IMG/VR virus record: IMGVR_UViG_3300017987_000005
Coordinates: 119,649 to 183,648 of that record
Source of the DNA: a virus
DNA length: 64,000 bases
Direction: 5' to 3' (one strand)
The translations under genes and the position numbers were made by a program. Shown in pieces: positions 1-64,000 of the stretch. Numbering within the stretch: the first letter of the stretch is position 1; every line of letters starts with the position of its first letter. The notes beneath the pieces were generated by a model that did not search any database, was not told the DNA's origin, and saw nothing but the letters and a program-made list of their open reading frames with translations.

Positions 1-212
1 CTTTCAATAAATTCGGTGTAGTGATGCTTCTCCATATCCTGTCCCTCGAGTTCAACAATGAACTGCGGGTTAGCTCGAGAAGGAGGCTGGTTTACTCCTG
101 ACTTCTTCTCAGGCGATTGGGCAGCATCAGTCGAAATTCTCGACTGCTGAGTAGTGGGGATAGATTCCCCGGTATACTCTATACTACATACTTCATACTG
201 TTCGTCTACCAA
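1..212 (-). CDS. 5' part of a probable baseplate hub / late control D-like protein (runs off the window)
   Basis: Open frame from TTG at 212 preceded by AGGAG, reading ...NPQFIVELEGQDMEKHH...; follows the tail-X-like gene in tail synteny. Confidence 0.45.
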   Translation of the reverse strand, partial: MVDEQYEVCSIEYTGESIPTTQQSRISTDAAQSPEKKSGVNQPPSRANPQFIVELEGQDMEKHHYTEFIE

Positions 213-507
213 TTTTTGCAAACTCCTGCTGTTCTGGAATATAGATTTCTCCCTCCCCCATCTCGAGGGGAAAAAGAACCTCGTTTATATCGGCAATAAG
301 CCACCACTTACGCTCATCTTTTCCATGCGAATGGGCTACCATGTCAATCATATCGCGTTCCCGGACAAACCGCACCTTCAACGGAGTAGAGATATCTGTA
401 CGCTTGACTGGAGTGCGTGAGTGTATAAACACTTTGACTGAACCATCAAGATGCTTAACACTCGTATACTTCAATCCGCGATATCTGCTATTTCCATATA
501 CCGGCAT
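193..507 (-). CDS. baseplate wedge / tail X (LysM-like) protein
   Basis: DMIDMVAH...WWLIADINEV...IYIP pattern; position after the tube-initiator gene. Confidence 0.6.
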   Translation of the reverse strand: MPVYGNSRYRGLKYTSVKHLDGSVKVFIHSRTPVKRTDISTPLKVRFVRERDMIDMVAHSHGKDERKWWLIADINEVLFPLEMGEGEIYIPEQQEFAKIGRRTV

Positions 508-516
508 ATAAAATCC

Positions 517-1218
517 TTAAATCGGTGATTCCAGGAACTCTTTAAGTTCTATATCTACATTAGCTCTCTTTATTATCCACGGGTTGTATGACCGCTGAAC
601 AAGAGGCGTTATATCAACTTTTGTAATAACACATGTGAACAGCTTCGGAGAACGGTGATGCTTCAGCCCATTGAATACTAAAATGGGCGGAGAATCCCAT
701 AATCCCGGTATAGTCATCGAACGCATGCGCAACCATTCGATACTTCCCTGCGTAGGTCTCATTCCACGAGTACTATTCGACGTTCCGCCGCGAACATGCC
801 TGTCACCACGGCTTCCAAGCGCGTGAACACTCTTTTCAGGCGATACGTTATAACGAACTCCGTGAGTAAGAACATTCGGACCACGCCATCCGGCACGACC
901 TGAAGCTTCCGGCATATTATCGCCAAGCGAAAAGTCATCAAAAAACAACGTCATCGTAACAATACGCTGACCGGTTCCGTCATACTGCGGACGAACACCT
1001 TCCCACTCACTTACTTCTTCCTCTTCATATTTAGTCTGGCGGGTATCGCTCCAAGTAGTCGGGTTATAGTGGAACAGCATTAAATCAGACGGGTCATCAC
1101 GCTGGAATAACGCCATCTTATACGTATTGGCATTTAACGGTCTCGTCTTCTGCTCATCGTCTGCGCCGAACTTTTTCGGCATCGTAGCTTTACGAGGATA
1201 ATCAGCCATTATTTCCAA
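517..1218 (-). CDS. tail tube initiator / CIS tube-like protein
   Basis: FHYNPT..S..R, MTLFFD and RANVDIELKE motifs; directly after the tape measure gene. Confidence 0.6.
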   Translation of the reverse strand: MEIMADYPRKATMPKKFGADDEQKTRPLNANTYKMALFQRDDPSDLMLFHYNPTTWSDTRQTKYEEEEVSEWEGVRPQYDGTGQRIVTMTLFFDDFSLGDNMPEASGRAGWRGPNVLTHGVRYNVSPEKSVHALGSRGDRHVRGGTSNSTRGMRPTQGSIEWLRMRSMTIPGLWDSPPILVFNGLKHHRSPKLFTCVITKVDITPLVQRSYNPWIIKRANVDIELKEFLESPI

Positions 1219-4200
1219 CTCCCAACACCAGGCGGTTTCCTATCACCTTCGGTATGTCTGCGAAGAAGGTCCTCACCCGAATACTGAAGAACAGTTTCAT
1301 ATATCTTACGTCCGTCAAGATTCAAAACAACAGGTATAACTACAGTCGGCATTGTAGAAGCTCCGCCTCCTGAAGCTGCGGCGGCTGCGGCGGCTGCTCC
1401 TCCTCCGCCTCCTCGCCCTACAGACATGTCATTATCAATACCGATACTCGCTACTGCGCTGGAGTCCCCGAGTCCTGATATCGGCGCCACGATATTTCCA
1501 GCAACAATATTCATTGACATATTAGCTGACATATCGCCACCACCTCCGAATATCGAACTGATTATCTTTCCAATCAATCCGAATATCCCGAATATGGATG
1601 TCAAAACTTTCAAAAATACTTTGAACAAATCAGTAACAATCTTCACTCCCTCGATAAGCTCAGGGAATAATGAATTTCCAAATAATAAATCGTATATCCA
1701 CTTAAAAACTTTATACGCTAAGTATAGCGGAGCTAAAAATGGAAAAAACAAGAAGGCAACCTTTTTCAACGCCCAGCTAAGTTTTTCAAAAAGTCCGAGC
1801 AACCACTTAAATCCGGCAACTATCCATCCGAATAATATTTTTCCGAACCACAGTAAGAATTTACCAGCATACCATATAGCAGCTCCTACTATAAACAGTA
1901 TCCCGGCTATAAGCAATATTATCGGAGCAAGCCCACTCGCCCACATAGCGGTAGCAAAATTCCACGTAGCAACTACGGCACTCCATACCATAGGAACGAG
2001 AGCTATCAATCCAGAGATAGCTGCTGCTATCGCTTTTGCCGCTAACCCTATAAGATTAAACTTCAAAATAGCAACAGCAGCTATGAGAGCAACAATCGGT
2101 TTAGCGAGTACTTCGAATGCTTTTATCAACCCCTTTGTCGGCTTCAAAAAATCTTTGGCTGCATCTATCCACTCATTAAATTTATCCACGGCGGGAGATA
2201 CAAAATCTACTAAATCATTCCATAAATCGACAAACGGTGTCATCATATCAATCAGAACATTTATTATCCCCATAATCAATAGATTAAGAAGCTTAATAAG
2301 TATCCTGATAATATATACTGCTGCGACTATCGGGAAAAACAGTGCTCCGAGGAATACTCCGGCAACGATAGCGACAGCCTTAAACACTTGAGCAAGTATT
2401 GATACGAGCGACCTGAACATATGCACTAGTTTCTGAACAGCTAATCCAATGGTGCGCATCAAATCAAAAAACGGCTCCAGTACAACTTTTATCAGTCCCC
2501 ATGCTTTATAAAATACGTACCCCAAGAACGCTACGGCAGCGGCTATCCCTAAAACTATCCAAGTTACAGGATTAGTAAGTAATGCCCACGTAAACTTCAG
2601 TACGGCTGCGGTAGCTCCCCATAAAGCAATAATCATTTTCTTAATAGCTACGCCCGCAGCAAATAACTGTGCTTTTCCAAACGCTATTGTCGCTGCTTCT
2701 CCAGCCACTAACCCCGGTATGTATTTGTTCCATATCAATAAAACGTTATTCCACTGCGCTGCCCACCACGCTTTTGACGCTACGGTATTCATCACTGTAG
2801 CAGTAAACAATCCCCAGTATTTAGCAATCAATGCTTGAGTAGAAAGTATGTGATACAGTAATGGAGTAATAAGAATCCAGAAAGCTAATGCTAACGCTCC
2901 TATGGCAGCTAAAACCCCGCCCTTTCCGAGTACTCTCATTAAAGACTGTGTCCACGATATTACTTGCTTTACAGCTCTAATGACTAGCTTAATAGCTGCA
3001 ACGGCGGCAGTTATTGGGAAGAATATTACGGCAATCGCTTTCTGAAAATCAGTACTGTTCCCACTAACTACGTCGAGAATAGAATTCAATATTTTAATAG
3101 AAGCAATTAAAGCGAACACTACTCCGACTACCGATGCTATCGCAGCCCCCGCAAACCCGAACACCTGAGACAGTTTTGATAAAACTGCTGACCCTATCCT
3201 CCCCTGGGCAATCCAGTTCTGAGTAAAAGTCCCGAGCTTTCCGATATACTTTGTTACAAACGCAGTAACCTTACCCCACTGCTTTAACACTTTATTCCAA
3301 ATACTCTGCCACCATACTACGGACATAATATTTGCTTTTAGTATAATGAGCTGCCCCCACAAATACTTAACTCCCTTTGAAGCTGCCGACCATGCTACTT
3401 TCCCGAAGGCAAGCATCTTTGCTCCAGCCCACTTAAGCAGATTTCCAAGTTCAGTAACAGCCTTCCCCTGCATTACCCATACTTTCCAGGTCATCCTCAG
3501 TTGCTTAGTAAACGCTGCATATACCGTGCCCATCTTCTCAGTAGTACGGACTAACAGTTTCTTAGCTAATGTCAATATTCCCATTTTATTAGCCATCATT
3601 GCAGCAGCCCAGCTTCCGCGATTCACAGCGCTCGCCCACTTAATAAGAAGTACTCTGGAAAGCATAAACAGCGTCAGTAGGGCAGATAACCCCGCCATTA
3701 CTATTGTAATAACAGTTACTAACCCTGCGGTAAGTCCTACGAGCATCCATATGGGACGAGGAATCATAAGAAGTGCGGCAAAAAATGCTATGAAAACATT
3801 TATGACAGCTCTCAGCGGAGGAAGTAATGCGGAACCAACGATAATCGCAAGGTTCTTAATAGACCCTATTAAAATCATAATTTTAGCGTGTACTGACGTA
3901 GCTGTAATTGCATACTGCTCATTAAGTTCGGTCCCCTGGCGAAATGCGTTATTAGCAACGCCGACCTGCTTTTCAATATCGCGAACACGAGCAGTCAAAC
4001 CCATGAATACACGAATAGCACGAGCAGCGTTCAGACCGAGTACCTCAATCGCAGGAGCAACTTCGCTCCTACTCAAGTTACCGAGTCGAGTCAACACTCT
4101 GACAAGAATTTCCATCGGTCGTGTCTGGAGCATTGTCGAATATACTTCCTGAGTTACTCCGATAAAATCTGCAAATGCTTTTTGGCGCTTGGACATCATC

Positions 4201-4925
4201 GTCATAAATTTAATCATCTGTGTAGCAGCAACGGTCGGCTGTTCACCGAGGTCCCTGATTACACCGGCAAGACCGATGACTTCAGGAGCAGTGAATCCCA
4301 TCTGACGAGCCATACCACCCATCCTCATTGTGGTCTTAGCGAGGATGTCAGCAGTAGCAGTCGTAGTCGTCGCTACCTTAACCATAGCAGACGCAACTTT
4401 ATCAGCATTCTTCGTCAGGTCCATCCCGAATACTTTTGAGATACGACCAATAGCGATAGCAGATTCAGCTTCAGACATCACTGTCGTTTTAGACAGCTTC
4501 GCGGCAGTAAGAGCACCTTGTTTCAATGCGTCCATTCCACGGACACCGAGACGAGCAAGTTCAACAGCAGTGTTTCCAAGTTCTGCTGCGGACATCGGTA
4601 AGGTAGCTGACATCTCAAGATACGCTTTAGACAGCGAGTTAATATCAGAGACGTGCATCCGGGTAATTCGGCGAAGGTCAGTCATTATGCGTTCCATCTC
4701 GATTGCTTCGCTAACGACCTTTCCCAATCCAACGGCAAGACCTGCCGCTGCGACAGACGCTACGGCAGAGACGGCTGTCGATAAACCCATTACGGCAGAC
4801 TGTGCTTTAAGCGCGCTGACAGCAGTCATGCCGAGATATTTATTGGTGCGCAGGATATTCTCCAAACCTTTCGGTTTTTCAGCGAATACCCGAATGCCCA
4901 TTCCAATTAAACCACGTACTGCCAT
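1209..4925 (-). CDS. tail tape measure protein (TP901-like N-terminal core)
   Basis: 1238 aa, Ala-rich helical N-terminal half, long hydrophobic Trp-periodic C-terminal half; follows the chaperone gene. Confidence 0.9.
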   Translation of the reverse strand: MAVRGLIGMGIRVFAEKPKGLENILRTNKYLGMTAVSALKAQSAVMGLSTAVSAVASVAAAGLAVGLGKVVSEAIEMERIMTDLRRITRMHVSDINSLSKAYLEMSATLPMSAAELGNTAVELARLGVRGMDALKQGALTAAKLSKTTVMSEAESAIAIGRISKVFGMDLTKNADKVASAMVKVATTTTATADILAKTTMRMGGMARQMGFTAPEVIGLAGVIRDLGEQPTVAATQMIKFMTMMSKRQKAFADFIGVTQEVYSTMLQTRPMEILVRVLTRLGNLSRSEVAPAIEVLGLNAARAIRVFMGLTARVRDIEKQVGVANNAFRQGTELNEQYAITATSVHAKIMILIGSIKNLAIIVGSALLPPLRAVINVFIAFFAALLMIPRPIWMLVGLTAGLVTVITIVMAGLSALLTLFMLSRVLLIKWASAVNRGSWAAAMMANKMGILTLAKKLLVRTTEKMGTVYAAFTKQLRMTWKVWVMQGKAVTELGNLLKWAGAKMLAFGKVAWSAASKGVKYLWGQLIILKANIMSVVWWQSIWNKVLKQWGKVTAFVTKYIGKLGTFTQNWIAQGRIGSAVLSKLSQVFGFAGAAIASVVGVVFALIASIKILNSILDVVSGNSTDFQKAIAVIFFPITAAVAAIKLVIRAVKQVISWTQSLMRVLGKGGVLAAIGALALAFWILITPLLYHILSTQALIAKYWGLFTATVMNTVASKAWWAAQWNNVLLIWNKYIPGLVAGEAATIAFGKAQLFAAGVAIKKMIIALWGATAAVLKFTWALLTNPVTWIVLGIAAAVAFLGYVFYKAWGLIKVVLEPFFDLMRTIGLAVQKLVHMFRSLVSILAQVFKAVAIVAGVFLGALFFPIVAAVYIIRILIKLLNLLIMGIINVLIDMMTPFVDLWNDLVDFVSPAVDKFNEWIDAAKDFLKPTKGLIKAFEVLAKPIVALIAAVAILKFNLIGLAAKAIAAAISGLIALVPMVWSAVVATWNFATAMWASGLAPIILLIAGILFIVGAAIWYAGKFLLWFGKILFGWIVAGFKWLLGLFEKLSWALKKVAFLFFPFLAPLYLAYKVFKWIYDLLFGNSLFPELIEGVKIVTDLFKVFLKVLTSIFGIFGLIGKIISSIFGGGGDMSANMSMNIVAGNIVAPISGLGDSSAVASIGIDNDMSVGRGGGGGAAAAAAAASGGGASTMPTVVIPVVLNLDGRKIYETVLQYSGEDLLRRHTEGDRKPPGVGSWK

Positions 4926-4932
4926 TAGTTAT

Positions 4933-5172
4933 CTACCTTTTACGTCCTCTTGCTCGTGCCGACCGTGCGGATGCTTCAGCTTTCCGCGCCTGCTCGTTCT
5001 TTTTATCTATCCGTTCCATCGCTTTATCCGCAAACCACTTCAACGTAGGAAGCGGCATATTGATACATTCCGCATACCCAAAGCGAAACTCGAGTGCAAT
5101 AACTGCTATTCTTGAGTTTATCCAATCGTTGACTTTCCTTTCGTTCGAGCTTTGGGTCTCGAGAATAAAAAA
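4933..5172 (-). CDS. -1 frameshift extension of the tail assembly chaperone (G-T type)
   Basis: Slippery T-TTT-TTA at 5172-5166; the -1 frame is open (FILETQ...FGYAECINMPLPTLKWF...GRKR) to TAG at 4933, just before the TMP start. Confidence 0.8.
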   Translation of the reverse strand, partial: FFILETQSSNERKVNDWINSRIAVIALEFRFGYAECINMPLPTLKWFADKAMERIDKKNEQARKAEASARSARARGRKR

Positions 5173-5906
5173 TCCGCGCCACTAACCTCCATTGTGACTT
5201 CCTGTCCACAACTCGGGCAATCGGCGCTATGAGAAGTCTCCACTCCCGGAAGATTCTCATTAATTCCATCAGTAAGTTCGTCAATGTACTTAACAGGAAG
5301 CCCGTCAAGCTGCTTCATGAGTTCTTTTCCATCGACTTTCTTCCCGTCAGAAGTTAATATCGTACGGGCGTACATCTGGTGCTGTGCTGCGATAGGATTG
5401 TTCTGCGCAAGCTTGGCAATAATCTTCTGGTCCTCACAGTTCGGAAGACGTACAGTACAATCCCAGTTTTCGGTTTTAACATTAAACTTCGCTTCGAAAT
5501 CCTCGATTTTGAAATCATCGTCATCCATCGGAAAACATTCTATGTCTCCGATTTCAAGCGTACCGCCCCACGAATTCCCGCATGCGGGACATTTAAGGTC
5601 GAGGTCGATATGGTCACCGAGGGAAAGCTGACGTATCTTCAGAAGAAGATAGTCCGAGTCAGCCATGAGTAAACGTTTTGCCTCACGGCTCGGGGTAAAG
5701 GGATTACCACCCACAGAAACAACACATGCGTCCAGGACAGCATTTATAATCTTATATCCGTCCTTACGCATTTCAGGCTGCGCTACTTTTTTGCGCAGCC
5801 CACCAGTCATAGACTTAATGGTGCAGCTCTTTTCGAGCGACCCATCCTCATTGAGCACTCCACAGAGAAGCTCAATATCTACAGTGTCTTCATCAAACTT
5901 TGCCAT
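5118..5906 (-). CDS. tail assembly chaperone (T4 gp26-like, two CxxC motifs)
   Basis: Between tube and TMP; D.DYLLLKIRQLSLG, CPACG, CPSCG. Confidence 0.75.
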   Translation of the reverse strand: MAKFDEDTVDIELLCGVLNEDGSLEKSCTIKSMTGGLRKKVAQPEMRKDGYKIINAVLDACVVSVGGNPFTPSREAKRLLMADSDYLLLKIRQLSLGDHIDLDLKCPACGNSWGGTLEIGDIECFPMDDDDFKIEDFEAKFNVKTENWDCTVRLPNCEDQKIIAKLAQNNPIAAQHQMYARTILTSDGKKVDGKELMKQLDGLPVKYIDELTDGINENLPGVETSHSADCPSCGQEVTMEVSGADFLFSRPKARTKGKSTIG

Positions 5907-5934
5907 GTTAATTCCCCTTCAAGAGAATAAGGTT

Positions 5935-5968
5935 GAGGGAGAGCCGCCTGACAAAACGACTCTCCCTG
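5935..5968 (-). terminator. hairpin after the tail tube gene (attenuator-like)
   Basis: AGGGAGAGTCG/CGGCTCTCCCT stem; weak U tail. Confidence 0.4.
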
Positions 5969-5986
5969 AAGTAACGGTCTTTTTAC

Positions 5987-6484
5987 TTAGAAACTGTCGA
6001 GCTGCGCGAAGCTGGTCCTCTCGGAAACGACGGTCAGCGTGTGAATCAGAACTTCTGATGCACCTGCATCGAGGTCGCCTACTTCAACGGCAGAAGGCCA
6101 TGCATTCTCAAGCTTATACGACAGTATAACAGCCTGGTCGATTTCACCCTGAACTCTGATGATGATATCCTCGCGAATATCTTCCATAGACAACGGAGAA
6201 CCGGGTTCCCCTGCGTCCATGATTGTCTTCGCAGTCTCTCTCCATCCGAGGAGCGCTGCGGTAGCCTCGTCATCGCCGGCACCGCGCTCAAGCGTAACAT
6301 CCCCGGAACTCGCCTGACCGACAAGTTTCCTCGGGTATGCAGCCATATTTCCCTCACGGTACTCAATGACCTCAGATTCATCAGAGAGACCGGATACCAT
6401 AGAGAATCCAAAGGTACCGATGGCACCTATCTCTACTTCATATTTGTAGTTCCGTGAAACCTCTCTTTGTCCTATATTCGCCAT
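5987..6484 (-). CDS. tail tube protein (T4 gp19-like)
   Basis: GFSMVSGL..E.EVIEYREGN, VTLERG, NAWPS...GDLDA. Confidence 0.92.
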   Translation of the reverse strand: MANIGQREVSRNYKYEVEIGAIGTFGFSMVSGLSDESEVIEYREGNMAAYPRKLVGQASSGDVTLERGAGDDEATAALLGWRETAKTIMDAGEPGSPLSMEDIREDIIIRVQGEIDQAVILSYKLENAWPSAVEVGDLDAGASEVLIHTLTVVSERTSFAQLDSF

Positions 6485-6500
6485 ACTATGACTCCTTCAA

Positions 6501-8471
6501 TTAAACGGTCTCAGTGATAGACCCACCACCATCCCACAGACCGATTTTGAATACAACAAACTCGGCGGGTAGCGGCGGGTTAACGCCAATTTCACAGACG
6601 ACTTTCCCCTGGTTGCGTACTTCTTCGGGATTGTTTTCTGCGTCACACTTAACGTAGAAAGCACGACCCATATCATCTGACGGGTAAAGCATACCCTCCT
6701 GCCACAGGCCACGGAGGAATTTTGTCACAACGTTGCGTATCTGTCCCCACAGTTTCGGGTCGCTGTTTTTGAAAACAGCCCACTGCGTTCCTTCAAAGAC
6801 TGTAGCCTTGATGAAATTCAGCAGCCCGCGAACGTTCGTGTAATGACGTCCATCGGTAAGAGAGGTGAGAGTACGCACACCCCAAATACGAATACCGCGA
6901 GTTCCGAAGTCACGGATGCAGTTAATTCCGAGCGGGTTCAGGATGTCCTGCTCACCGTTCGATACATCGTATTCGAGACTCTTAGCGTTCGCAACAACAA
7001 CATTCGCAGGAGCAACAGAAATATTCTGCTGTCCGGCTACACGAGCCCATATTCCCTGGAAAGCTCCGTCCGGAGATATGAGTTTATTTCCGCCGAGACC
7101 ATCATCAATGTTGTACCACGGGTACAGAAGGATAGCATGACTGCTGTCCACATTGACAACCTGGCTCCTCCACTGCTTAATCTGAGTGGGATTATAGCCA
7201 GCCGGTCCAGCATAAATATAAGAAATGGTCCCGCGCTGAATCTCACAATAACGAACACCTTCCAGAATCACAGCTTCCGTCGTGACACCCGGAACTGAAA
7301 GCATGTTCACTTCGCGAACATCTTCCAGAAGACCCATGCCGGTCCGAGGAGCGGTCTGAGTCCCGATGTAGTCATCATTGCTCGGAGTTCCACCGGCATT
7401 TCCGCCAGCCATCGCTACAGCGCTTCCGTCATACGGCGATGCCATATTAAACGGAATGTTATCGCCGACACTCGAACCACCGCCAGTATAACTCAGCTCG
7501 ACATACTGCGAGATATTCTGTGAACCGGTCGTAGCATTCACGATAGTCCCGTAGAATCGAGGACTCTGAGCACTTGCTGAAAGATTGTCAAGAGTATCTT
7601 CAATAACAACGCCGTTATTCGAAACGACAACACTGAACTCAAGTGATGCGACATACGGAGTCATGTCTGCACCCGGAGTTATCGAGGAATCGATTGTCAC
7701 TATATTACCGTTGATAGCGGTAATTCTGCGAGTCCACTGATAGGCGGCGCCACCGACGCTATCCCAGTAAACAATGCTTACAGCATCACCGATTTCCAGC
7801 GCGCCGATGCTCTGAAGCGTAAGCTGCGTAACAGCCACGCCGTTGCTCAGAACACCGTTAACCCGAGTGGAAATCTTATGTGTCGTAGCACATACACCGG
7901 GGTAAGTCTGAGTCGTAACTCCGTTGACGGTGCCTGAGAAAGTAACGGCAGCGTGGTAAATCTTGTTTCCAACAATATCTACAACGTGAACCTCTACCCA
8001 TGCAGCTCCGTCCCAAAAGTTGATGATGTCCCCAATCTCGACATTGGAAGCATCTACGAGGTCAACTTCAGTCCCCGTTGCGGATACGAGGTCATCTGAC
8101 GGGTCAATCAGACACGTATACCGCGTAGTTGTAATTGTTGCTCCGTTCATCTCTGTACCGACGTACCTCGCGTCAGCGTCCATATCATCCAGAGATGCAC
8201 TTGCAGCAAGTGCGCCGGTCCCTACGACGCGAATGACGTAACACCTGGTTCCGCCATTATCAAAAAACGCTTTGACAGCTTCATCGAGATTTCCACCGTC
8301 AGGTCCGAATGTGCTTTCATACTGGGCATAGTTGGTGACCAGTACAGCGACATTCGTAGGACCGCTAGGAGCAGTCCCTATGAAGGAACCGGTTCCCGTT
8401 CCAACTCCGAGGAGAGTCGGACGTCCACCGATTTCTTCAACGTAAACATCCGGATGTAATCTTTGCGCCAT
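6501..8471 (-). CDS. contractile tail sheath protein
   Basis: HPDVYVEEI, FFDNGG.RCYVIRV, APAN, LNPLGINCIR, IWGVRTL, PAEFVVF. Confidence 0.95.
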   Translation of the reverse strand: MAQRLHPDVYVEEIGGRPTLLGVGTGTGSFIGTAPSGPTNVAVLVTNYAQYESTFGPDGGNLDEAVKAFFDNGGTRCYVIRVVGTGALAASASLDDMDADARYVGTEMNGATITTTRYTCLIDPSDDLVSATGTEVDLVDASNVEIGDIINFWDGAAWVEVHVVDIVGNKIYHAAVTFSGTVNGVTTQTYPGVCATTHKISTRVNGVLSNGVAVTQLTLQSIGALEIGDAVSIVYWDSVGGAAYQWTRRITAINGNIVTIDSSITPGADMTPYVASLEFSVVVSNNGVVIEDTLDNLSASAQSPRFYGTIVNATTGSQNISQYVELSYTGGGSSVGDNIPFNMASPYDGSAVAMAGGNAGGTPSNDDYIGTQTAPRTGMGLLEDVREVNMLSVPGVTTEAVILEGVRYCEIQRGTISYIYAGPAGYNPTQIKQWRSQVVNVDSSHAILLYPWYNIDDGLGGNKLISPDGAFQGIWARVAGQQNISVAPANVVVANAKSLEYDVSNGEQDILNPLGINCIRDFGTRGIRIWGVRTLTSLTDGRHYTNVRGLLNFIKATVFEGTQWAVFKNSDPKLWGQIRNVVTKFLRGLWQEGMLYPSDDMGRAFYVKCDAENNPEEVRNQGKVVCEIGVNPPLPAEFVVFKIGLWDGGGSITETV

Positions 8472-8770
8472 TACTTATCCTCCTTATCTTTAGGTTTACT
8501 ACTTGATTTTTTTGCAGGTTTTTTTGACTCGCCACTCTCTTCTTTCTTATCTTCCTTATCTTCCTTAGCAGCTTTTGCATCCTCAATCGAAATTTCTTTA
8601 CGGTCAAGGGCTGCTACAAGCTGTCTCGATGCAGCGTCATCGTTCTTCAAAGATACGCTTTCACCTGGAGCAAGATGTACGGCTCTGCGTCTACCGTTCT
8701 CGTCGAAAGAGTCTAAGTCATACGCTCTCAAATTTTTTGTGAGATTAGTAACTTGCTTCATATTGAGCAC
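8471..8770 (-). CDS. hypothetical virion-module protein with Lys-rich tail
   Basis: Tightly packed ORF before the sheath gene; start may be ATG 8761. Confidence 0.65.
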   Translation of the reverse strand: MLNMKQVTNLTKNLRAYDLDSFDENGRRRAVHLAPGESVSLKNDDAASRQLVAALDRKEISIEDAKAAKEDKEDKKEESGESKKPAKKSSSKPKDKEDK

Positions 8771-10055
8771 TCCTTTCTATTACAATTACGTTAATATCAA
8801 TATCGGTAGCAAGCTTAGACTCTTTAACCGCTCCGATACTACGGTACCTCCCGAACCGTAGTGGAACGTCCACGACGGTAAGTTCATCAATAACTCTGGA
8901 AGGTGTCGTGACTTCATCATACCGCAAAGTCCACTTCAATCTTCTTCCAAGCCCTTCAGAATAAACTGAGCGTCGTTCAATGAGCCTACGTATCCCTTCC
9001 TCCATTCTAACAGCCTGCTCTGTACGATGAGCTTGGCATAAGAGGTCGAAACGAAATTCTGCCCAACGCTCCAGGTATGTTCGCGAAGAAAAGTCCCACC
9101 AGTTTATTTCAACTTTATCTTCATAGGGACCCCACTCTTCTTCATTAATAGTTGCTATAACAAGAGCAACTTCATCAGATAACTGGACAATAGGCTTCGT
9201 TTCAACATGAACTGGTGGCCTATGACCAAACTGGAATTCAACATATCCATCCTGCTCTGATGTAAATGTAATGTTTCCGTCAGAACTCCAATCAGAAACG
9301 ACGTTGGTCGTTTTCTGCGGGTCGTCATCTATATTGTATGCTCTGACGTACTCGACAATCGTAGACGCCGGGACCGTATTCCCTTCAGGGTCAGTCCTGG
9401 TCGTATACGGAAGCCTATATGTATCGGCTCTATCTAATTCTTTGACGACACGGTCATCAAAATAATAGTAATTCTGTAGGTGCATAGATATTGAACGAAT
9501 ACTATCATCAAGAAAATTATCCCGGATACTTTCGACAAAATCAATAGCTATCCAGTTAAACTTAGGCTTAGTATCCAAATCAACCGGGTACATCTTAATC
9601 CACATCATTATATTACGCTCGCCGGGCGAAAGACTCTGTATCCCCTGATGGAATTTGTTCTCATTCATCCACTCAGGCTCATCGTAGTCGTCCCCAAGAA
9701 GCATGTGAATCCCAAGTCCTCCAACATAATCTCCGCCGCCACCCCTGGCTCCCCCGATAGTCACCCAACGCTGACCATTAAAATACTGCCAATGATTGCC
9801 TCCATCAGTAGATATCCTAAATCCTAATTTGCAATCACTTGCACTAACAGTTAACCCGAAAAAACTATCGATAAGCGACGCCCGTAATGAATAACTCTTG
9901 AAGTCAGCAGGGTAATACATACCTCCACGCGCGTAGTTTCCGTATACATCCGTCTTACGCAACGATATAAAACGGGATGAAGTATCAAGGTAGGCATCCC
10001 TACTTGACATCTCCCATCCATCAAATCTGTTTGCGCAAAAAACTAGACTAGCCAT
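8745..10055 (-). CDS. putative tail terminator / neck protein
   Basis: 436 aa ORF in the head-tail junction; function from synteny only. Confidence 0.5.
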   Translation of the reverse strand: MASLVFCANRFDGWEMSSRDAYLDTSSRFISLRKTDVYGNYARGGMYYPADFKSYSLRASLIDSFFGLTVSASDCKLGFRISTDGGNHWQYFNGQRWVTIGGARGGGGDYVGGLGIHMLLGDDYDEPEWMNENKFHQGIQSLSPGERNIMMWIKMYPVDLDTKPKFNWIAIDFVESIRDNFLDDSIRSISMHLQNYYYFDDRVVKELDRADTYRLPYTTRTDPEGNTVPASTIVEYVRAYNIDDDPQKTTNVVSDWSSDGNITFTSEQDGYVEFQFGHRPPVHVETKPIVQLSDEVALVIATINEEEWGPYEDKVEINWWDFSSRTYLERWAEFRFDLLCQAHRTEQAVRMEEGIRRLIERRSVYSEGLGRRLKWTLRYDEVTTPSRVIDELTVVDVPLRFGRYRSIGAVKESKLATDIDINVIVIERSAQYEASY

Positions 10056-10765
10056 TAGAACGGTATAACCTCCGCAGCAGCACCATCAATTTCTTTTTCA
10101 GTCTCTTTCAAACCGACATCATAAATATATTGTATCGTTACTCGAGCAGTTTTATCCATGAAGGGTCTCGGCTTAACATAAAGAGCTTTACGCTTCTTCG
10201 TGTTCAGCTTTAATCCAGCATTGGCAAACAGCTCCTTCACAGTACTATCAATCGGAATAACAAATCCCGATTCAATTCTACGAGCTACGTCAGCATAGGA
10301 TAATCCGCTATGCGGCGTCTTTACAGGAACGGGTGACCGCAATCTCGCAGAAAACCCGACCCACAAGCTGAAGTTTTTCCCTTTTCCGGTAGCTCCGACA
10401 TCTATCCCGTCAGTTAACATACGCCCGCTATGCACCATCACTTTATCAGACGATGCCATAGGATATCCTAACTCACTATTCATATACTCACGTATACGGA
10501 TTGTCGCTTCACGTAAAGGCACTTGCGATGCTGCTGCTTGAGCAGTATTTGCAAATACTGTCTTCAATCCTTTAACAAACGTCGCACGTCCAGTCGCTCT
10601 CTTAAAAGATAACATCAAAACATCAGGAAGCTTAACCAAAGCCTTCTGTGCACGGCGGATATCACTCTTATAATAACGACTAGTCCGCCCCAAACGGAAA
10701 TTGATACTAAGAGCTTTGCGTGCTCCCTTAGTAGCTTTGATTTTTCCGAGTGTTGCGAGTGCCAT
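10055..10765 (-). CDS. putative tail completion / virion morphogenesis protein
   Basis: Basic; YADVARRIESG and VKPRPFM resemble HK97 gp10-like neck proteins. Confidence 0.55.
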   Translation of the reverse strand: MALATLGKIKATKGARKALSINFRLGRTSRYYKSDIRRAQKALVKLPDVLMLSFKRATGRATFVKGLKTVFANTAQAAASQVPLREATIRIREYMNSELGYPMASSDKVMVHSGRMLTDGIDVGATGKGKNFSLWVGFSARLRSPVPVKTPHSGLSYADVARRIESGFVIPIDSTVKELFANAGLKLNTKKRKALYVKPRPFMDKTARVTIQYIYDVGLKETEKEIDGAAAEVIPF

Positions 10766-11190
10766 TATACTGACGACCTTTCTTTTGCAGCCATGTAGTC
10801 TGCATATATTAAACGCTGTTTCCCCCCGAGAATACTCTCAGGGCGAACTTCGACAATTTCAAAATTTACTTTTGCTCCGGCAATTTCTATAATATAATCA
10901 CCGGTTCTTAAAACTACTCCGGCATCGTCCAGGTCCTTCTTCTTGAATACAAGATGCCCGGCAGTATTAATCCTATCACCAGTAGAAGTCGCTGTTTTCC
11001 GCTTAATCGCTGCGGAGTTGTTCTGACCATATACAGTAACAGTCTTGCGCTCTTCTTTCCCTACGGCTTCTCCGTAAACTCTATCAACATGAGTGTGGCT
11101 CATACGGAGCTGTGCTATCTTGATTTTAGCTAATGCCATCCTCATCGGAAGAGCATCATAATCAATCGAAGATACTAACGGGTCACTCAT
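10765..11190 (-). CDS. head closure / stopper protein
   Basis: DRVYGE, LRTGDYI, FEIVEV pattern; synteny. Confidence 0.55.
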   Translation of the reverse strand: MSDPLVSSIDYDALPMRMALAKIKIAQLRMSHTHVDRVYGEAVGKEERKTVTVYGQNNSAAIKRKTATSTGDRINTAGHLVFKKKDLDDAGVVLRTGDYIIEIAGAKVNFEIVEVRPESILGGKQRLIYADYMAAKERSSV

Positions 11191-12029
11191 TATATAAGCC
11201 TCACGTCAACGTTCGTACGATACCTCATCAAAATCTTATCAACTTCGTTAATTCCTGTTCCGACAGAATTAATCCCGTATGCCGAAGCTCCTGGGTCAGC
11301 TAAGCGGTACGTATAACTATCCGTAGTCTCACTTACCATCATCTGCTGAAACTGGTAACTCCGTTGCGCTTGGAGACCTCCGCCTTTCTTGGCTACGAGT
11401 TCCTGTGTACAATAAACTATATCCCGAGGTATGCGTCCAAACACGATAACCTCGTCGTCAACTGCGACGCTTTCGGCTAGCGGGTCAACTTTAACAATAT
11501 GGTCATCGCATACTTCGCAAATAATAGCAGAAACATAATTATCAATGAGCACGACACTTCCTTTGCTCATTCCCGCAGTCGAGTCGAACACAAGAGTGTC
11601 CGAACCTTCCGCAGCAGCAGTCGTAACGGTAGTGGTTACTTTGGTACGTGCATGATTAAGCCAACCAAAGTAACCAGCTACCGAGACTTGACTGTATAAA
11701 AGCGAACTGTATTCAGCATTATCCTCAGCACTCTGAACAACTACGTGCTCAGTATCGAAAGGCAAATCCTTGTATCCGCCGTTAGGCGAAAAGTCCGCTT
11801 CGACTGGTTCCGATATCTCAATGATAGGAACCTTACCACGCATAACAAACCGTCCATCATACAACTGCTCCATCTGTCCCGCAAAGTAAAGCGGGGTAAA
11901 CCACTTCCCTGTAATACGGTTAATGGTTTCACTCCAAAGCTCAATTTGGCGGAGTATTTCGTCCACCCCTTGTTCCGTTCCGGAATAGGCTTTGGCTTCA
12001 GCAACAGTGCAATATCTGAACGGATACAT
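11190..12029 (-). CDS. head-tail adaptor with inserted beta domain
   Basis: YCTVAE.K, INRITG..F, IPRDIVYCT, SET.DSYTY, ILMRYR. Confidence 0.7.
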   Translation of the reverse strand: MYPFRYCTVAEAKAYSGTEQGVDEILRQIELWSETINRITGKWFTPLYFAGQMEQLYDGRFVMRGKVPIIEISEPVEADFSPNGGYKDLPFDTEHVVVQSAEDNAEYSSLLYSQVSVAGYFGWLNHARTKVTTTVTTAAAEGSDTLVFDSTAGMSKGSVVLIDNYVSAIICEVCDDHIVKVDPLAESVAVDDEVIVFGRIPRDIVYCTQELVAKKGGGLQAQRSYQFQQMMVSETTDSYTYRLADPGASAYGINSVGTGINEVDKILMRYRTNVDVRLI

Positions 12030-12038
12030 CAGCGTCTC

Positions 12039-12407
12039 CTACTTCCCTGCGCTCTTCTTGGCGCTCTTTTTCTTAGCGCTGGAAGTTTTTTTCTTGGGTT
12101 CAGCAGGCTTCTCCTCTGCTTTGGGTTCAGGGGGTGTGGCTGCCGGAGCAGGTTTCTCCCCTCCCATCGTCACATAAGAGATAGCACCAGCGGGGCCATT
12201 GTTCGTAGGAAGTTCGCTGTTTTCGACGGGCTTACCTTTCTTATCCGTCTCAATAAAATCCGGGTTTCCCGCGAATTTCATCTGGTCATTGAAGTTTTTC
12301 ACTTCTACCGGACTACCAGGTCTGAACTGGTAAACGGCTGACCCATCATCAGCAATCTTCGAATACGAAGCAGAGCCCTGATACACAAAATATCTTGATT
12401 CTGCCAT
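12039..12407 (-). CDS. hypothetical capsid-associated protein with Pro/Lys-rich tail
   Basis: ORF with AGGAG RBS after the capsid gene. Confidence 0.7.
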   Translation of the reverse strand: MAESRYFVYQGSASYSKIADDGSAVYQFRPGSPVEVKNFNDQMKFAGNPDFIETDKKGKPVENSELPTNNGPAGAISYVTMGGEKPAPAATPPEPKAEEKPAEPKKKTSSAKKKSAKKSAGK

Positions 12408-12547
12408 CGAAACTACTCCTCTTCAAAAGGAAAACAATTTGGGACACTTATCGGAAGGAGGTACAGCACTCCTACACTGTTAGTGCAAGAGTGCTGCCCA
12501 TTCCCTATCACGTTAAGGTATCCCGTAAATTAGGCTACGAGCCTACC

Positions 12548-13861
12548 TTAGATTGAAGCCAGGCGGACGTTCTTAGCCTTCACGATGGCATCGAGGTTCT
12601 CAACCTTCACGTCGAGCTGGTTGTACACGATATTTTCAATCGTGTCTTTCTTCTCGTTGAATTTCGTGAAGATACGAGTTCCGGCAAGAATACCACAGAT
12701 GAAGTTCTGCGGGTTGCCGAGCCAGATGAAGGAACCTTCCAAAACGGTCCCGCCGCTGTCAGTACCGTCCACATCGATACCATTGATACCGAGAGTGGTT
12801 TCAGCACCGTTCGCCGGAGTGTTAACGATGACCTCGGTGTCCACACCGGTTTCAGTCGTTTTCAGCTTCAGGCGGTTGTCAGCGGTTGCTTCCGCAAGAC
12901 CGGCAGCGCCAGCAGTTGCGATAGCAGCATTGATTTCCTTAGCCACCTGACCAGCGTGCAGCGTACCTTCTGACAGAGTCAGGGTTACGTTGACGGTGAC
13001 GTCAGACGAGTCAGTGAAATCGATGTCAAGCGCATCGTTGGAACCAGCAACAATTACGAACGGGTCGTATTTGTAACCGATTGCTTCAGCCGCAGTAGCA
13101 GCTCCAGCAGAAACGGGGAGGTCTTCAGGAATCATCTCAACAGTCAGGATAGGAATCCCGAGCGGGTTGAGACCCTGTCCTTCGACAGCGTTCCCGTAGA
13201 CACCAGCAACTTTGTCAGCAGCCAGGCTAGCTACCCAGTCATCCAGCAGCGCGTCAGACATAATCCAGCGAAGGCCGGGGTCATTGCGGTACTGTTTCGG
13301 AAGCTGACGTTTCATGACGCGGAACACATCTTTCGAAATGCTTGCGCCGGCAACGTCGAGAATATGAGAATTCTCAGTCTGGAGGTCCCAGCCGTCGAGA
13401 CGGTTGAGCAGGCGGGCAACTTTCGTTGCAGAACCAGCAGTGGTATCACCCTGGATACCGAGCATCTCGAGGTCAGTCGCGATGCGCTGAGTCATGCCCT
13501 GCATCATGGTGTCTTCAAAGCCGGCCTGTTCGATGTTATTCTGGAGCGTTTCCGTAGAAATATTCCAGGTTGACCGAACCTTAACGGCAGTCAGTGTCAC
13601 CTTGTTGTATTTGGGCTCACCTTCGTTGTTCGGGGACCCCTGTTCCGTTGCTTCAGCAGCGGATTCAGTGATAGGCTCACCGATGTGAACTTTATCAATG
13701 TCCTCGAGTTTCTGAGTCATCGTGATTGTGCGGCAATTGTCAAGCATTGTTGAGAACTGCTTTACGTACATGATGAACTTGTCCTGCTGCTTCGGATGAA
13801 GCAAACCGCCATGCAGGAAATCAGCGGTTTCGATTGTTTTAAGGATTTCTTCGTTGTCCAT
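12548..13861 (-). CDS. major capsid protein (HK97 fold) with ~120 aa insertion
   Basis: GGLLHPKQQDKF, ISTETLQNNIE, IATDLEMLGIQGD, LPKQYR, NPQNF; strong codon bias. Confidence 0.9.
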   Translation of the reverse strand: MDNEEILKTIETADFLHGGLLHPKQQDKFIMYVKQFSTMLDNCRTITMTQKLEDIDKVHIGEPITESAAEATEQGSPNNEGEPKYNKVTLTAVKVRSTWNISTETLQNNIEQAGFEDTMMQGMTQRIATDLEMLGIQGDTTAGSATKVARLLNRLDGWDLQTENSHILDVAGASISKDVFRVMKRQLPKQYRNDPGLRWIMSDALLDDWVASLAADKVAGVYGNAVEGQGLNPLGIPILTVEMIPEDLPVSAGAATAAEAIGYKYDPFVIVAGSNDALDIDFTDSSDVTVNVTLTLSEGTLHAGQVAKEINAAIATAGAAGLAEATADNRLKLKTTETGVDTEVIVNTPANGAETTLGINGIDVDGTDSGGTVLEGSFIWLGNPQNFICGILAGTRIFTKFNEKKDTIENIVYNQLDVKVENLDAIVKAKNVRLASI

Positions 13862-13911
13862 CCTATAAACTCCTTTTCAAAAAGCAATTAGGAATAAAAA
13901 GTAAAATCAAA

Positions 13912-16900
13912 TTACTGCTTCTGACCTCTCATGCCAAAAGCCTGTTTTGCAGGATTGCCGAACATTCCACGGAAAACGTTATCTTCATCGATTTCGTCTC
14001 CGCCCTCGCCACCGGCGTCTTCTTTGTTCTGGTTACTCCCACTTGACCCATCCTCAAGGTCAGCAATTCTGTTCGAGAGTCCGGACAGGGTTTTCTTTAC
14101 CTCAGCATTCTGTTCGCTTGACACGGAGATTGCTTTCGCAATATCTTCCAGCGTCTTCACGAAGCCACCAGCGACATCCTTCAGCACAGCTTCAGTTTTC
14201 TCAGTAACCGCTTTGTTAATATCCTCAGCAGTTACAGAGCTGTCGGGCAGACCTTTCTCTGTGAGATACTTATCCATAGACTCAAGCAGATTTTTAAGCT
14301 CGGGACTCACAGCCTGACCACCGAGGGCCAGAGCAATAGCCTGCTGGAGAGCAGACCTGAATCCGTCAATACCGTCAAGAACAGGAGGAAGCTCTTTTTC
14401 TTCAGCGTCACCTTCACCATCAGCGTCAGAATCGCTGCCAGCTTCTCCTTCTGCATCGCCCGCGTCACCTTCAGCGTTTCCGCCTTCAGCTTCGCCCTCT
14501 TCGTCATCGCCTCCTTCGTCGGAAGCATCTTCCTCATCTTCTTTGGTTTTCAGATGAGATTTGAGGATAGAGTCAAAGATGGACTTTTCTTCTCCACCCT
14601 CGGCATCATCCCCTTCGCCTTCAGCTTCGCCGTCACCGGCATCAGCATCAGCATCGCCTTCGGCAGCGTCACCACCTTCGGCAGCGTCGTCACCTTCAGC
14701 AGGCGCATCACCATCACCTTCAGCAGGTGCGGCGTCATCACTTTCAGCGTCTCCTTCAGCAGGAGCATCGCCTTCACCTTCAGCAGGAGCATCGTCACCG
14801 CCTTCAGCAGGTGCGTCATCTCCTCCTTCAGTAGCGTCACCGTCAGAAGCATCCGCAGCTTCATCCTCTTTGGTAACGTCTTTGTCTGCGTCCTCGGTCG
14901 GAGCATCGTTATTATCCTTATCAGTAGTAACGACATCCTCCTGGACTTCGTCTTCGATTTTCTTGCCCATATTGGATTCTCCTTCAATTAATTCACTAAA
15001 CCATAGCATTTCTATGCCTTGCGTCTCAAAATGCATTGCAAAATTGTTGAGCGTAATACTTTCGCTCACTTCTCCCGGCGAATCACTGCCCATCAAAGCA
15101 GTACCGCACTCAGGACAATCAATAGTCCTGCAAGGAACACCGGCTTCTTTATCCTGAGTAAATCCACAGTCCGGGCATACACAATAAGCCCAGCCTTGTT
15201 TCGCGATAGAAGCAAGCTTTTCGGGAGGAGTTATATCAAATTCTTCAAAATGCTTATTCAAATGAGCAGCTACCTCCTTGGCATCATCCGAACCGACTCT
15301 ACCGCCATCCTTAACACCAAGAAGTTCTGCGGCTGATACAATCAATCCGCGAAGAATTGTCTTACCGTCAGAATGGTGTTGATATTTCAAAACATCTCCG
15401 TCAGCCCACGCGTAATCGTTGACTTCTTTCGAAGCACTGATATTATCTTCGACATCCGCGAGCGGAAGAGAAACAAAAGCAATTATATTGTCCGACATGA
15501 CGTCACCTCCTAATTTATGGACATGGTTTTCGACTTCTTCCATAAACCTGTGGTCACTTATTGAATGAGTGTGTCCGAGGGATTTCAACGCAATACCCTT
15601 ACCGTCACGATTCCGGACAATATATTTATGGAAGTGCCCACCGGCAGCTTTTGACGTGCCGACAGTGTAGTCGTCGGACAACCTGCTTACTTGTCCGGTA
15701 ATCCCATCTGCAATAACTGATGTACGCATGATGGCATCACCGATTGGACCGTTAGGCATTGGGAATTTTATTCCCTTTATTGTAAATGGGCTCTTCACTT
15801 CAGTAAGTGCGAACGATGCAGACTCTTCATCGTAGTAGCCCGTCTTTTCAAAAGCATCTGACAAGAACCTGAGAATTGTTCCGAAAAAATCCTGGTCTTC
15901 CAGCGTCGTATCAGACATAACTTCGCTGCGTTTCTTTGCATGATTTATGTCATCAACAATCTGGCGGGCGACTTTCGCTACACGCTTAACGTCATCGTCC
16001 GTAGTCTCAACGCTCTTATCAGTAATAATATTTCCGAGGTACAAGCCATACTCATACATATCTGCGCACTGCTGCCTTACCTCATCATAAACTTCTTTAT
16101 CGCTGCATTTTCCGCTACACGCACATTCCAGGACATCCTTAAAACGGCGCTCTGCGGAATCAACGAACTTCTCAACACTCTTGACATCAAAAGTCCTGCG
16201 AAATTTATCGTAATCAGATTTGAATGCATCGGCGCGTGCGCTGAGCTGCTTCATATAAGCATACATTAAATCGTCAGAGATTTCATTTTTCGCGTACATG
16301 TTGTGAACTTTCGTTGCCCACTCATCATACGAAGCTCCGTCACCAAAAAGAGTTTCTTCAGGAAGAGCTTTGACAGTCAAACGATTATCAACAGAAAGTT
16401 CCACAACACCCATCATCAGAATGTGCGTGTGCTCACGCGCAGTATCAGTTTTCATAAGGTCACTGATAGTATGCGTATGTTCTGTCCCTTCGAATCCCCA
16501 TATCGACATCCCGGTCTCTCCGGCTACGACTTCCCCGTCCACTACGTACATAGCGAACTCGTGGAAATGCTCGTCCATATCAGCGTTACCGGTAAGACCA
16601 GTAATAATCTTCCCGTTACCGCCATTCTCTTTCTGAATAGCGACGAGAGCTTTGCGGTATTTCGCAGGGTTGAACTCAGGTATCCCGCCAAGGATATCCT
16701 TAATCATCGCCTGCAAGAATCCTGCGCGCTGATTGCAAGCTTGATTCTTTCGAGTACAAGCAATATGGTCCAGCTCGATTCCATGAATAACACGGACGCG
16801 AATACCTTCACTATTAATCTCATACTCAATCCCGGCATCGGGGTCAAGATAACCACCAATGCTCATCTGCCACTCCGCCCTGCCCTCGAGAACATCCTGG

Positions 16901-17241
16901 AACAGGCGGGTGCTCTGCGGGAAGGTTTCGTCCAGCTCGATATCAATAACGAGATTTACCTTATCGGCTTCCTCTTCCTTCCAGGCTTCGCTGGTAACGC
17001 CTATCGGGAATGTTGAGCGATGGTTGTCGAGAATATCGACTCCCCTATTACACTGTTCGACGAACCCGTCAATGCACCGCTCGCTCATGCGGTCATTTTC
17101 GCAGTCCGGCTTAGAATCGCTGGCAATAGCCACGACATGCATTTTCTCTTCGCCGGTAGAATCGTCCTTTTTCGTGTACGCTTTGAATACTCGCGTATTA
17201 AAAGCAACTTTTTTTCTACTCATTGTTATTATCTCCTTCAT
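13912..17241 (-). CDS. prohead protease-scaffold fusion
   Basis: ASDSKPD..NDRM, DNH, MSIGG, LDHIACTR protease motifs; His repeats, Zn ribbon, acidic region, coiled-coil C-terminus; start may be MSRKK. Confidence 0.85.
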   Translation of the reverse strand: MKEIITMSRKKVAFNTRVFKAYTKKDDSTGEEKMHVVAIASDSKPDCENDRMSERCIDGFVEQCNRGVDILDNHRSTFPIGVTSEAWKEEEADKVNLVIDIELDETFPQSTRLFQDVLEGRAEWQMSIGGYLDPDAGIEYEINSEGIRVRVIHGIELDHIACTRKNQACNQRAGFLQAMIKDILGGIPEFNPAKYRKALVAIQKENGGNGKIITGLTGNADMDEHFHEFAMYVVDGEVVAGETGMSIWGFEGTEHTHTISDLMKTDTAREHTHILMMGVVELSVDNRLTVKALPEETLFGDGASYDEWATKVHNMYAKNEISDDLMYAYMKQLSARADAFKSDYDKFRRTFDVKSVEKFVDSAERRFKDVLECACSGKCSDKEVYDEVRQQCADMYEYGLYLGNIITDKSVETTDDDVKRVAKVARQIVDDINHAKKRSEVMSDTTLEDQDFFGTILRFLSDAFEKTGYYDEESASFALTEVKSPFTIKGIKFPMPNGPIGDAIMRTSVIADGITGQVSRLSDDYTVGTSKAAGGHFHKYIVRNRDGKGIALKSLGHTHSISDHRFMEEVENHVHKLGGDVMSDNIIAFVSLPLADVEDNISASKEVNDYAWADGDVLKYQHHSDGKTILRGLIVSAAELLGVKDGGRVGSDDAKEVAAHLNKHFEEFDITPPEKLASIAKQGWAYCVCPDCGFTQDKEAGVPCRTIDCPECGTALMGSDSPGEVSESITLNNFAMHFETQGIEMLWFSELIEGESNMGKKIEDEVQEDVVTTDKDNNDAPTEDADKDVTKEDEAADASDGDATEGGDDAPAEGGDDAPAEGEGDAPAEGDAESDDAAPAEGDGDAPAEGDDAAEGGDAAEGDADADAGDGEAEGEGDDAEGGEEKSIFDSILKSHLKTKEDEEDASDEGGDDEEGEAEGGNAEGDAGDAEGEAGSDSDADGEGDAEEKELPPVLDGIDGFRSALQQAIALALGGQAVSPELKNLLESMDKYLTEKGLPDSSVTAEDINKAVTEKTEAVLKDVAGGFVKTLEDIAKAISVSSEQNAEVKKTLSGLSNRIADLEDGSSGSNQNKEDAGGEGGDEIDEDNVFRGMFGNPAKQAFGMRGQKQ
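14590..14860 (-). repeat. degenerate ~21-24 bp tandem repeats encoding (AEGGDDAP)n
   Basis: Repeated CCTTCAGCAGG/CCTTCGGCAG units on the + strand. Confidence 0.8.
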
Positions 17242-19039
17242 CCGGATTAATGTCTACATCCGTTCCATCCTCGTCATCTTCATCGTCCGGTTCAGCAGCA
17301 GGCTCTACCGCCTGACTTCCTGTACCGGTATAGACTCCGACCTTATCGAAATATGGAATCGGAGTATCGCCGAAATCGAGGTCATCGGGATAACGTTCTA
17401 AACCCAACTCCTGACGAACTTCATTAGGAGTTACAACTCCATTCTCGAGATAAATCTCGTGAACTTCTGCTTTATCGGCTTCATCCAGAACTTTCGGACG
17501 CTCGAACTCAAGCTTTACTAACGGGAGCGACTCGAACATAAGTATATCATTATTCTCATCATCCTTACGAATCCGATTAAACTTCATAAGTCCAGTAGCC
17601 TGAAGTACATCGATAACATAATCATTGCGCTTACGACGCGTTTCATGCTGGCACATCTCTTCTTCAGACAGGGAGGACTTCGAAAAGAATATGCCGCCGA
17701 AATGTCTGCGCTGTATGCGCTCGAGAACTCCGTCATCTAAAAACTGCTTGGCTTTATTAATTACTGAATAGAAGTCTTTCTGATTCACTCCTTCGGAACT
17801 TGAGAACATATCCATGATAACCGTATGGTAAAATGTGTGCTCTACCTGTTTCTGCGTCGGGTCAAACTCCTGCTCATTGGTAATTTCCTTGGTAGCATAT
17901 GCAACTGCTTTATTGACGTCCTCGGGAGTAAAAAACGCTTTCGCAATCCCAAATGCTTCGCGAACTTCCTCATCGTTCTGCATGCGATAATTCTGAAAAC
18001 TGGCGTCATCCGTCTCACCAACGGTCAACGGCTTCAACTGAACGTCCGGCTTTGCTTGAGATGTGAACTGAGTAGCTTCGCTATCCACCTGAATAATCAT
18101 CATGCGATGCGCATTAGAAACTCCTTTGGATGCTTTGAAGAATTTCTGAATTGTGTCCACAGAATCTTGCGAAAGCTTCCCACCAGATATTGTAAGAGCC
18201 ATTCTCGGAACAGCATCGTTACGAAAGAAATTCAGGTTACGTTCAGCCGCAGCCCTATTACCCATTATAGCAGGTGCGGTTGATTTATAACGAGGTACTC
18301 CATAAAAGTCATCTACAGTATTGTATTCTTTGAAATGAATCATCTCTGAAGCGCGCTTCTTAATTCCCACGCTTCCACCGAGTTCCCCGGTGTCCATATC
18401 CATATTACGGGTTTCTCCGAAATGTTTGAAATAACGAAGAGTGTTTCCACGTAACTGGACAAAACCATTCCCGTTCTTAAGAACACGAATTGTTCTGGAT
18501 TTAGCATGATATAACTCTACGATGTCACCTTTTCGATTACGGACAACTTCTATATAACCATTTCCAATAAGCAATCTGTCAGTCATGAACATATTGCATA
18601 AATCAGAAAACGGCGTATCCGTATTCGGTTTTAACAACAAGTCTAGTAACATCATTTTTTCAAGCTCATAACGCTGCTTAAGCTCATCGGGTGCTTCCCG
18701 ATTAATAGTAACTGTAGAAGTAACTTTCCACCCCAGCCCCACAGTATTGCGCGAATACAACCGCACACACTGAGCAAGACGAGTATTGAACTCCATCATC
18801 GAAGCCCACAAATCAATATCAAAAGTAGGCTTCGCTATTTCGTTCTCTTTGAACGTCTTGGTCTGCTGCTGGGCGGGTTTCTTCTGCGTCGAACCCTCAG
18901 TGGGTTGCGACAAAGATTTCTCCTCAAAGATGCCTCCGAAATCGTTGCCTTCAATGACAACAGCTTCGTACACTATCCCGGCATCCTTGGCAGTACCCTT
19001 CTCCACACCTTCAAGTGTACTTGTTCCAGGTTCAGCCAT
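17216..19039 (-). CDS. portal protein (PBSX/HK97-like)
   Basis: GNGYIEVVRN, EMIHFK, FYGVP, FFRNDAVP, DASF..YR, TPNEVRQELG. Confidence 0.93.
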   Translation of the reverse strand: MAEPGTSTLEGVEKGTAKDAGIVYEAVVIEGNDFGGIFEEKSLSQPTEGSTQKKPAQQQTKTFKENEIAKPTFDIDLWASMMEFNTRLAQCVRLYSRNTVGLGWKVTSTVTINREAPDELKQRYELEKMMLLDLLLKPNTDTPFSDLCNMFMTDRLLIGNGYIEVVRNRKGDIVELYHAKSRTIRVLKNGNGFVQLRGNTLRYFKHFGETRNMDMDTGELGGSVGIKKRASEMIHFKEYNTVDDFYGVPRYKSTAPAIMGNRAAAERNLNFFRNDAVPRMALTISGGKLSQDSVDTIQKFFKASKGVSNAHRMMIIQVDSEATQFTSQAKPDVQLKPLTVGETDDASFQNYRMQNDEEVREAFGIAKAFFTPEDVNKAVAYATKEITNEQEFDPTQKQVEHTFYHTVIMDMFSSSEGVNQKDFYSVINKAKQFLDDGVLERIQRRHFGGIFFSKSSLSEEEMCQHETRRKRNDYVIDVLQATGLMKFNRIRKDDENNDILMFESLPLVKLEFERPKVLDEADKAEVHEIYLENGVVTPNEVRQELGLERYPDDLDFGDTPIPYFDKVGVYTGTGSQAVEPAAEPDDEDDEDGTDVDINPDEGDNNNE

Positions 19040-19080
19040 ACCTTATACTACCTCGTAAAAAACGCCACAAAAAATAAATA

Positions 19081-19695
19081 TTATCCGAAGAGGCGTACGT
19101 TACGTACTTGCGGATTCGGGGGAACTTCCCCTCCGGTCATGGCAAATGATGCCATGTTTTTCTTACGACCTCTTCCTCCACCGCCAAAAGCGAATGTTAT
19201 TCCGCTTACATCTTTTTCTTTCCGGTCTTCTTCAGACATCTTCCCGATAAGGGCGTAGATATCACGACCGAGCCTGATAATACGAATACTGTCCACCTTA
19301 ATATTAGAATTAAGGATGAACTCACGTCCTTCGTCCCTGTCCACAACTTCGGCATCATCCAAACCTGCGGTAACTGATTCGCGAAGAACACGGAACTTCT
19401 TGTCATACTCACGACGAGTTTCCGAGTAGTTCCTAAGCACGATAACTGATAGCGGAACAAAGTCCTCAATCTTATTATCATGTCTGTAAATGCTGTCGGC
19501 ACTGTAACTCAATGACTTATTAAAGTCGAGCCACGCACTTTTCAAAAACGTCCCACAGGAGGAACACGTAAATCCCTTTCCGGGATATATTCCGTGGTTA
19601 CGTTCTACGTGCCGGAGACAGCATGGACTGATAACCGCGTCATGCATCGGCTTAAAAGTTTTCAGTCTACTCTCCATATTAGTCTCCCATATCAA
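19081..19695 (-). CDS. hypothetical protein with Cys motifs
   Basis: ORF between TerL and portal; PCC and CSSC. Confidence 0.65.
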   Translation of the reverse strand: MIWETNMESRLKTFKPMHDAVISPCCLRHVERNHGIYPGKGFTCSSCGTFLKSAWLDFNKSLSYSADSIYRHDNKIEDFVPLSVIVLRNYSETRREYDKKFRVLRESVTAGLDDAEVVDRDEGREFILNSNIKVDSIRIIRLGRDIYALIGKMSEEDRKEKDVSGITFAFGGGGRGRKKNMASFAMTGGEVPPNPQVRNVRLFG

Positions 19696-22523
19696 ATTAA
19701 GATTACTTGCTGATTGGCGTCGATTTTGCTTCTTTTCTGCTCTCCATCAATCGAGCCGTCCTTATCCTGGTACTGCTCCGGATGCATCTTCCTCAGATTC
19801 GGAGAGCCAGCAAACATTTCAAAATATCTCCAGTTAAGCATAGCACACATCAGAGCATCAGGTCCGTGGTCATCCTTTTTTATCGGCTTACCGTTTCCGT
19901 CAGCACGGTATCTCCTCAACTGAGAAAGTAACTGGTCATTACCTTCTCCGTCTTTAAGAAATTGAAGACGTCCGGTAGTAAGGAACTTCGATACGTTTTG
20001 TATTCCGAACTCTTTCCATTTCTTAAAAACAACAGGAATTACTTTGAACCCTTCTTCATGCAGCTCGCGATTACTGAACTGGTCCGATGAGTCGGCAAAC
20101 ACTACAAAGTTACCGTACTCTTCTCTAAGTTTATTCAGGTATCCGATAATCTCCCCGATTTTTTGCTCATGAAACCATGCTGTCTCGAGAACTCCGACAC
20201 CTATCTCACTTCGAACAGTCATGCATATTGCCGTCTGTCCTACATAACCCCAGTCCAGTCCTACTGATTTCTCAATCTCTTCATACCATGTAATATCTTC
20301 CCACTCCGATTCCGCTAAAGCTTCAATGTCATAAATGCTTCCGTAAAATTTCGGGCGCTCGCATTCAAACTCGACTGTATAAACGCTCGAACCCTCATTT
20401 ACTTTTTTAATATCACATACAGCTTCAAACGACTGGTAACCTTCTGCTTTCCGCGCAGTTCCGTTGCATCCTTTTACGGTCGTTCCGATTACGCGTCCGC
20501 GCTCATCGTGTTCATTCACTACCTCAGACAAATAACAGTCGGCGCAGTCGATATCAAGTTCACACTTGACCATCGTGTCGTACACAGACCATTTATATCT
20601 AGTAAATCCATGAGTCTCTGCGTCGTCCCAATACTCCTGGAAAAATCCTTCAGGATGATGAAACGTACTGAGTATGAGGATAAGATGTTCCGGCTGAGTA
20701 AGTGCGTTCTGGAGAGCTGTTTTCATCACTTCGCCGGCTTTCAAGTCTTCCTGACAGTTATGCACAACAGCATTCATCATCATAAATGATTCACCGTCTT
20801 TGACTTCTATATCCCACACTTCTCCGGAATAATGCCTAGACTCTACGCTTTTAACAGGGACAGCAATATAATTATCAATCTCCACCCATGAATTAAAAGC
20901 CTTCTGCTTTCTATCAGAATCATCGGTATCTGTAAATAAGCTCATTGCCTTTCCATTTATATCAATAACCCATGATTCTTTAGTACAGTACTCTTTACCA
21001 CGTATATTAGATATTTTCGCCGGACGCTCTCTATAAGAAGCAGCTACTCCAAGTTTAGCCAGACATGTAAATATAGAAGCTGCCAGGGCTTCTGATGAGG
21101 TCTGTATCGAGGCTCTTTTGCAAACTCCTCCTGAAGAGGCTTTCCCTTCCCATACGGTTCCATCGGAAGCTATAAGTCCGCTTATAACTCCACGGACAAA
21201 ATCTTTAGATTGCCCAGCTATAAAGTCAAAAGGCATTCCTTTTTCTGTAGACTTTGTTCCGAAAGTAGTATCGAGAAAATCTGCTAATTCCTTATGAGTA
21301 AATAAGGCAGTATCAGTATTAATTCTATTCTCAACTGACGAATTATCAAAGCAAACCTCACGCCCAAACAAATCTTTACTTATTGATACATATTCATCTA
21401 TATTACGCTTATCTTTAGAATTGAATACGACATAAATTCCTCTTGAACGCTGTTTACCGGTCCAGCCGTCCCCCAACCAATATCCAAGCCACTTCCCTCC
21501 GTCGTATGTATCAGCGAGTATACAATCATCTATATCGCTCGTCTTTATTTTTGGAATGAGGACATAATCTCTATCACTTATATCTTCGGCGTGAACCCAC
21601 TCAGCACTAGACTCGTTAACAGAATCTTTTCTTTTTGGATTTCCTTTATCGAGTCCTCGAATTATCTTTACTCTGTGGTCATGAGTCAACTCTAATCCTG
21701 TAGACCATCCATTAAGTGATATATTTACTACTCGATTATCCCAATCCTTGCTCCATACATTCTTAACAGAAGTTATAATTCCATCTTGATTGACTACACA
21801 ATCTCCTGGAACAACATCTTCCACGTTAATAATCCCACGCTCTGTAATTACTTTCGAACCTGGGAGTAAACACCCCTCATCAATAATAAGACCGGAATCG
21901 TGACGACTCCGGACCTGCTTATCGGTCGCATTGATACAATGGAGCTTTGCTCCATTATAAAAATGCGTTCTGGATATCAAAGGGTCACCATCTATAAGAT
22001 ACTGATAAACCTGGGGGTTACAACTACAAAACTCGACAACTTTTTCATAAATTGAACGAGCCTGACTACCAGAACCAGCAAGGTTGGTGAACTCTTTTGA
22101 CTTGTAAACCATCATCAAAAAGATGAGTACTGCGGCTGATGTGCTTCCTCCTCCGCCGCGAGATTTCCAGAGGATAGCTTTATTAACACGTTCGTAAAAA
22201 ATGTCAGCGATAAGACGACGTGCTTCAGGGACTAGTTTAATGTATTGGCGTTTTCCATCTTTGACTAAATAAAGTGTTGACGATACAAAATCATAGATGG
22301 CTTGCTGTTGTCTAAGTGCGTGTTCTTTATCTGACTCGGTGTGTCGTTTGTTAACGAGTTCTTCGCCGAGCAAGTCGGCAAATCCATGCTCCAGGGGTGA
22401 GCGCACTTTCTTTATTTCAAGAAGACGGCTCTCCATGACACGCAGAGCTTCTAGCGCATCACTTTTTTCCGCTGACCCATGAAGGGACTCAATTGTTGAA
22501 GTTTTGTCCGGCACCCTCGTCAA
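19692..22523 (-). CDS. terL: terminase large subunit containing an intein
   Basis: SRGGGGS Walker A variant, LIIDE Walker B, ST motif, GLDWG and DHGPDAL nuclease motifs. Confidence 0.92.
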   Translation of the reverse strand: MTRVPDKTSTIESLHGSAEKSDALEALRVMESRLLEIKKVRSPLEHGFADLLGEELVNKRHTESDKEHALRQQQAIYDFVSSTLYLVKDGKRQYIKLVPEARRLIADIFYERVNKAILWKSRGGGGSTSAAVLIFLMMVYKSKEFTNLAGSGSQARSIYEKVVEFCSCNPQVYQYLIDGDPLISRTHFYNGAKLHCINATDKQVRSRHDSGLIIDEGCLLPGSKVITERGIINVEDVVPGDCVVNQDGIITSVKNVWSKDWDNRVVNISLNGWSTGLELTHDHRVKIIRGLDKGNPKRKDSVNESSAEWVHAEDISDRDYVLIPKIKTSDIDDCILADTYDGGKWLGYWLGDGWTGKQRSRGIYVVFNSKDKRNIDEYVSISKDLFGREVCFDNSSVENRINTDTALFTHKELADFLDTTFGTKSTEKGMPFDFIAGQSKDFVRGVISGLIASDGTVWEGKASSGGVCKRASIQTSSEALAASIFTCLAKLGVAASYRERPAKISNIRGKEYCTKESWVIDINGKAMSLFTDTDDSDRKQKAFNSWVEIDNYIAVPVKSVESRHYSGEVWDIEVKDGESFMMMNAVVHNCQEDLKAGEVMKTALQNALTQPEHLILILSTFHHPEGFFQEYWDDAETHGFTRYKWSVYDTMVKCELDIDCADCYLSEVVNEHDERGRVIGTTVKGCNGTARKAEGYQSFEAVCDIKKVNEGSSVYTVEFECERPKFYGSIYDIEALAESEWEDITWYEEIEKSVGLDWGYVGQTAICMTVRSEIGVGVLETAWFHEQKIGEIIGYLNKLREEYGNFVVFADSSDQFSNRELHEEGFKVIPVVFKKWKEFGIQNVSKFLTTGRLQFLKDGEGNDQLLSQLRRYRADGNGKPIKKDDHGPDALMCAMLNWRYFEMFAGSPNLRKMHPEQYQDKDGSIDGEQKRSKIDANQQVILI
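20757..21872 (-). mobile_element. intein (372 aa) with LAGLIDADG endonuclease
   Basis: G|CLLPGSKV...LTHDH...VVHN|C splice motifs; LGYWLGDG and SGLIASDG blocks. Confidence 0.95.
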
Positions 22524-23040
22524 ACTCCCCGCTCGTTATACGTTGAACCAATCTATCTCTTTGAGATAGCAGTTCAGCCTCGGACATCTCTTGGACTTCC
22601 TTCGCTATAACTTCAATCTTCGAGCGGGAAGCTGCTCGTGGCATCAACCCCACATCCAACTTGAATGCGGCGAGGTCCTTCTGAACTTTATGAAATAATT
22701 CTAAGTAACGCTGCTTATCAATATCCTTCTTAGCAGCAGTATAATTCATCCATAGTTCAGACATGGTTGCTTGCATTCGTTCACACGTTTCAAAAATTTG
22801 AACGTCAACATCACCATGTCCATGCTTCTTAGCCATGTGCTCGCGAATGTATTTCAAATCACTACCCACTGTGTTGTAGTGGCAGGTCACGACGTTCGCG
22901 ATTGCTCTTTGTGACATGTTACGCATATAATACAATTCGAAGACTGTTTCTCTGCGTAACTGAATTTTTTTCTGCTCGGGGGACATTACGGCGTCGGCTT
23001 TTTCATCAAACCAAGCACCATCTTTGTCTTTTTCTGCCAC
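22489..23040 (-). CDS. terS: terminase small subunit (HTH)
   Basis: MSQRAIANVVTCHYNTVGSDL HTH; GTG start after GGAGG; upstream of terL. Confidence 0.7.
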   Translation of the reverse strand: MAEKDKDGAWFDEKADAVMSPEQKKIQLRRETVFELYYMRNMSQRAIANVVTCHYNTVGSDLKYIREHMAKKHGHGDVDVQIFETCERMQATMSELWMNYTAAKKDIDKQRYLELFHKVQKDLAAFKLDVGLMPRAASRSKIEVIAKEVQEMSEAELLSQRDRLVQRITSGEFDEGAGQNFNN

Positions 23041-23091
23041 GTCGGACGTCCTCCCTGTGAATGTGATTTCAATATCCGGACATTCACAAGC

Positions 23092-23120
23092 AGTATAGCA
23101 TATAGACTAAATTTTGTCAA
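23092..23120 (-). promoter_or_regulatory. sigma70-type promoter for the packaging/structural operon
   Basis: TTGACA-N17-TATACT with extended TG and AT-rich upstream tract. Confidence 0.8.
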
Positions 23121-23157
23121 GAAAAAAATGAAATTTTTTTCATTTTTCCGGAAACCG

Positions 23158-23922
23158 TCACTTTTTAGACGACTCCTTCACTGCTTTTTCAAGCACTGCC
23201 TTGAAAAACTCAGCCGCGTCCATAGAGTTATCATTGATGTGTCCCACGGTTTTTGATACAGTCTTCGCGAGTGCGTCATCGCACGTCACGATGAGATGCA
23301 TCTTCTTCTTGTACATGAAGAACAGATAACTCCGGTCAATGCTATCTCCCTCATGATTACTGAAGATATCGTTGACTGCCACCGTAACATTATCGACCAT
23401 CTGTAGTTCTTTGGGGATATCGTCATGAGAATAAGCTTCCTTACGCTCTTTTGCGCGCTTTTCTATCTCTTCCTTGCGATACCGCTTATCAAACTCACCT
23501 TTACTGGCGAATCCCATTTTCTTGGCGACTTCGTCCTCAGTTATCTTCTCACGGCGTTTAATGCTGTTTACAAGGGTGCTGAAGCGTCTTTCGTCCAGGT
23601 CTCCGTGGATGATGTTGCGACGTACGGCTTTGATTTTGGCTTCTTCTTCGTCCCAATCCTTGATAATACAGGGTAATTCGGTCATTCCGATGACTTTCCC
23701 CGCGTCGTACCGGTGATTCCCGGCGACAATCAGAAACCGGTCCTCTTTATCCGGATGCTTGATAACGACAAGAGGCTCATCAAATCCGTCAGATTCAATC
23801 TCAGCTACCAGTTCGTTAAACGTCTCAGTTGACTGTACTTGCGGATTCCAGTCAGCTTTGATTAATTTCTCAATCGGGATATTGACCACATCTTCTACGT
23901 TATTCTTAACTTCGTCTGCCAT
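23158..23922 (-). CDS. ParB/Srx N-terminal domain protein
   Basis: WNPQ, GFDEPLVV, IVAGNHR; ATG 23922 has a GGAGG RBS. Confidence 0.85.
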   Translation of the reverse strand: MADEVKNNVEDVVNIPIEKLIKADWNPQVQSTETFNELVAEIESDGFDEPLVVIKHPDKEDRFLIVAGNHRYDAGKVIGMTELPCIIKDWDEEEAKIKAVRRNIIHGDLDERRFSTLVNSIKRREKITEDEVAKKMGFASKGEFDKRYRKEEIEKRAKERKEAYSHDDIPKELQMVDNVTVAVNDIFSNHEGDSIDRSYLFFMYKKKMHLIVTCDDALAKTVSKTVGHINDNSMDAAEFFKAVLEKAVKESSKK

Positions 23923-24041
23923 ATTGCCTCCTTTTGCAATCGATTGCACCGCCATTGGTGACATTTTTGTCACATATTGAATGCATACCTAAAAATAAAA
24001 AATACTATTTTATGCATACCGATTTTAACGACCGCATAAAT

Positions 24042-24539
24042 TTACGCGACGTCTTCCGGTTTATGCGTAACGAGGTCATTCTTGAGTTCAATAATCGTAT
24101 TCGCTAATATCTTAGCAAGCTGCGGAGATAATCCGAAACGCTCGGTATTCTTTTCGATACTCGTCATTATATCCCCATCAGCATGGCGCTCTGTCGCAGC
24201 CCACCAGTCGCAAAGCATCTCGGTAACATCCAGAAGGGTCATGTCCTCAATCCCCTTCTCATGGTGCTCAGGATGGTGCGCATTATTCGCATAATGATGG
24301 TCCAGGGCTGGTTTCATCTCCTTTAAGCACTTCTGATACTCACTGTCAGGATTGACGTCATACGTCATACCGCGTAGTTTTGGAGTATATTTGAGAAACG
24401 TCTCAAACTCCGGCTCTTCCAGCTTACTATCATCATGATGATACGCTCTCATATGCATGCGATTACAGAACTTCAAAATCTTACAGCATACGCTTGAAAT
24501 ATGCTTAAGAGTCTCTTTTATAACATCTCTCTCGTTCAT
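24042..24539 (-). CDS. HD-like protein (DUF5662-type)
   Basis: HHDDSK, HHYANNAHHPEH, EMLCDW. Confidence 0.7.
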   Translation of the reverse strand: MNERDVIKETLKHISSVCCKILKFCNRMHMRAYHHDDSKLEEPEFETFLKYTPKLRGMTYDVNPDSEYQKCLKEMKPALDHHYANNAHHPEHHEKGIEDMTLLDVTEMLCDWWAATERHADGDIMTSIEKNTERFGLSPQLAKILANTIIELKNDLVTHKPEDVA

Positions 24540-24551
24540 CTGAACCTCCTA

Positions 24552-24567
24552 TGTTTCACGTGAAACA
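24552..24567. promoter_or_regulatory. parS: parS centromere palindrome
   Basis: TGTTTCACGTGAAACA, exact match to the bacterial parS consensus, intergenic. Confidence 0.85.
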
Positions 24568-25119
24568 TCAATCATCAAAAATATCACTATATCCATAATC
24601 GACAGGTATCCCGTCTCCGAGCGAAACATCGCTATAATGCTCCTTAAACCACTCAGAATCGGCTATGCGGTCATACCGCGCTTTAAGGCTAGTATCACGT
24701 CTCGATTTACGGAGCTGCATCAGAAGGCGTCCTAACATGTTCTGACCGAACCCTCGAATAAGGTCAAACCCCCAAAAAGCATCTCCCCAGGTATTCCCCT
24801 CAACAAGCAGCGAATCCCCGGTAGAAAGCAGCCGGCGCTCCATTTCCGGATAACTGAATTTCGAATGCAAAACCTTAGCCATTACCGGTATTTTTATGCA
24901 TTCCCAGTCATCACGAAGAATAACTCTCCTCCCACGCTTTTTCGCGGACCCTGGTGATGGTGCGTCTACGATATCTTGGCGACGCTCGGCGTCCAACGTC
25001 TTCTCACGCTGGTATGCATGTTCCCCGGACTTAAGCAGCTCTCCGTCCATCTCAAACTCCATCTCGTAAAAGTTTGACAGGAAAAAGTACTTTCCTTTGA
25101 ATTCAAGAATCGGCTTCAT
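24568..25119 (-). CDS. NADAR family protein
   Basis: FLSNFY, SGEHAYQ..K, AKKRGR, KF...LLSTG..LVEGNTWGDAFWG, GQNMLGRLLM. Confidence 0.93.
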   Translation of the reverse strand: MKPILEFKGKYFFLSNFYEMEFEMDGELLKSGEHAYQREKTLDAERRQDIVDAPSPGSAKKRGRRVILRDDWECIKIPVMAKVLHSKFSYPEMERRLLSTGDSLLVEGNTWGDAFWGFDLIRGFGQNMLGRLLMQLRKSRRDTSLKARYDRIADSEWFKEHYSDVSLGDGIPVDYGYSDIFDD

Positions 25120-25525
25120 CTTGCGATTCCTTCTCCGGAATACTTTTGTCCTGCGGAGGTTCGTCCACCTTGATATCCTTCGGAGGCGCTGCGTGCTGAG
25201 ACGGGGCTTGAGGCACTTTCGGCTTCTTGGGAACTATGATAACTTTGAACTCATCCCCTATCGACTTAAAGCACTTAGCGCAATACAATCCGATTATATT
25301 GTTATGCTTTACAAGCTCCCAATGAGCGCCGCAGCATTTTGAATGCATGTAGATATTATCTCCGGCAATGCATTTACATACTATCCGAGGCTTATCGTGC
25401 TCCTCACACCACCCACAATGGTCATGCCCAGGTACTCCGACAATCTCACAATTAACTCGTGATAATTCATCTTCAGTAGGTTCCCGACCAACTTTCTCAA
25501 TAAACTCCTCTTTCGTTATAGGCAT
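25103..25525 (-). CDS. hypothetical Cys/His-rich protein
   Basis: GH..CGWC..H, CC, CAKC. Confidence 0.65.
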   Translation of the reverse strand: MPITKEEFIEKVGREPTEDELSRVNCEIVGVPGHDHCGWCEEHDKPRIVCKCIAGDNIYMHSKCCGAHWELVKHNNIIGLYCAKCFKSIGDEFKVIIVPKKPKVPQAPSQHAAPPKDIKVDEPPQDKSIPEKESQDEADS

Positions 25526-25528
25526 AAA

Positions 25529-25720
25529 TCATTTCTCCTGATTACTGCGTTTTTCGATATGCTCAACTTCCACCTGATGACGTGCTGCCCATCCCGCTTT
25601 CCACCCGAGCTTCCAAGCTCCATATAAAAGCGCGGACAAAATAAGAACAGAAATAAACAGCGGTCCCGCAACAGCCATCCAGCACAACGGGTCTTTCCAA
25701 CTCCAATTATACAAACTCAT
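25529..25720 (-). CDS. small membrane protein
   Basis: One hydrophobic helix; ATG 25720. Confidence 0.55.
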   Translation of the reverse strand: MSLYNWSWKDPLCWMAVAGPLFISVLILSALLYGAWKLGWKAGWAARHQVEVEHIEKRSNQEK

Positions 25721-25723
25721 GAC

Positions 25724-25870
25724 TAATCCTTGACGTCCCACATAACGTCTTCGATATCTTCCTCGACAGCTTCAACGTTAATGTCGTCGTCCTTTCCATA
25801 CGCTCCCGATTCGACCTTGTCAAGAATTTCCCTGAGCCCCTCAGCTAACGTTTTCTGTAATCCGCCCATC
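25724..25870 (-). CDS. small acidic hypothetical protein (48 aa, not in the ORF track)
   Basis: MGGLQKTLAEGLREILDKVESG...WDVKD*, fills the gap after pncB. Confidence 0.55.
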
Positions 25871-27047
25871 ATATCACTTTCTTCAAATAGTCCACATAAT
25901 CCTTATCCCGACACATCTCCTTCCCCGTAGAATCGGACAGCTTTGCTACAGGCTGAAGATTCTCGGGGTCTCTGCCGGCTTCAATAACTTTCATTACAAT
26001 CTGAATCGGTTCTGGCCCGAGGTTGTTTGTCAAATGAGTCCCAACTCCATAAGCATCTTTTATACGTCCCCGGACATAGGTATGAATCTTGGCAACATTC
26101 TTGAAATCCAATCCATCACTGAATACAGCGCTCTTCGTTGTGGGGTCGATTCCCATATCTTCGTAATGACGGATGACTTTCTCTACCCAGTCAGTTGGGC
26201 TCCCGGAATCCTGACGAACTCCATCGAACAGCTTTGCAAAATACATGTCGAAGTCTTTGAGGAATTTCTGCAATCCTAGGGTGTCCGACAAAGCAATCCC
26301 CAGGTCGCCACGATACTCGTCAGCCCACGTCTGGAGCGCGTACCGCTGGCTCCATTCCGGCTTCGTCAATGCTTGGCATACTTGGAATACTTCATGCGCC
26401 ATCGTTCCGATAGGCTTAAGTCCGTACTCCTTTGCAAATAGGACGTTACTCGTCCCAATAAATCCGGGGAATATCTCAGGCTGAGTCAGCAACTTTATAA
26501 CGCGCGCATGCCATTCCGGAGAGAATGCGCGTCGCGTTCCGAAATCAGCAAAACTGACTCCCTTCATCGTCTGTATGTTCGATAGACTGGCTGACAGCTT
26601 CTTCTCCCCCTCCTTAAATAACTCGTTGCGGTCTTTAGAAGAACAAAGGTTGTCAAAATATAACGCATTAACTGTACGTAGAATATAAATCTCATACAAA
26701 ATAGTCTGCACCCACGGCCCTTCGACAATAATGCTGAGTCCTTCCGAATCAGAATCGCTGATGTGTACATATCTTGAATGAAGCTTGAACGTTCTGAGGA
26801 AATCAATAAAATCGCGCTTCATAAATCTCAGGTCACGGAGATACATCAACTCATCTTCCTTGAAGCTCAGACGATTCATGTAATTTATCTCGTCCTGTAT
26901 CCGGGCTTTAATAGGAGAAAAATCCACTCCCTCAGTCCGGCACTTAAACGCATACTTCACGTATACGTCAGGGCACTGATGCAAAGCAAACTGCATCATT
27001 GTGAGTTTATATAAATCGGTATCTAGTAAACTACGTATCACTGGCAT
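25869..27047 (-). CDS. pncB: nicotinate phosphoribosyltransferase
   Basis: SLLDTDLYKLTM, DFGTRR, GTSNV, GTMAHE, GVRQDSG, FSDGL, AKLSD. Confidence 0.95.
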   Translation of the reverse strand: MPVIRSLLDTDLYKLTMMQFALHQCPDVYVKYAFKCRTEGVDFSPIKARIQDEINYMNRLSFKEDELMYLRDLRFMKRDFIDFLRTFKLHSRYVHISDSDSEGLSIIVEGPWVQTILYEIYILRTVNALYFDNLCSSKDRNELFKEGEKKLSASLSNIQTMKGVSFADFGTRRAFSPEWHARVIKLLTQPEIFPGFIGTSNVLFAKEYGLKPIGTMAHEVFQVCQALTKPEWSQRYALQTWADEYRGDLGIALSDTLGLQKFLKDFDMYFAKLFDGVRQDSGSPTDWVEKVIRHYEDMGIDPTTKSAVFSDGLDFKNVAKIHTYVRGRIKDAYGVGTHLTNNLGPEPIQIVMKVIEAGRDPENLQPVAKLSDSTGKEMCRDKDYVDYLKKVI

Positions 27048-27402
27048 CTTCTTCTCCTAAATGTCCGTGCATCCTTTTCCACTCTTTGATGTACTGAGCA
27101 TGCTGTTCCGGATAAAAGTGTTCTATAAAATCAATCAGACGATAATCGTGTGGCTCGTCAGTAAATATATCTCCTGTCGTATCTGTAAAACAAAATATCT
27201 CGTTTTCAAAATGATGTTCGCTTTTGTGCTTCCCGCAGTTCCCGCATATCGGGTCCTCGATACATTCCAAAGCAGTGAAGCACATCTCAGTCAACTGCTG
27301 CATACGCTCATCGTCATTCAACAATATCTCGACAAGCTTGAGGACGCGGCACTTCGCAGAACGTCGCGCATTCCGCAACTTCCATGAGGCAAAACTTCCC
27401 AT
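27031..27402 (-). CDS. hypothetical protein
   Basis: Packed ORF; CGNC. Confidence 0.6.
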   Translation of the reverse strand: MGSFASWKLRNARRSAKCRVLKLVEILLNDDERMQQLTEMCFTALECIEDPICGNCGKHKSEHHFENEIFCFTDTTGDIFTDEPHDYRLIDFIEHFYPEQHAQYIKEWKRMHGHLGEEDASDT

Positions 27403-27403
27403 C

Positions 27404-27802
27404 TTATTTCCCGTACCACATATAGGCGGGCTTTATAGCAACGATAGCATAAAAATCGTCATCAACATGCCCCCAGTCCTCGCAATAAACTCTCCATCCG
27501 AGTTCGTTGCTTCCGTCATGGTCAGCATTCGCGTCCCAATCCTTCATCTCGATATCCTCGGCTTTTTCAAGATACTTCTTAACTGCGGGAAACACTTCCT
27601 CTGCGGTAAGCTCTGACGGGAACTGGTTATAATTCTCCGGACTTGAATCCGGAATAGTCCAGCATAAAATGAGTCCATGCTTCTTAGTTTCCCTCCACGC
27701 ATTAGCAGTCGTGTTCCGCCCCTCCTGAGCAAACGCGAGCTTCAACGTTTGGAGTAGAAGTTCGTCTCCGGTCCCGTTGACATTAAATACTCTGTTATCC
27801 AT
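27404..27802 (-). CDS. hypothetical protein
   Basis: Packed ORF. Confidence 0.65.
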   Translation of the reverse strand: MDNRVFNVNGTGDELLLQTLKLAFAQEGRNTTANAWRETKKHGLILCWTIPDSSPENYNQFPSELTAEEVFPAVKKYLEKAEDIEMKDWDANADHDGSNELGWRVYCEDWGHVDDDFYAIVAIKPAYMWYGK

Positions 27803-28416
27803 TACTCACTACCTACACTCAAAAATTCATTAATAACTCCCATATCAGGCTCTTTCGCGTAGCTTCGCGGGTCGTTATATTCTGGCTTAAAATATTTTAT
27901 AAAAGCAGATTCCACTGCGTCTAGTCTAGTTTTCGGGACATGCATATAAAATACATAATTAAAATCCTTATCTTCACGATGCCTCTCTATACGCGTAGGC
28001 AGCGACGTAGTCTGACCAACATACACTATTAACTTATCGCGCACAAGAAAATAAACGCACGGAGGAAAATACCCTAACGGATATTCTTTCAAACACTCAA
28101 ATAACGGCTGTATCCCATAAGGTAAATCAGTCGGCACTAAGCTTCTTGGATTATTCGTAATAACCTGTATACAATTAGGCGGTAACGGAGAACCTTTGTA
28201 ATGGTGAATCATGTTAACTTTTATCCAATCTCGAATCGCCCTCAACTCAAACACGGGCTCTGGATGAATGTCAACCTTAACACATGGCGCAAAACCTTGT
28301 TCCGCTAACTCTACTAGTCGAGAAGGGCTAATAAAATCTTTTAATCCTTTTGGCAATTTTGCACACACCTCTTCTGCCGTATACAGTGACGGTATCGTCG
28401 TATTTCCTCTAGCCAC
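27802..28416 (-). CDS. GIY-YIG-like nuclease with N-terminal HTH-like domain
   Basis: CVYFL...VYVGQT..L..RI..H, E..FI...PEYN. Confidence 0.75.
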   Translation of the reverse strand: MARGNTTIPSLYTAEEVCAKLPKGLKDFISPSRLVELAEQGFAPCVKVDIHPEPVFELRAIRDWIKVNMIHHYKGSPLPPNCIQVITNNPRSLVPTDLPYGIQPLFECLKEYPLGYFPPCVYFLVRDKLIVYVGQTTSLPTRIERHREDKDFNYVFYMHVPKTRLDAVESAFIKYFKPEYNDPRSYAKEPDMGVINEFLSVGSE

Positions 28417-28604
28417 TAGTCTACGCTCCTCTCATTATCGAACCACTTCTTTTTCGGTTCTTCGGCTCTATGAAAATCACCGTGATAATCTATGCACGGC
28501 TTCGTCTTCCTGCACGACTCGCACAGCCCAACTGATACGTTCGGCATTATAAACCAGAACGTATCTACTCCGTTCTCAATGCAACACTTCTCGCAGATAA
28601 ACAT
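28416..28604 (-). CDS. small Zn-binding protein ending in WFDN
   Basis: CEKC, CESC. Confidence 0.6.
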   Translation of the reverse strand: MFICEKCCIENGVDTFWFIMPNVSVGLCESCRKTKPCIDYHGDFHRAEEPKKKWFDNERSVD

Positions 28605-28909
28605 TAATAATCTTCATCAATAATATCATTAGGGTCAAGAGGATTTTCAGTCGGGTCGTAATCATCCGGATTCAGCTCATCATCCTCATCATCCATATGA
28701 CTACGGTCATCGAGCATCTGAATCGCTGCTACGGCTGAGCCGCGTATCGATTCGAAAAAATCCCGAAGCTCATCCTCATCAGTAATCGCATGATACGACT
28801 TTGCCATGATTTCCTCAAAATCATCAAAAAGCTTATCGTAATTTTCACTGCTTTCTCCAGCAGTCCGGTCCTCACTCATCACCATTCTCCCGCACATACT
28901 TAAATCCAC
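28604..28909 (-). CDS. acidic hypothetical protein
   Basis: Packed ORF; start probably ~28885. Confidence 0.55.
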   Translation of the reverse strand: MDLSMCGRMVMSEDRTAGESSENYDKLFDDFEEIMAKSYHAITDEDELRDFFESIRGSAVAAIQMLDDRSHMDDEDDELNPDDYDPTENPLDPNDIIDEDY

Positions 28910-29150
28910 GAGTGGGAGGCTTAGTCGGAGCTTTATAATCTACTTTCTTTAACGGCTCCATTACAATACGTCCAGGCTCGATGCTTATAACTTCCCCTTC
29001 AGCATGTACTCTCCCTTTATACGCAAACATAACTTTATCATACTCAAATAACTGGCGGGGCGTTCCCGACACGTCCCACCAACACTCATAAATATCAGAA
29101 GCCGTCTTATGTTCCACTACCTCCGGCTTGGCATGAATAATGATATCCAT
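28872..29150 (-). CDS. hypothetical protein (PUA/ASCH-like?)
   Basis: MDIIIH start; C-terminal PPTRGFKY. Confidence 0.5.
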   Translation of the reverse strand: MDIIIHAKPEVVEHKTASDIYECWWDVSGTPRQLFEYDKVMFAYKGRVHAEGEVISIEPGRIVMEPLKKVDYKAPTKPPTRGFKYVRENGDE

Positions 29151-29151
29151 A

Positions 29152-29547
29152 CTACATTCCTTTTCCGTCGTTAAACCATTCCCCGTTAGCTTCCACTTTG
29201 TTCCCGCTCTTCTGGCGCTCCGCCCAACGTACTCCGGCATCAAACGCTTCTTCCGGAGTAGGTCTTCCGTCAGATGCACGCCCTAGCATCGGATGCTGGC
29301 ACATAAATAATTTCTCCACACGAAGACGTACTTCATGGCCATAATATCCCGCTACGTATCCAAGATTTTTCCGCTCTATGCTCTCAGCTTCTACTCTGGA
29401 TTTTCCAGCTATTCGCATAGTATGTTCGACAAGCACTTCGAAATACTCGTCAGCAGTAGCTTGGTCCATTATCGACATAGCAGGTTTATACTTCTCTCCG
29501 AGAGTAGTCTCATCAGGAAGTCTCTCGGGCAGTACTACTTTCTCCAT
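29152..29547 (-). CDS. hypothetical protein ending in WFND
   Basis: NLGYVAGYYG; packed after nadE. Confidence 0.65.
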   Translation of the reverse strand: MEKVVLPERLPDETTLGEKYKPAMSIMDQATADEYFEVLVEHTMRIAGKSRVEAESIERKNLGYVAGYYGHEVRLRVEKLFMCQHPMLGRASDGRPTPEEAFDAGVRWAERQKSGNKVEANGEWFNDGKGM

Positions 29548-30284
29548 TACTCGTCCACCCTTCCTAAAAGTTTCTCATCAACAAAACAACACGGAGGCAT
29601 CTGACGCTTATGTTGGCTCTGCAACATGCGCTTCGATAATGTCCCATCCTGGCAATCAATTCCTGCTAGCGCCCTATCCATCTGAGTATACGTCATTCCG
29701 ATTTCCTTCTCATCCGTCTGCCCTTCCCATAATCCGGCTGAAGGTGCTTTTGTGAGGATTCGCTCGGGAACTCCGAGATGCTCAGCAAACTTTCGAACAT
29801 GAGTCTTATATAGACTTCCAATAGGTTCGATGTCAACTCCCCCATCCCCATATTTCGTATAATACCCGAGTTCTATCTCAGTCAGATTGCTCGTCCCGGC
29901 TACAAGATAATTGCAAGTGTTTGCAACGTAATACAGGGCACACATACGAAGACGCGATTTCAGATTTGCTCTGGCAAGCTTACAATCAAACGTTTCCGGG
30001 AACAGCTTGAGCATACTATTATACGTATCTCCGAGTTCCACTACTTCGGAATAGATGGCAAACGTACTGCACAGCGTAGCTGCGTCAATCCCATCATCAT
30101 CCAAAGACTCGCACGGCATTATCAGCCCGGTCACATTTTCGTCAAACTCGCGCTTACATAGGACGGCAGTAACAGCAGAGTCTATTCCACCACTCACTCC
30201 GACTACGACTCCCCGTGCTCCTGCTTTTGTTACTCGCTCCCTCATCCATCGCTGAATGGTATCGGCTACTTTCTCACATTGCAT
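29547..30284 (-). CDS. nadE: NH3-dependent NAD+ synthetase
   Basis: GVSGGIDS, NLKSRLRM, GYYTKYGDG, KAPSAGLWEGQTDE, HKR. Confidence 0.96.
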   Translation of the reverse strand: MQCEKVADTIQRWMRERVTKAGARGVVVGVSGGIDSAVTAVLCKREFDENVTGLIMPCESLDDDGIDAATLCSTFAIYSEVVELGDTYNSMLKLFPETFDCKLARANLKSRLRMCALYYVANTCNYLVAGTSNLTEIELGYYTKYGDGGVDIEPIGSLYKTHVRKFAEHLGVPERILTKAPSAGLWEGQTDEKEIGMTYTQMDRALAGIDCQDGTLSKRMLQSQHKRQMPPCCFVDEKLLGRVDE

Positions 30285-30862
30285 TACTCTTCTCCTTTGG
30301 TGACTGCTTCCAGCTCTGCGATTACGGCTCCTTTTTCTTCCATCTCCTGAAGAGCTTCGTCAGAACTCTTTTCATCCACTCCGGCAATAGCATCGCGAAC
30401 TACAGTGACTTCGATTCCACGTTCCAGGAGTCCGAGTACAGCAGATTTCACGCAGTAATCGGTCGCTACTCCGTAAACAACGGCTGAAGAGACTTTCTTA
30501 TCCTTAAGATATTTGACAATCTCATCGTTGCCGCCCTTCTCAGCAAACACGTCGTACGTATTCTTGCGGAATATATCTGCGTCGTTATTCTTAGTTTCCT
30601 GAATAGACTTCGCTCCCGCTGTTCCGCACATGCAATGCTCAGGAAACGGTCCGCCATTGACCTCAAGCTCACCCTCAACGTCTTTATACGCAGGAGTTCC
30701 AAAATGAACGTCCATTGTCTTCACAACCTTAATGCCTTTCTCGACAGCATAATCATTCAGTCGCTTAAGAGCTGGTTTTATAGATTCGGCATTCGGAACA
30801 TATAGTGCTCCTCCCTCATTCATAAAATCTCTCTGAGTATCCACGTCTACAAAAATCAACAT
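30284..30862 (-). CDS. pncA: nicotinamidase (cysteine hydrolase)
   Basis: VDTQRDF..GGALYVP, D.H, FPEHC..GT.GA, K, GVATDYCV. Confidence 0.92.
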   Translation of the reverse strand: MLIFVDVDTQRDFMNEGGALYVPNAESIKPALKRLNDYAVEKGIKVVKTMDVHFGTPAYKDVEGELEVNGGPFPEHCMCGTAGAKSIQETKNNDADIFRKNTYDVFAEKGGNDEIVKYLKDKKVSSAVVYGVATDYCVKSAVLGLLERGIEVTVVRDAIAGVDEKSSDEALQEMEEKGAVIAELEAVTKGEE

Positions 30863-31200
30863 GGTAATTCTCCTTCAAAACAAGTGCGATACATCAAGCA
30901 CCGTAACTTACATTTTTCAATATGGTCTATCAATATACTCTGCACAATACAAGGCAGCATGTTTGCTTTATTTTCGAGGTCAATCTGATGCTCCTTATAA
31001 TACTCATAAGCAAGTATTATAATAACTGCGTCAGTGCAACCGGTGGGACGCACATGGTCTTTAAGTTCTTCCATGTGCGCCTCCACCCAGTCAAGATATC
31101 CTTTGAAGAATCCCGGCTCGGTTTTAATGCGAATATTCTGTTTGCTCCAAACAATATATTCTTCCAGTTCAGGTCTATTCCGAGGTCCAGGTCCTTCCAT
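30856..31200 (-). CDS. hypothetical protein
   Basis: Packed ORF. Confidence 0.5.
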   Translation of the reverse strand: MEGPGPRNRPELEEYIVWSKQNIRIKTEPGFFKGYLDWVEAHMEELKDHVRPTGCTDAVIIILAYEYYKEHQIDLENKANMLPCIVQSILIDHIEKCKLRCLMYRTCFEGELPC

Positions 31201-31203
31201 AGG

Positions 31204-32022
31204 TCAATCCATAAAAACAACGTTAGAACGAGAAATAGAAAGAGCTTCCGTATTCACAATTACTTCGTGCCAAATATTCCCCAGGTCTACAGTAGCGTGT
31301 TCGATGTGACGGATTTTCCCTTTCACAAACGCACGCATTCCAGTAGTACGCTGGTCCCATCTTCCGCGCGCTCTTTCGTCGCGCTCTTTCACGAGTTTAT
31401 TATACTTGTGAACATCTACCCCTTCTGGAAAATTCGTATGGAAGTAACGAGTAGTTCCTCCCGTACGATACAAAAAATCAGCGACATGCGGATTCCCGCG
31501 CTGAGCTAAAGGCTCCTTTTTCTGAACGAGCCAATCCTTCACAGCCATATCAGGCATGGGAACAAAAGTAAACTCCCCCTGACGATGAATGGTTCCTCCG
31601 GCAGCTTTACGATGACGCTTCTGACGGTTTTTACGTTTTACTCCGCGCTTATTTTCTATTTCGCGAAGTGCAGCAGGTTTCAAAGCTTCTTTAGCTTCTG
31701 CTACGTTAGAAGCTCCCGCAGTCTCAGGAATAGCTGCGGTAAACCAGTGGCGTTCATCGTGTCCACACAGAAAACGCGCTTTAGGATTCTCCGGGTCACG
31801 AACCATTATAAGAAGATGGCGGTCTTTGGGTTTTACGTCAAGAATCTGAGTTCCGACTCCATCACGAAGAAGAATTTCAAAGAACTCTCCTTTGCGGTCA
31901 CGGCGAACATCCATAGCAACATTCCCGTCCATGCGCGTACGACGTACCCACCGCACATCATCGGAAACGCGCTCAACTTTTACGCGCGCCCCCATTTTCT
32001 CAAATGCAGTGTTAATATTCAT
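31204..32022 (-). CDS. hypothetical protein
   Basis: FLCGHDERHWF, RQGEF.FVP, H.EH. Confidence 0.7.
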   Translation of the reverse strand: MNINTAFEKMGARVKVERVSDDVRWVRRTRMDGNVAMDVRRDRKGEFFEILLRDGVGTQILDVKPKDRHLLIMVRDPENPKARFLCGHDERHWFTAAIPETAGASNVAEAKEALKPAALREIENKRGVKRKNRQKRHRKAAGGTIHRQGEFTFVPMPDMAVKDWLVQKKEPLAQRGNPHVADFLYRTGGTTRYFHTNFPEGVDVHKYNKLVKERDERARGRWDQRTTGMRAFVKGKIRHIEHATVDLGNIWHEVIVNTEALSISRSNVVFMD

Positions 32023-32025
32023 AAA

Positions 32026-32373
32026 TTATCCTCGAAACGGAGAAGATGGCGGCCCACCAGGAGGCATTTCTCCGGGCAGTATGATTCGATTATCCAACTT
32101 ATGTTTCAAGTCTTTCTGCGCTTCGTCTGCTAACTCATCAAACTTCTCAAACGCTTCCTCGATAAATCTGGCGGGTATGTCGAAATCAATCGGCATACTC
32201 ATTTCAGCCGGGCCCATCGGAGTATCCGTCATACGGGCTAATCCAGTGTGTCCAACATAGCGGGTCACAGGATTCTTCGGGTCAACACGCATAAACATAG
32301 TAATCAAGTCAACTCGTCCATCAGGCATAGTCCTTTTGAATACGCGAAGCTCTTCGATAATCGGGTCGCTCAT
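32026..32373 (-). CDS. hypothetical protein
   Basis: Packed ORF with RBS. Confidence 0.65.
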   Translation of the reverse strand: MSDPIIEELRVFKRTMPDGRVDLITMFMRVDPKNPVTRYVGHTGLARMTDTPMGPAEMSMPIDFDIPARFIEEAFEKFDELADEAQKDLKHKLDNRIILPGEMPPGGPPSSPFRG

Positions 32374-32387
32374 CGCTCTCCCTATAA

Positions 32388-33797
32388 TTAAAGTCTAAAC
32401 ATGACTTCCGGTCCGTCGAACAAGTCCTCGACGATTCCGTTGTCAGTCAAAGTACGGTAAAAACAATAACGTCCAGGATATATCAGCAAATTATTCGGGC
32501 ACCCAATCTGGTCAACATCCGTCACGGCTGTCCCGAAATACCTTGATATAAACTGGTTCAAATGAGCTGTATCAGCTCCTTCCTTCTTCAACTGGTCTCG
32601 AATACTGGACAACTTGTCCACATCTGCATGAAAGTAGAGCGTGTCCTTTATAGCATCCTTCATAATGCCGTACATCCGATTCACGTTCTCCTTACGGTCA
32701 TGCTCCTTCACGAACCTCTTTCTCCAGTCATCGTGCTTCTTCAAAGCGACTGGATAATCCTCCTTGATTCGCTTTAACATAGCTACTGTATGGTCCTTCT
32801 TCTTCATCGAATAGATGAACGGGCATTCGGAATACATTCCGTTAGCAACCCACGGTTTCTCCGGAAGCATACATACAGTATTCATCGATACTGCTTCAAC
32901 AGTAGTCAGTGAGTAACTCTCATGTAGTGACGAGCTAAAAAACACATGCGCTCTTCTCAGCATATCCTTAAATTCTGCTGACTGAACTCCCTCTTTGAAC
33001 TGAATAAGCGGATGCTTGTCCTTCAGCTCAGTCGGGAACTGTGTTTGAGTCGTCACGATAGCGGTTATCTTATACAGTATAATCGCTTTTTCTAAAACTT
33101 CAAAGAACGCATCAAAATTCTTTACTGAGTTGAAGCGACCGCCAAACATCACAGTAAACTTCTTATTCTTATCCTCGAGCTTTGCAGGCTCTATACTCTT
33201 AATATCGATTCCCCGATGCACTGCATGGCATCGCTCCTCAGCTTCGAGAACAAGATTCGGTTTAAGGTAATCAGACATCAATTTCACAGCATGGCGTTTC
33301 TCAATCTCAGAATTGAAAAAATTCGCAGCACTATAATAATATCCGAATGCTTTATCACGGTACAGCGAGGGATGGACAGTATCATGGATGTATCCCGGAT
33401 ACGCTACGGCGGTATCGCGGACGAATATTGGTGTCGGTCGTCTCAAAGAACGCATAAGATTGTCCATCCCCGGATTCGCTGCACTGGATTCGCATAACAG
33501 TCCATCAGCAAGTCCCTTCCCGAATCGTCTGTTACACATTGACGATATAATCTCGGGTGAGAATGTCTGAATAAAATGCCAATCATAAAAAAGAACAGGG
33601 TAGAACTGATGCTGTATCTTTCCGGGTATGTCCTCAACTGCTCCCCGGTATTTCAACGGCATCAGGTAATAGAAGAAACACTTTCCTCCCGAAAGTTTAT
33701 CAACCCAGTCACAAAAGTTGCGAAGTAACAAATAGTTACTGTCCCCCATAATCATCTTGGGGGACGTCATGGTAATTGGTCTAACAATCAGTCTCAT
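32388..33797 (-). CDS. GT-B (GT4-like) glycosyltransferase
   Basis: FGGRF...KN, SS.HESYSLTTVEA (E-x7-E). Confidence 0.8.
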   Translation of the reverse strand: MRLIVRPITMTSPKMIMGDSNYLLLRNFCDWVDKLSGGKCFFYYLMPLKYRGAVEDIPGKIQHQFYPVLFYDWHFIQTFSPEIISSMCNRRFGKGLADGLLCESSAANPGMDNLMRSLRRPTPIFVRDTAVAYPGYIHDTVHPSLYRDKAFGYYYSAANFFNSEIEKRHAVKLMSDYLKPNLVLEAEERCHAVHRGIDIKSIEPAKLEDKNKKFTVMFGGRFNSVKNFDAFFEVLEKAIILYKITAIVTTQTQFPTELKDKHPLIQFKEGVQSAEFKDMLRRAHVFFSSSLHESYSLTTVEAVSMNTVCMLPEKPWVANGMYSECPFIYSMKKKDHTVAMLKRIKEDYPVALKKHDDWRKRFVKEHDRKENVNRMYGIMKDAIKDTLYFHADVDKLSSIRDQLKKEGADTAHLNQFISRYFGTAVTDVDQIGCPNNLLIYPGRYCFYRTLTDNGIVEDLFDGPEVMFRL

Positions 33798-34102
33798 TTG
33801 GCATCTTCCCGAAGCTGGTCAAGCTCATAAGTGGTGTGGTCAATGGCGCACTTCATCGAGCAGAAAACTTTATCACTGTGTATCTTCTGGCGGTCATACT
33901 TCGAATCGTCCTCACTGTTCTTATCCGCATGGACAAGCTTGTTGAACGAAACCTGAACGTGTCCGCCTACCCATCCTTCCGGAAAGGCATCTGACATATG
34001 TACGCGCTCATCATGCGGAAGCTCCTCACTGAGTGCGCCCTTCTCCGCTCCGCAATGAGCACATTTGAACATATAATTAACTGTCTTCGTTACTGGCATC
34101 AT
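33794..34102 (-). CDS. Zn-finger hypothetical protein
   Basis: CAHC...PEGW...FCS..C. Confidence 0.6.
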   Translation of the reverse strand: MMPVTKTVNYMFKCAHCGAEKGALSEELPHDERVHMSDAFPEGWVGGHVQVSFNKLVHADKNSEDDSKYDRQKIHSDKVFCSMKCAIDHTTYELDQLREDAK

Positions 34103-34643
34103 TGTCCTCCTTTCCAGACTCCGCAGCTACCATCGCTTTCAGAACTTGAACATACGGAACGTTTTCAATATCCGCATCTGTAATCATGCGGTCAACGTCG
34201 TCATCGTCCTTCAGTTCAGCCCACCAGCTCTCGCATCCGAAAATGACGGTGCTGAGTTCAAAAACATAAAAAGCACAATTATTGTATGTCCTGACGTGCA
34301 GAACTCCGGTAGCTTTCTCACGCTCATATACGACATCAATCGGAATCTCTCCGATATACATCCCAAGGAACGTCTGCTCCTTATACTGTTCTGCACACGG
34401 TCTGATTCGGACAAGCGCCCCTACTTCAATTCCAGTCATAACCCCCTTCTTGGGGCGTGAAAAGTGTCCCTTAACATCACTGATTTCAACAGGAAACTTG
34501 ATATCATCCATAGTATCAAACTTCTGTTTATGCTCAGCAATACCGTTGCTCAACTTCCCGATAAGTCCAGCCAACGCTTCTCCATCATTCTTAGCTTCAG
34601 ACTTCTCTTCACTCGGTGCATTTGACTTTGCCATACGTGTCAC
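34077..34643 (-). CDS. hypothetical protein
   Basis: VRIRPC, IFGCESWW. Confidence 0.65.
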   Translation of the reverse strand: MTRMAKSNAPSEEKSEAKNDGEALAGLIGKLSNGIAEHKQKFDTMDDIKFPVEISDVKGHFSRPKKGVMTGIEVGALVRIRPCAEQYKEQTFLGMYIGEIPIDVVYEREKATGVLHVRTYNNCAFYVFELSTVIFGCESWWAELKDDDDVDRMITDADIENVPYVQVLKAMVAAESGKEDNDASNEDS

Positions 34644-35076
34644 TCTCCTTCTGATTATCGAACCAGCGGGGCTTCCGCTTCAAAATAACGATATACGGCA
34701 TCCCTCCGGGAAACAACGTCCACATATCTCGGGACGTACAATATTTTACTCGGCTGACTCCGATTCCAAGCACCATGAGCTGCTCCATGTAAAGATGCTC
34801 TCCCCACTGTTCGTCATCTTTGTTCTGACACATGTTGAGGAAGGTCCATCCCCCGCCCTTACCCTCATGAAACTGTTCGGGTAACTGGTTGAGGAGTCCG
34901 TCAATATCATTAAAATGACTCTTCAGTCGCTCCGGGTGTAATCCATAAGTATGAGCTATTCCGCGAACTATAACTGCTTTTGATGTGCTCTCCCCCTCAT
35001 TGAACAAACAATCCTTAAATACCGACTCTACATTAGCTATTGTAAGTTCCATGCTCACTCTCCCATAATAATACAT
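34609..35076 (-). CDS. hypothetical phage protein with WFDN tail
   Basis: GGGWTFLNMC...QWGEH..MEQL; start probably 35052. Confidence 0.7.
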   Translation of the reverse strand: MYYYGRVSMELTIANVESVFKDCLFNEGESTSKAVIVRGIAHTYGLHPERLKSHFNDIDGLLNQLPEQFHEGKGGGWTFLNMCQNKDDEQWGEHLYMEQLMVLGIGVSRVKYCTSRDMWTLFPGGMPYIVILKRKPRWFDNQKESDTYGKVKCTE

Positions 35077-35291
35077 TCGTCCTGAGTGTCGGTCATAGGC
35101 ATAATCCCGATACTGGTAATCGCTACTCCCTCATAACCATTCTGACGGCACAGCTCTTTTGCGAATCGCTTCAACGCAGCAACCATCTTCAGATTCTTCG
35201 CAGTCTCCGGCGTCAAAGTAGCTTCCAGTCCAAAGCTCCCGGACCAGTGCTCTCCTTTGGGCTTTTTCTTGAAAAATGTTAAAGAATCCAT
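35055..35291 (-). CDS. hypothetical protein
   Basis: AGGAGAGTGA RBS, follows a promoter. Confidence 0.65.
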   Translation of the reverse strand: MDSLTFFKKKPKGEHWSGSFGLEATLTPETAKNLKMVAALKRFAKELCRQNGYEGVAITSIGIMPMTDTQDECIIMGE

Positions 35292-35322
35292 GCTTCACTC
35301 TCCTTTTTTAGTCTACGCTTAT

Positions 35323-35350
35323 ATTATATCATATATTTATGATTTGTCAA
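35323..35350 (-). promoter_or_regulatory. sigma70-type promoter, 16-bp spacer
   Basis: TTGACA-N16-TATAAT, extended TG, then ATAAGCGTAGAC. Confidence 0.8.
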
Positions 35351-35367
35351 GAACAATCTTAAAAAAC

Positions 35368-35661
35368 TTATTTCGTAGACACAACCTCAAGTTCATCTTT
35401 ATACAGCTTTATAGCCTCGATGACAACTTCCTCCCAGTAATCATCAAATTCATGCGCAGTCCAGTCGTCGCACAGCCCGCTCTCGCGCATCATGTTGCGA
35501 ACATGCATCCCGTCACGAAAATGAACTGGGTGCGGTATCTTTCCTGGAATAACGCAGTTAAGTGTTCCGAATGTATCGAGTATCCCGACAAAATACATCA
35601 ATCCTTGGACACTCATATTCTCCATGATATATTTAACAAGTTCTTCAGATACTTTTCCCAT
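35368..35661 (-). CDS. hypothetical protein
   Basis: MGKVSE start; HFRDGMHVRN. Confidence 0.6.
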   Translation of the reverse strand: MGKVSEELVKYIMENMSVQGLMYFVGILDTFGTLNCVIPGKIPHPVHFRDGMHVRNMMRESGLCDDWTAHEFDDYWEEVVIEAIKLYKDELEVVSTK

Positions 35662-35911
35662 CTTCAGCTTCCTCCGATTTGCTTTTGTTTTTAAGATTTT
35701 CAAATACTTTTTTAATGCACGACTGTAATATCTTATCCGGATAGCCGCACTCCATGCACCACGGAGCGCCCCAACGATGGAGCCCAAGCTTGCACCAGAA
35801 ACTTCTGTTCCTCCACCTTAACGGCGCGCCTACCCACCCCTTTTCATTGTCCCAATATCCTTCAGCCACGTTTACTCCTCTCTTTTTTCCACTTCTCGCA
35901 CTTTCGTCCAT
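35645..35911 (-). CDS. small Cys/His protein
   Basis: CKLGLHRW...CMECG. Confidence 0.55.
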   Translation of the reverse strand: MDESARSGKKRGVNVAEGYWDNEKGWVGAPLRWRNRSFWCKLGLHRWGAPWCMECGYPDKILQSCIKKVFENLKNKSKSEEAEDGKSI

Positions 35912-36095
35912 CGCAAGAGGAGTTACCGACTATCGTGGTCATCCCCACTTGGTTATGAACTACTCGAGCTTTACAGATATACAGGCAACACCCGTTCCAT
36001 TCGCGGTCTTTGCAATCACGTGCAAATACTTGAAATGGGTGAGTACTCTTATCCACTCGGTCTTTATGTTTACTCATAGTGCTGACAATTACCAC
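35862..36095 (-). CDS. small Cys-rich protein
   Basis: Packed ORF. Confidence 0.5.
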   Translation of the reverse strand: MVIVSTMSKHKDRVDKSTHPFQVFARDCKDREWNGCCLYICKARVVHNQVGMTTIVGNSSCDGRKCEKWKKERSKRG

Positions 36096-36351
36096 TAATA
36101 TTCAAACGCATCGCAGTAATCTCCCTGTCTGCTGTCTGCGAGGTAGTACTACAGTCTATCTCCTGATTGAATTTCCAACATTCGACGTATCCCCAAAAGT
36201 TAACTTCGCCATGCTTACACTTCCGGCATTCTCTTGAAACTTCCGGAACTTTCCGGAATATTCCGTACAATGCTAGAACTATCCCAACAATGCATAACGG
36301 TAACATGACGTACATTAAAAACCAATCGGGCGTTCCGGCTGGTATCTTCAT
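36070..36351 (-). CDS. membrane-anchored Cys-rich protein
   Basis: TM helix, CRKCKH. Confidence 0.55.
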   Translation of the reverse strand: MKIPAGTPDWFLMYVMLPLCIVGIVLALYGIFRKVPEVSRECRKCKHGEVNFWGYVECWKFNQEIDCSTTSQTADREITAMRLNISGNCQHYE

Positions 36352-36794
36352 TCCGAACTCCAGTATTTAAGCATGGCTATAAGCGCAGGGTACGTCGTTA
36401 AAAAATGAATCAAGAAATCGACTACGACGTATACAACTGCGGTAAATGATATGTAAATGACGGCATCCCGCCTCGGAGGTACTTCTCGCTGCCCAACTGA
36501 CATCGGCTCATACTGCTCATGCACTTTATCAATAGACTCGAATGAACGTCCCCCTATCAGGCGCAGCCAAACATTCCCGAGTCCGAAAATATCAACAATC
36601 CCATGCATACAAGCTACCGGTACGATAATCAAGACATTCTGGAACATAGCTCCCATCGTCAATCCGTAAATAACCGTATGGACAATAATCGGAAGCCCGA
36701 GCTTCCTAGTCTTATTCAGCGCCATCCAGTTATTCTGGAGAAGAAAATCTGCAATCAGATGCGCTATTACGAATTTTTCAAAAGTATTCATCAC
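36348..36794 (-). CDS. DUF3307-like membrane protein
   Basis: AHLIADFLLQ..WMA.NK, H...Y, HG.VD, D..IH. Confidence 0.75.
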   Translation of the reverse strand: MMNTFEKFVIAHLIADFLLQNNWMALNKTRKLGLPIIVHTVIYGLTMGAMFQNVLIIVPVACMHGIVDIFGLGNVWLRLIGGRSFESIDKVHEQYEPMSVGQREVPPRRDAVIYISFTAVVYVVVDFLIHFLTTYPALIAMLKYWSSE

Positions 36795-36988
36795 GCCTCC
36801 CTAAATTTGCGAGATACTTCGCTCTCCTGTCCGCATCGTTTGCAGTACATGCGAGCATAATCCTTGAACCCCTTGATTCCGGAATTCAACTGCTCATCCG
36901 TTGCAGGGATTCCTTCCTGCGCGGCGCACGTCCACGCATGGCTCCCCATAAGCTTACAGAAAAACAGGATTGCAAGTATTCTACGCAT
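36791..36988 (-). CDS. small Cys/His protein
   Basis: CKLMGSH.W...CKRCG. Confidence 0.55.
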   Translation of the reverse strand: MRRILAILFFCKLMGSHAWTCAAQEGIPATDEQLNSGIKGFKDYARMYCKRCGQESEVSRKFREA

Positions 36989-38163
36989 CAGTAACGGCTC
37001 CTATGAAAAGCATATCTAACTCCCTGCTCGTTTGTCGGCATCTTCGCTTCGAGTAAAAAGAATAGCCCTATATTCACAGCTATCCCGATAAATACAGCTA
37101 ACAACTTCCACGCCCAGTGTATACTTATTTTGATATATTCGAAATCAGCGAACTCTTTACGCTCCCACTGTTCAGGAACAAATTCTCGTAAAGCTCGGGC
37201 ATAATCATTAATATTCCAAACCTCACCAACCAGCTCGTTCTCAATACTTTTATGTATAGTAGTATTATCCATCCAACTCTGGACGGAACACCACTGGACT
37301 CTGCTTTCCGTAACTCCGACGAACGTAACAAGCTCATTCTTATTCGGCCCCTGCCACGCTGACATTACATCATCAACAACACTCCTGTCCTGTCCATGAA
37401 ATAACATCAGTATAGTATGTATCTGATATTTCGGTCCAAACTCAGCATTAATTCGTCGCAGCAAAAGCTCATCTTCCTGAGATGCTCCTCCGAGCACTGG
37501 TGACGTATTCCCTTTATCAGCAGGGCGGGGATATTTCTTGATAAGCTCCTCCGTCGGCTCCTTAAACTTGAATATCGAATTAGATTCGCGTACTTTATTC
37601 TTATATGTATGAATAGAAGAATTCGGAAACATGGTCTCAAAAGTTCCGGGCCACTTGCACTCAAATATCCCTCCGGTTATAGGAGTCTTAAGCATTGTTG
37701 CACTTCCTTTGTGCTCCCCAGTACGTTTCTCGTTTCCCCACAACGATTTCCATTTATTATACGTCCCCTGGTTACACGTGGACCAATTCCCATACTCATC
37801 TTTAATACTCCAGTAAGGTCCGTAATACGCAGTAACATAGTAAGTCTCTGTCCGATAACGCGTATTTCCTTTGCTATCAGTTCCACACGGAACTTGTCGA
37901 GTGCGAGATTCCTTCTTACTCCACTTCTCCTCATGCTTTATTCGAGTAACTTTATAATTCCATACTTCAGAATCGTATATCTTCATTATTCCGATGAAAT
38001 ATAAAGATATTCCAAGAATAACCCCTATCCCGATTCCTGAAGAAATCAGAATTAGAAACTTCTTCTTATTACGCTCCTCCTTCAAAGGCCATGTCGGAAG
38101 CACTAATAAAACAAAAGCTGTCAATAGAGGTACGAATATCCCTATTAAAATTAATCCGCTCAT
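36988..38163 (-). CDS. membrane protein with large extracytoplasmic domain
   Basis: Two N-terminal and one C-terminal TM; W.G.NKNE, WERKEFADFEYI. Confidence 0.75.
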   Translation of the reverse strand: MSGLILIGIFVPLLTAFVLLVLPTWPLKEERNKKKFLILISSGIGIGVILGISLYFIGIMKIYDSEVWNYKVTRIKHEEKWSKKESRTRQVPCGTDSKGNTRYRTETYYVTAYYGPYWSIKDEYGNWSTCNQGTYNKWKSLWGNEKRTGEHKGSATMLKTPITGGIFECKWPGTFETMFPNSSIHTYKNKVRESNSIFKFKEPTEELIKKYPRPADKGNTSPVLGGASQEDELLLRRINAEFGPKYQIHTILMLFHGQDRSVVDDVMSAWQGPNKNELVTFVGVTESRVQWCSVQSWMDNTTIHKSIENELVGEVWNINDYARALREFVPEQWERKEFADFEYIKISIHWAWKLLAVFIGIAVNIGLFFLLEAKMPTNEQGVRYAFHRSRY

Positions 38164-38166
38164 TCT

Positions 38167-38472
38167 TCACTCTCCTTCGATATCTTCCTTGATGGCTAGT
38201 GCGAGCAGCATCAACGCCTTCCTCACTCTAAGATGATTCCCACCACCTACGCTGGTACGTGCTCTAAATGTTGGGACTCCCAATGTAGTATTGTGTGACG
38301 GAGACATACTCAGATGCAAATCACCATCACTCGATATCAAAACACGCATAATCCCACATCGGTCATCACACTCTACTTCATATGATTCACTGGAGTTAAG
38401 TCTCTCCCACAGCCGCCCCCACTCGATAGAAATCATATTATCGAATAATGATTTAGAGGAGGTCATCTTCAA
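38167..38472 (-). CDS. hypothetical protein
   Basis: FRARTSVGGG. Confidence 0.6.
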   Translation of the reverse strand: MKMTSSKSLFDNMISIEWGRLWERLNSSESYEVECDDRCGIMRVLISSDGDLHLSMSPSHNTTLGVPTFRARTSVGGGNHLRVRKALMLLALAIKEDIEGE

Positions 38473-39001
38473 GCTCTTTAGTCTCGACGGCTTTCTTAGC
38501 TTTAGCTCCTGAAATCATCTCCGGCTTATCCTTGATTTTACCCTCATAACTCAACCACAGAATATTATGCCACGGGTCTTCACAAAAGGTGTTATACTGA
38601 CGCCATACGTCCGTAAGAGTATCCTGGCTTCGCTTGAACTGGTCGAGTTCTCCGGCAATAGAGTTAGCGAGCTTGGTATAAAGTTCCGGAGTTATTCCGA
38701 GCATATTAGCAGACTCGTTCTGCATCTTCAGAAGCGAACCTCCCTTACGCCCTTCGGCTTGAGCCATTACAACAGCAATAAAATCCTTCGCGAAATCATC
38801 CTTGACTTTTGCTTGGTTCTTAATGGTTTTAATCATATTATCGAGCGTGGTTTCGACTTCATTGAACTGCGCTTCATAGCGGTTCTTCAGCCCAACATAA
38901 TCACGCTTAACCCCCATCCCATAAAACCAGAACGAAATGAAAAACAAGACAATAAGTCCCACAACAGACAGCGTAATAATGACTGATTTATTCATCGTCA
39001 C
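38453..39001 (-). CDS. LemA-like membrane-anchored helical protein
   Basis: N-terminal TM then coiled coil; next to the 391 aa membrane protein. Confidence 0.6.
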   Translation of the reverse strand: MTMNKSVIITLSVVGLIVLFFISFWFYGMGVKRDYVGLKNRYEAQFNEVETTLDNMIKTIKNQAKVKDDFAKDFIAVVMAQAEGRKGGSLLKMQNESANMLGITPELYTKLANSIAGELDQFKRSQDTLTDVWRQYNTFCEDPWHNILWLSYEGKIKDKPEMISGAKAKKAVETKELEDDLL

Positions 39002-39524
39002 TCTCCTCCGAAAAAATTATGTCAAACTTATCCTTCAACTTAGGATATACACGATACAACTCACTCTTGTATTCATCAGAAATCTCCGTTAGATTCCCGT
39101 CAAGAATCTTCTGATAATCATCCAGCCACTTCTCCGGAACTTTGAATACGAACGTACAATACGTGCAGTCAAAGTCATCGTCAAAGCGCTCAACAAAACA
39201 TTCATGATTTTCCAGTTTATCTGCTTCGCATGCTGGGCAGTCGCAATCCGGCTCACCGTCCTCCCAACACTCGGAGTTTCCTCCGCCCATCCTGGTGAAT
39301 ACGCATATAACGGGTTCCGGGTCAGATTTGAATTCGTTGTCAAACCATTTCGGGCTATCCTCATCTATGGACATTAACGGCAATCCGTCTTTATTAAGCT
39401 TGAACTTCCGCTTCTGAACAAAGCAGTCCCGGAATCGCGGATAATCATCCGCGTGCTTCCCGAGCATAGGAAGAATAAAAAATGCGGCAGGGTTTACTCC
39501 CTCTATCATATTATAAAGACTCAT
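38988..39524 (-). CDS. hypothetical phage protein with internal WFDN
   Basis: RFRDC, TRMGGGN, DDDFDCTY. Confidence 0.7.
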   Translation of the reverse strand: MSLYNMIEGVNPAAFFILPMLGKHADDYPRFRDCFVQKRKFKLNKDGLPLMSIDEDSPKWFDNEFKSDPEPVICVFTRMGGGNSECWEDGEPDCDCPACEADKLENHECFVERFDDDFDCTYCTFVFKVPEKWLDDYQKILDGNLTEISDEYKSELYRVYPKLKDKFDIIFSEESDDE

Positions 39525-48052: not shown

Positions 48053-48312
48053 CTGTTCTGATTAACAACTGACCACGCCTGGGCAATAGCGCTACCCTCG
48101 CAGTCACTCGTATTCCCGCCATCGGCAATACAACTGTCGTAAGCGCTATTAAATACATTCACCCATATCTCACGAAGACGCTGAGATAATGCTTGGACAT
48201 TATCCGGAAGGTCGGGGTCATCAGGACCACTGTACGGTTTAATCACGTCCAATGGTCCCCCCTCAGAGACTTCCTTTTCTTCTTTTTTAAGTATTCCTTT
48301 GAACTTAGCCAT
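48049..48312 (-). CDS. ChaB family protein
   Basis: LPDNVQ.L....EIW..VFNSAY...A...AW..V. Confidence 0.75.
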   Translation of the reverse strand: MAKFKGILKKEEKEVSEGGPLDVIKPYSGPDDPDLPDNVQALSQRLREIWVNVFNSAYDSCIADGGNTSDCEGSAIAQAWSVVNQNR

Positions 48313-48506
48313 GCTATGTTCTCCTCAGTATTACATTCGTAACAGAGAAAATCCCCGTTCTCCGCGTACCATCCATATCTATCAAGACTTCCCTGCATAT
48401 CATCAATATTAAGCAGGAGTTTTCCAGTGCAACGGCACTTATCGCAAACTAAAGTTACATGAACTTTATAATCTTCACCGAATATCCCTTCCATTTGGTC
48501 GCTCAT
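48305..48506 (-). CDS. small Zn-binding protein
   Basis: CDKC...GW...LCYEC; boundaries uncertain (ORF track frame 48243-48572). Confidence 0.4.
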
Positions 48507-48681
48507 TAGGCTTATCCTTATCAAAAGCTTGAGGATAATCCCGCCTGAGCACTTCAAGCTCTGCTGTACCAACTAGGCGATGTCCCGAGCACGGCTTACG
48601 ATGTCCACAATTCGGACACGGAACTTTCCCAGTCTTCCCCGTGAATACTTTTTTACAGTATCGGCAGATGAAATGTTTCAT
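48475..48681 (-). CDS. Zn-ribbon protein
   Basis: CRYC, CPNC. Confidence 0.55.
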   Translation of the reverse strand: MKHFICRYCKKVFTGKTGKVPCPNCGHRKPCSGHRLVGTAELEVLRRDYPQAFDKDKPNERPNGRDIR

Positions 48682-48823
48682 TTTTCAACGTACTCTCTGT
48701 TATCGCCTTTCCTCGGATTCTCGGGTTTACGCGCGGCATCTATGGCGCGCTTACATGTCCCGCACATATCCTTACCTTCAAACGTTATCAGAGTATCCGT
48801 TTCTTTTCCACAAATCTCACATT

Positions 48824-49177
48824 TCATTTTGGCGGCTCCTTCAATTCATTAACGTGCATACGAATCAGGGTGAGAAACTCTCCCTCGTGATGTAACTTCA
48901 CGAGATAGTTATTCCCGTCCTTTACAACATAAACCTGCCCGACCATGTAAAACTCCATGTTAAAATATCGGGCAACAACTTTCCTTACTTTTTTTGAGAG
49001 AGTATCGCGTACTCCCTTCTTCTCGATATTTTTCCCCTTAAGCCAATGAACACATTCGCTCAAATCCGATTGAAATTTGTCGAACTGTTCCTTAGCAGCG
49101 CCCTCCTCTCCGACGAACGGCTCCTGCTCAACAATATCGAGTGCTTCACTTATCTCAACTCTCTTCTCCTCCATCAC
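48824..49177 (-). CDS. hypothetical protein
   Basis: Packed ORF. Confidence 0.6.
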   Translation of the reverse strand: MMEEKRVEISEALDIVEQEPFVGEEGAAKEQFDKFQSDLSECVHWLKGKNIEKKGVRDTLSKKVRKVVARYFNMEFYMVGQVYVVKDGNNYLVKLHHEGEFLTLIRMHVNELKEPPK

Positions 49178-49178
49178 A

Positions 49179-49463
49179 CTACGCCTTTGCGTAATACTTG
49201 CTCAGATGGAGGCTCCCACCGTTCCTGGGGTCCTTTGATACGGGGACTTTCCCTACGGCGTACGAATTTTTATCTCGCCCCTTCCCCTTTTGCTTCTTAA
49301 GAGAATCTACTCCACACGCTTCACGAAGCTCGGCAATACGTGCAGATTCGCTCTGAGTAATCGGTATCTTAAACTTGATATAAAACTGACCACCTGTCTC
49401 ATCAACTCCGGTACAATCCTTACCGACAAGGTTTTTAGCTCTGCGTAAACTCATTCCTGGCAT
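49179..49463 (-). CDS. hypothetical basic protein
   Basis: MPGMS start after AGGAG. Confidence 0.55.
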   Translation of the reverse strand: MPGMSLRRAKNLVGKDCTGVDETGGQFYIKFKIPITQSESARIAELREACGVDSLKKQKGKGRDKNSYAVGKVPVSKDPRNGGSLHLSKYYAKA

Positions 49464-49975
49464 GCTTCTTCTCCTTTTAACCAGTCCCAACATTTATAAG
49501 TAACGATATCTGAGACGTGGCTTTTTTCCAGTCCCCATATCTTCGCAATTTCAACATTCGAATGTCCCTGTTTATGCATCAGGCGTATCTTTATAATATC
49601 ATCTGCGGACAGCTTGCTATTCGGGTTCTTCTCTCCCCTGATGTGCGTTCCGTGACGAAATTTATCTTTTGAGTTCTCACTGCGCGTTCCCCACGTCAAG
49701 TTAGTGCGGTAGTTATTCAGTTTATTCCCGTCAAGATGCCGCGCTTCCATTCCCTCCGGTCGAGGTCCTTCATAAGCTTCTAATACAAGTCTGTGAACAG
49801 GGTATGTTTTCGTTTTACTGTGTTTAGAAAGAACGACATGTAAATATCCGCGACTTCCAACAGACTGCTTAAGTATCCTGAACCCGTCCTTCCGTGAAGC
49901 AATCCTTCCGAGATTGCTGACAAAATAATCGAGTCCATACCCGTCTATCGGTATCCATTCTTCTTTAGGTTTCAT
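49451..49975 (-). CDS. NUMOD4-HNH homing endonuclease
   Basis: EEWIPI.G..Y.VSNLGR, VHRLVLEA, RHLDGNKLNN...NL.WGT. Confidence 0.9.
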   Translation of the reverse strand: MKPKEEWIPIDGYGLDYFVSNLGRIASRKDGFRILKQSVGSRGYLHVVLSKHSKTKTYPVHRLVLEAYEGPRPEGMEARHLDGNKLNNYRTNLTWGTRSENSKDKFRHGTHIRGEKNPNSKLSADDIIKIRLMHKQGHSNVEIAKIWGLEKSHVSDIVTYKCWDWLKGEEACQE

Positions 49976-50150
49976 ACCCGCAATATTTTCCATATCCCGG
50001 CTGACATTCTGGATTGGACTTCGCTCGTCTGCGCTCAACGCGGACTTTGCGCTTCTTAAGGAACTTATGATACGAGTTCCCTCGTCCCCTACTGCTTCCA
50101 TCAGCCTGCTCAACTTTAGCTACTTTATCGCTCATACACATCTCCATCAT
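49965..50150 (-). CDS. small basic protein
   Basis: K/R-rich; fills the gap between the HNH genes. Confidence 0.5.
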   Translation of the reverse strand: MMEMCMSDKVAKVEQADGSSRGRGNSYHKFLKKRKVRVERRRAKSNPECQPGYGKYCGYET

Positions 50151-50236
50151 GTGCTTGTATCCAAGCTGTCGGTCGGCAAGAAAGCAGCTACCAGGGAAAA
50201 AAGCAAAGACCTGGCATCAAGAACCGCCCGACAGCG

Positions 50237-50740
50237 TTACCATGATTTCCCCAACAATATATTGCTAATCGCCTGCCGCGTAACTCCGAACATAACAGCA
50301 ACCTCACGTTGGGGCTTTGTTCTCCCTATTTTACGAATCTCATTAACATCATTTTCAGATAACTTACTATTAAAATTCAACTCTCCTTTCTGCGGAGGGC
50401 ATATCGGAGCAGTGTAAGTCCCATGAATTATCGAATCACGTATATTCTCACTATGCGTTCCCCACGTCAGATTGGTCAGCCGATTATTCTGTTGGTTTCC
50501 GTCCAAATGCCTTGCTTCCATTCCATCTGGACACGTGCCAATAAATGTCTCTAGCACTAGTCTGTGAACTTCTTTTGAGTATAGTCTTCCTCTTGCACAC
50601 AACCCTACTTTTAGATACCCGTTAGCTCCGGCATTCTGCGCTAGTATAAGTGTCCTCCCAAACTTCTGCGACCTTACCCGCCCAAAGCTACTTACACAAT
50701 AATACTCAAAATCACTAACAGTTTTCCATACTTCTTCCAT
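50237..50740 (-). CDS. NUMOD4-HNH homing endonuclease
   Basis: EVWK....Y.VSSFGRVRS, VHRLVLETF, RHLDGN..NN. Confidence 0.92.
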   Translation of the reverse strand: MEEVWKTVSDFEYYCVSSFGRVRSQKFGRTLILAQNAGANGYLKVGLCARGRLYSKEVHRLVLETFIGTCPDGMEARHLDGNQQNNRLTNLTWGTHSENIRDSIIHGTYTAPICPPQKGELNFNSKLSENDVNEIRKIGRTKPQREVAVMFGVTRQAISNILLGKSW

Positions 50741-50770
50741 ATACTAACTCTTAAAAAGAGATTGTCACCT

Positions 50771-51127
50771 TGGAGGTGGGGGGAATTGCACCCCCGTCCT
50801 GTAATGCCTCATGCATCGCGTCTACAATCATAGCCAGCGAGCGTCGTAATTTAGAAGCTAGTAACTTGTCTGGCTCATTCCTAGCGTTCGAGTCTTCGTT
50901 GGTTTCTCTGCTCTCAGACGGTAAAGACTTCCTCTTCCGAGCACAGCCGATACATTTACGTCCCTCGCTATAATATCGGCGTCATGCAGCAGGGACGGGT
51001 GCGTTTAAGCAGCCATTTTTACTGGTTTTGCATTTATCATGCTTGAGTGGATTGATGACGGGGCCAACCACTCATCCCCGGATTGCAGCTTAACAGTCTA
51101 ACATCCAGTCAAGCCTAAATCACCCCC
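50771..51127 (-). ncRNA. ssrA: tmRNA, tag (A)AKPVKMAA
   Basis: 5' GGGGGTG..GGCTTGAC; 3' GGACGGGGGTGCAATTCCCCC-CACCTCCA with G3.U; resume context ATAAAT-GCA, tag 51031-51005. Confidence 0.93.
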
Positions 51128-51146
51128 ATTTTCAAAGAACAAAATA

Positions 51147-51650
51147 TGGCAGAGGGATGAAGCTTTATACTACGGTAATCCGCACGTCACTTTCTCATCC
51201 TTCGAATGACGATTGCTCAACAATGCGCAAACACAAAGTCTCTACCAAAACGGGAACGTCCGCAGCGAGAGGGATTCTAACCCCCATCTGTCCTTTTGCC
51301 AGCTTTCATGGCTCGGCGCATCACTCCGCCCGTAAATAAATCGTGCTCCGCACACTTCCACTACGAGCCGCTCCCTAGCGGTATATCATAAGTGGCAAGG
51401 CAAGGAATACGGTACGCTATTTTCAGACGCGCGTTCGCCGATATACTAACACGCCCTACTTTTACGTGCCGGCACCTTGCATGGCAACAATGTTAACCGT
51501 GTCCATCCAGTAAACGTTCATTGCTTCAACGATTCCCTCACTTGTAGCAAGGTTCACTCCACTCCAGCTCACTGGTTAAATGGGCAATCAATAATTCCCA
51601 CCCCGGTAAGAAGTTTTTCCGTTCTGAAACTCCAAAACACTCGCCACTAA
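51147..51650 (-). ncRNA. large unassigned structured RNA (~390-500 nt) ending in CCA
   Basis: No credible ORF; GAGGGA..TGAAGC pairs with GCTTCA-TCCCTC-TGCCA; T-loop hairpin GGGGG-TTAGAAT-CCCTC; bounded by boxA motifs. Confidence 0.6.
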
Positions 51651-51664
51651 ATTTCAAAGAACAA

Positions 51665-51778
51665 ATCAGCAAGTCAGCTACGCTCCCCGTTGACAATGTA
51701 GCTGAGCCCTCACTCGGAACCCCGTTGGGCAGCAATCTTTGAATCGCACTGCTGCGAGTGTTTCGCATCTTGCTAATA
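51665..51778 (-). ncRNA. unassigned multi-branch RNA (~110 nt)
   Basis: ATTAGCAAG/CTTGCTGAT closing stem; TGCGA/TCGCA, TCAGCTAC/GTAGCTGA. Confidence 0.55.
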
Positions 51779-51784
51779 ATATCT

Positions 51785-51926
51785 GGTAGGAAGAAGGTTA
51801 TATCCGGTATCAGCTAGCTCCTTTTGCACTCCACGGTTACAGTACGCAAAGTTAAGCATGCACGAAGACGCACGCTCGCGACTCCATCCCTCCACGCACT
51901 ATAAACGCTTCCCCGGAAACTCCCTA
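51785..51926 (-). ncRNA. unassigned rod-like RNA ending in CCA
   Basis: TAGGGAG/CTTCCTA-CCA, TCCGG/CCGGA, apical GCGTGCG stem. Confidence 0.5.
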
Positions 51927-52014
51927 TGTGTTATAAAAGAACGTACCGCTGATTTGACCAGGCTGGCTCAGCGGGCGAAGCCTCGGTAAGTCCGACTACC
52001 ACTGGTAGCGGGTC

Positions 52015-52218
52015 CTATTTATCAACTAACAAACTTATTAAACTAAGGTTATTTTTTATCCGCTCTAACACGACAATATTAAAACAATGAGAATGGTATG
52101 CCTTCTGACGATAACAAGGATTTTCAGGGGCATACTTATCTACTTCAGAAACCATAGGCTCTCCTGCTTTAATACCATTAAAGCATTTAGCACACTTAAC
52201 CATCGGCTTTATCTTCAA
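52015..52218 (-). CDS. small Zn-finger protein
   Basis: CAKC...H..C. Confidence 0.55.
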   Translation of the reverse strand: MKIKPMVKCAKCFNGIKAGEPMVSEVDKYAPENPCYRQKAYHSHCFNIVVLERIKNNLSLISLLVDK

Positions 52219-52402
52219 ATATTATATTAAATTCTTTTCCGCTCATCATTCGGTACTTTATTTCTTTGTTAACAACTTCAATAAAATGCTCCATTAACTG
52301 ACAATCTTTTCGCGCTGGCCCGCCGTGACGGACGGCTGTAAACGAGTCTCCTTCTTTAACGTGAGTCAACCCAGTAACAGAAACTTCCATAATATCACTC
52401 AC
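52196..52402 (-). CDS. hypothetical protein
   Basis: Packed ORF. Confidence 0.5.
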   Translation of the reverse strand: MSDIMEVSVTGLTHVKEGDSFTAVRHGGPARKDCQLMEHFIEVVNKEIKYRMMSGKEFNIIFEDKADG

Positions 52403-53405
52403 TCTTTACAAATCCTCCTCCAGCAACTTCGTGCACATAAACGTGTCCGTCAATAACTTCTGAATAAGCTTCGCGAAGCTGAACCTTCCGCTCTGTCCCA
52501 TTATCGTAAACTGCGAAACAAGCTATCTCCCAAAATCCAATGTCCATGTACTTCTGATAGTTATTCATCCACTTGCGCTGCTTATTCTTTACGGCTGCTT
52601 CATATCCGGTGTGAAGAACATCTATACACTGGTCATCCTCACAATAATCACATCTTCCATTATGATTCTTTTTATCACTGCCGTGCGACATTCGGTCTCG
52701 CGGAACAGAAAACCATTTGCAATCAGCTATAGAAAGTATATCCGAAGTCACGTCAGAACCCATATACGAATTTCGATGATTGGACGCTTCCATATTACTC
52801 GGCTTTGGTCCCGGATTATAGTGCGGTACATGAACACGGTACTTATGCGTCCAAGTTCCGTTAGGCAACTGAATTAATCTGTTATGAAAACGAGCGTCCA
52901 ATAAGCACAAAGCTACTCCGTAATGCTTGGTGCGTATACGACGCTCGTATATATTCAGATAATTCGCGAATTTCTGATTAGCATAAATCCCTTTACGCTC
53001 CTTCTCCGAATCCCATTTTGAATACGTTGTCGCTAATCGACGTTGATTATCAACAGATTCCATTCGAAAAACATACTTGATTATTTTCGCTGTTTTCAAA
53101 GGCTCGAGTATAACGGGCGGCTCTTCAATGCTGAGATACCGCTCATCATTATGAAGCGAGCCCCCTGGGTCAAGTACACCATCAGCATCCGGAAGGTCAT
53201 CTAAAATAGCTGGGGTGTCTAAGTTGAACTCGAGTTCCTCGGTCTCAGCTACGCTTATTGCTCTCGTGTCAACACAGCCATGAGCTACAAGGAGCGATAT
53301 CGTGGCAACCATCCCGCAAAACATCCCGAACCAAAATACATGTTCCCCATTCGGCTTACGCCAGCGATACTCTCCCCACTCATTCTTTCTTCTTAATAGT
53401 CCCAT
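52395..53405 (-). CDS. membrane-anchored hypothetical protein
   Basis: N-terminal TM; 336 aa. Confidence 0.65.
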   Translation of the reverse strand: MGLLRRKNEWGEYRWRKPNGEHVFWFGMFCGMVATISLLVAHGCVDTRAISVAETEELEFNLDTPAILDDLPDADGVLDPGGSLHNDERYLSIEEPPVILEPLKTAKIIKYVFRMESVDNQRRLATTYSKWDSEKERKGIYANQKFANYLNIYERRIRTKHYGVALCLLDARFHNRLIQLPNGTWTHKYRVHVPHYNPGPKPSNMEASNHRNSYMGSDVTSDILSIADCKWFSVPRDRMSHGSDKKNHNGRCDYCEDDQCIDVLHTGYEAAVKNKQRKWMNNYQKYMDIGFWEIACFAVYDNGTERKVQLREAYSEVIDGHVYVHEVAGGGFVKSE

Positions 53406-53420
53406 ACGTGTCCCCTAAAA

Positions 53421-53990
53421 TCAGTCTTTTCCGTATGGCTTCGCTAATCCCTTTTCAAGCAATTCTTGATTGAGATTCTTCTGTCCGCTATTCGTATCGT
53501 AAAAAACAACTGCGAGCCATCGTCCATATTTCCCTTTCTTCCCTTTATACGACTCGATTACGACATCCTTGCCGAGAATCAAATCGCGAACATAATTGCG
53601 GACCTTCAACCCCTGCTCTCTTTCTTCCTTCCTTAGTTCGGGAGTATCTATCCCATACAGACGAATCGTCTGGTCCTTCATCCATATCCCGAAACCGAGG
53701 TCAATATCGACAGTAATCGTATCACCATCATAAACTTCTGCAACATGGGCGCGATACACGTAATCGGGTGTTCGCGGAGCTTCGCGCTCAACATTAGTAT
53801 CTTCAGACATCTCACTCTCCTTAATTGCAAGTGATTGCAAATCGTCTGCGTGTGCAACATCGTCACGCAAGTATAACGTATTATATCCATTAGCAAATAA
53901 CAGGACAATTAAGAATATGACTACAAAAGGTCTGCGGGTACGGGACGCGTCTCTCCCCACCCAATCCGCAAATGCTTTAATAATCCTCAT
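53421..53990 (-). CDS. membrane-anchored thermonuclease (SNase) family protein
   Basis: VYDGDTI, IRLYGIDTPE, GKYGRWLA, LN..LL..GLA. Confidence 0.92.
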   Translation of the reverse strand: MRIIKAFADWVGRDASRTRRPFVVIFLIVLLFANGYNTLYLRDDVAHADDLQSLAIKESEMSEDTNVEREAPRTPDYVYRAHVAEVYDGDTITVDIDLGFGIWMKDQTIRLYGIDTPELRKEEREQGLKVRNYVRDLILGKDVVIESYKGKKGKYGRWLAVVFYDTNSGQKNLNQELLEKGLAKPYGKD

Positions 53991-54061
53991 ATTCACTCTC
54001 CTGGAGCTGTCGCCTAAAAGCAAACCACCCCGCAAAGGGGGCGTGCATACGGAGCGTCAAC

Positions 54062-54108
54062 TTCAATATACATATTGAAATTATATCATTTAATTGTCCG
54101 AATGTCAA
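54062..54108 (-). promoter_or_regulatory. sigma70 promoter with palindromic operator at +1
   Basis: TTGACA-N17-TATAAT; TTCAATAT-N2-ATATTGAA at 54062-54079. Confidence 0.7.
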
Positions 54109-54119
54109 GAAAAAAATTA

Positions 54120-54374
54120 TTATTCCGCTAGCTCGCGGGCACGCTCCAGTTCATCAATCATGTCAGAATAGTCAATACCGGTGCGTATCAAGAAGTTTTC
54201 ATCTTTGTCATACGCTTCTAAAAAAATACCGTCAACATCAGTTGACGGTACAATACGAAGCTTAGATAAGTTATCGTGTTTGTCTGTAATGTTAATAACA
54301 ATACATCCGTCTTCCTCGAGTTCAATCTTAGTAGCTTTCCCTTTACCTAATCTGGCTTTGATAGACATTTTCAT
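54120..54374 (-). CDS. hypothetical protein
   Basis: AGGAG RBS. Confidence 0.6.
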   Translation of the reverse strand: MKMSIKARLGKGKATKIELEEDGCIVINITDKHDNLSKLRIVPSTDVDGIFLEAYDKDENFLIRTGIDYSDMIDELERARELAE

Positions 54375-54744
54375 CTCCTTGAAATTCTTCCTTACATATA
54401 TCCTCGACAGTCATACAATATTTAACATAAGCGCAATAAACTAAATGCACTTTGATTCCCAAAACAATGGTTGTGATTAAAGCAGCAAAAACCCAAGTCG
54501 TCTGGTCTTCAACAATGAAGAACGCTCCAAAAATAAGCGCGTATACAAGAAAAGCTCCGTAGAACAATATGTCCAGACGAAGAACTTTTTTAGTTAGCCG
54601 AATCGTCTTGAAGAAATCGTCATCGACGAGACCCCCACGATTCTCCGAAAAAGCTACTACTTCACTCTTCCTGCACACGCGCGTCAGGATAAAGTATATC
54701 AGCGAAATAATAATAGGCGTTATCGCTAAAAACATATACATCAT
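54343..54744 (-). CDS. three-TM membrane protein
   Basis: Hydrophobic helices. Confidence 0.6.
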   Translation of the reverse strand: MMYMFLAITPIIISLIYFILTRVCRKSEVVAFSENRGGLVDDDFFKTIRLTKKVLRLDILFYGAFLVYALIFGAFFIVEDQTTWVFAALITTIVLGIKVHLVYCAYVKYCMTVEDICKEEFQGDENVYQSQIR

Positions 54745-54746
54745 CT

Positions 54747-55415
54747 TTACCCCACTAATCCGGCAATCTTCGCTACAGAACGTGCCTCTGAAAGTTTACG
54801 ACGAATCTGGTCGCGGAGTTCGGCAATGTCCTTCTTGGCTACAAGGTCAAACTCCCCTCTGAAACGGAATCCAAGTCCATTCTCAAGTATGACATATACA
54901 AACCCTTCGTGCGGAATAAATCCTTCGACTTTAGTGTTCCCCACTTTCAGGCAATCGAGTTCTCGAGCATCCTCGATTGTCATACCTCCATTCAAATGCG
55001 CTTTGACGCGCTTCCTGGCGCGCGAGCGGTTGCTGGTACGTATCCCGAGTTCAATGGCTCTCCTGGATACAGTAGATGCGCTGCATCCGAGTTCTTCAGC
55101 AGCCTGCTCCCCGGAAAGTCCGCGCGTAATCAACAGATTGTGCAGCTTACTTTTCGATATGCTCGTACGGGGGGCACTTCTCGGTTTCCGCTTCTTACCC
55201 GATGTCTTCTTGCGTTTTGCAACTTCCTTCGGGTCCTCTTTTTTGACTTTATCAGTCAAACCCATCGCTTTAACACGGTCGTAGATTACGTGATATCCGC
55301 ACTTCAGGATAGTAGCCATCTTCCGATAACTCATCCCCTTATTAATCATACTTTTTATCACGTCATCCTTAACGTCCTTCAAAGCACCAGCTCTAATTAC
55401 TTCTTTCTTCGCCAC
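54747..55415 (-). CDS. tandem-HTH DNA-binding protein
   Basis: MSYRKMATILKC and LSGEQAAEELGCSASTVSR. Confidence 0.7.
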   Translation of the reverse strand: MAKKEVIRAGALKDVKDDVIKSMINKGMSYRKMATILKCGYHVIYDRVKAMGLTDKVKKEDPKEVAKRKKTSGKKRKPRSAPRTSISKSKLHNLLITRGLSGEQAAEELGCSASTVSRRAIELGIRTSNRSRARKRVKAHLNGGMTIEDARELDCLKVGNTKVEGFIPHEGFVYVILENGLGFRFRGEFDLVAKKDIAELRDQIRRKLSEARSVAKIAGLVG

Positions 55416-55602
55416 TCTCTAAATCCTCCAGTAATGTAAACGCTTCGCTGCCGCAGACGTTACAACGCCCGCCCCCGAATCCTTTTCCGGGCAATCGGTC
55501 ATAATTCCTCCGAACCGATGCGACAGTATCTATAAAATTGCAGTTCAAACACTGAACTACGTCAAATTTATTCGGCTTATGCCATATCTCTATTGACTTC
55601 AT
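55393..55602 (-). CDS. Zn-ribbon protein
   Basis: CLNC, CNVCGS. Confidence 0.55.
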   Translation of the reverse strand: MKSIEIWHKPNKFDVVQCLNCNFIDTVASVRRNYDRLPGKGFGGGRCNVCGSEAFTLLEDLESGEERSN

Positions 55603-56006
55603 TCAAACTTGTCGAGAGACATAAATATCTGTCTCTCAAACCCTTCCGACTTGAACCAGAGATAATCCCCGTGCTCCTTAACGGCTGACACGGTAGTCGT
55701 ATACGTCCTTCCTCCGTCATCATCAATAATGAGCATGACTATCGTCTCGTCCGGCAAACACTGAACGATGTGGTCGTTCAATCCCCACGCATCGGCTTTA
55801 CGGAAACGGTGTTTCTTCTTGAGATGCTTGATATAATGAAGATGCGAATTCACTGACTTAATCTGTCCGATATCTCTCCCCCGCGATTCTGAATGAAGCT
55901 TCAATGTTATATGTCCATAGTTGCTCACATCAATACGATTCCCCGATTTATCGGAACCGACAATAGCTGCTTTCAGCTTCATCGCATCTTCTTTTGTAAA
56001 ACTCAT
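55599..56006 (-). CDS. hypothetical protein
   Basis: GFERQIF. Confidence 0.65.
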   Translation of the reverse strand: MSFTKEDAMKLKAAIVGSDKSGNRIDVSNYGHITLKLHSESRGRDIGQIKSVNSHLHYIKHLKKKHRFRKADAWGLNDHIVQCLPDETIVMLIIDDDGGRTYTTTVSAVKEHGDYLWFKSEGFERQIFMSLDKFE

Positions 56007-56539
56007 ATCAGGTCAATCCCAAATAATCCATATCCCGGCATCCCGAGCAGTCGCGCAAGTCTCTTTATACCATCAGCTAATTTACGATTCAATCCCGCTG
56101 CTCTGGCAAATACTGGAAGGGCTTCCAAAGCGTACTCTCGGGCTTTAGTCTCCTGTCCCTGGAAAAAGAAATCTTCCGTATTCGTAATCCGGTCAACAGC
56201 TTTGACTATAACGGCTTCGTTTAATCCATTCTCTGCTAGGTCCGCTAAGAACGCTTTCTTATCCTTCTTGTCTTTATCGTCCAGCGTTACTTGAGCTACG
56301 ATGCTGGCAACGGTGTTCCCGAACATGTCGCGGATATCATCAATAGTATGGTCGGAATCCTCGACAACATCATGAACCGCCATCGCAACAAGCATCTTCT
56401 CGTTATCAATCCCGAAATTCGACATGTAGCGGACTCCGGCAGTACAATGCGTCAGATACGGTATCCCCGTAAACTTACGCGTCTGGTTATAATGCGCTTT
56501 CATCGCAAATTCGATTGCTTTTTTCAACTCTTCCATCAC
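56003..56539 (-). CDS. stand-alone HD hydrolase, SpoT/Mesh1-like
   Basis: AH..QTRK..G.PY..H, HDVVED, VK..DR..N. Confidence 0.85.
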   Translation of the reverse strand: MMEELKKAIEFAMKAHYNQTRKFTGIPYLTHCTAGVRYMSNFGIDNEKMLVAMAVHDVVEDSDHTIDDIRDMFGNTVASIVAQVTLDDKDKKDKKAFLADLAENGLNEAVIVKAVDRITNTEDFFFQGQETKAREYALEALPVFARAAGLNRKLADGIKRLARLLGMPGYGLFGIDLI

Positions 56540-57372
56540 TCGTCTCTTTTCCGGTTTTTCAGATAACCCTCAATCACAAAATAAAGTCTCGAGATTGTCC
56601 CGTCAGTAAAATAGTTCATAGAGTTCACGCTCGTCTTAACAGTTCTCCAGAACACGACGGGCATCCCGTAAATATCGTATACTTCAGCATCCTCCCACAG
56701 CTTGTCAGTCATTCTGAATGCTCTGCTTATAGTCGTATACGTACGCTCGAACGCGGCAACGTCCGGCGCGAGGTCTTTCTCTCTCGTGTCAGTACTAACA
56801 CGGCGTACTTGTACGTAAGGTATTTTTCCCGGAAGTTCTGATATCCTGTGAAGCGTATCAAAGAATTCATGCTCATTGCATCGATTAAGTACAATAGATA
56901 TCCGGGCTTCTTCGGTCTGACGCATTATCTCATCCCAGTCAGGGATGTCGCGTCTTCCGAGAATCATCTGGTTAGTAATTGGATTGAATGAATGTATGGA
57001 GTACCCGATTTCATCTTTACAAAGTTTAATAGACTCCATCGCGTCAAGCGCTTTGTATCCGTTTGTCCGAATCCCGCACGTGAACCCACGTTCCTGAATA
57101 TGTTCTATCAGCCACGGTAAGTGCGGGTACAAAAGCGGGTCGGTATTCTGTCCGGTCAGGTATATCTTTTTTATTCCCTCGTGCTCAGCAATAGTAAGAA
57201 ACTCGTCAAAATTCTTCCAGTCATTGAAGTGTACTTTCAATTGGTTTTGCTTACACAATATATCCTCAATATCTTTCCCGAGACAGAAAAAACAATCAAC
57301 GTTGCATTTTCCAAGCAGGTTGATATTCGCAAACGTATAAGCATCCCGCTCCCTGTTCTTATCATTGCTCAT
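56536..57372 (-). CDS. radical SAM protein
   Basis: CNVDCFFC, LTG..DPL, TNG. Confidence 0.85.
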   Translation of the reverse strand: MSNDKNRERDAYTFANINLLGKCNVDCFFCLGKDIEDILCKQNQLKVHFNDWKNFDEFLTIAEHEGIKKIYLTGQNTDPLLYPHLPWLIEHIQERGFTCGIRTNGYKALDAMESIKLCKDEIGYSIHSFNPITNQMILGRRDIPDWDEIMRQTEEARISIVLNRCNEHEFFDTLHRISELPGKIPYVQVRRVSTDTREKDLAPDVAAFERTYTTISRAFRMTDKLWEDAEVYDIYGMPVVFWRTVKTSVNSMNYFTDGTISRLYFVIEGYLKNRKRDE

Positions 57373-57383
57373 GTCACTCTCCG

Positions 57384-57698
57384 TTATCGAATAATCCAGA
57401 CTTCAGAATCTTTATTCTCAATATACCAATCATCATACCAATACCATTGATGGTCAAACTCATCATAGTAATAAGCTTCTATAGTGCTATACAAATCGGC
57501 AACTATTGCGCACTCCTCTCCAGGAAGTATATCAATAGTGTATGTCTCTGAATCAAAAACGTAATCTATCGAGATATACAGTCCGGTCAGGTTATAGACT
57601 CTTACGTCCAACTCGGACTCATAATCAGTGTTATCGACATTACATCCAATAATAAATGCAGCGATAACAAGTAACGGCAATACTCGACTCATAATCAC
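57384..57698 (-). CDS. putative lipoprotein
   Basis: Signal peptide ending IIGC. Confidence 0.65.
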   Translation of the reverse strand: MIMSRVLPLLVIAAFIIGCNVDNTDYESELDVRVYNLTGLYISIDYVFDSETYTIDILPGEECAIVADLYSTIEAYYYDEFDHQWYWYDDWYIENKDSEVWIIR

Positions 57699-57718
57699 TC
57701 TCCTAAGTCTACGCTTAT

Positions 57719-57746
57719 ATTATAGCGTATAATTATGATATGTCAA
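57719..57746 (-). promoter_or_regulatory. sigma70-type promoter, 16-bp spacer
   Basis: TTGACA-N16-TATAAT then ATAAGCGTAGAC. Confidence 0.8.
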
Positions 57747-57754
57747 GCAAAATA

Positions 57755-57795
57755 TAAAAAAATTCCCGTCCCCAGGGCTTACCTGAAGACGGGAA
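57755..57795 (-). terminator. intrinsic terminator
   Basis: TTCCCGTC/GACGGGAA stem then T-tract. Confidence 0.65.
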
Positions 57796-58420
57796 CGCCG
57801 TAATCAACCACAATCGGTTGCCGTATTACCTTGTTCTTTGTATTACATAAACTTGCATTTATGAAGGTCGTATCACCATACGGACAGGAAACTCCGTAGG
57901 CGCTATGAATGTGTCCGAAAATATGATACTTCGGTTTTATCCTCCGTACAGTATCGTACAGGTCTGCGCACCCTACTGGAATCCCCCGAGATTGGTCGAG
58001 TATTCCGGCGGGCGGGGTATGGGTAATCAGGACATCAACATCCTCCGGAATCATATCCCACTTATCAGCAAGAGCTTCTCCCCGAGGAAGATTAAATGCC
58101 CAGTCCTCAAACTCCGGCTGCCACGGGCTTCCGTAAAATTTAATTCCGTCTATCGTGATTTGGTCATCTTCAAGATAGTATGCGACTGAATAGTCAAAAA
58201 AGTTCGGGATTTTATCCCAGTATTTCTGGAAGCATTTATCGTGGTTCCCGGCAACAACAATTTTATACGGATGCGGAAGGTATCTGATGAATTCTATAAA
58301 TGCTTTGACTTCCTTTCGTCCCCCGAATGCGCATATATCGCCAGCCACAACAAGGACGTCCCCTTTAGGAACATCAAAATTAAAATTAGCATGAAGGTCT
58401 GATATAATAGTTAAGCGCAT
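57779..58420 (-). CDS. calcineurin-like metallophosphoesterase
   Basis: SDLH, AGD, GNHD, THTPP, FGHIH. Confidence 0.92.
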   Translation of the reverse strand: MRLTIISDLHANFNFDVPKGDVLVVAGDICAFGGRKEVKAFIEFIRYLPHPYKIVVAGNHDKCFQKYWDKIPNFFDYSVAYYLEDDQITIDGIKFYGSPWQPEFEDWAFNLPRGEALADKWDMIPEDVDVLITHTPPAGILDQSRGIPVGCADLYDTVRRIKPKYHIFGHIHSAYGVSCPYGDTTFINASLCNTKNKVIRQPIVVDYGVPVFR

Positions 58421-58506
58421 TTCACTCTCCGTTTAAGTGCCGAGGCGAGCAGCCCAGGGTTCCGCGTGATTAGTGGAAGATGCTGCTCACCTCAGCGTGA
58501 GATTGT

Positions 58507-58534
58507 ATTATACCATATATTTTTAATTTGTCAA
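58507..58534 (-). promoter_or_regulatory. sigma70-type promoter, 16-bp spacer
   Basis: TTGACA-N16-TATAAT with extended TG. Confidence 0.75.
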
Positions 58535-58542
58535 GTAAAAAA

Positions 58543-58617
58543 TGGTATCCCCGGATGGAATCGAACCATCATCTAAAGCTTAGGAGGCTTTCGTAATATC
58601 CATTATACTACGGGAAC
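58543..58617 (-). tRNA. tRNA-Arg(CCT)
   Basis: Cloverleaf, AAAGC-CTCCTAA-GCTTT, CCA. Confidence 0.9.
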
Positions 58618-58618
58618 A

Positions 58619-58693
58619 TGGTACTCCCTGAAGGAATCGAACCCTCATCATCAGCTTAGAAGGCTGTTGCACTTTCCGTTGTGCTAAGGGAGC
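58619..58693 (-). tRNA. tRNA-Arg(TCT)
   Basis: Cloverleaf, CT-TCT-AA, CCA. Confidence 0.9.
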
Positions 58694-58694
58694 A

Positions 58695-58772
58695 TGGTGG
58701 ACGGGGTTGGATTTGAACCAACGACTCCTGCATTTTCAGTGCAGAGCTACTACCTGGCTGAGCTACCCGTCC
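58695..58772 (-). tRNA. tRNA-Phe(GAA)
   Basis: CTGCA-CTGAAAA-TGCAG, CCA. Confidence 0.9.
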
Positions 58773-59227
58773 TCTTCATTTCTATCTTCCTCATGGTCAT
58801 TATCGGTCTGCACAGTGCATCCCAACTTATTAACCTCGTCACACACATCTTTAAGAAATTCTCTCGTACCGTCACTGGCGTATGACTCCCATCCTTTTTC
58901 GTAATCCCTCGGATTAATCCATCCGAATATGCTGAAATCCTGGACGTATTCGAGTCTCTTAAATCCGCGTTCCTCAAACTCATTAATAAATCTTCGGTCG
59001 GTAACAACTTCTGACGAACGCACAGTCGGTTGACGATGCTTGCGCTCACTACTACTATAAAGTCTGTAATGACGCGCGATAGCTTCCTCTTCAAGAAGGC
59101 TATATATTCGAGCGAAGACTTCTACAGAAATCTTATAGAACTCATCATAGCTGAGTCGCTCTTCGTGCGTCACAATTACACAGCTACTATCTTCAGGAGA
59201 ACCGTAACCAAAACGATAACAATACAT
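58763..59227 (-). CDS. hypothetical protein within the tRNA array
   Basis: AGGAG RBS; 154 aa. Confidence 0.6.
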   Translation of the reverse strand: MYCYRFGYGSPEDSSCVIVTHEERLSYDEFYKISVEVFARIYSLLEEEAIARHYRLYSSSERKHRQPTVRSSEVVTDRRFINEFEERGFKRLEYVQDFSIFGWINPRDYEKGWESYASDGTREFLKDVCDEVNKLGCTVQTDNDHEEDRNEEDG

Positions 59228-59244
59228 GCATCTCCTTTTCTATC

Positions 59245-59319
59245 TGGTAGGCGCGGGAAGAGTTGAACTTCCGTTAGAAGTTTATAAGACTTCCGTTCTT
59301 ACCGTTGAACTACGCGCCA
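59245..59319 (-). tRNA. tRNA-Ile(TAT)
   Basis: GAAGT-CTTATAA-ACTTC, CCA; 1:72 mismatch. Confidence 0.88.
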
Positions 59320-59555
59320 GCTAAAGGTATAAGCTTATCCTCAGCGACAAGCAAATAACAACGATTTCCATCATCCATCTTAAAAGTACAAGGCCACGAA
59401 ACTCCCCAATGAGACGCACTCCACGACTCACGTGGTTCGTCTTTAATGGTCAGGTCTTCATAATCACGTTCTACATGCTTGACCTTCTGACCTATTCGGA
59501 AATCCTTTTTGACTCGAAATGTCCCGCATAATTTTCCAACAAACGACTCACCCAT
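59310..59555 (-). CDS. hypothetical protein
   Basis: AGGAG RBS. Confidence 0.55.
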   Translation of the reverse strand: MGESFVGKLCGTFRVKKDFRIGQKVKHVERDYEDLTIKDEPRESWSASHWGVSWPCTFKMDDGNRCYLLVAEDKLIPLAGA

Positions 59556-59574
59556 AACCCGCTCCTTTAATATC

Positions 59575-59652
59575 TGGTGGGCCCACAGGGATTTGAACCC
59601 CGGACACGCGCATTATGAGTGCGACGCTCTAACCAGACTGAGCTATGGGCCC
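59575..59652 (-). tRNA. tRNA-Ile2(CAT)
   Basis: GGGCCCA acceptor typical of Ile2, CT-CAT-AA, CCA. Confidence 0.8.
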
Positions 59653-59664
59653 GTGATAAATAAA

Positions 59665-59743
59665 TGGTCCTGCGAGGAGGATTTGAACCTCCGACCTCCT
59701 CCTTATCAGGGAGGCGCTACTAACCGGGCTGAGCTACCGCAGG
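59665..59743 (-). tRNA. tRNA-Ile(GAT)
   Basis: CCTCC-CTGATAA-GGAGG, CCA. Confidence 0.9.
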
Positions 59744-59746
59744 ATA

Positions 59747-59820
59747 TGGTTGCCCTACAGGGATTTGAACCCCAACTAATTGATTCAGAGTCAATCGTGC
59801 TACCGTTACACTATAGGGCA
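59747..59820 (-). tRNA. tRNA-Gln(CTG)
   Basis: ATTGA-CTCTGAA-TCAAT, CCA. Confidence 0.9.
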
Positions 59821-59899
59821 AAATACAGGGTTGCTGCAAAGCGCAACCCCAACTCCTTCTGCTCTTACATCAAAAATAAATGGCAGATGAGATAATATA

Positions 59900-59975
59900 T
59901 GGTGGGCGCGAGAGGATTCGAACCTCCGACTTCTTGCTTGTAAGGCAAGCGCTCTAGCCGCTGAACTACGCGCCC
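59900..59975 (-). tRNA. tRNA-Val(TAC)
   Basis: CTTGC-CTTACAA-GCAAG, CCA. Confidence 0.92.
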
Positions 59976-59977
59976 AA

Positions 59978-60055
59978 TGGCGAGGGTGACGGGACTCGAA
60001 CCCGCAAACTTCCTGCTCGACAGGCAGGTGCTCTACGCTATTGAACTACACCCCC
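59978..60055 (-). tRNA. tRNA-Asp(GTC)
   Basis: CCTGC-CTGTCGA-GCAGG, GCCA. Confidence 0.92.
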
Positions 60056-60065
60056 GTGTAATAAC

Positions 60066-60276
60066 TGGTGAGCATGACGGGATTCGAACCCGCACCGCAG
60101 CATTTAGGCCCAGCCGCTCATTAAGCTTTCCACTCTTTTCTCCCGTATATCCCTTCATCACTGCTTCCTCACCACAGAGCGAACTCTGGTCCCAGGTGTG
60201 ATAGACAGGTCAGCGAGCACTTACGGGTGCCTCGACAGGTCCACTTAAATCGTTCTACCAATTAAACTACATGCTC
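60066..60276 (-). ncRNA. tRNA-like RNA with ~130-nt structured insert replacing the anticodon loop
   Basis: GAGCATG/CATGCTC-ACCA, D arm, GCGGG-TTCGAAT-CCCGT; ATTTA/TAAAT stem encloses the insert. Confidence 0.8.
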
Positions 60277-60281
60277 AAACA

Positions 60282-60417
60282 TGGTCGCCAGCGGGGAGGT
60301 TCTCACTCCCATAGGCGGCTAACTCCTATTCAATCTCGATTCGAATCACCCGCAGCCGACGCGGTACACTTCGAATCTACAGCAGGGAATCGGTCACCCT
60401 GCTTGGCATCGCTGGCA
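60282..60417 (-). ncRNA. expanded tRNA-like RNA without a canonical anticodon loop
   Basis: GCCAGCG/CGCTGGC-GACCA, AGCAGGG/CCCTGCT, GATTCGAA/TTCGAATC, ATAGG/CCTAT, GGGAG-TGAGAAC-CTCCC. Confidence 0.75.
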
Positions 60418-60434
60418 TATAATTTTCAAAGAAC

Positions 60435-60511
60435 TGGTTACCCCGGAAGGATTTGAACCTTCAACAGCGACATTCAAAGTGTCGTGCTCTAGCCAATTGA
60501 GCTACGGGGTA
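60435..60511 (-). tRNA. tRNA-Gln(TTG)
   Basis: CGACA-CTTTGAA-TGTCG, CCA. Confidence 0.9.
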
Positions 60512-60554
60512 TTATATATTTACGAAAGAACAACTGCAAACGATTGCAAAAAAA

Positions 60555-60629
60555 TGGTGGGCCGAGAAGGGGTCGAACCTTCAACCTTCGGATTAAGAGT
60601 CCGCTGCTCTGCCATTGAGCTACCGGCCC
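60555..60629 (-). tRNA. tRNA-Lys(CTT)
   Basis: CT-CTT-AA loop, CCA. Confidence 0.92.
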
Positions 60630-60630
60630 T

Positions 60631-60656
60631 TGGTGTGCTGAGAGAGATTCGAACTC
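60631..60656 (-). pseudogene. orphan tRNA 3' fragment (T arm + acceptor + CCA)
   Basis: GAG-TTCGAAT-CTC..TCAGCAC-ACCA fused to the HNH stop codon. Confidence 0.7.
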
Positions 60657-61059
60657 AGTCGTCCCAATGAATAATCCTGTGACAGTTAGAGCAAACTACA
60701 TCGCACTTAGCTATCTCAGCGTCAATTCTTTCAAACGACCAACATCTCGCAACAGCTAACGACAATTCCGAATCTTTGTCCCCGGACTCGCGATGATGAA
60801 AATCCAAACATCTTGGGTCACTCATCCCGCACACTACACAAGGATGGCTGCTCTTATAATCAAACAAGTACTTCCTACGAATAGCTCTATTATCGCGATT
60901 AGTCTTAACACGCTTAGCTCTATCCCTACGGTAATACTTCTTAGAGTATTCAGCCATACACTCCTTACATCTCGTCTGGAGTCCGTCGGCCTGCTTACTA
61001 TTTTTAGAGAACAAAGATACGTCTTTACGCTTTCCACACTTTCCGCATAACTTATCCAT
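60655..61059 (-). CDS. HNH endonuclease with N-terminal Zn finger
   Basis: CGKC..CKEC; PCVVCG, LDFHH, EIAKCDVVCSNCHR. Confidence 0.9.
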   Translation of the reverse strand: MDKLCGKCGKRKDVSLFSKNSKQADGLQTRCKECMAEYSKKYYRRDRAKRVKTNRDNRAIRRKYLFDYKSSHPCVVCGMSDPRCLDFHHRESGDKDSELSLAVARCWSFERIDAEIAKCDVVCSNCHRIIHWDD

Positions 61060-61086
61060 AGCGATTCCTTAATTATAGTCATCCCT

Positions 61087-61114
61087 ATAGTAGCACTTTT
61101 AATCACTATGTCAA
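61087..61114 (-). promoter_or_regulatory. promoter for the HNH gene, 16-bp spacer
   Basis: TTGACA-N16-TACTAT with extended TG. Confidence 0.6.
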
Positions 61115-61125
61115 ATTAAAAATAA

Positions 61126-61202
61126 TGGTGGGACCGGTGGAAGTCGAATCCACAACCCCCGGATTAAAAGTCCGGTGCTCTATCCAGTTGAGCTACGGCC
61201 CC
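61126..61202 (-). tRNA. tRNA-Lys(TTT)
   Basis: CCGGA-CTTTTAA-TCCGG, CCA. Confidence 0.92.
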
Positions 61203-61221
61203 GTATCAAGGCTGCAACTCA

Positions 61222-61262
61222 CACTGAAAAGTGCGGTACTCTATCCGTTGAGTTACCAGCCC
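61222..61262 (-). pseudogene. orphan 5' half of a tRNA-Lys(TTT)
   Basis: GGGCTGG-TA-ACTC..GAGT-A-CCGCA-CT-TTT, then the cloverleaf breaks. Confidence 0.7.
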
Positions 61263-61264
61263 GT

Positions 61265-61608
61265 CTACTTACGTTTTCGCTTTCGTTTGTCCACTATATC
61301 TATTCCTTTATAATCTTCTAAATACCACTTAATAACAGTCATAACTACGTTCCGAAATTCCACTCCCCACACATCGCAAATACTCTCATGCAATCGGGTC
61401 AGTATCGTCTTCGGCTTCCATCCATGCTTCAGCGAATCCTCTACTAAATCAATCCAATCTGGCAACCAGTTGCGTTGATGTAGATTATGGAAAATTACGC
61501 CAAAGGCAATCCGTGCCTATCAAAGAGCTTGAAGACTCCCTTCACAACGAGCTTCCCTTCCGGAGTCTTCCCTGAAAAAGAAAGCTTCAACTTCTTCTTA
61601 CGTCCCAT
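61265..61608 (-). pseudogene. frameshifted gene for a protein with an AlaRS-like FKLxDxxGxPL motif
   Basis: MGRKKK...GVFKLFDRHGLPL continues in the -1 frame at ~61500 as GVIFHNL...PDWIDL. Confidence 0.55.
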
Positions 61609-61625
61609 GACGTCTCCTTATATAT

Positions 61626-61702
61626 TGGGGTGAGCGACGGGGGTCGAACCCGTACCTTCAGGGCCACAACCTGACATGCAGAGCCGCTACACTACGCCCA
61701 CC
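61626..61702 (-). tRNA. tRNA-His(GTG)
   Basis: G-1, TCAGG-TTGTGGC-CCTGA, C-CCA. Confidence 0.92.
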
Positions 61703-61712
61703 GTGTAAATCA

Positions 61713-61755
61713 TGGAGCGGGTATGGAGATTCAAACTCCACCTTCTAGCCTGGGA
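61713..61755 (-). pseudogene. displaced 3' half of a tRNA-Gly(CCC)
   Basis: CCC-AG-GCTAG..TGGAG-TTTGAAT-CTCCA-TACCCGC-TCCA; 5' half absent. Confidence 0.8.
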
Positions 61756-61759
61756 TGAA

Positions 61760-62437
61760 TCACATAACCCACTCTTCTTTTTCAAATCCTACAAACTCCT
61801 GAATAGCGCCATATAATTTTTGAATAACTTCCGTACAACAAACTGAAACATTACACAATCCATAAACATTTGATTTTCTTTTATGCTTAGAACTACTCGG
61901 ATATCTATCAACTTGCGGCTTCGTAAAATTATCAATAGATATACCTAAAAGCTCTGACCAATATTGTTCAATGTCACTGACAGTCAGCCCCTTATCAGTA
62001 TAACAAACAACATATGCTCGCATCTTATCACTAGAAACATTAAAGAACTTACGCAAAAACTTAACATAAAATAACATCATATTCTCGTCCATATTTGAAA
62101 ACTTAGCTTGGTTTCGCAACGTCTTACTTCCTTCTGCCCAATATAACATGCACCCTGCTATGAATTCAGGGTCTCGTTCCCGAGCAAGCTCTCTTCCATC
62201 ATTTTGCCACTGCTCTCTAAGCTTACGATAATATTTTTTCCTACGCTGCCCTTCAGCATATGGACCTTTTCTCGAATTATCGTAGATAATTTTCTCCTGC
62301 TCAGCAGTAAGCTGTATATCACGAACCCACACACTAACCGTCCCTTTGCTTACGCCAAGCTTATCAGCAATAACTGATAAAGGAAGTCCATCCTCCTTGC
62401 GCATCCTACGGGCTTCTTTACGCTCTTTAGCTTTCAT
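61760..62437 (-). CDS. HTH + LAGLIDADG-like endonuclease
   Basis: IADKLGVSKGTVSVWV HTH; GCMLYWAEGSK, FSN.D, YW. Confidence 0.75.
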   Translation of the reverse strand: MKAKERKEARRMRKEDGLPLSVIADKLGVSKGTVSVWVRDIQLTAEQEKIIYDNSRKGPYAEGQRRKKYYRKLREQWQNDGRELARERDPEFIAGCMLYWAEGSKTLRNQAKFSNMDENMMLFYVKFLRKFFNVSSDKMRAYVVCYTDKGLTVSDIEQYWSELLGISIDNFTKPQVDRYPSSSKHKRKSNVYGLCNVSVCCTEVIQKLYGAIQEFVGFEKEEWVM

Positions 62438-62522
62438 AATAACTCCTTAAATAGAACTCACGTATATATACATATATATAGTAGACATAAGTTCTAAAAT
62501 GTCAACTAAAAAGCGAAAAAAG

Positions 62523-62596
62523 AGCGAGAGGCGGGCCTCGAACCCGCAACCTTTTGCCTGGGAAGCAAATGCTCTGCCTATTTGAGCTACTCCCGC
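62523..62596 (-). tRNA. tRNA-Gly(CCC)
   Basis: TTTGC-TTCCCAG-GCAAA; no encoded CCA. Confidence 0.9.
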
Positions 62597-62652
62597 ATTA
62601 TATCAAAAGTGTCAATGAAGCTAGCGTGCTAATCGCTGACACTATACCCGCA

Positions 62653-62728
62653 TGGAGTGAGCGACGGGGGTCGAACCCGCGACCATCAGATTGGAAATCT
62701 GAGACTCTACCAACTGAGTTACGCTCAC
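62653..62728 (-). tRNA. tRNA-Gly(TCC)
   Basis: TCAGA-TTTCCAA-TCTGA, TCCA. Confidence 0.9.
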
Positions 62729-62756
62729 ATTCAAATCAATTTTCAAAAGAACAATA

Positions 62757-62832
62757 TGGAGCTGACGGCGGGAATCGAACCCGCGACCTCATCCTTACCA
62801 AGGATGTGCTCTACCGGCTGAGCTACGTCAGC
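62757..62832 (-). tRNA. tRNA-Thr(GGT)
   Basis: CATCC-TTGGTAA-GGATG. Confidence 0.93.
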
Positions 62833-62840
62833 CTATTAAA

Positions 62841-63034
62841 ATCCAGTTCCGTAAGCGGGATTCTGTTCTATCCTATCATTTATCTTTGCCACTACCATTC
62901 CTCATCGGGCTGCTCACCCCCTCGGATAATTCGTGTTGCTCCCTCGGTGGTGCAATCGAGTGCAAACTCTCCCACCTTAAGCAGCGGAGTCCCGACTTTC
63001 CTCAGACTTACGTCCGCGATAGGTCGAACTGGAT
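62841..63034 (-). ncRNA. rnpB: minimal RNase P RNA (~194 nt)
   Basis: P1 ATCCAGTTC/GAACTGGAT; CR-I GAGGAAAGTCGGG; CR-V AACAGAATCCCGCTTA; GGAGCAA and AGATAAATGAT. Confidence 0.88.
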
Positions 63035-63043
63035 ATCTATTTA

Positions 63044-63119
63044 TGGAGCCACGAGTCGGACTCGAACCGACAACCTGTTGATTACAAGTCAACTGCACTT
63101 CCAATTGTGCTACCGTGGC
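63044..63119 (-). tRNA. tRNA-Thr(TGT)
   Basis: GTTGA-CTTGTAA-TCAAC. Confidence 0.92.
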
Positions 63120-63122
63120 ATA

Positions 63123-63200
63123 TGGAGCCGGCGGGGGGACTCGAACCCTCCAACTTCCGCATTACGAGTGCGGCGCTCTGCCAATTAAAGCTACGCCGGC
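63123..63200 (-). tRNA. tRNA-Thr(CGT)
   Basis: CCGCA-CTCGTAA-TGCGG. Confidence 0.9.
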
Positions 63201-63203
63201 TTA

Positions 63204-63279
63204 TCGGGCTGAATGGATTCGAACCATCGGTCTCGTGGCCCCCAGCCACGCGTCTTAAGCCAAGCTAGACTACAGCCCG
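63204..63279 (-). tRNA. tRNA-Pro(GGG)
   Basis: CGTGG-CTGGGGG-CCACG; no encoded CCA. Confidence 0.9.
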
Positions 63280-63287
63280 TTTATTTT

Positions 63288-63364
63288 TGGTCTGGATGAG
63301 AGGATTTGAACCTCCGACTTCGTGCTCCCAAGGCACGCGCCCTACCAAGCTGGGCTACATCCAG
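63288..63364 (-). tRNA. tRNA-Pro(TGG)
   Basis: CGTGC-CTTGGGA-GCACG, CCA. Confidence 0.92.
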
Positions 63365-63367
63365 ATA

Positions 63368-64000: not shown

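Follow-up and report, generated by a model that had tools for sequence, protein, structure and literature searches.

Phages can counter defences that destroy NAD+ by rebuilding the cofactor: for the NARP1 (Adps and Namat) and NARP2 (Nampt and Nmnat) pathways it has been demonstrated experimentally that NAD+ rebuilding defeats NADase defences (bioRxiv 10.1101/2024.02.11.579819), with NARP3 (PnuC and NadR; PMC13464706) reported as a further precedent for such counter-defence. A term search of the text of the NARP1/NARP2 preprint returned no mention of PncA, NadE, NadD or "deamidat". Deamidating routes are on record elsewhere: the jumbo phage Kuafu_71 carries a pncB-nadD-nadE Preiss-Handler cluster (PMC11662467, 2024), and the Sinorhizobium phage Phosso (PV764938.1) has an annotated four-step cluster in which a PncA-like hydrolase, PncB and an ammonia-dependent NadE lie within 6 kb. 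Amongst bacteria, Pseudomonas aeruginosa and P. fluorescens show the arrangement 'nrtR-nadD<#>pncA-pncB-nadE', in which the trio forms a unit without nadD (PMC2330246 Table 1), and in PA5oct infection the P. aeruginosa pncA-pncB1-nadE operon (PA4918-4920) is reported as the most strongly induced host operon (PMC7318152).

The window analysed here, a stretch of 64,000 nucleotides, lies entirely within a complete phage genome of 183,648 bp (123-bp exact terminal repeat; CheckV estimate of 100% for the whole genome). The window is uniform in base composition and GC skew throughout, and the NAD genes are flanked on one side by genes for terminase, portal and a ParB-like protein and on the other by HNH endonucleases and a tRNA array: the uniform composition and skew, together with the phage genes on both sides, indicate that the NAD genes are integral to the phage. 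Further counter-defence or repair genes in the genome encode Apyc1, RtcB, Ro/TROVE, RlaP and a SpoT-like HD domain. As originally predicted, PncA, NadE, PncB and a NADAR protein are specified by four intact minus-strand ORFs in which the expected motifs are present; these and the other features discussed below are as follows:

24042..24539, minus strand: DUF5662 protein, 165 aa (PF18907, E 1.6e-35)
24568..25119, minus strand: predicted NADAR protein of the YbiA subfamily, 183 aa (PF08719, YbiA 2b3w match)
25869..27047, minus strand: PncB, predicted canonical nicotinate phosphoribosyltransferase, 392 aa (NF003704, TIGR01514, 1yir)
27031..29547, minus strand: seven small ORFs between NadE and PncB, including a weak GIY-YIG-like ORF (27802-28416)
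29547..30284, minus strand: NadE, predicted NH3-dependent NAD+ synthetase, 245 aa (PF02540, NF010587, TIGR00552, 3p52)
30284..30862, minus strand: PncA, predicted short-form nicotinamidase, 192 aa (PF00857, 1ilw match, aligned catalytic residues)
genome C1:24491-25027, outside the window: CoaD/PPAT (TIGR01510 and PDB matches)

As a whole, the locus is probably best explained as a partial Preiss-Handler NAD+ salvage set working in combination with the host pathway, and the assignment of PncA, PncB and NadE to this pathway can be made from their sequences with good confidence. The claim that the phage encodes a deamidating route from nicotinamide is borne out by the gene identities, with three of the four enzymes present. 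In this route, PncA would hydrolyse nicotinamide to nicotinate and ammonia, PncB would join nicotinate and PRPP (with ATP) to form NaMN, the host NadD would adenylate NaMN to NaAD and the phage NadE would use ammonia and ATP to amidate NaAD to NAD+; the ammonia freed in the first step would thereby match that used in the fourth. With flux presumably running from nicotinamide to NAD+, the net effect would be a quicker recycling of nicotinamide in the infected cell, and the phage-borne gene copies would stay working under host transcription shut-off.

The last enzyme of this route, NadE, matches PF02540 (E 2.4e-70) and structure 3p52 (E 1e-43) and scores above the cut-offs of both NF010587 (257.4 bits, cut-off 255) and TIGR00552 (245.9 bits, cut-off 63.65), with 11 of 11 PDB matches being NH3-dependent NAD synthetases. 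The SGGxDS PP-loop is present as SGGIDS (residues 31-36), and the protein is of the short PRK13980 type, having one domain only and no glutaminase domain. The PncA stop and NadE start codons overlap as TAATG, through which the two genes are predicted to be translationally coupled; the NadE stop codon overlaps the start of the next ORF likewise. The trio is then split by ~2.5 kb of unrelated sequence: none of the seven intervening ORFs has an NAD-related match in Pfam, PHROG or NCBIfam, the GIY-YIG match falls under the cut-off (E 5e-4), and in relatives PncA, NadE and PncB are either contiguous or parted by a homing endonuclease. Judged by these comparisons, the seven ORFs stand outside the pathway and are probably inserted cargo. 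A promoter and terminator scan gave a result no better than shuffled sequence and so lends no support to co-expression of the three genes.

In the flanks of PncB, within the best 80 of 118 PncB-bearing IMG/VR loci, PncA-like genes were found in 26/80, NadE in 44/80 and both in 16/80, all on the PncB strand: since many viral contigs show the same genes next to PncB in the same orientation, their clustering is not due to chance. All three genes occur together in five complete phage genomes, three of which (G004, G021, G029) are without any PF01467 match; a gene of this family is also missing from 6 of 13 near-complete PncB-bearing phage genomes, and one complete 203-kb genome (G001) has PncA and PncB only, with neither NadE nor a PF01467 match. 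The set is already known from other large phages, and the genome described here is one more case. The novelty implied by the original prediction is thus lost, as phage Preiss-Handler clusters have been published (PMC11662467) and are annotated in GenBank phages.

Compared with the 'NAD-jumbo phages' and Phosso, the present phage likewise encodes a deamidating NAD+ route, the role of which is predicted in both cases; however, those clusters are complete, including nadD or NMNAT and often Nudix, whilst the phage here is without the adenylyltransferase step and, at 184 kb, under the 200-kb jumbo threshold. It does not carry a complete Preiss-Handler pathway in the 'NAD-jumbo' sense, its only PF01467 match being CoaD/PPAT, and a six-frame search of the complete genome revealed no Nudix gene. 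The Pseudomonas NrtR unit comprises the same three enzymes without nadD and follows the same route with a NadD step, but it includes NrtR and has the order pncA-pncB-nadE, whereas the set here is phage-borne, lacks NrtR and is ordered PncA-NadE...PncB; the seven small unrelated ORFs and the short NadE type set the phage unit further apart. NARP2, as here, converts nicotinamide to NAD+ using PRPP and ATP, but does so by an amidated route via NMN, with two phage enzymes, independently of the host and as a shown counter-defence, in contrast to a route via nicotinate and, presumably, host NadD; the complete genome contains neither a second PF04095 gene nor an NMNAT-type gene, which separates it from NARP2. 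NARP1 restores NAD+ by reusing ADP-ribose via ADPR-PP, whilst the six-frame search of this genome gave no match to the Prs/Adps family (PF13793) and its single NAPRTase-family gene is the canonical PncB, so that the set does not belong to NARP1. NARP3, which imports nicotinamide riboside, is equally distinct: the six-frame search gave no PnuC match (PF04973), and no PF01467 match of NadR type is present in the genome.

An anti-NADase role of the set is plausible. To our knowledge, all enzymes that cleave NAD+, SIR2- and TIR-type defence NADases among them, release nicotinamide. We rate a measurable effect of the set against an NADase defence at somewhat short of an even chance. The literature searched contained no experiments on any phage PncA/PncB/NadE set, and the route would cost PRPP and several ATP per NAD+, would not reuse ADP-ribose and would need a host enzyme; for these reasons it may be slow against a fast NADase. 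A serious competitor, albeit on balance an unlikely one, is that these are ordinary auxiliary metabolic genes that provide more NAD+ for replication in a nutrient-poor host, with no specific role against immunity. Homologues of NadE, PncB and PncA are scattered among marine phages and jumbo phages, where their partners vary, and NadE alone is frequent in cyanophages and pelagiphages, which speaks for a general supply of cofactors rather than for evasion of defences; general cofactor provisioning is also suggested by CoaD in the present genome and by the placement of CoaE-CoaD between PncB and NadE in another viral locus (L050). Furthermore, the 2024 jumbo-phage paper interprets genes of this kind as serving propagation through independent NAD+ synthesis (PMC11662467), and the host pncA-pncB1-nadE induction by phage described above involved no defence in the published account (PMC7318152). 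Against this, a search of the genome turned up no NAD+-dependent ligase and Pfam scans of its ORFs no ADP-ribosyltransferase, so that no special NAD+ demand of the phage is evident; the route moreover begins at a product of NAD+ cleavage, and the three other phage NAD+ routes are reported as shown counter-defences.

Returning to the partial salvage set, its third step had been left by the original prediction to the host, to a gene elsewhere in the genome or to a bypass by PncB. Pfam scans of 281 ORFs and six-frame searches detected no NadD or NadM in the complete genome, in which the single CTP_transf_like (PF01467) gene is CoaD/PPAT. Given that the genome is without NadD/NadM and has no gene of adenylyltransferase fold apart from CoaD/PPAT, host NadD, which is normally essential, most likely performs the conversion of NaMN to NaAD; of the three options a host-supplied enzyme thus fits best, and dependence of the phage on it appears likely. 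It is improbable that the pathway is instead self-sufficient, with the phage CoaD-like protein moonlighting as a NaMN adenylyltransferase, even though the genome has no other nucleotidyltransferase of the required fold and CoaD-like genes recur in PncB phages (L050, where the gene adjoins PncB; L087/L088 and L091, where it lies no more than 6 kb away; and G028, where it is at another place in the genome); in L050, CoaD even occupies the place expected for NadD, and the record (79% complete) yielded no NadD. The phage protein scores 170 bits against the CoaD equivalog TIGR01510 (cut-off 103) and only 25-27 bits against NMNAT models, its PDB matches are PPATs in 34 of 34 cases with highly conserved aligned cores, and its gene lies 120 kb from pncB amid replication genes. 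In addition, the L050 CoaD has a dephospho-CoA kinase as its partner, in keeping with true CoA synthesis, and L091 has CoaD alongside a genuine NadD.

In case of PncA, the match to PF00857 is clear (E 1e-27, 97.8 bits, cut-off 27), whilst the score against the curated nicotinamidase equivalog NF008623, a model built on the longer enterobacterial form, is 78.9 bits and thus under its cut-off of 174; the substrate is accordingly taken from the motifs. The closest solved relative is the Pyrococcus horikoshii nicotinamidase 1ilw (E 3.8e-24), with the VDMQRDF, SK and ATEYC motifs of which D8, K100 and C137 align, whilst D51, H53 and H76 align with its DWH and RHC motifs: we take the former to be the catalytic Asp-Lys-Cys triad and the latter the metal-binding Asp/His/His residues. 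The low equivalog score and the functional diversity of the isochorismatase family would allow PncA to be a hydrolase of this family acting on another substrate, in which case the genes would not form one pathway. We regard this as very improbable: both sets of nicotinamidase residues are aligned, the top five PDB matches are all nicotinamidases or nicotinamidase-like, the gene is predicted to be coupled to NadE, and PncA-like genes recur beside PncB or NadE in the 26 loci counted above.

PncB is full length, exhibiting both NAPRTase domains (PF17767, N-terminal; PF04095, catalytic), and is the sole PF04095 gene in the complete genome. It exceeds the cut-offs of NF003704 (483.9 bits, cut-off 379) and TIGR01514 (413.7 bits, cut-off 269.55), matches 1yir (E 3.2e-90) and is ~50% identical to the housekeeping PncB of many bacteria; the GTMAHE motif spans residues 214-219, and its histidine (H218), presumably the phosphorylated one, is invariant in the PncB alignment and aligned to 1yir. 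The suggestion that PncB could form NaAD directly from an ADPR-PP-like donor, skipping the adenylyltransferase as NARP1 Namat does, draws on the common phosphoribosyltransferase superfamily and the absence of NadD, but is scarcely credible and finds no support here, as the genome has no Prs/Adps-like gene for making ADPR-PP, the enzyme is canonical by both curated models and the PHROG of phage nicotinamide phosphoribosyltransferases is matched only in part (E 1e-15).

The inclusion of NADAR in the NAD set could not be upheld: NADAR lies beside PncB in none of the 80 loci (best 80 of 118) and is present in 9 of 32 large PncB-bearing records, far from PncB. Judging from this distribution, it probably functions independently of the salvage genes. 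The protein matches PF08719 (E 6e-21, 75.8 bits, cut-off 35.1), E. coli YbiA 2b3w (E 8e-19) and 8bau (E 3e-10) and falls just below the TIGR02464 cut-off (73.4 bits, cut-off 73.7); E107, D113 and W116 lie within LLVEGNTWGDAFWG, and E107 corresponds in the alignment to the Glu of YbiA 'LVE', making it YbiA type at the signature position. This residue of the last strand is described as Glu in YbiA, Asp in DarT1-linked NADARs and His in phage gp30.3; all tested types removed ADP-ribose from guanine in vitro, whilst E. coli YbiA failed to rescue cells from DarT1 toxicity (PMC11125620, PMC11543638). Orphan phage NADARs are reported to neutralise DarTG1 (PMC11825919), and the protein here resembles them in being free-standing with conserved active-site residues, although its Glu differs from the His of T4-like gp30.3 and the Asp of DarT1-linked forms. 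It is most likely a candidate N-glycosidase or guanine de-ADP-ribosylase, which would reverse guanine ADP-ribosylation or perform another N-glycosidic cleavage. A DarTG1-type antitoxin, which would be expected to have an extended N terminus and a DarT neighbour besides the signature Asp, was rejected (Glu rather than Asp at the signature position; no ART-like neighbour by Pfam), as was the NADAR anti-phage protein DS32_2 (NF053876; 53.4 bits, cut-off 240).

The neighbouring DUF5662 protein belongs to a mainly viral family, in the alignment of which H35-D36, H82, H88-H89 and D111 are invariant. Its predicted model (pLDDT 84.9) gave no Foldseek match, and VIA-align placed HD/HD-GYP phosphodiesterases in all of its seven best rows, at Z 4.6-6.5, values below the tool's reliable level for helical proteins; the protein may have an HD-type metal-dependent phosphohydrolase fold. 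A more far-reaching reading, which we consider rather unlikely, would see the deamidating trio acting via host NadD as a fourth, partly phage-encoded NAD+ reconstitution pathway for the escape of large phages from SIR2/TIR NADase immunity, with the linked HD-like DUF5662 and the CoaD-like protein as undescribed accessories; were this true, CoaD could provide the adenylylation step, or DUF5662 could remove an inhibitory nucleotide. Homologues of DUF5662 lie within ~7 kb of PncB in further records (G023/G024, G034, G025 and G027), and the protein may be an accessory of phage NAD clusters.

All four gene identities in the original prediction, PncA, NadE, PncB and NADAR, are borne out by family matches, and the coordinates were confirmed, with the region running exactly from the stop of NADAR to the start of PncA and every gene on the minus strand. 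The features in and beside this region are, in window positions:

30284-30862, minus strand: PncA, 192 aa, short form; isochorismatase family (PF00857, E 1e-27)
29547-30284, minus strand: NadE, 245 aa; PF02540 (E 2.4e-70), NF010587 score 257.4 against a cut-off of 255
27031-29547, minus strand: seven small ORFs between NadE and PncB
25869-27047, minus strand: PncB, 392 aa; canonical NAPRTase, over both curated cut-offs
24568-25119, minus strand: NADAR, 183 aa; PF08719, matches E. coli YbiA
24042-24539, minus strand: DUF5662 protein, adjoining NADAR

The solved structures closest to PncA are nicotinamidases, the first being that of Pyrococcus horikoshii (1ilw, E 3.8e-24), and in the alignment D8, K100 and C137 together with D51, H53 and H76 match the 1ilw motifs; from the PncA literature we take these two groups to have catalytic and metal-binding roles, respectively. 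Against the enterobacterial nicotinamidase model, the protein scores 78.9 bits, under the curated threshold of 174. NadE, with SGGIDS at residues 31-36 and NH3-dependent enzymes as 11 of its 11 PDB matches, is by prediction a single-domain ammonia-dependent NAD+ synthetase, whilst PncB shares approximately 50% identity with its counterparts in many bacteria, a value that reaches 75% for metagenomic proteins. A TAATG overlap joins PncA to NadE and again NadE to the next ORF; scanning 23.9-34.3 kb for promoters and terminators was uninformative on operon structure (22 promoter-like and 8 terminator-like elements vs 17.9 and 7.9 in shuffles). The 6.3-kb region has no megablast match among GenBank phages. 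Pfam shows no vWA, PP2C or kinase domain at 22-34 kb. The trio of PncA, NadE and PncB is a phage Preiss-Handler salvage set in a recurrent form that lacks NadD.

For the missing adenylyltransferase, the original prediction had offered three sources: the host, a gene elsewhere in the phage genome, or a bypass in which PncB uses an ADPR-PP-like donor. The genome search for NadD, NadM and Prs-like genes that it proposed, performed with Pfam on 281 ORFs (60 aa or longer) and with six-frame profile searches, revealed only one CTP_transf_like gene across the genome (position on the whole contig, C1, and in the stretch labelled L003):

C1:24491-25027 (L003:9491-10027), minus strand: CoaD/PPAT, outside the window

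This gene reaches 170 bits with TIGR01510 (cut-off 103) vs 25-27 bits with NMNAT models, and 34 of the 34 PDB matches of its protein are PPATs; going by these matches, its product is a phosphopantetheine adenylyltransferase. It lies 120 kb away from PncB, amid replication genes. Six-frame searches found no Prs-like, NUDIX, PnuC, second NAPRTase-family or NAD-dependent ligase gene. Closer to the trio, Pfam, NCBIfam and PHROGs gave nothing relevant to a hidden adenylyltransferase in ORFs 25103-25525, 25529-25741, 27031-29547, 30856-31200, 31204-32022 and 32026-32373, nor any NAD-related match among the seven ORFs at 27031-29547. Thus supply by the host is the option that is left, since encoding elsewhere fails unless CoaD moonlights, and the bypass would have to operate in a genome without an enzyme making the donor.

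In order to place this arrangement among other phages, we used a profile-guided scan of IMG/VR, which gave 118 confirmed PncB loci; the best 80 of the 118 were kept and their flanks of up to 10 kb searched by tblastn. Among these best 80, a PncA-like gene was present in the flanks of 26 and NadE in those of 44, with both together at 16, always on the PncB strand and mostly within 3 kb. Two phage NMNAT queries in tblastn matched 2 of the 80 loci and were too insensitive, and hence the PF01467 profile with NCBIfam typing was used instead on contigs of at least 100 kb (33 loci; 32 records searched, L040 left out). PF01467 matched in 16 of these 32 large PncB-bearing records; of the 13 with a completeness of 90% or more, seven have a match and six have none. 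In all seven complete genomes with a match, the best NCBIfam model was NadD or NMNAT, over the curated cut-off in four records (G013, G017, G025 and G033), and these genes usually adjoin PncB; other PF01467 matches resemble RfaE or CoaD. PncA-like, NadE and PncB genes occur together in five complete genomes, three of them without any PF01467 match in the record (G004, whose isochorismatase match is weak at 27.5 bits, G021 and G029), and the complete 203-kb genome G001 carries PncA and PncB with a GIY-YIG endonuclease but neither NadE nor a PF01467 match: the NadD-less form therefore recurs in complete genomes. The source genome has no homologue of the unknown ORFs that stand beside the NadD-less trios of other phages. 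In another PncB-bearing viral record (L097, G032:C1:81595-82089), a NadD-like frame has two in-frame TAG codons, which may mean that the gene is broken or that the genetic code is an alternative one. Among GenBank phages, an annotated cluster within 6 kb in Sinorhizobium phage Phosso comprises a hydrolase (PncA-like), nicotinamide-nucleotide adenylyltransferase, MutT-like Nudix protein, nicotinate phosphoribosyltransferase and ammonia-dependent NAD synthetase, and related sets occur in Agrobacterium phage Atu_ph07 and in an uncultured phage of 735 kb, LR756501.

CoaD-like genes also recur among PncB-bearing phages (L050:11351-12431, L091:4462-4884, L087:4050-4730). In L050, a pair of CoaE (dephospho-CoA kinase) and CoaD is placed between PncB and NadE, and in L091 a full PncA-PncB-NadE-NadD operon has a CoaD gene 5 kb away. 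This recurrence, together with the CoaE-CoaD pair of L050, suggests either that genes for late steps of CoA and NAD synthesis travel together or that an adenylyltransferase has been put to a new use.

NADAR had been proposed as a member of the salvage set, which the comparison does not uphold: it was found next to PncB in none of the flanks of the best 80 of 118 loci (tblastn, up to 10 kb) and the 9 of 32 large records that encode it all have it at a long distance from PncB. We favour treating it as a protein of separate function, a candidate de-ADP-ribosylase or N-glycosidase. Its E107 is the Glu at the position defining the YbiA subfamily; according to the two reports that give this residue rule (PMC11125620, PMC11543638), guanine-ADPr was hydrolysed in vitro by every NADAR type tested, but E. 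coli YbiA gave cells no protection against DarT1. The adjoining DUF5662 protein comes from a family found mainly in viruses, in which His/Asp motifs are invariant. The top seven structural neighbours of its predicted model (pLDDT 84.9) are all HD/HD-GYP phosphodiesterases, with Z of 4.6-6.5, which is weak for helical proteins; Foldseek gave no match at E <= 0.001 and a PDB sequence search chance-level matches only. DUF5662 has 13 copies in 12 of 33 PncB-bearing records, and five copies (four when the near-identical G023 and G024 are counted once) lie within approximately 7 kb of PncB, above the roughly one expected from record lengths, a figure that ignores shared ancestry. The window adds two leads in these associations, of DUF5662 and of CoaD, with phage NAD genes.

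NAD+ depletion is among the commonest bacterial abortive-infection strategies, and three phage routes for rebuilding NAD+ have each been reported as notable. In the route proposed here, PncA would convert nicotinamide to nicotinate and NH3, PncB would form NaMN from nicotinate, PRPP and ATP, host NadD would use NaMN and ATP to make NaAD, and NadE would complete NAD+ from NaAD, NH3 and ATP; after host shut-off, the phage copy could keep nicotinamide recycling going. That the selective benefit lies in escape from NADase defences is a tentative reading, to which we give somewhat less than even chances: the route begins at nicotinamide, the NADase product, and the genome holds other counter-defence genes (Apyc1, RtcB, Ro, RlaP, SpoT-like HD domain), but the route ignores ADP-ribose, is expensive in ATP and requires a host enzyme. 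The alternative benefit is a general supply of NAD+. The original interpretation is supported in part, for the phage Preiss-Handler genes with a host-supplied step, and not for the ADPR-PP bypass or for NADAR as a set member. If the deamidating route does rescue phages, it would be without precedent as a counter-defence pathway encoded only in part by the phage and reliant on the essential NadD of the host; such dependence, if true, would explain why NadD is the step that phages most often omit (absent in 6 of 13 near-complete PncB-bearing genomes).

The other routes comprise NARP1 (Adps and Namat) and NARP2 (Nampt and Nmnat), described in bioRxiv 10.1101/2024.02.11.579819, in whose accessible text the terms PncA, NadE, NadD, nicotinamidase and 'deamidat' do not occur, and NARP3 (PnuC and NadR; PMC13464706, in part). 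According to PMC11662467, the complete gene set for the salvage or Preiss-Handler pathway occurs in 174 of 668 gut jumbo phages, Kuafu_71 has a pncB-nadD-nadE cluster, and phage pncA is also mentioned. The trio matches a transcription unit that Pseudomonas keeps apart from nadD, listed for P. aeruginosa and P. fluorescens as 'nrtR-nadD<#>pncA-pncB-nadE' (PMC2330246, Table 1), and an excerpt of PMC7318152 gives the Pseudomonas pncA-pncB-nadE operon the strongest induction during PA5oct infection. Literature searches (NARP4, phage pncA/pncB/nadE, nicotinamidase anti-defense, phage Preiss-Handler) found no experimental test of the phage deamidating route. Since the gene set has already been described computationally and recurs widely, the window mainly adds a clean NadD-less example from a complete genome.

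The simplest history would be that a phage lineage captured a pncA-pncB-nadE-like unit, into which small ORFs and homing-endonuclease-like genes were later inserted. One of the seven ORFs between NadE and PncB is weakly GIY-YIG-like (27802-28416, minus strand). GIY-YIG or NUMOD homing-endonuclease-like genes directly adjoin pncB or pncA in several unrelated phages (L010:9206-9952, L075:9249-10001, L085:7914-8588, L043:6917-7675, L065:6161-6706), and mobile endonucleases seem to land repeatedly at NAD genes. Two ORFs between nadE and pncB (29152-29547 and 28416-28604, minus strand) carry W-F-[NDES]-[ND] in their last 15 residues, a pattern of our own that is present in 21 of 295 ORFs. Just upstream of pncA, a 272-aa protein (31204-32022, minus strand) belongs to a family common to phages and bacteria and falls only into unnamed clusters of the ESM Atlas; another viral contig has a 38% identical homologue (L086:15972-16676) approximately 5 kb away from its pncB.

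Host contamination or misassembly was rejected: the contig is complete with terminal repeats, its composition is uniform and phage genes stand on both flanks. The record is a single contig of 183,648 bp, the window being its final 64 kb, with an exact direct terminal repeat of 123 bp at its ends and a CheckV completeness of 100%; 246 of its 295 called ORFs are on the minus strand. Window GC content is uniform along its length (0.41-0.51), as is GC skew, which is below zero in all 2-kb bins. Pfam identifies genes of a contractile-tailed phage, with sheath, tube, baseplate and portal, and a large terminase that contains an intein:

19692-22523, minus strand: large terminase subunit of 943 aa, split by an intein that carries a LAGLIDADG endonuclease domain

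The window holds 27 tRNA genes (44501-44588 and 58543-63910, minus strand), 26 of them in a dense array at the genome end with small ORFs interspersed, as well as RlaP, a SpoT-like HD_4 hydrolase and a radical SAM protein (41233-42117, 56003-56539 and 56536-57372, minus strand). Elsewhere in the genome are Ro/TROVE, RtcB, Apyc1 (anti-Pycsar) and an RF-1-domain (ArfB-like) protein (C1:2021-3523, 7846-9015, 8993-9874 and 13641-13997), and the RNA-repair and counter-defence kit of this phage is rich. Also outside the window, at C1:71775-75564, a CobT-like VWA protein (814 aa) adjoins a CobS/MoxR-like AAA+ ATPase (393 aa), a pair common in large phages.

Follow-up and report, generated by a model that had tools for sequence, protein, structure and literature searches.

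The gene-free stretch directly upstream of the tmRNA gene of a 184-kb phage very probably contains a gene for a real, structured RNA that is encoded on the minus strand and belongs to an uncatalogued family. The reading that we favor, with somewhat better than even confidence, is that of a noncoding RNA of ∼395 nt that is absent from Rfam and combines a multihelix domain with a tRNA-shaped module serving as a processing handle or dock, a lineage-specific add-on of ∼110 nt being separate from it. The RNA is conserved and noncoding, its strand and several of its helices can be read from the comparison of two diverged lineages, and it is part of an RNA operon with a modular layout.

A conserved noncoding RNA precedes the tmRNA gene

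The IMG/VR record of the phage comprises 183,648 bp with direct terminal repeats, and the stretch of DNA analyzed here, which we call the window, covers 64,000 nt of it (bases 119649-183648). All RNA genes treated here at the tmRNA locus lie on the minus strand. The tmRNA gene itself occupies window positions 50770-51127 (Rfam RF00023, 100.8 bits, E value of 3e-38) and is the immediate downstream neighbor of the ∼395-nt RNA, just as the preliminary description of this DNA had stated. Its sequence is 80 to 83% conserved in the two other lineages available for comparison, which are named here after the contigs L002 and L006. Despite its 100.8 bits in Rfam, the tmRNA in the window was not called by ARAGORN. 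Its tag, read by eye, is AKPVKMAA, and no CCA is encoded after CCACCUCCA; the L006 copy (L006:7785-8157) has ACCA. Altogether, 28 tRNAs were found in the window by Rfam models and 27 by ARAGORN, which called 45 in the whole genome.

The tmRNA is separated from the next protein genes by ∼890 nt (51128-52015), in which every open reading frame (ORF) is at most 76 aa long and the G+C content is 0.48 to 0.51, compared with 0.41 to 0.46 in the flanks. The preliminary description had singled out the tmRNA-proximal 504 nt of this stretch (51147-51650). It placed this interval between two boxA motifs, and copies of the boxA-like motif GTTCTTTGAAA indeed stand at 51662-51652 and at 51140-51130 on the minus strand. 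The first of these is an exact match that lies 3 to 4 nt before the first helix of the ∼395-nt RNA and is kept in the L002 clade, and the second ends 2 nt before the tmRNA 5' end. The statement that the interval holds no credible ORF was also borne out: the longest ORFs measure 57 to 60 aa on the plus strand and 36 to 39 aa on the minus strand, no ORF is common to the window and L002 copies, and the indels that distinguish the window from the L002 relative are 1, 2, 4, and 28 nt long and thus do not come in threes.

The contigs used for comparison were reached through homologs of the upstream 336-aa protein. The metagenomic L002 clade, consisting of L002, L035, and L036 (complete) and L004 (partial), carries the RNA at the same locus with ∼74 to 77% identity and with the boxA-like motif and the tmRNA directly after it. 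The conserved unit of ∼395 nt extends on the minus strand from the motif to ...CUCGCUGCGGACG (51257-51652; counterpart, L002:4311-4738) and comprises the multihelix domain, a linker, and the tRNA-shaped module. Its modules are 77 to 85% identical to L002:4311-4738, whereas the adjacent protein genes reach 67 to 70% at the DNA level, and the window and L002 share stretches of 51 and 33 nt without a single difference, although the lineages differ by ∼25%. Within the window's own lineage, all seven fetched contigs were at least 99.9% identical in this region (five at 100% and two with one mismatch each). Since the comparison thus involves only two diverged lineages, its statistical power is low.

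Wider searches for the RNA or its locus returned nothing. A total of 50,697 phage records were compared with 50700-52100 by blastn in distant mode, IMG/VR was scanned for exact patterns taken from the RNA (three blocks) and from the tmRNA (one block), JGI metagenome contigs were scanned twice, and single proteins served as queries for finding related loci. When a profile of the 336-aa protein was used, it led to three distant IMG/VR phages that have neither a tmRNA nor the ∼395-nt RNA. Contigs reached via the neighboring small ORF all represented the same strain (99.9 to 100% identical), and those reached via the downstream 94-aa protein were too short. No paralog was detected in the phage's own genome by blastn, by nhmmer, or with R1, a covariance model of the RNA's 5' part. 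In another related lineage (L015:137-1306 and L016:46-1215), the homolog of the 336-aa protein lies beside an RtcB RNA ligase gene, and an HNH endonuclease gene follows directly, with no RNA block between.

Comparative evidence for the fold and the strand

Since single-sequence minimum-energy folds of the 400-nt unit were unstable, with no pairs common to both lineages, we relied on comparative structure and on null models. Single-sequence folds of the RNA were also no better than those of shuffled sequences (z score of −1.2). The RNAalifold consensus of the four full sequences contains 114 pairs, with 97% of the cells paired, and 10 of these pairs are compensatory, with changes on both sides; when the partners were slid, 0 to 2 such pairs were observed. 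Because alifold itself rewards covariation, refolding of column-shuffled alignments was used as a further null model (n = 150). This yielded 3.3 ± 1.7 compensatory pairs with a maximum of 8, and none of the 150 alignments reached 10. The alifold energy had a z score of −1.8 relative to the column shuffles.

The strand follows from two observations. Approximately 20 G-U pairs can form on the minus strand only, and the folding energy is −164.8 kcal/mol for the minus strand versus −126.6 kcal/mol for the plus strand, an advantage of 38 kcal/mol. The best-supported helices are H5, H7, H9, and a 4-bp hairpin at 51312-51298. Many consensus helices had a low pair probability when the sequences were folded alone, especially that of L002. 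Given the two diverged lineages, the weak single-sequence folds, and the low helix probabilities, we treat the fine structure as provisional; overall, sequence comparison lends moderate support to the predicted fold. With compensatory changes exceeding the controls and no Rfam family assigned (see below), the original call of a large structured noncoding RNA stands.

Architecture of the large domain and a variable hairpin

The multihelix part of the RNA, Domain 1 (∼260 nt; 51391-51648, minus strand), is closed in the RNAalifold consensus by a 9-bp stem, P1, in which AGUGGCGAG (51648-51640) pairs with CUUGCCACU (51399-51391). Both lineages retain all nine of its pairs; two changes, each on one side only, have occurred. 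The 5' strand GUGGCGAG has three possible partners, including CUUGCCAC (51398-51391) and CUCGCUGC (51269-51262, just after the T arm of the tRNA-shaped module), the most stable option being CUUGCCAC in the form of the 9-bp P1 (AGUGGCGAG/CUUGCCACU). In the modeled fold, closure of Domain 1 by P1 is thus ambiguous.

The P1 strand is followed by an invariant hairpin (GUUUUGG-AGUU-UCAGAAC), by GGAAAAAC, a 7-bp hairpin with a 12- to 14-nt loop, and then by the long H5/H7 arm, inside which the stretches GGAGUGGAGU and CGUUGAAGC are invariant and unpaired. A second long arm, H9/H10, comes after it. Helix H5 (9 bp; 51507-51575, minus strand) joins CCAGUGAGC (51575-51567) to GUUUACUGG (51515-51507) and encloses H7. 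Between the lineages, five of its nine pairs have changed without loss of pairing, in three cases on both sides.

Hairpin H7 (CCUUGCU-ACA-AGUGAGG; 51536-51552, minus strand) is a substitution hot spot that is paired in all five haplotypes observed (window, L002, L035, L004, and L036). Over the 22 nt of L002:4412-4433, which cover the lower part of H7 and the next three bases, pairs of L002-clade contigs differ by 3 to 8 substitutions, whereas the same pairs, which come from different samples, differ by 0 to 2 substitutions over 1.2 to 2.9 kb upstream of and through the RNA. As an example, with CAG replaced by UGA, U-A/U-G becomes U-G/U-A and one A-U pair is added. Judged from the sequences, this variability could be due to either recombination patches or diversifying selection. 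That H7 is a specificity or escape element under diversifying selection, carried by a conserved scaffold with a tRNA-shaped handle, is a speculative idea to which we give little credence; were it true, H7 might act as a decoy or guide in an arms race, its stem sequence being recognized by a nuclease of the host's defense or by a protein of either phage or host. We know of no described class of phage RNA with a fast-diversifying hairpin that always remains paired.

A tRNA-shaped module without an anticodon arm

Domain 1 is connected by a linker of ∼26 nt to a module of 104 nt (51261-51364, minus strand) that aligns to the Rfam tRNA model (RF00005) from end to end. The acceptor, D, and T arms align, and the score of 15.4 bits (E value of 2.8) is below the cutoff of 29 bits. 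The module has the acceptor stem GUAGUGG/UCGCUGC with G73, AA at positions 8 and 9, and the D arm GUGU-GCGGA-GCAC. Its T arm, GGGGG-UUAGAAU-CCCUC (51285-51269), is the T-loop hairpin recognized in the preliminary description and is identical in both lineages; the loop UUAGAAU has an A where C56 is expected. The anticodon arm is replaced by ∼50 nt with two small hairpins, and in the hairpin at 51312-51298, two of the four pairs are compensatory. CCA is not encoded by the module, whereas 39 of the 45 phage tRNAs encode it.

The L002 copy did not match the tRNA model, owing to an extra U in the acceptor stem of the L002 clade, and ARAGORN called no tRNA at the module in the window. We considered whether the hairpin at 51312-51298 could provide a tRNA anticodon loop (7 nt with U33) and rejected this, its loop being UGAAAGC (UGAGAGC in L002), with G at position 33. 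A second copy of tmRNA (RF00023) was rejected as well, as the module has A3-U70 and G73, not G3-U70 and A73. Inspection by eye indicated that short frames are not conserved between the lineages because of the indels and that there is no tmRNA-like tag frame. The permuted-tmRNA model gave only a 15-bit match, which overlaps the real tmRNA. The T arm of the module resembles that of the phage tRNA-Leu(CAA), and the remainder does not; no parent tRNA of the module was identified among the phage tRNAs.

In keeping the acceptor, D, and T arms while replacing the decoding arm, the module resembles YrlA-type Y RNAs of bacteria and phages (PMC4201824), the tRNA-like domain of tmRNA, and mascRNA-type handles. 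It differs from YrlA, in which the ends of the RNA form the Ro-binding stem, in that the module ends here are the acceptor stem, and it differs from tmRNA in the lack of G3-U70, A73, and a tag frame.

The RNA operon consists of exchangeable modules

With at most one mismatch, GTTCTTTGAAA has 10 matches in the window, versus 1.8 expected, which include further copies at 60424-60434 and 63922-63932. Genome-wide, 21 such copies were found (again with at most one mismatch), and many of them precede RNA genes (tRNA, tmRNA, Y-like, and others) by 3 to 26 nt. The role of the motif could be that of a promoter element, a boxA-type site for antitermination, or a site of cleavage. In the copy before the tmRNA, the G of TTTG stands at 51133 and the tmRNA starts at 51127 (+1), which leaves 5 nt between the two, a spacing that resembles that of the Bacteroidota −7 promoter element.

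Each of the conserved RNAs of the locus (RNA-Z, the ∼395-nt RNA, and tmRNA) stands behind a GTTCTTTGAAA-like motif. The order of modules is RNA-Z, a window-only segment of 108 nt, the ∼395-nt RNA, a window-only segment of ∼110 nt, and tmRNA in the window lineage; RNA-Z, the ∼395-nt RNA, and tmRNA in the L002 lineage; and RNA-Z, an L006-only segment of ∼90 nt, and tmRNA in the L006 lineage. The L006 clade thus keeps RNA-Z and tmRNA and lacks the ∼395-nt RNA. Since the module orders differ among the three lineages, the layout of the RNA operon is modular.

RNA-Z (∼165 to 170 nt; window 51778-51946, minus strand; L002:4136-4293; L006:7525-7692) is kept in all three lineages and has its own boxA-like motif, GTTCTTTTATAA. 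Its alifold consensus contains 47 pairs, 17 of them changed on both sides. The stem GGGAG/CUCCC closes the RNA (with CUUCC in place of CUCCC in the window), and after it stands GA- or UA-CCA. No match to RNA-Z was found in Rfam. The window-only 108-nt segment (51670-51777, minus strand) between RNA-Z and the motif of the ∼395-nt RNA occurs in neither L002 nor L006, and it folded no better than shuffles did (z score of −0.96). L035 and L036 differ from L002:4734-4855 at ∼20 positions in 120 nt, and the strains are otherwise nearly identical. From L002:4734 on, L035 and L036 have an allele of their own that takes in the short trailer and the boxA-like motif as well as the tmRNA 5' part, which indicates that recombination between diverged alleles occurs in the RNA operon.

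Such a layout bears on whether the ∼395-nt unit is one RNA. The interval might instead hold two adjoining independent genes, one for a structured RNA of ∼260 to 290 nt and one for a separate anticodon-less tRNA-like RNA, each with its own function. This would agree with the self-contained nature of the module and its end-to-end alignment to the tRNA model, with the ability of Domain 1 to close itself by a 9-bp stem, and with the swapping of operon RNAs as cassettes between lineages. However, both parts occur together in both lineages that have either of them, and there is no boxA-like motif between them, although the motif precedes the other RNA modules. Moreover, two genes would differ hardly at all from the single RNA that we favor once the latter was processed. 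We consider the two-gene explanation unlikely, while it fares best among the alternatives to a single RNA with a tRNA-shaped 3' module.

Comparison with known RNA families

All 4227 families of Rfam 15 were searched by cmscan with relaxed filters and a threshold of E ≤ 10, with window positions 50600-52300 and 51140-51672 and with L002:4136-4760 as queries. GOLLD, ROOL, OLE, raiA, group I and II introns, RNase P, and SRP were all absent at this threshold; the preliminary description had proposed comparison with the first four and with introns, and that comparison thus gave no match. The sole matches in the window and L002 RNAs were the 15.4-bit tRNA and one spurious small match. In a search of the whole genome with YrlA (RF02553) at E ≤ 10, none of the 24 matches fell in genome positions 170776-171318 (window 51128-51670). 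As it matches no Rfam family, we conclude that the RNA is not GOLLD, ROOL, OLE, raiA, an intron, RNase P, or YrlA.

GOLLD and ROOL are large ornate RNAs that are often found in phages or prophages near tRNA genes and whose biochemical function is not known (PMC5737381, PMC12286853). The ∼395-nt RNA is like them in being a large structured phage noncoding RNA beside tRNA-type genes, and it is unlike them in its smaller size, its tRNA-shaped 3' module, and the lack of a match to their models. ROOL measures roughly 580 nt and GOLLD roughly 800 nt, and to our knowledge neither has a tRNA-shaped 3' module.

The closest published arrangement is that of the Cellulophaga phage phi14:2, whose g004-g005 and g005-g006 junction regions are reported to be transcribed early and very strongly and to remain abundant (Drobysheva et al., bioRxiv 10.1101/2020.03.07.982082). 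In the phi14:2 genome (NC_021806), the ORF-free region of the g004-g005 junction (2905-3589) lies upstream of a tmRNA called by ARAGORN at 4031-4500 (∼470 nt; g005-g006; tag GSSVQKLAMVA). Since ARAGORN thus identifies the second abundant region as tmRNA, the first abundant RNA of phi14:2 is located directly before the phage tmRNA. This tmRNA is unannotated in the record, and the Rfam tmRNA model stays below threshold there.

The ∼395-nt RNA might therefore be suspected to be a diverged relative of such phi14:2-type large RNAs, which precede Bacteroidota-phage tmRNA genes, are unnamed, and are not in Rfam. In both cases, a large ORF-free region immediately precedes a tmRNA that is encoded on the same strand. 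However, the phi14:2 region is ∼680 nt long and AT rich and belongs to a 100-kb crAss-like podovirus, whereas the RNA described here has ∼395 nt and ∼50% GC and belongs to a 184-kb phage encoding a tail sheath. Sequence similarity was not detected: a profile nhmmer search of phi14:2 with the ∼395-nt RNA gave an E value of 0.45 for the T arm only, blastn gave nothing, and R1 found nothing in phi14:2 or phi4:1, a family seed alignment being unavailable. Furthermore, a module that is common to phi14:2 and phi4:1 has no counterpart in the window RNA. The likeness is one of arrangement and not of demonstrated homology, and we regard kinship of the two RNAs as quite improbable.

Spacer, add-on, and the extent of the RNA

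The conserved interval might also be a nonfunctional spacer, composed of a decayed tRNA gene and the leader of the tmRNA transcript, which is conserved through recent common descent only. Its weak thermodynamic scores, the existence of a lineage (L006) without the RNA, the tRNA score below the cutoff together with the acceptor bulge in L002, and the fact that only two lineages are known would be compatible with such a spacer. However, at the DNA level the RNA is better conserved than the neighboring protein genes and retains its perfect 51- and 33-nt blocks, its compensatory changes exceed those in both null models, and the variants of H7 always restore pairing. We therefore judge a spacer to be very unlikely.

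The tRNA-shaped module is followed in the window by a lineage-specific 3' add-on of ∼110 nt (51147-51256, minus strand) that ends in CUCUGCCA. It is absent from L002, L035, and L036, in which the boxA-like motif and the tmRNA come directly after the tRNA-shaped module. The add-on folds alone (−31.2 kcal/mol; z score of −2.16), its GGUAGAG pairing with CUCUGCC.

This distribution decides how much of the interval belongs to the RNA. The preliminary description had proposed one RNA of ∼500 nt, possibly a variant of GOLLD or ROOL, in which a domain of ∼390 nt that ends in TGCCA is closed by long-range pairing of GAGGGA..TGAAGC with GCTTCA-TCCCTC. The 6+6 complementary segments do exist (GAGGGA at 51539-51534 and TGAAGC at 51528-51523; GCTTCA at 51163-51158 and TCCCTC at 51157-51152), as does the TGCCA, and a CCA end could be meaningful given that 39 of the 45 phage tRNAs encode CCA. 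As a structure, however, the closure does not hold. Its 3' partner lies, as part of GCTTCATCCCTC...TGCCA, inside the add-on, where it has a local partner within the self-folding segment, and is missing from the sole diverged relative; 12% of sequences simulated with matching size and composition contained such a 6+6 helix; and the GAGG bases are used by H7, which is paired in five haplotypes. Similarly, the segments GTGGCGAG and CTTGCTAC, which were thought to close a 105-nt 5' domain, are present, but their CTTGCT is needed by the covariation-supported H7. The TGCCA (51151-51147) belongs to the add-on and not to the conserved unit, which has ∼395 nt and ends in the tRNA-shaped module. GOLLD, ROOL, OLE, and raiA also gave no match at E ≤ 10. 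The single ∼500-nt RNA is largely refuted by the L002 clade and appears extremely unlikely.

Proposed role of the RNA

We propose that the RNAs of the locus would be made as part of tmRNA/tRNA transcription units. Anticodon-less tRNA-like bodies recruit tRNA enzymes or serve as docks, and the tRNA-shaped module would accordingly be recognized by tRNA-processing enzymes, with RNase P predicted to cut at approximately 51364/51365. Such a cut would release Domain 1 with a defined, stable 3' end, as in tRNA-punctuated transcripts. This processing-handle step, which is modeled on the tRNA-like shape of the module, is put forward tentatively and is possible rather than probable. In addition, the module may mimic a tRNA, either as a dock or as a decoy, and the large domain would most likely bind a protein of the phage's RNA-repair and translation-rescue program. 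In a search for RNA-RNA duplexes between the ∼395-nt RNA and the tmRNA, the score was equal to that of shuffles.

Abundant as they are, large structured phage RNAs beside tRNA or tmRNA genes (GOLLD, ROOL, and the phi14:2 RNAs, for example) have no known function. The ∼395-nt RNA offers several experimental handles in this respect, namely, its compactness, a separable tRNA-shaped module, its natural absence in L006, and a fast-changing paired hairpin. The 184-kb phage has a tmRNA locus composed of RNA cassettes that are interchangeable and each have the same boxA-like motif in front of them, and this layout bears on how phages organize and express RNA-only operons. We regard the RNA as representing a thinly sampled candidate family that is real and interesting.

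A similar element in a Flavobacteriales repeat array

A scan of GTDB returned a 21-mer match to the RNA within a repeat array of one Flavobacteriales metagenome-assembled genome (contigs L042 and L043), with a chance expectation of ∼0.3 matches for a 21-mer in 596 Gb. The array element is probably not homologous to the phage RNA. It is present five times in that genome, to which the array is specific; in the 53 further genomes of the family, only two single sites with two mismatches turned up. R1 scored 15.6 bits on the element, with the hairpin pairs broken. On L043 (positions 1419-2250; G001:C43, an uncultured Flavobacteriales), the array forms an intergenic stretch of ∼800 nt composed of units with AGTGCGAGTGCGGAGTTT(C/G)AGAACGGAAAAACTT, and up to 23 bases of these units are identical to the 5' end of the phage RNA (exactly in one unit and with one or two differences in the others).

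What the first reader, a model, noticed from the sequence alone, without database searches (positions are those of the whole stretch)
60066..60276. tRNA body with a pseudoknotted insert and short reading frame in place of the anticodon: a second tmRNA-like RNA?
Seen: intact acceptor (GAGCATG/CATGCTC, A73, CCA), D and T arms. The anticodon stem encloses ~130 nt containing GGCAC-CCGTAA-GTGCT whose loop can pair with downstream TACGG, a CAGAG-TTCG-CTCTG hairpin, and a purine-rich stretch reading GSSDEGIYGRKEWKA-stop (60168-60121, ends GCT TAA). No G3.U70; too short for a group I intron; no splice I can find restores an anticodon. Inference: a non-alanine trans-translation RNA, a tRNA decoy, or a carrier using tRNA processing to mature a cargo RNA.
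Basis: partly seen in the sequence, partly recalled or inferred. Interest (0 to 1): 0.85.

Follow-up and report, generated by a model that had tools for sequence, protein, structure and literature searches.

The report
tRNA-bodied Y-RNA-like phage RNA
This is a real 211-base RNA gene with a complete tRNA body whose anticodon arm is replaced by a long folded rod; it is most likely a partner RNA (a "Y RNA") for the Ro60-type protein that this phage encodes, not a second tmRNA and not a spliced tRNA.

Summary
Window 60066-60276 (minus strand) has a perfect tRNA frame (7-bp acceptor, D arm, T arm, A73, CCA) with about 150 nt where the anticodon arm should be.

The interpretation needs changing.
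- The insert folds as one nested rod, not a pseudoknot.
- The 15-codon frame is not conserved. A diverged relative keeps the nucleotides but has a 1-nt insertion and has lost the stop codon.
- No splice restores an anticodon.

The phage (183.6 kb) encodes a Ro60/Rsr (TROVE) protein and RtcB. The rsr gene lies 5.6 kb upstream on the same strand, followed by six Y-RNA-like genes. A 17-nt block of the insert is 16/17 identical to the protein-binding "handle" strand of one of them (2 of 1000 shuffles score as high).

In other TROVE-encoding phages I found 17 RNAs built the same way: an open-acceptor tRNA frame with a Y-type handle hairpin in place of the anticodon arm. 22 of their 26 pairs show changes on both sides.

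This copy is atypical. It lacks the family's invariant 7-nt motif, and models built from those RNAs score only its tRNA frame.

Published YrlA RNAs are circularly permuted with a closed acceptor, so this is a new topological variant of a known kind. Earlier notes of this scan saw similar rewired tRNA look-alikes in other phage Ro60 loci.

The parts
60270..60276 (-). acceptor stem, 5' strand (RNA nt 1-7)
   Evidence: 7/7 pairs with 60070-60076
60252..60267 (-). D arm (RNA nt 10-25), 4-bp stem, loop with G18 G19
   Evidence: It is close to the D arm consensus of the Rfam YrlA model shown.
60243..60248 (-). proximal stem of the rod, 5' strand (RNA nt 29-34)
   Evidence: Pairs with 60121-60126 in the minimum-energy fold. 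A 5-bp helix two bases upstream (nt 27-31 with 171-175) is an alternative that I could not exclude.
60205..60227 (-). rod strand that corresponds to the 3' strand of a Y-RNA handle (RNA nt 50-72): upper helix, internal strand starting CG, closing helix
   Evidence: nt 50-55 pair with 130-135 at P 0.98; nt 61-66 pair with 114-119 at P 0.91. The order of the parts matches the handle hairpin of the 17-member class.
60151..60167 (-). 17-nt block, 16/17 identical to the 5' handle strand of Y-RNA-like unit 5 next to rsr; holds the distal GN(C)GAA(N)G-type motif with U for C
   Evidence: Local alignment: 2 of 1000 dinucleotide shuffles score as high. Its 11-mer core occurs only three times in the 183.6-kb genome, the other two being Y units 5 and 6.
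60122..60149 (-). 28-nt purine-rich block (RNA nt 128-155), identical in the diverged relative apart from one inserted base; holds a second motif of the same type with G for C
   Evidence: It was not found elsewhere in 2.2 Mb of fetched loci or in IMG/VR.
60097..60117 (-). variable-arm hairpin (RNA nt 160-180), 5-bp stem
   Evidence: P 0.81. In the relative, one pair changed on both sides and stays paired, one G-U became G-C, and the loop-closing pair is lost.
60077..60093 (-). T arm (RNA nt 184-200)
   Evidence: The stem is unchanged in the relative and two loop bases changed.
60066..60076 (-). acceptor 3' strand, A73, encoded CCA
   Evidence: A73 and CCA are kept in the relative.
60282..60417 (-). 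neighbouring 136-nt tRNA-like RNA, 5 nt upstream, whose 5' end also resembles a Y handle strand
60511..60540 (-). promoter-like site upstream of tRNA-Gln, the neighbour RNA, this RNA, tRNA-Asp and tRNA-Val
   Evidence: Consensus scan only, 10 of 12 matches. A terminator-like hairpin lies at 59826-59851.

Best explanation
The locus encodes a non-decoding RNA of the Y-RNA kind, built in native tRNA topology. A complete tRNA body (acceptor, D arm, variable hairpin, T arm, CCA) carries a roughly 125-nt rod in place of the anticodon stem-loop. The rod displays Ro60-handle-type motifs in internal loops on its 3' side.

Inferred steps:
1. It is transcribed with the flanking tRNAs.
2. It is cut out by RNase P and 3' trimming like a tRNA, ending in its encoded CCA.
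3. It is bound through the rod by the phage's own Ro60/Rsr protein.
4. The tRNA body acts as the stable effector or docking module for tRNA-binding enzymes or PNPase. This fits a phage RNA repair and quality-control kit (Rsr, RtcB, about 45 tRNAs, tmRNA).

Shown here: the tRNA frame, the nested rod, similarity to the handle of the rsr-linked Y units, the existence of a covarying class with this architecture in other Ro60 phages, and purifying selection on the RNA rather than on the frame.

Not shown: expression, the RNA ends, and Rsr binding.
For: 1. Partner protein: the phage encodes a TROVE protein (Pfam E 3.9e-34) and RtcB (E 4e-114). The closest solved relative of the TROVE protein is Thermus phage phiLo Ro60 (E 3e-25).
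2. Y units: six Y-RNA-like units follow rsr. Two give partial Rfam YrlA hits (40.6 and 20.8 bits). All six have a 6/6-paired clamp that differs between units.
3. Sequence link: a 17-nt block of the insert is 16/17 identical to unit 5's handle strand, and 2 of 1000 shuffles score as high. Its 11-mer core occurs only in units 5 and 6 and here.
4. Position: same strand as rsr, 5.6 kb downstream, in one RNA gene cluster.
5. Class: a covariance model built from 7 tRNA-framed handle RNAs found 17 members in 13 of 82 phage TROVE loci. All lie on the TROVE strand within about 1 kb of the gene. 92.9% of cells are paired, 22 of 26 pairs changed on both sides, and 0 of 500 shuffles reach this. Cap length varies from 4 to about 50 nt, and several members encode CCA.
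6. Orientation: both motif copies lie on the rod strand that leads to the T arm, as in that class and in YrlA (PMC4201824).
7. Selection: in a relative with 78% DNA identity in a neighbouring enzyme gene and 40% protein identity in another ORF, the available 3' part is 82.6% identical. It has a 28-nt identical block, a compensatory change in the variable hairpin, an unchanged T stem and a kept CCA.
8. Precedent: M. smegmatis YrlA is cut by RNase P and receives CCA, giving the same open-acceptor shape in two pieces (PMC4201824).
Against: - The invariant 7-nt motif (UACUUCG) that follows the upper helix in all six local Y units and all 17 class members is absent here.
- A handle-only model built from the class does not find the rod. 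The full model scores 30.6 bits, no more than ordinary tRNAs, so only the frame contributes.
- The C of the published GNCGAA motif is replaced in both copies. The six rsr-linked units share this U variant.
- In the register used by the six units, the clamp pairs 5 of 6.
- The first 7 nt of the relative's contig do not match the end of the distal motif, so that motif may not be conserved.
- The distance to rsr is 5.6 kb. The published criterion is 4 kb (PMC4201824), and class members lie within about 1 kb.
Confidence: 0.5

Rival explanations
1. It is a functional tRNA-framed structured RNA, but Rsr is not its partner. The conserved purine-rich block and the rod serve another protein or an RNA target. 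The resemblance to the Y handle reflects local recombination with unit 5.
For: - The only part shown to be under strong constraint is the 28-nt block 60149-60122, which has no counterpart in the Y family.
- The family's invariant 7-nt motif is missing, and the class models do not recognise the rod.
- The distal motif may not be kept in the relative.
Against: - The match to unit 5's handle strand is reached by only 2 of 1000 shuffles.
- The architecture and motif orientation are the same as in 17 Rsr-linked RNAs.
- The RNA sits in the rsr RNA cluster next to another handle-like RNA.
- The conserved block itself holds a second GN(C)GAA(N)G-type motif.
Confidence: 0.22
2. It is a decaying chimera. 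A tRNA gene was disrupted by recombination with a Y unit or by mobile-element traffic in the array, and the product has no function.
For: - The array carries scars of homing-endonuclease activity: orphan tRNA halves lie next to HNH and HTH genes.
- The handle is imperfect and lacks the invariant motif.
- Folding energy is not better than shuffles.
Against: - Every stem of the tRNA frame is perfect and the tertiary-contact bases are in place.
- An orthologue is kept in the same place, before tRNA-Asp and tRNA-Val, in a relative whose neighbouring ORF is only 40% identical. It shows a 28-nt identical block, a compensatory change and a kept CCA.
Confidence: 0.1
3. It is an intron-bearing tRNA. 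The insert is removed, for example by cleavage followed by RtcB ligation, to give a decoding tRNA.
For: - ARAGORN can model it as a tRNA with a 113-nt intron.
- The phage encodes RtcB.
- Other phage tRNAs carry non-ribozyme inserts (earlier notes of this scan; L021 and L033).
Against: - The only modelled product has anticodon AAA, G32 and a mismatched stem with two spacer bases, and the phage already has tRNA-Phe(GAA).
- There is no Rfam intron or ribozyme hit at E up to 10.
- The 17 class members with the same design have no anticodon loop at all.
- The supposed intron-exon junction lies inside the most conserved block.
Confidence: 0.05
4. It is a second tmRNA-like RNA that tags proteins through the 15-codon frame.
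For: It has a free CCA end on a tRNA-like body, an open frame ending in a stop, and a phage that invests in translation rescue with its own tmRNA.
Against: - There is no G3.U70.
- The frame lies largely inside helices with P above 0.9.
- In the relative, a 1-nt insertion shifts the frame and the stop is lost while the nucleotides stay identical.
- Rfam tmRNA matches only the T arm at 12.4 bits.
- The structure is nested, with no pseudoknot ring.
Confidence: 0.02

Closest known systems
YrlA (Y RNA-like A; Rfam RF02553; Chen et al. 2014, PMC4201824; Wang et al. 2018, bioRxiv 10.1101/312249)
   Same: A Ro60/Rsr-linked RNA made of a handle with a GNCGAA-type motif plus a tRNA-like module. The module has conserved D and T arms, a variable-arm hairpin before the T arm, and no anticodon loop. 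It is encoded on the rsr strand, and the family is also found in phages.
   Different: Published YrlA is a circularly permuted tRNA. Its RNA ends lie at the handle, its acceptor stem is closed by a loop, and it lacks a free CCA. Here the ends lie at the acceptor stem with an encoded CCA, and the handle is a closed hairpin. The motif C is replaced, the distance to rsr is 5.6 kb, and the Rfam model cannot align this topology.
[quoted passage not shown]
   Same: The end product is a Y handle attached to a tRNA-like body with an open 7-bp acceptor stem and CCA.
   Different: In M. smegmatis that shape arises by cutting a permuted precursor into two base-paired pieces. Here one continuous gene would give it directly.
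Thermus phage phiLo Ro60 with Yrl1 and Yrl2 (PMC12135203; PDB 9KOP, 9L5Y)
   Same: It is the closest solved relative of this phage's Rsr. That phage Ro60 binds phage-encoded stem-bulge-stem RNAs carrying a CGAA motif and engages host PNPase.
   Different: Yrl1 and Yrl2 are described without any tRNA-like module or CCA end.
tmRNA (RF00023)
   Same: A tRNA-like acceptor and T-arm domain with a free CCA, with a large insert where the anticodon arm would be. The phage has a real one at 50770-51127.
   Different: This RNA has no alanine identity pair, has a full D arm, has no pseudoknots and has no conserved tag frame.
Engineered 'tRNA scaffold' for expressing recombinant RNAs (from my own knowledge, not checked in a paper here)
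   Same: A cargo RNA replaces the anticodon arm, so that tRNA processing and folding mature and stabilise it.
   Different: That is a laboratory design. This would be a natural use of the same principle.

Membership tests
Decoding tRNA (RF00005) | Cloverleaf frame: 7-bp acceptor, D arm, T arm, discriminator, CCA | tested here: met
   The frame alone scores 30.6 bits with model R1.
Decoding tRNA (RF00005) | 5-bp anticodon stem with a 7-nt loop, U33 and a usable anticodon, directly or after removal of an intron | tested here: not met
   There is no Rfam tRNA hit at E up to 10. The only intron model gives anticodon AAA with a poor stem.
tmRNA (RF00023) | G3.U70 alanine identity pair | tested here: not met
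   Position 3 pairs G-C.
tmRNA (RF00023) | Conserved tag reading frame ending in a stop | tested here: not met
   The frame is shifted by a 1-nt insertion and the stop is lost in the relative, while the nucleotides are identical.
tmRNA (RF00023) | Match to the family model and a pseudoknot ring | tested here: not met
   The match is 12.4 bits over the T arm only, against a threshold of 47. The fold is a nested rod.
YrlA / bacterial Y RNA (RF02553, PMC4201824) | GNCGAA(N)G motif on the strand that leads into the T arm | tested here: inconclusive
   Two copies lie on the right strand, but with U or G in place of C. The six rsr-linked units share the U variant.
YrlA / bacterial Y RNA (RF02553, PMC4201824) | Conserved tRNA-like D and T arms with a variable-arm hairpin before the T arm | tested here: met
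YrlA / bacterial Y RNA (RF02553, PMC4201824) | Permuted topology: RNA ends at the handle, acceptor stem closed by a loop | tested here: not met
   The topology is the reverse: open acceptor with CCA and a closed handle.
YrlA / bacterial Y RNA (RF02553, PMC4201824) | Encoded within 4 kb of the Ro60 gene on the same strand | tested here: inconclusive
   It is on the same strand in a continuous RNA gene cluster, but 5.6 kb away.
YrlA / bacterial Y RNA (RF02553, PMC4201824) | Bound by Rsr/Ro60 | not testable with these tools
   This needs a gel shift or pull-down.
   The order of parts is the same.
   The motif is absent. The handle-only model R2 gives no hit, and R1 aligns only the frame.
Group I intron in a tRNA anticodon loop | Ribozyme core and a splice that restores the anticodon loop | tested here: not met
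   There is no intron or ribozyme hit at E up to 10. The 113-130 nt insert forms a simple rod.

The most novel reading that the evidence does not exclude
The free, gene-encoded CCA end is used. The RNA is matured and charged like a tRNA; its long variable arm, A73 and intact elbow could suit an anticodon-independent synthetase. It thereby brings the phage Ro60 ring to EF-Tu, ribosomes or the tRNA repair enzymes (RtcB, CCA-adding enzyme). That would plug a Ro60 particle directly into translation or tRNA repair during infection.
Probability: 0.06. Interest if true: 0.85.

Novelty: new variant of a known kind. Interest (0 to 1): 0.5.

Why it matters
Bacterial Y RNAs are known as circularly permuted tRNA mimics without a free CCA end, and what their tRNA-like module does is still open. 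This locus and the 17 covarying relatives found here show the un-permuted form: a real tRNA body, cut out like a tRNA and ending in CCA, with the Ro60 handle grafted where the anticodon arm was.

- Origin: it offers a plausible starting point for how Y RNAs arose from tRNAs.
- Testability: it makes the role of the tRNA module testable, through processing, CCA status, charging, and binding to tRNA enzymes or PNPase.
- Phage biology: it adds a component to the RNA repair kits that large phages carry beside their tRNA arrays.
- Annotation: such genes are missed by default tRNA finders, or mislabelled as intron-bearing tRNAs.

Tried and rejected
- Rfam at gathering and at E 10: nothing at the locus beyond T-arm fragments.
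- Exact 25-mer (5' half) and 23-mer (conserved block) scans of IMG/VR: no hits.
- Phage GenBank blastn: only the flanking tRNAs matched.
- Neighbour-protein searches in IMG/VR and JGI metagenomes: relatives at 50% identity or less, or contigs that miss the locus.
- Exact-protein look-ups: six more assemblies of the same phage, all 100% identical over 5.5 kb, so there is no variation to analyse.
- Relatives at 58-81% TROVE identity and at 78% HNH identity: contigs end before the locus.
- Only L177 reaches the locus, and only its 3' 90 nt. The 5' half of the orthologue, and therefore covariation of the rod and the acceptor, could not be tested.
- Covariance models from the class (R1, R2) do not recognise the rod.
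- A helix of nt 27-31 with 171-175, extended by two short helices, was considered. It is about 10 kcal/mol worse than the minimum-energy fold, and the relative neither supports nor excludes it.

Full report
**What is there**

On the minus strand, window 60276-60066 reads as a complete tRNA frame. It has a 7/7 acceptor stem, U8, a 4-bp D stem with A14, G18, G19 and A21, a 5-bp T stem with a canonical T loop, A73 and an encoded CCA.

Default ARAGORN and the Rfam tRNA model do not call it. The product would have anticodon AAA, G32, a mismatched stem and two spacer bases, and the phage already has tRNA-Phe(GAA). So the frame is real and there is no credible anticodon.

The element sits 5 nt after another tRNA-like RNA and 10 nt before tRNA-Asp. 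It lies between a promoter-like site at 60540-60511 and a terminator-like hairpin at 59851-59826 (consensus matches only).

**Fold of the insert**

The ensemble puts RNA nt 50-55 with 130-135 at P 0.98, nt 61-66 with 114-119 at P 0.91, and a 5-bp hairpin just before the T arm at P 0.81.

The insert is therefore one long nested rod with internal loops, plus a variable-arm hairpin. Overall energy is no better than shuffles, so energy alone proves nothing.

The window is the last 64 kb of a 183,648-bp virus record with 123-nt terminal repeats. Across the repeat, the same minus-strand RNA cluster continues into the start of the record.

- That part holds a 500-aa TROVE protein (Ro60/Rsr; Pfam E 3.9e-34) and, further on, RtcB (E 4e-114).
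- The closest solved relative of the Rsr is the Ro60 of Thermus phage phiLo (E 3e-25).
- Directly after rsr lie six tandem units. Each has a shared 5' strand, a shared 3' strand and different tRNA-derived middles. Two give partial Rfam YrlA hits (40.6 and 20.8 bits).
- Their clamp (4 bp, a bulged U, 2 bp) is 6/6 paired in all six, although the letters differ between units.

These are Y RNAs in the sense of Chen et al. 2014 (PMC4201824). Another first-stage note on this genome reached the same reading.

**Link between the insert and those units**

- A 17-nt block of the insert (60167-60151) is 16/17 identical to the 5' handle strand of unit 5. Only 2 of 1000 dinucleotide shuffles score as high.
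- The 11-mer core occurs three times in the genome: units 5 and 6, and here.
- The opposite rod strand starts its internal segment with the same CG and ends with a closing helix. It is 3 nt shorter, is not significant by sequence alone, and pairs 5 of 6 in the units' register.
- The order along the RNA is: tRNA 5' half, handle 3' strand, cap, handle 5' strand, variable hairpin, T arm, acceptor. This is a YrlA with its topology turned round. The handle is closed and the acceptor is open.

**Is that architecture real elsewhere?**

I fetched 82 phage loci around TROVE genes and found RNAs of 121-177 nt built the same way.

- Seven of them align cleanly. RNAalifold gives acceptor, D, T and handle helices, with 18 of 26 pairs showing compensatory changes.
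- A model built from them (R1) finds 17 members in 13 loci. All are on the TROVE strand and within about 1 kb of the gene.
- On the 17: 92.9% of cells pair, 22 of 26 pairs changed on both sides, 0 of 500 shuffles reach this, and slid controls pair at 34-50%.
- Caps range from a tetraloop to about 50 nt, and several members end in an encoded CCA.

The open-acceptor, tRNA-framed Y RNA is therefore a genuine and recurrent class.

In the papers I could search I found no description of it. YrlA is described as a permuted tRNA with a closed acceptor and no free CCA. The exception is M. smegmatis YrlA, which RNase P cuts and which then receives CCA (PMC4201824; bioRxiv 10.1101/312249). The phiLo Yrl RNAs have no tRNA module (PMC12135203). 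Earlier notes of this scan did report phage Ro60 loci with tRNA look-alikes wired in different ways.

**Where this copy departs from the class**

- All six local units and all 17 class members carry an invariant 7-nt motif right after the upper helix. This RNA does not.
- The handle-only model R2 does not find the rod.
- R1 gives 30.6 bits, within the range of ordinary tRNAs, so only the frame scores.
- The element lies 5.6 kb from rsr.

Membership of the class is therefore architectural and partly sequence-based, not model-based. I keep the confidence moderate for that reason.

**Evidence of selection**

The same phage occurs 100% identical in at least six other assemblies, which gives no variation to analyse. 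A diverged relative (L177) has 76% protein and 78% DNA identity in the metallophosphoesterase gene, and only 40% protein identity in another ORF. Its contig begins inside the orthologue and continues with tRNA-Asp and tRNA-Val, as here.

The alignable 86 nt are 82.6% identical, with this pattern:

- A 28-nt purine-rich block (60149-60122) is identical apart from one inserted base.
- In the variable hairpin, one pair changed on both sides and stays paired, one G-U became G-C, and the loop-closing pair is lost.
- The T stem is unchanged.
- A73 and CCA are kept.

That pattern speaks against a dead relic.

No frame in the relative reproduces the peptide with a stop. The constraint is on the RNA, and this removes the tag-peptide idea.

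Two caveats apply. The relative's first 7 nt do not match the end of the distal motif, so that motif may not be conserved. The 5' 120 nt are missing, so the rod and the acceptor could not be tested for covariation.

The conserved block contains a second motif of the GN(C)GAA(N)G type next to the proximal stem. It might be the true protein contact. This is inference only.

**Verdict**

| Reading | Probability |
|---|---|
| Y-RNA-type partner of the phage Rsr, in native tRNA topology, matured by tRNA processing | about 0.5 |
| The same kind of tRNA-framed RNA with a different partner | 0.22 |
| Decaying chimera | 0.1 |
| Intron-bearing tRNA | 0.05 |
| Second tmRNA | 0.02 |

The remainder is left for readings I did not think of.

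Noticed in passing
window 62836-63035 (-): A 200-nt stretch between two tRNA-Thr genes matches bacterial RNase P RNA class A end to end (model 1-367) at 61 bits, E 3e-17. This is below the family threshold of 100. It may be a strongly reduced phage RNase P RNA.
   Followed up: no
window 60282-60417 (-): A 136-nt RNA lies directly upstream of the finding. It has a 7-bp terminal stem, a T-arm-like hairpin abutting it and an ACCA end. Its 5' end resembles the Y handle strand of a unit seen in locus L026. It is possibly a second Y-like RNA in the same small operon.
   Followed up: partly
L013:1000-1890 (-) (start of the same virus record); L186:1835-2800: Six tandem Y-RNA-like units follow rsr, with different tRNA-derived middles. 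In a relative with 81% identical Rsr (L186), the orthologous units keep the clamp through paired changes.
   Followed up: partly
window 61705-61760, 60636-60720, 61215-61270 (-): Orphan tRNA halves lie next to an HTH gene (61760-62437) and an HNH gene (60655-61059). They look like scars or replacement parts of endonuclease-driven insertions into tRNA-Gly(CCC) and tRNA-Lys genes.
   Followed up: no
L021:18531-18640, L021:18647-18753, L021:12064-12192: In a phage whose Rsr is 50% identical, tRNA-Ile(GAU), tRNA-Arg(UCU) and a tRNA-Ser(GCU)-like gene keep a normal anticodon loop. Each carries a 36-48-nt insert right after the loop, made of a hairpin followed by a GCGAAG- or UCGAAG-type motif. This looks like a mini Y handle using the anticodon stem as its upper helix.
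   Followed up: no
L033:12588-12760: A tRNA-Tyr gene downstream of another phage's TROVE gene has a 102-nt AT-rich insert in the anticodon loop, with no Y-type motifs.
   Followed up: no
L013:8993-9874 (-), next to RtcB at L013:7846-9015: A metallo-beta-lactamase-fold protein matches the anti-Pycsar Apyc1 family (E 2.5e-34) immediately upstream of RtcB.
   Followed up: no
window 50770-51127 (-): Rfam finds the phage tmRNA at 100.8 bits, but ARAGORN calls no tmRNA in the window or the whole genome. Its 3' end lacks the full CCA in the alignment.
   Followed up: no
L191:850-1010: In a relative carrying a 78% identical HNH gene, the sequence after that gene differs from the window. It holds a handle-like strand followed by a T-arm-like hairpin, so the RNA content downstream of this endonuclease gene varies between relatives.
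   Followed up: no

What the first reader, a model, noticed from the sequence alone, without database searches (positions are those of the whole stretch)
60282..60417. Expanded tRNA-like RNA with a predicted kissing loop masking the anticodon position
Seen: 7-8 bp acceptor + ACCA, 7-bp D-like stem, 8-bp stem extended by CCGC-GTCGGCT-GCGG, extra arm ATAGG-AGTTAGCCG-CCTAT, T arm with TGAGAAC loop. Loop CGGCT is complementary to loop AGCCG. No UCA or CUA, so not Sec or Pyl. It is adjacent to the other anticodon-less RNA. Inference: a non-decoding tRNA mimic (decoy for nucleases, synthetases or RelA).
Basis: partly seen in the sequence, partly recalled or inferred. Interest (0 to 1): 0.75.

Follow-up and report, generated by a model that had tools for sequence, protein, structure and literature searches.

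The report
Orphan tRNA-shaped RNA in phage array
A 184-kb phage carries, among its 45 tRNA genes, a 136-base RNA gene that folds like an oversized tRNA but cannot read codons; it is probably a helper RNA of the phage's Ro60/Y-RNA system or another tRNA look-alike decoy, but no relative was found, so this stays unproven.

Summary
The fold is far better than shuffled sequence (-55.2 kcal/mol, z = -3.97, 0 of 200 shuffles).

The RNA sits in register inside a tRNA operon and ends in ACCA. It is not a decoding tRNA:
- ARAGORN and every Rfam model, including tRNA, tRNA-Sec, tmRNA and YrlA, miss it.
- The 'anticodon' arm is about 17 pair-steps long.
- The D-loop GG and T-loop UC that build the tRNA elbow are absent.
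- All 20 amino acids are already served by normal tRNAs.

The kissing loop is only a 5-base complementarity. Chance gives that 1.4% of the time for this pair and 8% for any loop pair, and no homologue exists to test covariation.

The same RNA array holds a Ro60/TROVE gene followed by six Y-RNA-like tRNA mimics, about 5.5 kb upstream.

My best guess (about 0.3) is a Y-RNA-like accessory RNA whose long capped arm docks Ro60. However, three profile tests for the known docking handle failed. A Ro60-independent decoy is about as likely. I rate it a new variant of a known kind, of moderate interest.

The parts
60282..60417 (-). The whole 136-nt tRNA-shaped RNA (5' end at 60417, 3' ACCA at 60285-60282)
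   Evidence: Sequence. MFE fold -55.2 kcal/mol, z = -3.97. Identical in 7 independent contigs.
60410..60417 (-). Acceptor-like stem, 5' strand (UGCCAGCG)
   Evidence: Pairs with 60286-60293 in the MFE fold. 8 bp including U.G.
60381..60403 (-). D-like hairpin: 7-bp stem and 9-nt loop UGACCGAUU. The GGG that would be the D-loop G18/G19 lies buried in the stem.
60338..60377 (-). Long arm at the anticodon position: 8-bp helix with UUCGAA on both strands, 5x4 purine/U internal loop (GUGUA/GUGA), 4-5-bp distal helix, cap GUCGGCU
   Evidence: The layout resembles the capped Ro60 handles of L067 and L092, but the handle models do not score it.
60311..60329 (-). Extra (variable-arm-like) hairpin AUAGG-AGUUAGCCG-CCUAU
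   Evidence: Its loop is complementary over 5 nt to the cap of the long arm.
60294..60310 (-). T-like arm GGGAG-UGAGAAC-CUCCC. It keeps the T-loop skeleton (U54, R57, A58, G53-C61) but has GA in place of the UC at 55-56.
60282..60293 (-). Acceptor 3' strand CGCUGGCG plus single-stranded ACCA. The next RNA starts 5 nt downstream.
60423..60434 (-). boxA-like motif GUUCUUUGAAAA, directly after the CCA of tRNA-Gln(UUG) and 5 nt before the element. The same motif precedes the tmRNA, some tRNAs and the Y-like units.
   Evidence: Regex scan of the genome: 7 minus-strand hits and 0 plus-strand hits, all before RNA genes.
60511..60540 (-). Sigma-70-like promoter match (TTTGCA-18-TATAAT) just upstream of tRNA-Gln(UUG). 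It could start the unit tRNA-Gln / element / neighbour / tRNA-Asp / tRNA-Val.
   Evidence: 10 of 12 matches. The number of such sites in the region is not above shuffles, so this is weak.
60066..60280 (-). Tandem neighbour: canonical tRNA acceptor, D and T arms with CCA, and about 130 nt in place of the anticodon loop. It contains AAGCAGUGAUGAAG, identical to the start of Y-like unit 5.
   Evidence: ARAGORN calls it only in intron mode. Model R2 scores it 26.6 bits, inconclusive.
59826..59851 (-). Terminator-like hairpin plus U tract, downstream of tRNA-Val
   Evidence: Counts are not above shuffles.

Best explanation
The element is a real, non-decoding small RNA derived from a tRNA.

**Maturation (inferred).** It is transcribed within a tRNA operon and probably cut out by the tRNA-maturation enzymes. 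RNase P would act at the 5' end. The 3' end carries an encoded ACCA. The 13-bp acceptor/T minihelix imitates a tRNA.

**Why it cannot decode (shown).** The arm at the anticodon position is a rod of about 17 pair-steps, and the D/T elbow contacts are gone.

**Most likely role (inferred).** It is an accessory RNA of the phage's own Ro60 (TROVE + vWA) / Y-RNA system. The long capped arm (short distal helix, purine-rich internal loop, 8-bp helix with CGAA) would serve as a docking stem for the Ro60 ring. It occupies the position where the Ro60-binding stem sits in YrlA, but it is closed by a loop while the acceptor end is open. The tRNA-like end would then present an ACCA-tailed minihelix to a tRNA-binding partner such as an exonuclease, a repair enzyme or a defence nuclease.

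**Odds.** About 0.75 that it is a functional non-decoding tRNA-derived RNA. About 0.3 that Ro60 is its partner.
For: **It looks like a real, structured RNA.**
- The fold is highly non-random and all 38 pairs are standard, with no mismatches.
- It sits in register in the array: 17 nt after the CCA of tRNA-Gln, 5 nt before the next RNA, behind the same boxA-like motif that precedes the tmRNA and the Y-like units.

**It is not a decoding tRNA.**
- ARAGORN and all Rfam models fail on it.
- The tRNA set is already complete.

**Ro60 context.**
- The same minus-strand array holds a TROVE/Ro60 gene (Pfam TROVE E = 3.9e-34).
- Six Y-like units follow that gene, with sub-threshold YrlA hits of 40.6, 25.7 and 20.8 bits.
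- The element lies about 5.5 kb downstream of the gene in the direction of transcription.
- Its tandem neighbour is a tRNA body whose anticodon loop is replaced. The insert carries a 14-nt word identical to the handle start of Y-like unit 5.

**Precedent for the topology.**
- Y RNAs with an open acceptor and a capped Ro60 handle at the anticodon position occur beside rsr in L067 and L092. Their layout is an 8-bp helix, an internal loop, a 4-bp helix and a cap.
- M. smegmatis YrlA is cut by RNase P and receives CCA (PMC4201824).
- Phage Ro60 proteins bind phage-encoded Y-like RNAs that carry a CGAA motif (PMC12135203).
- The element's arm carries UUCGAAG and GGUGAUUCGAAUCG. These are near-matches to GNCGAAN0-1G.
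Against: **Every objective test for the known docking handle failed.**
- nhmmer profiles of the six units' 5' and 3' handles find only the six units.
- A covariance model of capped canonical handles (R3) does not score the arm, even with filters off on 6.5 kb.
- Rfam YrlA gives no hit at E <= 10.

**The motif evidence is weak.** CGAA sits in a self-complementary UUCGAA, and a 4-mer in a 40-nt arm is expected by chance about 14% of the time.

**The body differs from YrlA.** YrlA keeps a canonical tRNA elbow, whereas this RNA does not.

**Linkage is loose.** About 30 tRNA genes separate the element from the TROVE gene.

**There is no comparative or expression evidence.**
- No homologue was found in 16 viral and 80 metagenomic TROVE loci, in 50,697 phage records or in 151 Bacteroidota genomes. 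There is therefore no covariation and no evidence of conservation beyond one phage population.
- No expression data could be obtained.
Confidence: 0.3

Rival explanations
1. A tRNA-shaped decoy or adaptor that works without Ro60. The ACCA-tailed minihelix and the hairpin loops would soak up or recruit another tRNA-binding factor. Candidates are a host tRNA-cleaving defence nuclease, a synthetase, EF-Tu, the CCA-adding enzyme or a stringent-response factor.
For: It has the same structural evidence for a real, processed, non-decoding RNA. The handle tests for Ro60 docking are negative. An unchecked first-reader note, e1-5625166, says the phage carries RNA-repair and translation-rescue genes. Pfam finds HD_4, a metallophosphoesterase and a radical SAM protein next to the array.
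Against: No candidate partner can be named from the sequence. The canonical elbow, which many tRNA-binding proteins read, is missing. There is no anticodon loop in tRNA geometry for anticodon nucleases to recognise. No conservation data exist.
Confidence: 0.25
2. A relic or by-product. A former class II tRNA gene was remodelled by insertion of a palindromic hairpin in a region full of homing endonucleases. It is still transcribed and perhaps processed, but has no function of its own.
For: An HNH endonuclease gene lies 240 nt upstream. First-reader notes describe split tRNA genes nearby. The element is an orphan: there is no paralogue in the genome and no homologue anywhere searched. The 5' part, UGCCAAGCAGG, faintly recalls the D-arm start of class II tRNAs.
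Against: All six helices are perfect and longer than their tRNA counterparts, whereas decay would leave mismatches. The elbow partners are altered on both sides in a coordinated way. The long arm is not a repeated element in the genome.
Confidence: 0.15
3. A cis-acting structural element of the RNA operon, with no role as a free RNA. It could be a processing punctuation mark, a transcript stabiliser or part of the boxA-type antitermination layout.
For: It lies directly behind a boxA-like motif, between a promoter-like and a terminator-like site. tRNA-like shapes can direct RNase P cuts.
Against: Neighbouring true tRNAs already supply processing sites every 75-90 nt. A five-helix, 136-nt structure with an encoded ACCA is far more than punctuation needs.
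Confidence: 0.1
4. A decoding or intron-bearing tRNA. One reading removes the distal hairpin, leaving a loop that reads U-GUA (Tyr-like). Another uses the apical 7-nt loop GUCGGCU as anticodon CGG.
For: The 5' side of the internal loop reads G-U-G-U-A, that is U33 plus GUA at the right offset from the helix end. Related TROVE phages (L029, L046, L070) carry tRNAs with 32-61-nt inserts after the anticodon. The apical loop has U at its second position.
Against: - The stem below would be 8 bp rather than 5.
- Removing the hairpin leaves 9 loop nucleotides rather than 7.
- The internal loop is symmetric, so it is not a bulge-helix-bulge.
- The D and T loops lack the invariant nucleotides.
- The tRNA and tRNA-Sec models and ARAGORN in intron mode all fail.
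- Normal tRNA-Tyr(GUA) and tRNA-Pro(CGG) genes are already present.
- Any triplet at that offset would read as some anticodon.
Confidence: 0.04
5. Not a gene at all: a chance fold in a spacer.
For: No homologue, no expression data and no family match.
Against: z = -3.97 with 0 of 200 shuffles as good. The placement in the tRNA array is exactly in register and the 3' ACCA is encoded. The element is the only long stretch between tRNAs here without an ORF of known family.
Confidence: 0.05

Closest known systems
YrlA-type bacterial and phage Y RNAs (Rfam RF02553; Chen et al. 2014, PMC4201824; phage phiLo Yrl1/Yrl2, PMC12135203)
   Same: - Both are tRNA-derived, non-decoding RNAs.
- Both are encoded on the same strand as a Ro60/TROVE gene inside a phage RNA array.
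- In both, a long protein-docking-type stem sits where the anticodon arm would be.
- Both have a CGAA-containing helix next to an internal loop.
- There is precedent for an open acceptor with CCA (M. smegmatis YrlA after RNase P cleavage).
- Capped-handle forms occur beside rsr (L067, L092).
   Different: - The 5' and 3' ends lie in the acceptor, not in the handle, so the topology is permuted.
- The canonical D/T elbow is absent.
- An extra variable-arm hairpin is present.
- The YrlA covariance model, the phage's own handle profiles and a capped-handle model all fail.
- The element lies 5.5 kb from the TROVE gene rather than next to it.
Class II tRNAs and tRNA-Sec (8/5 acceptor/T geometry, long variable arm)
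   Same: An 8-bp acceptor plus a 5-bp T stem gives 13 stacked pairs, as in bacterial tRNA-Sec. It also has a long extra arm abutting the T stem, a long D stem, an encoded NCCA end and a T-loop skeleton.
   Different: There is no UCA or any usable anticodon loop, and the arm is about 17 pair-steps long. The linkers measure 6, 3 and 8 nt where a tRNA has 2, 1 and 0-1. T-loop positions 55-56 are GA. No tRNA or tRNA-Sec model hit appears at E <= 10.
The tandem neighbour RNA (window 60066-60280) and the six Y-like units of this phage (genome 995-1880)
   Same: They share the operon, the boxA-like leader motif and the design idea of a tRNA-derived scaffold carrying a non-tRNA module.
   Different: The neighbour and the units keep canonical D and T loops. 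The units share a handle that a profile detects (E about 4e-7 to 9e-5). The element has neither.
tmRNA tRNA-like domain
   Same: An acceptor/T minihelix with CCA, a reduced D region, and a long helix leaving from the anticodon side.
   Different: There is no G3.U70, no reading frame and no pseudoknots. The only Rfam tmRNA hit in the 60040-60450 scan is a 15-nt T-arm match in the neighbour. The phage has a complete tmRNA elsewhere.

Membership tests
tRNA (RF00005) / tRNA-Sec (RF01852) | Scores with the covariance model or is found by a tRNA finder | tested here: not met
   No hit at E <= 10 in cmscan of 60040-60450. ARAGORN finds nothing, with or without intron mode.
tRNA (RF00005) / tRNA-Sec (RF01852) | 7-nt anticodon loop on a 5-6-bp stem at tRNA distance from the elbow | tested here: not met
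   The arm is 8 bp + a 5x4 internal loop + 4-5 bp + cap.
tRNA (RF00005) / tRNA-Sec (RF01852) | Elbow nucleotides: G18 G19 in the D loop, U55 C56 in the T loop | tested here: not met
   The D-like loop UGACCGAUU has no GG, and the GGG lies inside the 7-bp stem. The T loop is UGAGAAC.
tRNA (RF00005) / tRNA-Sec (RF01852) | Acceptor stem stacked on the T stem, with a single-stranded NCCA 3' end | tested here: met
   8 + 5 bp with no linker, then ACCA.
YrlA / Y RNA (RF02553) | Scores with the YrlA covariance model | tested here: not met
   No hit on the element at E <= 10. The only YrlA hit in the stretch (13.8 bits, E = 6) spans the neighbour/tRNA-Asp junction.
YrlA / Y RNA (RF02553) | Encoded near a Ro60/TROVE gene on the same strand | tested here: inconclusive
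   It is on the same strand and in the same RNA array, but about 5.5 kb and about 30 tRNA genes away.
YrlA / Y RNA (RF02553) | GNCGAAN0-1G motif on the handle strand that leads into the tRNA-like domain (PMC4201824) | tested here: inconclusive
   Only near-matches occur: UUCGAAG and UUCGAAUCG. Both lie in a palindromic UUCGAA helix, and the chance expectation is not negligible.
YrlA / Y RNA (RF02553) | Bound by Ro60/Rsr | not testable with these tools
   This needs EMSA or co-immunoprecipitation.
This phage's six-unit Y-like family | Shared 5' handle (..GUGAUGA..GAGUUACUUCG) and 3' handle (..UCGCUACUUUCCUG) | tested here: not met
   nhmmer with both profiles over the genome finds the six units only (5' handle E 4e-7 to 9e-5). 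There is nothing on the element at E <= 100.
Open-acceptor, capped-handle YrlA variants (L067, L092) | Capped handle scoring with a model of those arms | tested here: not met
   Model R3, with filters off on window 57500-64000, gives no hit on the arm at E <= 10. Only the helix/loop layout is alike.
~195-nt tRNA-ended RNA family beside rsr (alignment A4, model R2) | Scores with model R2 | tested here: not met
   The element is not among the 15 hits at E <= 10. The neighbour scores 26.6 bits, but plain tRNAs score 12-20 bits.

The most novel reading that the evidence does not exclude
The element would represent a third topology of Y RNA. It would be an elbow-less, circularly permuted tRNA mimic: the Ro60 ring docks on a capped arm at the anticodon position, while an open, genome-encoded ACCA acceptor end stays free to be charged, repaired or fed to an exonuclease. 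Together with its tandem neighbour it would form a second, dispersed set of Ro60 adaptor RNAs inside the phage's tRNA operons.
Probability: 0.15. Interest if true: 0.7.

Novelty: new variant of a known kind. Interest (0 to 1): 0.4.

Why it matters
Large phages are turning out to carry Ro60-type proteins together with families of tRNA-mimicking RNAs. What these do during infection is not known.

A tRNA-shaped RNA that keeps only the acceptor/T minihelix and replaces everything else would help define the minimum 'tRNA-ness' that such systems need. If it binds the phage Ro60, Y-type adaptors are more diverse and more widely scattered through tRNA arrays than the current models (Rfam YrlA) can detect. 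If it does not, it is a candidate for a new kind of phage-encoded tRNA decoy.

For now it is a single-lineage orphan. Its weight rests on one strong fold and its genomic company.

Tried and rejected
**Rfam.** The whole window at gathering thresholds, and 60040-60450 at E <= 10, gave nothing on the element.

**Homologue searches, all negative.**
- blastn against 50,697 phage records found only two chance hits at E = 5.
- Three pattern scans of IMG/VR found nothing: the T arm plus acceptor, the three loops with free stems, and the arm motifs.
- One scan of GTDB genomes gave 3 hits, about the number expected by chance. All were negative with model R1.
- The single-sequence covariance model R1 found only the element itself in its own genome. 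It found nothing in 10 metallophosphoesterase loci, 16 viral TROVE loci, 80 metagenomic TROVE loci or 151 Bacteroidota genomes.

**Routes to relatives through neighbouring proteins.**
- The portal protein has no close relative in IMG/VR.
- The metallophosphoesterase has relatives at 85% and 76% identity, but their contigs lack the tRNA array.
- The 154-aa ORF inside the array exists only in this phage. Its 15 contigs carry the element unchanged wherever they reach it.

**Argument dropped.** I first read CGAAGAG in the insert-bearing tRNAs of L029 as a Ro60 motif. The orthologues in L070 lack it, and these look like true tRNAs with inserts.

**5'-end resemblance.** The element's CCAGCGAUGCCAAG matches the Y-unit start CCAGUGAUGAAGAG at 10 of 14 positions. 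The profile search did not bear this out.

**Other comparisons.**
- Comparison with the phage's own class II tRNAs showed no relative.
- A second CCA-ended candidate RNA at 47470-47635 does not fold better than shuffles, z = 0.0.

Full report
**Where it lies.** The window is the last 64 kb of a 183,648-bp IMG/VR virus record with a 123-bp terminal repeat. The virus is a myovirus: it has tail sheath and portal PHROG hits. All large ORFs are on the minus strand. ARAGORN finds 45 tRNA genes covering all 20 amino acids. They form one array that runs over the record's ends, at genome 178191-183558 and 62-4953. A complete tmRNA lies at window 50770-51127. The finding sits on the minus strand between tRNA-Gln(UUG) (60435-60511) and a second odd RNA (60066-60280). 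tRNA-Asp and tRNA-Val follow.

**The observation.**
- An 8-bp terminal stem, first pair U.G.
- A 6-nt linker.
- A 7-bp hairpin with a 9-nt loop.
- A 3-nt linker.
- A long arm: the 8-bp helix GAUUCGAA/UUCGAAUC, the internal loop GUGUA/GUGA, the 4-5-bp helix CCGC(G)/(U)GCGG, and the cap GUCGGCU.
- An 8-nt linker.
- A 5-bp hairpin with loop AGUUAGCCG.
- Directly abutting it, a 5-bp stem with the 7-nt loop UGAGAAC.
- Directly abutting that, the 3' strand of the terminal stem, then ACCA.

The MFE is -55.2 kcal/mol against -42.1 +/- 3.3 for dinucleotide shuffles (z = -3.97; 0 of 200 as good). All 38 pairs are standard. The next RNA begins 5 nt after the ACCA. The phage's ordinary tRNAs also encode CCA. 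The gene-like placement and the fold are therefore confirmed.

**The kissing loop.** CGGCU in the cap and AGCCG in the extra-arm loop are complementary (duplex -6.9 kcal/mol). Random loops of this composition give a match of at least 5 nt in 1.4% of trials for that pair and in 8% for any of the six loop pairs. The cap also matches the D-like loop over 4 nt. The internal loop can be read as a run of non-canonical pairs (G.A, U.G, G.U, A.G), which would make the arm a rod. That geometry does not favour folding back onto the extra arm; this point is inference. No diverged copy exists to test covariation, so the kissing loop is neither supported nor refuted.

**It is not a decoding tRNA.**
- ARAGORN misses it, with or without intron mode.
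- cmscan of 60040-60450 against all 4227 Rfam families at E <= 10 returns nothing on it. That library includes tRNA, tRNA-Sec, tmRNA and YrlA.
- The arm at the anticodon position is about three times the tRNA length.
- The T loop keeps the T-loop skeleton (U54, R57, A58, closing G-C) but has GA at 55-56.
- The GGG that would correspond to the D-loop G18/G19 is buried in the 7-bp stem. Both partners of the elbow contact are thus changed.
- Normal tRNA-Tyr(GUA) and tRNA-Pro(CGG) genes exist. Neither the U-GUA in the internal loop nor the CGG in the cap is needed.

What remains tRNA-like is the 13-bp acceptor/T minihelix with ACCA, the 8/5 geometry of bacterial tRNA-Sec, and an extra arm as in class II tRNAs.

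**The search for relatives.** Nothing was found.
- Phage records: no real match.
- IMG/VR pattern scans: none.
- GTDB pattern scan: three chance hits.
- Single-sequence model R1: only the element itself in the genome, and nothing in 106 related loci or 151 Bacteroidota genomes.
- The element has no paralogue and no significant local similarity to any tRNA of the phage.
- The 154-aa ORF 1 kb downstream occurs on 15 contigs from JGI, ENA and Logan. The seven of the eight fetched loci that reach the element carry it unchanged.

The RNA is stable within one phage population. Nothing can be said about its evolution.

The contigs fetched showed a 500-aa TROVE + DUF7788 protein in the same array, at genome 2021-3523 on the minus strand (Pfam TROVE E = 3.9e-34). 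This is a phage Ro60/Rsr. Directly downstream of it lie six tandem units:
- Each unit starts with ..GUG(A/C)UGA..GAG(U/A)UACUUCG and ends with ..CGC(U/C)(A/G)CUU(U/G)CC...
- Each encloses tRNA-like modules.
- Sub-threshold Rfam YrlA hits score 40.6, 25.7, 20.8 and 18.5 bits.
- The same handle words occur in Y-RNA arrays beside rsr in many of the 80 metagenomic TROVE loci.

An earlier agent of this scan reached the same reading for these six units (e1-5625162). I re-derived it independently here. Phage Ro60 proteins with Y-like RNAs are published (PMC4201824; PMC12135203).

The element lies about 5.5 kb downstream of the TROVE gene in the direction of transcription. It sits behind the same boxA-like word (GUUCUUUGAAAA) that precedes the tmRNA, two tRNAs and three of the Y-like units: 7 minus-strand hits, 0 plus-strand.

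Its tandem neighbour (60066-60280) has canonical tRNA acceptor, D and T arms, with about 130 nt in place of the anticodon loop. The insert includes AAGCAGUGAUGAAG, identical to the handle start of Y-like unit 5.

**Does the element carry a Ro60 handle?**

In favour:
- Natural Y RNAs with an open acceptor and a capped handle at the anticodon position exist beside rsr (L067 2690-2822 and 3578-3709; L092 621-749). Their arms are built as an 8-bp helix, an internal loop, a 4-bp helix and a cap, the same plan as here.
- The strand of the element's arm that runs toward the body reads GCGG-GUGA-UUCGAAUC-GAG. It contains GGUG and CGAA, as the handles do.
- The opposite strand reads UUCG-N5-UACC, as in many 3' handles.
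- M. smegmatis YrlA is opened by RNase P and gets CCA (PMC4201824), so an ACCA-ended Y RNA is not unprecedented.

Against:
- nhmmer profiles of the six 5' and 3' handles find only the six units. The neighbour scores E = 15 and the element nothing.
- A covariance model of the three capped handles (R3), run with filters off on 6.5 kb, does not score the arm.
- Rfam YrlA fails.
- A model of a conserved ~195-nt tRNA-ended RNA found upstream of rsr in eight loci (R2) does not score the element. It scores the neighbour only 6 bits above plain tRNAs.

The likeness is therefore architectural and contextual. It is not demonstrable homology.

**Most likely mechanism.**
- Shown: a strongly folding, tRNA-framed, ACCA-ended, non-decoding RNA gene sits in a tRNA operon of a phage that encodes Ro60 and Y-like tRNA mimics.
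- Inferred: it is excised by RNase P and the 3'-end machinery through its minihelix. It then acts as an accessory RNA of the Ro60 system, with the capped arm as the docking site and the open acceptor end as the module offered to a partner. I put this at about 0.3.
- A Ro60-independent tRNA decoy or adaptor is nearly as likely (0.25).
- A remodelled relic (0.15), a cis-acting operon element (0.1), a chance fold (0.05) and a decoding or intron-bearing tRNA (0.04) follow.
- The perfect, lengthened helices and the coordinated loss of both elbow partners argue against simple decay.

**Verdict.** The kissing loop is unproven. 'Non-decoding tRNA mimic' is reasonable, but the named targets are guesses, and the Ro60 context is the better lead. 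The element belongs to no family that I could test. It is best filed as a new variant of the known kind 'tRNA-derived mimic RNAs of phage RNA arrays'. It is a single-lineage orphan of moderate interest until expression, Ro60 binding or covariation is shown.

Noticed in passing
outside the window: G000:C1:2021-3523 (-) and 995-1880 (-) (locus L026): A phage Ro60/TROVE + vWA-like gene is followed by six tandem Y-RNA-like units. They share 5' and 3' handle words and carry different tRNA-like payloads: one in normal tRNA order, one a permuted tRNA-Lys(UUU) look-alike. All Rfam YrlA hits are below the gathering score.
   Followed up: partly
window 60066-60280 (-): The tandem neighbour has a canonical tRNA acceptor, D arm, T arm and CCA, with about 130 nt in place of the anticodon loop. 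The insert carries a 14-nt word identical to the handle start of Y-like unit 5. ARAGORN's 'tRNA-Phe(aaa) with intron' call for it looks arbitrary. Model R2 scores it 26.6 bits, against 12-20 bits for plain tRNAs.
   Followed up: partly
window 62740-62752, 60423-60434, 51129-51140 (-); genome 4227-4238, 1722-1733, 1302-1313, 1149-1160 (-): The word GUUCUUU(N1-2)A(A/C)AA is close to the E. coli rrn boxA GCUCUUUAACAA. It occurs seven times, only on the minus strand and always just upstream of an RNA gene: a tRNA, the tmRNA, the element or a Y-like unit.
   Followed up: partly
L029/L046 11920-12056, 12064-12192, 18531-18641, 18646-18755, 19840-19971; L070 1805-1924, 1929-2035: Related TROVE phages from the same sample series carry tRNA-Leu, Ser, Ile, Arg and Trp genes with 32-61-nt inserts in or just after the anticodon loop. 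The Ile and Arg pairs are conserved between two phages and appear to be the only Ile and Arg genes in the locus. They look like intron-bearing phage tRNAs whose removal route is unknown.
   Followed up: partly
L054 2388-2580, L059 3631-3824, L077 10986-11182 and 12679-12865, L089 9677-9868, L097 287-486, L099 9661-9853, L104 11680-11874, L122 12323-12520 (alignment A4): A well-conserved RNA of about 195 nt (75% mean identity) has tRNA-like ends and invariant blocks UUUGCAG.UGCACCGAAA and GUAGGGAAGCGCAUUUA. It lies next to rsr/TROVE genes in eight metagenomic loci. Rfam gave no hit on the L099 copy.
   Followed up: partly
L067 2690-2822 and 3578-3709; L092 621-749: These are YrlA-type RNAs in permuted form. 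The tRNA-like body has an open 7-bp acceptor, and the canonical Ro60 handle is closed by a GCAA or UGAG-type cap at the anticodon position, immediately upstream of rsr. ARAGORN reports them as intron-bearing tRNAs.
   Followed up: partly
window 60655-61059 (-): An HNH endonuclease gene (phrog_2255, E = 5.9e-34) sits inside the tRNA array between two tRNA-Lys genes, 240 nt upstream of the element.
   Followed up: partly
window 44501-44588 (-); L029 11749-11836: An 88-nt tRNA-Met(CAU) with a long variable arm lies outside the main array. A similar 88-nt CAU tRNA lies just downstream of the TROVE gene in L029.
   Followed up: no
window 47470-47635 (-): Another first-reader note flags a CCA-ended structured RNA candidate here. 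It does not fold better than shuffled sequence (z = 0.0).
   Followed up: yes

Follow-up and report, generated by a model that had tools for sequence, protein, structure and literature searches.

Why would a phage keep an RNase P RNA that has been stripped of the half that reads the tRNA, and would such an RNA still work as an enzyme? RNase P RNA is usually viewed as a cellular two-domain ribozyme, the specificity domain (S-domain) of which measures the tRNA. The locus that raises the question lies on the minus strand of a 64,000-nt stretch of viral DNA, called the window throughout, at positions 62841-63034, and had been read by an earlier note as a phage-encoded RNase P RNA of about 194 nt without most of the S-domain. 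That reading holds and its coordinates proved exact. The Rfam model RF00010 matches positions 62836-63035 over model positions 1-367, with 61 bits (E 5e-18).

Results

The window makes up the last 64 kb of a virus record, 183,648 bp long, that has direct terminal repeats, is rated 100% complete and was detected in marine sediment and seawater runs; the sequence of the gene is identical in contigs of four runs, three of them possibly source samples (X5 spans 62859-63014). The phage is tailed, with a sheath protein, and its closest cultured capsid proteins are those of Streptomyces phages at ~33% identity; its tmRNA and its σ70-type promoters point to a bacterium as the host. The 45 tRNAs of the genome and its one tmRNA are all encoded by the minus strand and form an array, which takes up window positions 58543-64000, crosses the terminal repeat to go on at genome 1-4953 and contains the likely substrates of the RNA. 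The T-loops are normal in 44 of the 45 tRNAs, CCA is encoded in 39 of the 45, and 13 spacers measure 1-3 nt. A TROVE/Ro60 gene, with a YrlA-like match downstream, and an RtcB ligase lie within or beside the array.

Other features of this region were recorded in their own right. The TROVE/Ro60 gene (L018:1020-3523, genome, past the window end) is followed by about six Y-RNA-like repeat units, among which there is one YrlA match of 40.6 bits, below the cut-off; RtcB is found at 7846-9015 of L018 and an Apyc1-like metallo-β-lactamase at 8993-9874. Endonuclease-like genes interrupt tRNA-Lys, tRNA-Gly and tRNA-Cys (window 60631-61262 and 61713-62596; L018:225-860), leaving orphan tRNA halves, with an intact replacement tRNA present. 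A strong 70-nt hairpin (window 58430-58500, minus strand, z -6.3), without Rfam match, stands just behind a perfect TTGACA-16-TATAAT promoter, and a 106-nt rod-like hairpin (L018:5020-5125, minus strand, z -2.8) stands upstream of the tRNA array; the loop region of the latter is faintly like the 4.5S SRP motif, and Rfam gave no match to it at E<=0.05. The best minus-strand σ70-type promoter matches (window 57719-62505; L018:800-5369) have 16-nt spacers in nearly all cases.

The helix map locates the deletion within the RNA. At the ends of the gene, P1 pairs over 9 bp (63034-63026 with 62849-62841). It is followed by P2 (6 bp, 5' strand 63023-63018, partner 62877-62872) and the P3 hairpin (4 bp, 63015-63004) with its GNRA loop, here a GUAA tetraloop, the two together occupying 63004-63023, and then by CR-I with the P4 5' strand (62990-63003), in which the bulged catalytic U corresponding to E. 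coli U69 is at 62995. All eight P4 pairs are Watson-Crick, the 3' strand lying with CR-V at 62852-62866. P5 (62989-62986 with 62942-62939) and the J5/15 CAA, with the equivalent of A248 at 62937, delimit 62936-62989, and the P15-P16-P17 arm (62890-62935) carries GGU at 62896-62894, the pairing site for the RCCA of the substrate. The P6 pseudoknot joins GCUGCU at 62980-62985 to AGCAGC at 62914-62909 in L17. A 4-nt linker replaces P18 ahead of CR-IV (AGAUAAAUG, 62885-62877; 62877-62889 with the linker), and P19 is absent ahead of CR-V. In the window copy L15 differs from the family consensus on its 5' side, P16 is short and CR-I has the bacterial AAAGUC form.

The earlier note had described P1, P2/P3 and both P4 strands as intact, with which the helix map agrees, the P4 strands being as it quoted them; the helices it listed thus stand, but its inventory missed the P6 pseudoknot and did not list the loss of P18 and P19. 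It had also counted some 45 nt between CR-I and GGAGCAA. Measured from where the P4 5' strand ends, the distance is in fact 47 nt, but 5-6 nt of it form the P6 strand and so belong to the catalytic domain (C-domain): the 43 nt between the P5 strands are made up of that strand, short linkers and a true S-domain remnant of 31 nt (62946-62976), which consists of a 5-bp P7, a small hairpin (62969-62958) and an internal loop of the conserved form GA / G-N(4-5)-A. P9-P14 and the CR-II/CR-III T-loops are absent from the window copy, the corresponding RF00010 positions being deleted, and so are P19 and P18, the GNRA loop of which docks on P8; the loss of P18 fits that of P8, as P8 is its docking site (PMC13462272).

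The covariance-model comparison that the earlier note had proposed as a check was run: RF00010 came out best, the archaeal model followed with 47 bits, and the type B (RF00011) and type T (RF02357) models gave no match. The gathering score of RF00010 is 100 bits, for which reason standard annotation misses the gene. The family model R1 gives 179 bits for the window copy, a sequence included in its training. A protein-coding reading was rejected, since overlapping ORFs cross tRNA genes and the variation within the family follows helices, not codons. That the element is a real RNase P RNA gene in which the catalytic half is kept whole is well supported, and the RNA is a predicted ribozyme.

The miniature, as we call it, sits between two tRNA-Thr genes on its own strand, as the earlier note had said: tRNA-Thr(UGU), with encoded CCA (63044-63119), ends 9 nt ahead of P1 and tRNA-Thr(GGU) (62757-62832) begins 8 nt past it. 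The co-transcription also asserted there is something that we infer from this tight spacing and from the spacers flanking the miniature, which contain no minus-strand promoter or terminator. The miniature would then be transcribed inside the tRNA operon and excised as the neighbouring tRNAs mature, the RNase P cut at the 5' end of tRNA-Thr(GGU) freeing its 3' end. Cleavage of this downstream tRNA in cis, via the 8-nt tether, was considered and seems unlikely on geometric grounds, given the T. maritima structure. In two other members (L076:13775-14022, from phage DLP_6, and L070:6071-6303, from Achromobacter anxifer) P1 is followed by ACCA, and the ribozyme precursor there resembles a stem+NCCA substrate of RNase P.

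Pattern scans of viral contigs, metagenomes and cell genomes brought together about 40 distinct relatives; the loose patterns also picked up chance matches to coding sequence (in one scan, about a third of the loci), and as these lacked CR-V they were dropped. One relative lies unannotated in the tRNA array of the cultured Stenotrophomonas phage vB_SmaS-DLP_6 (KU682439.2, about 105774-106021) and scores 133 bits with R1, of whose training set it is part; blastn of the window element against cultured phages returned nothing useful, and DLP_6 was reached only via relatives. Core identity to the window copy ranges from 52 to 78% across the family, the closest relative found (L036) being at 78%. 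In the RNA tree the window copy is placed without support, and the tree does not give the direction of transfer. A same-strand tRNA lies at most 30 nt from CR-V in 17 of 37 distinct members, and a tRNA within 1.5 kb in 26 of the 37.

When 36 members (median pairwise identity 62%) were aligned with MAFFT on sequence only, the structure of the window copy was paired in 89% of cells, against 33-42% with the partners slid, and 45 of its 53 pairs underwent compensatory changes, the structure having been drawn from one of the aligned sequences. P4 is 99.7% paired, with compensation at 6 of 8 pairs, P5 100% paired with compensation at 3 of 4, P2 paired in 90% of cells, again with compensatory changes, and the helices of P15-P16-P17 are 86-95% paired. 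The GGU of L15 is invariant (36/36) and figured in none of the fetching patterns; for CR-I, GCRA and CR-IV the search patterns themselves account for part of the invariance. A per-sequence test found at least five Watson-Crick pairs in P6 in 29 of the 36 members, against 3.4 in shuffles (maximum 9), with cross-pairings at 15%. In four members of about 150 nt (L002:9718-9880 and L011:1542-1708, plus strand; L006:7650-7815 and L010:9780-9947, minus strand) the S-domain is wholly gone and P5 closes directly on the P6 strand; a tRNA directly follows each of them, and comparison of L002 with L010 reveals compensatory changes in P6. Some relatives (L005, L008, L009, L016, L071) retain a hairpin where P18 or P19 would lie. 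The window copy conforms to the family pattern of a full C-domain, a P7 stub with its GA/hairpin/G..A loop, usually no P18, a tRNA array and no rnpA. The alignment shows a complete catalytic domain, evidently under purifying selection, from which the elbow-reading S-domain and the anchor P18 are gone.

Compensatory changes across the 36 members, together with the S-domain-less relatives of ~150 nt, indicate that the deletion is old and conserved and not a recent accident; a recent deletion among relatives, which would have told against the earlier note, was looked for and was not encountered. These data bear directly on the idea that the locus is what remains of a host rnpB, once captured and now in decay. 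A score under the Rfam gathering threshold and an unremarkable minimum free energy (z -1.4) would agree with decay, but the RNA is pseudoknotted and such RNAs are scored poorly by MFE folding, which is therefore uninformative for the miniature, and dozens of divergent records share the reduced architecture and show compensatory changes, so that decay is largely refuted and has become a most improbable explanation.

Three reduced RNase P RNAs with other deletions were noticed in passing. Two are in viral tRNA arrays (L013:10578-10806, plus strand, and L007:4907-5238, minus strand), spanning 159 and 262 nt from CR-I to CR-V, and the third, in an Acidobacteriota draft genome (L068:3852-4070, minus strand), is a 197-nt RNA scoring 122 bits with RF00010 from which P15-P17 are also missing. 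A ~160-aa protein with a YIGxDS motif, which we take to be an RNase H-like YkuK/DUF458 protein, is encoded near five carrier arrays (L021, L022, L026, L040, L076) and has no match among the ORFs of the window phage.

With type A RNA (RF00010; E. coli M1 RNA/rnpB, T. maritima) the miniature shares P1-P5, P15-P17, P6, CR-I, CR-IV, CR-V, the bulged U, A248 and the GGU of L15. It differs in measuring 194 nt against ~350-400, in having the 31-nt P7 stub in place of the P7-P14 S-domain, in lacking P18/P19, and in being phage-encoded, inside a tRNA operon and without rnpA; where E. coli has AAG in P4, the miniature family is variable, with compensation. Because it falls short in the S-domain, in P18 and in its score, the miniature is, by its anatomy, a reduced variant and not a canonical type A member. 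Type B RNA (RF00011) has P5.1/P15.1 and no P6/P16/P17, whereas the miniature possesses P6/P16/P17.

The earlier note had also compared the miniature to the short archaeal type T RNAs, a likeness which comes down to size, RF02357 giving no match at E<=10. Type T RNAs are of similar size, have their S-domain reduced to a stem or hairpin and keep P15-17/P6 (PMC13462272). They differ by a T-loop on an extended P7 and by Pop5/Rpp30/Rpp29/L7Ae as cofactors, with Thermoproteaceae as hosts; the miniature has a 5-bp P7 and no visible T-loop consensus, and the extruded 4-5-nt loop of its stub is mostly pyrimidine-rich and variable, T-loops being hard to call from sequence (PMC13462272). Its context, unlike theirs, is a phage with bacterial-type promoters, a tmRNA and tRNAs. 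The likeness seems convergent, and the miniature is no type T member.

The closest functional counterparts are engineered: C-domain-only RNAs derived from E. coli (delta94-204; C-domain) and B. subtilis (C-domain) have the same functional anatomy, but the miniature occurs in nature and is conserved, and it differs from them further in the absence of P18 and in a conserved stub of its own. The engineered RNAs are active at lower efficiency, aided by protein, and a bacterial C-domain without its S-domain cleaves pre-tRNA (PMC11143913, PMC13022451). When the S-domain is deleted, kcat/KM falls by as much as 10^4-fold (PMC13022451), and deletion of P18 from the E. coli RNA lowers the rate more than 3000-fold (PMC11143913), so the phage enzyme could be weak unless these losses are compensated. 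Type T RNase P is functional with an S-domain of hairpin size (PMC13462272).

The complete phage genome encodes neither RnpA nor HARP, which makes host RnpA the likely and simplest partner; RnpA is likewise absent from 35 viral carrier records (five of them at least 90% complete) and from DLP_6. One may ask whether the miniature is instead an incomplete enzyme that needs a partner supplied by the phage, either an S-domain RNA acting in trans or an unrecognised protein, for recognition of the elbow. The separated S- and C-domains of B. subtilis do reassemble in trans (PMC11143913), the conserved GA / G..A loop of the stub could serve as a docking site, and the genome contains further large RNAs without explanation (51147-51650). 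This proposal is nevertheless quite unlikely, as no second RNase P RNA or separate S-domain fragment is found in the genome with RF00010 at E<=10, no protein family recurs near the miniature in more than 5 of 38 loci, the ~150-nt members have no remnant to dock on, and copies in planctomycetes stand among cellular genes.

Conservation within the RNA is highest in its protein-binding face (P2-P4, J18/2), and two elements that favour efficient catalysis, the S-domain and P18, have been lost. Both facts would suit a decoy without catalytic activity, which by titrating the host's RnpA or attaching to CCA ends would disturb the maturation of host tRNAs or absorb an anti-RNase P nuclease. However, the bulged U, the A248 equivalent, GGU, CR-V and P6/P15-17 are all retained, the 45 tRNAs of the phage themselves need RNase P activity, and in four cell genomes no RNase P RNA other than the miniature was found; a decoy is thus very improbable.

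These four are planctomycete-related draft genomes (L067/L092 in G002, L093 in G051, L100 in G099, L101 in G100), incomplete assemblies in which no full-length RNase P RNA was found. Among 28 relatives without the miniature, 25 have a full-length RNase P RNA and 3 have no RNase P RNA at all; the association of the miniature with a missing full-length rnpB (Fisher p = 0.001) is computed on genomes that are not independent, and the four cases themselves are not independent because their RNAs group with those of two viral records in a single supported clade. Three of the four carriers have rnpA and none has HARP, and the neighbours of the miniature are cellular metabolic and signalling genes. As the sole RNase P RNA found in these drafts, the miniature may well handle the ordinary tRNAs of a cell, for which its distribution is the strongest indirect indication. 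In Achromobacter anxifer a full-length rnpB is accompanied by a miniature within a 32-tRNA array.

The earlier note had inferred that a relaxed-specificity ribozyme could mature many stem+CCA RNAs of the phage, ribozyme and atypical substrates making one system. The "many" shrink to three non-tRNA stem+NCCA RNAs in the array, all on the minus strand: one of 135 nt (window 60282-60416), whose size and arrangement of the T arm are like those of T4 species 1 RNA, one of 211 nt (window 60066-60276), in which both the D and the T arm are intact, and one of 61 nt (genome 3900-3960). The remaining CCA-ending scraps appear to be tRNA halves from the endonuclease insertions. The idea that the ribozyme is kept for such RNAs, as poorly handled by the host enzyme, gains something from the several stem+NCCA RNAs present in the DLP_6 and Achromobacter arrays, and from the E. 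coli delta94-204 RNA, which with protein still cleaves pre-4.5S RNA but leaves pre-tRNA-Tyr Su3 uncleaved (PMC11143913). It is weakened by the host holoenzyme, which already cleaves hairpin substrates and pre-4.5S RNA (PMC11143913). Furthermore, a DNA-level search of the 36 other carrier records, most of them partial, returned no homologue of the 135- and 211-nt RNAs (60066-60417) beyond short D- and T-arm matches, and in 12 of the 22 carrier loci scanned, which are locus fragments, no stem+NCCA RNA was detected. The scan needs a stem and an encoded CCA; RNAs without encoded CCA escape it, as did the T4 and T5 stable RNAs, which do not satisfy this rule, so that its zero counts are soft. T4 and T5 have tRNA-like stable RNAs (rnaC and RNA2, respectively) but no miniature. 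With the planctomycete cases implying ordinary tRNA substrates as well, the one-system proposal has little left to support it, and upkeep of the ribozyme for atypical RNAs is unlikely.

Discussion

The model we propose, and which we hold to be probable, is that of a working, streamlined catalytic subunit of a bacterial-type RNase P that would borrow the RnpA of the host and cleave the pre-tRNAs of the phage in trans, as extra or backup capacity. Deprived of a T-loop ruler, the ribozyme would hold its substrate through the acceptor stem, the pairing of RCCA with GGU, the contact of A248 at N-1 and the 5' leader. Its targets would mainly be the ordinary, tightly packed pre-tRNAs of the phage, and probably also the pre-tmRNA, and its purpose would be to provide added or backup 5'-maturation when the host RNA is limiting or destroyed. 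In this it would act alongside the tRNA set of the phage, the tmRNA, RtcB and the Ro60/Y RNAs. Some observations weigh against the model: six cultured phages, tRNA-rich or tRNA-bearing, have no miniature, the window copy has its variant L15 and short P16, and the E. coli delta94-204 RNA fails on pre-tRNA-Tyr Su3 (PMC11143913). A relaxed specificity of the miniature may reasonably be inferred from the published S-domain deletions (PMC11143913, PMC13022451); the looser specificity is likely to be a side effect and not the purpose.

Beyond the phage, the family could represent a class of bacterial-type RNase P RNA, undescribed and spread by viruses, which matures ordinary tRNAs with one host protein and no elbow-reading domain, is reduced to as little as ~150 nt and replaces rnpB in some planctomycetes; in this full form the proposal is tentative, and we lean somewhat against it. 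Our literature search found no description of a phage miniature RNase P family. A 2024 paper reportedly describes a "miniature RNase P" in giant phages, and we put the chance that the family has already been published at about one half. Since miniature RNase P genes score below the Rfam thresholds, they are routinely overlooked.

In conclusion, a natural and conserved RNase P RNA made of the catalytic domain only, carried by phages, makes the sufficiency of the C-domain in vivo testable, and raises the question of what offsets the loss of the S-domain and of P18. Experiments are feasible, since members of the family are available in culture, in phage DLP_6 and in an Achromobacter strain. With this finding, 5' maturation would join the functions in translation with which large phages come equipped. 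Could such an RNA have taken the place of rnpB in some planctomycetes? If so, the S-domain, the very part by which RNase P RNA measures a tRNA, would be dispensable in living bacteria.
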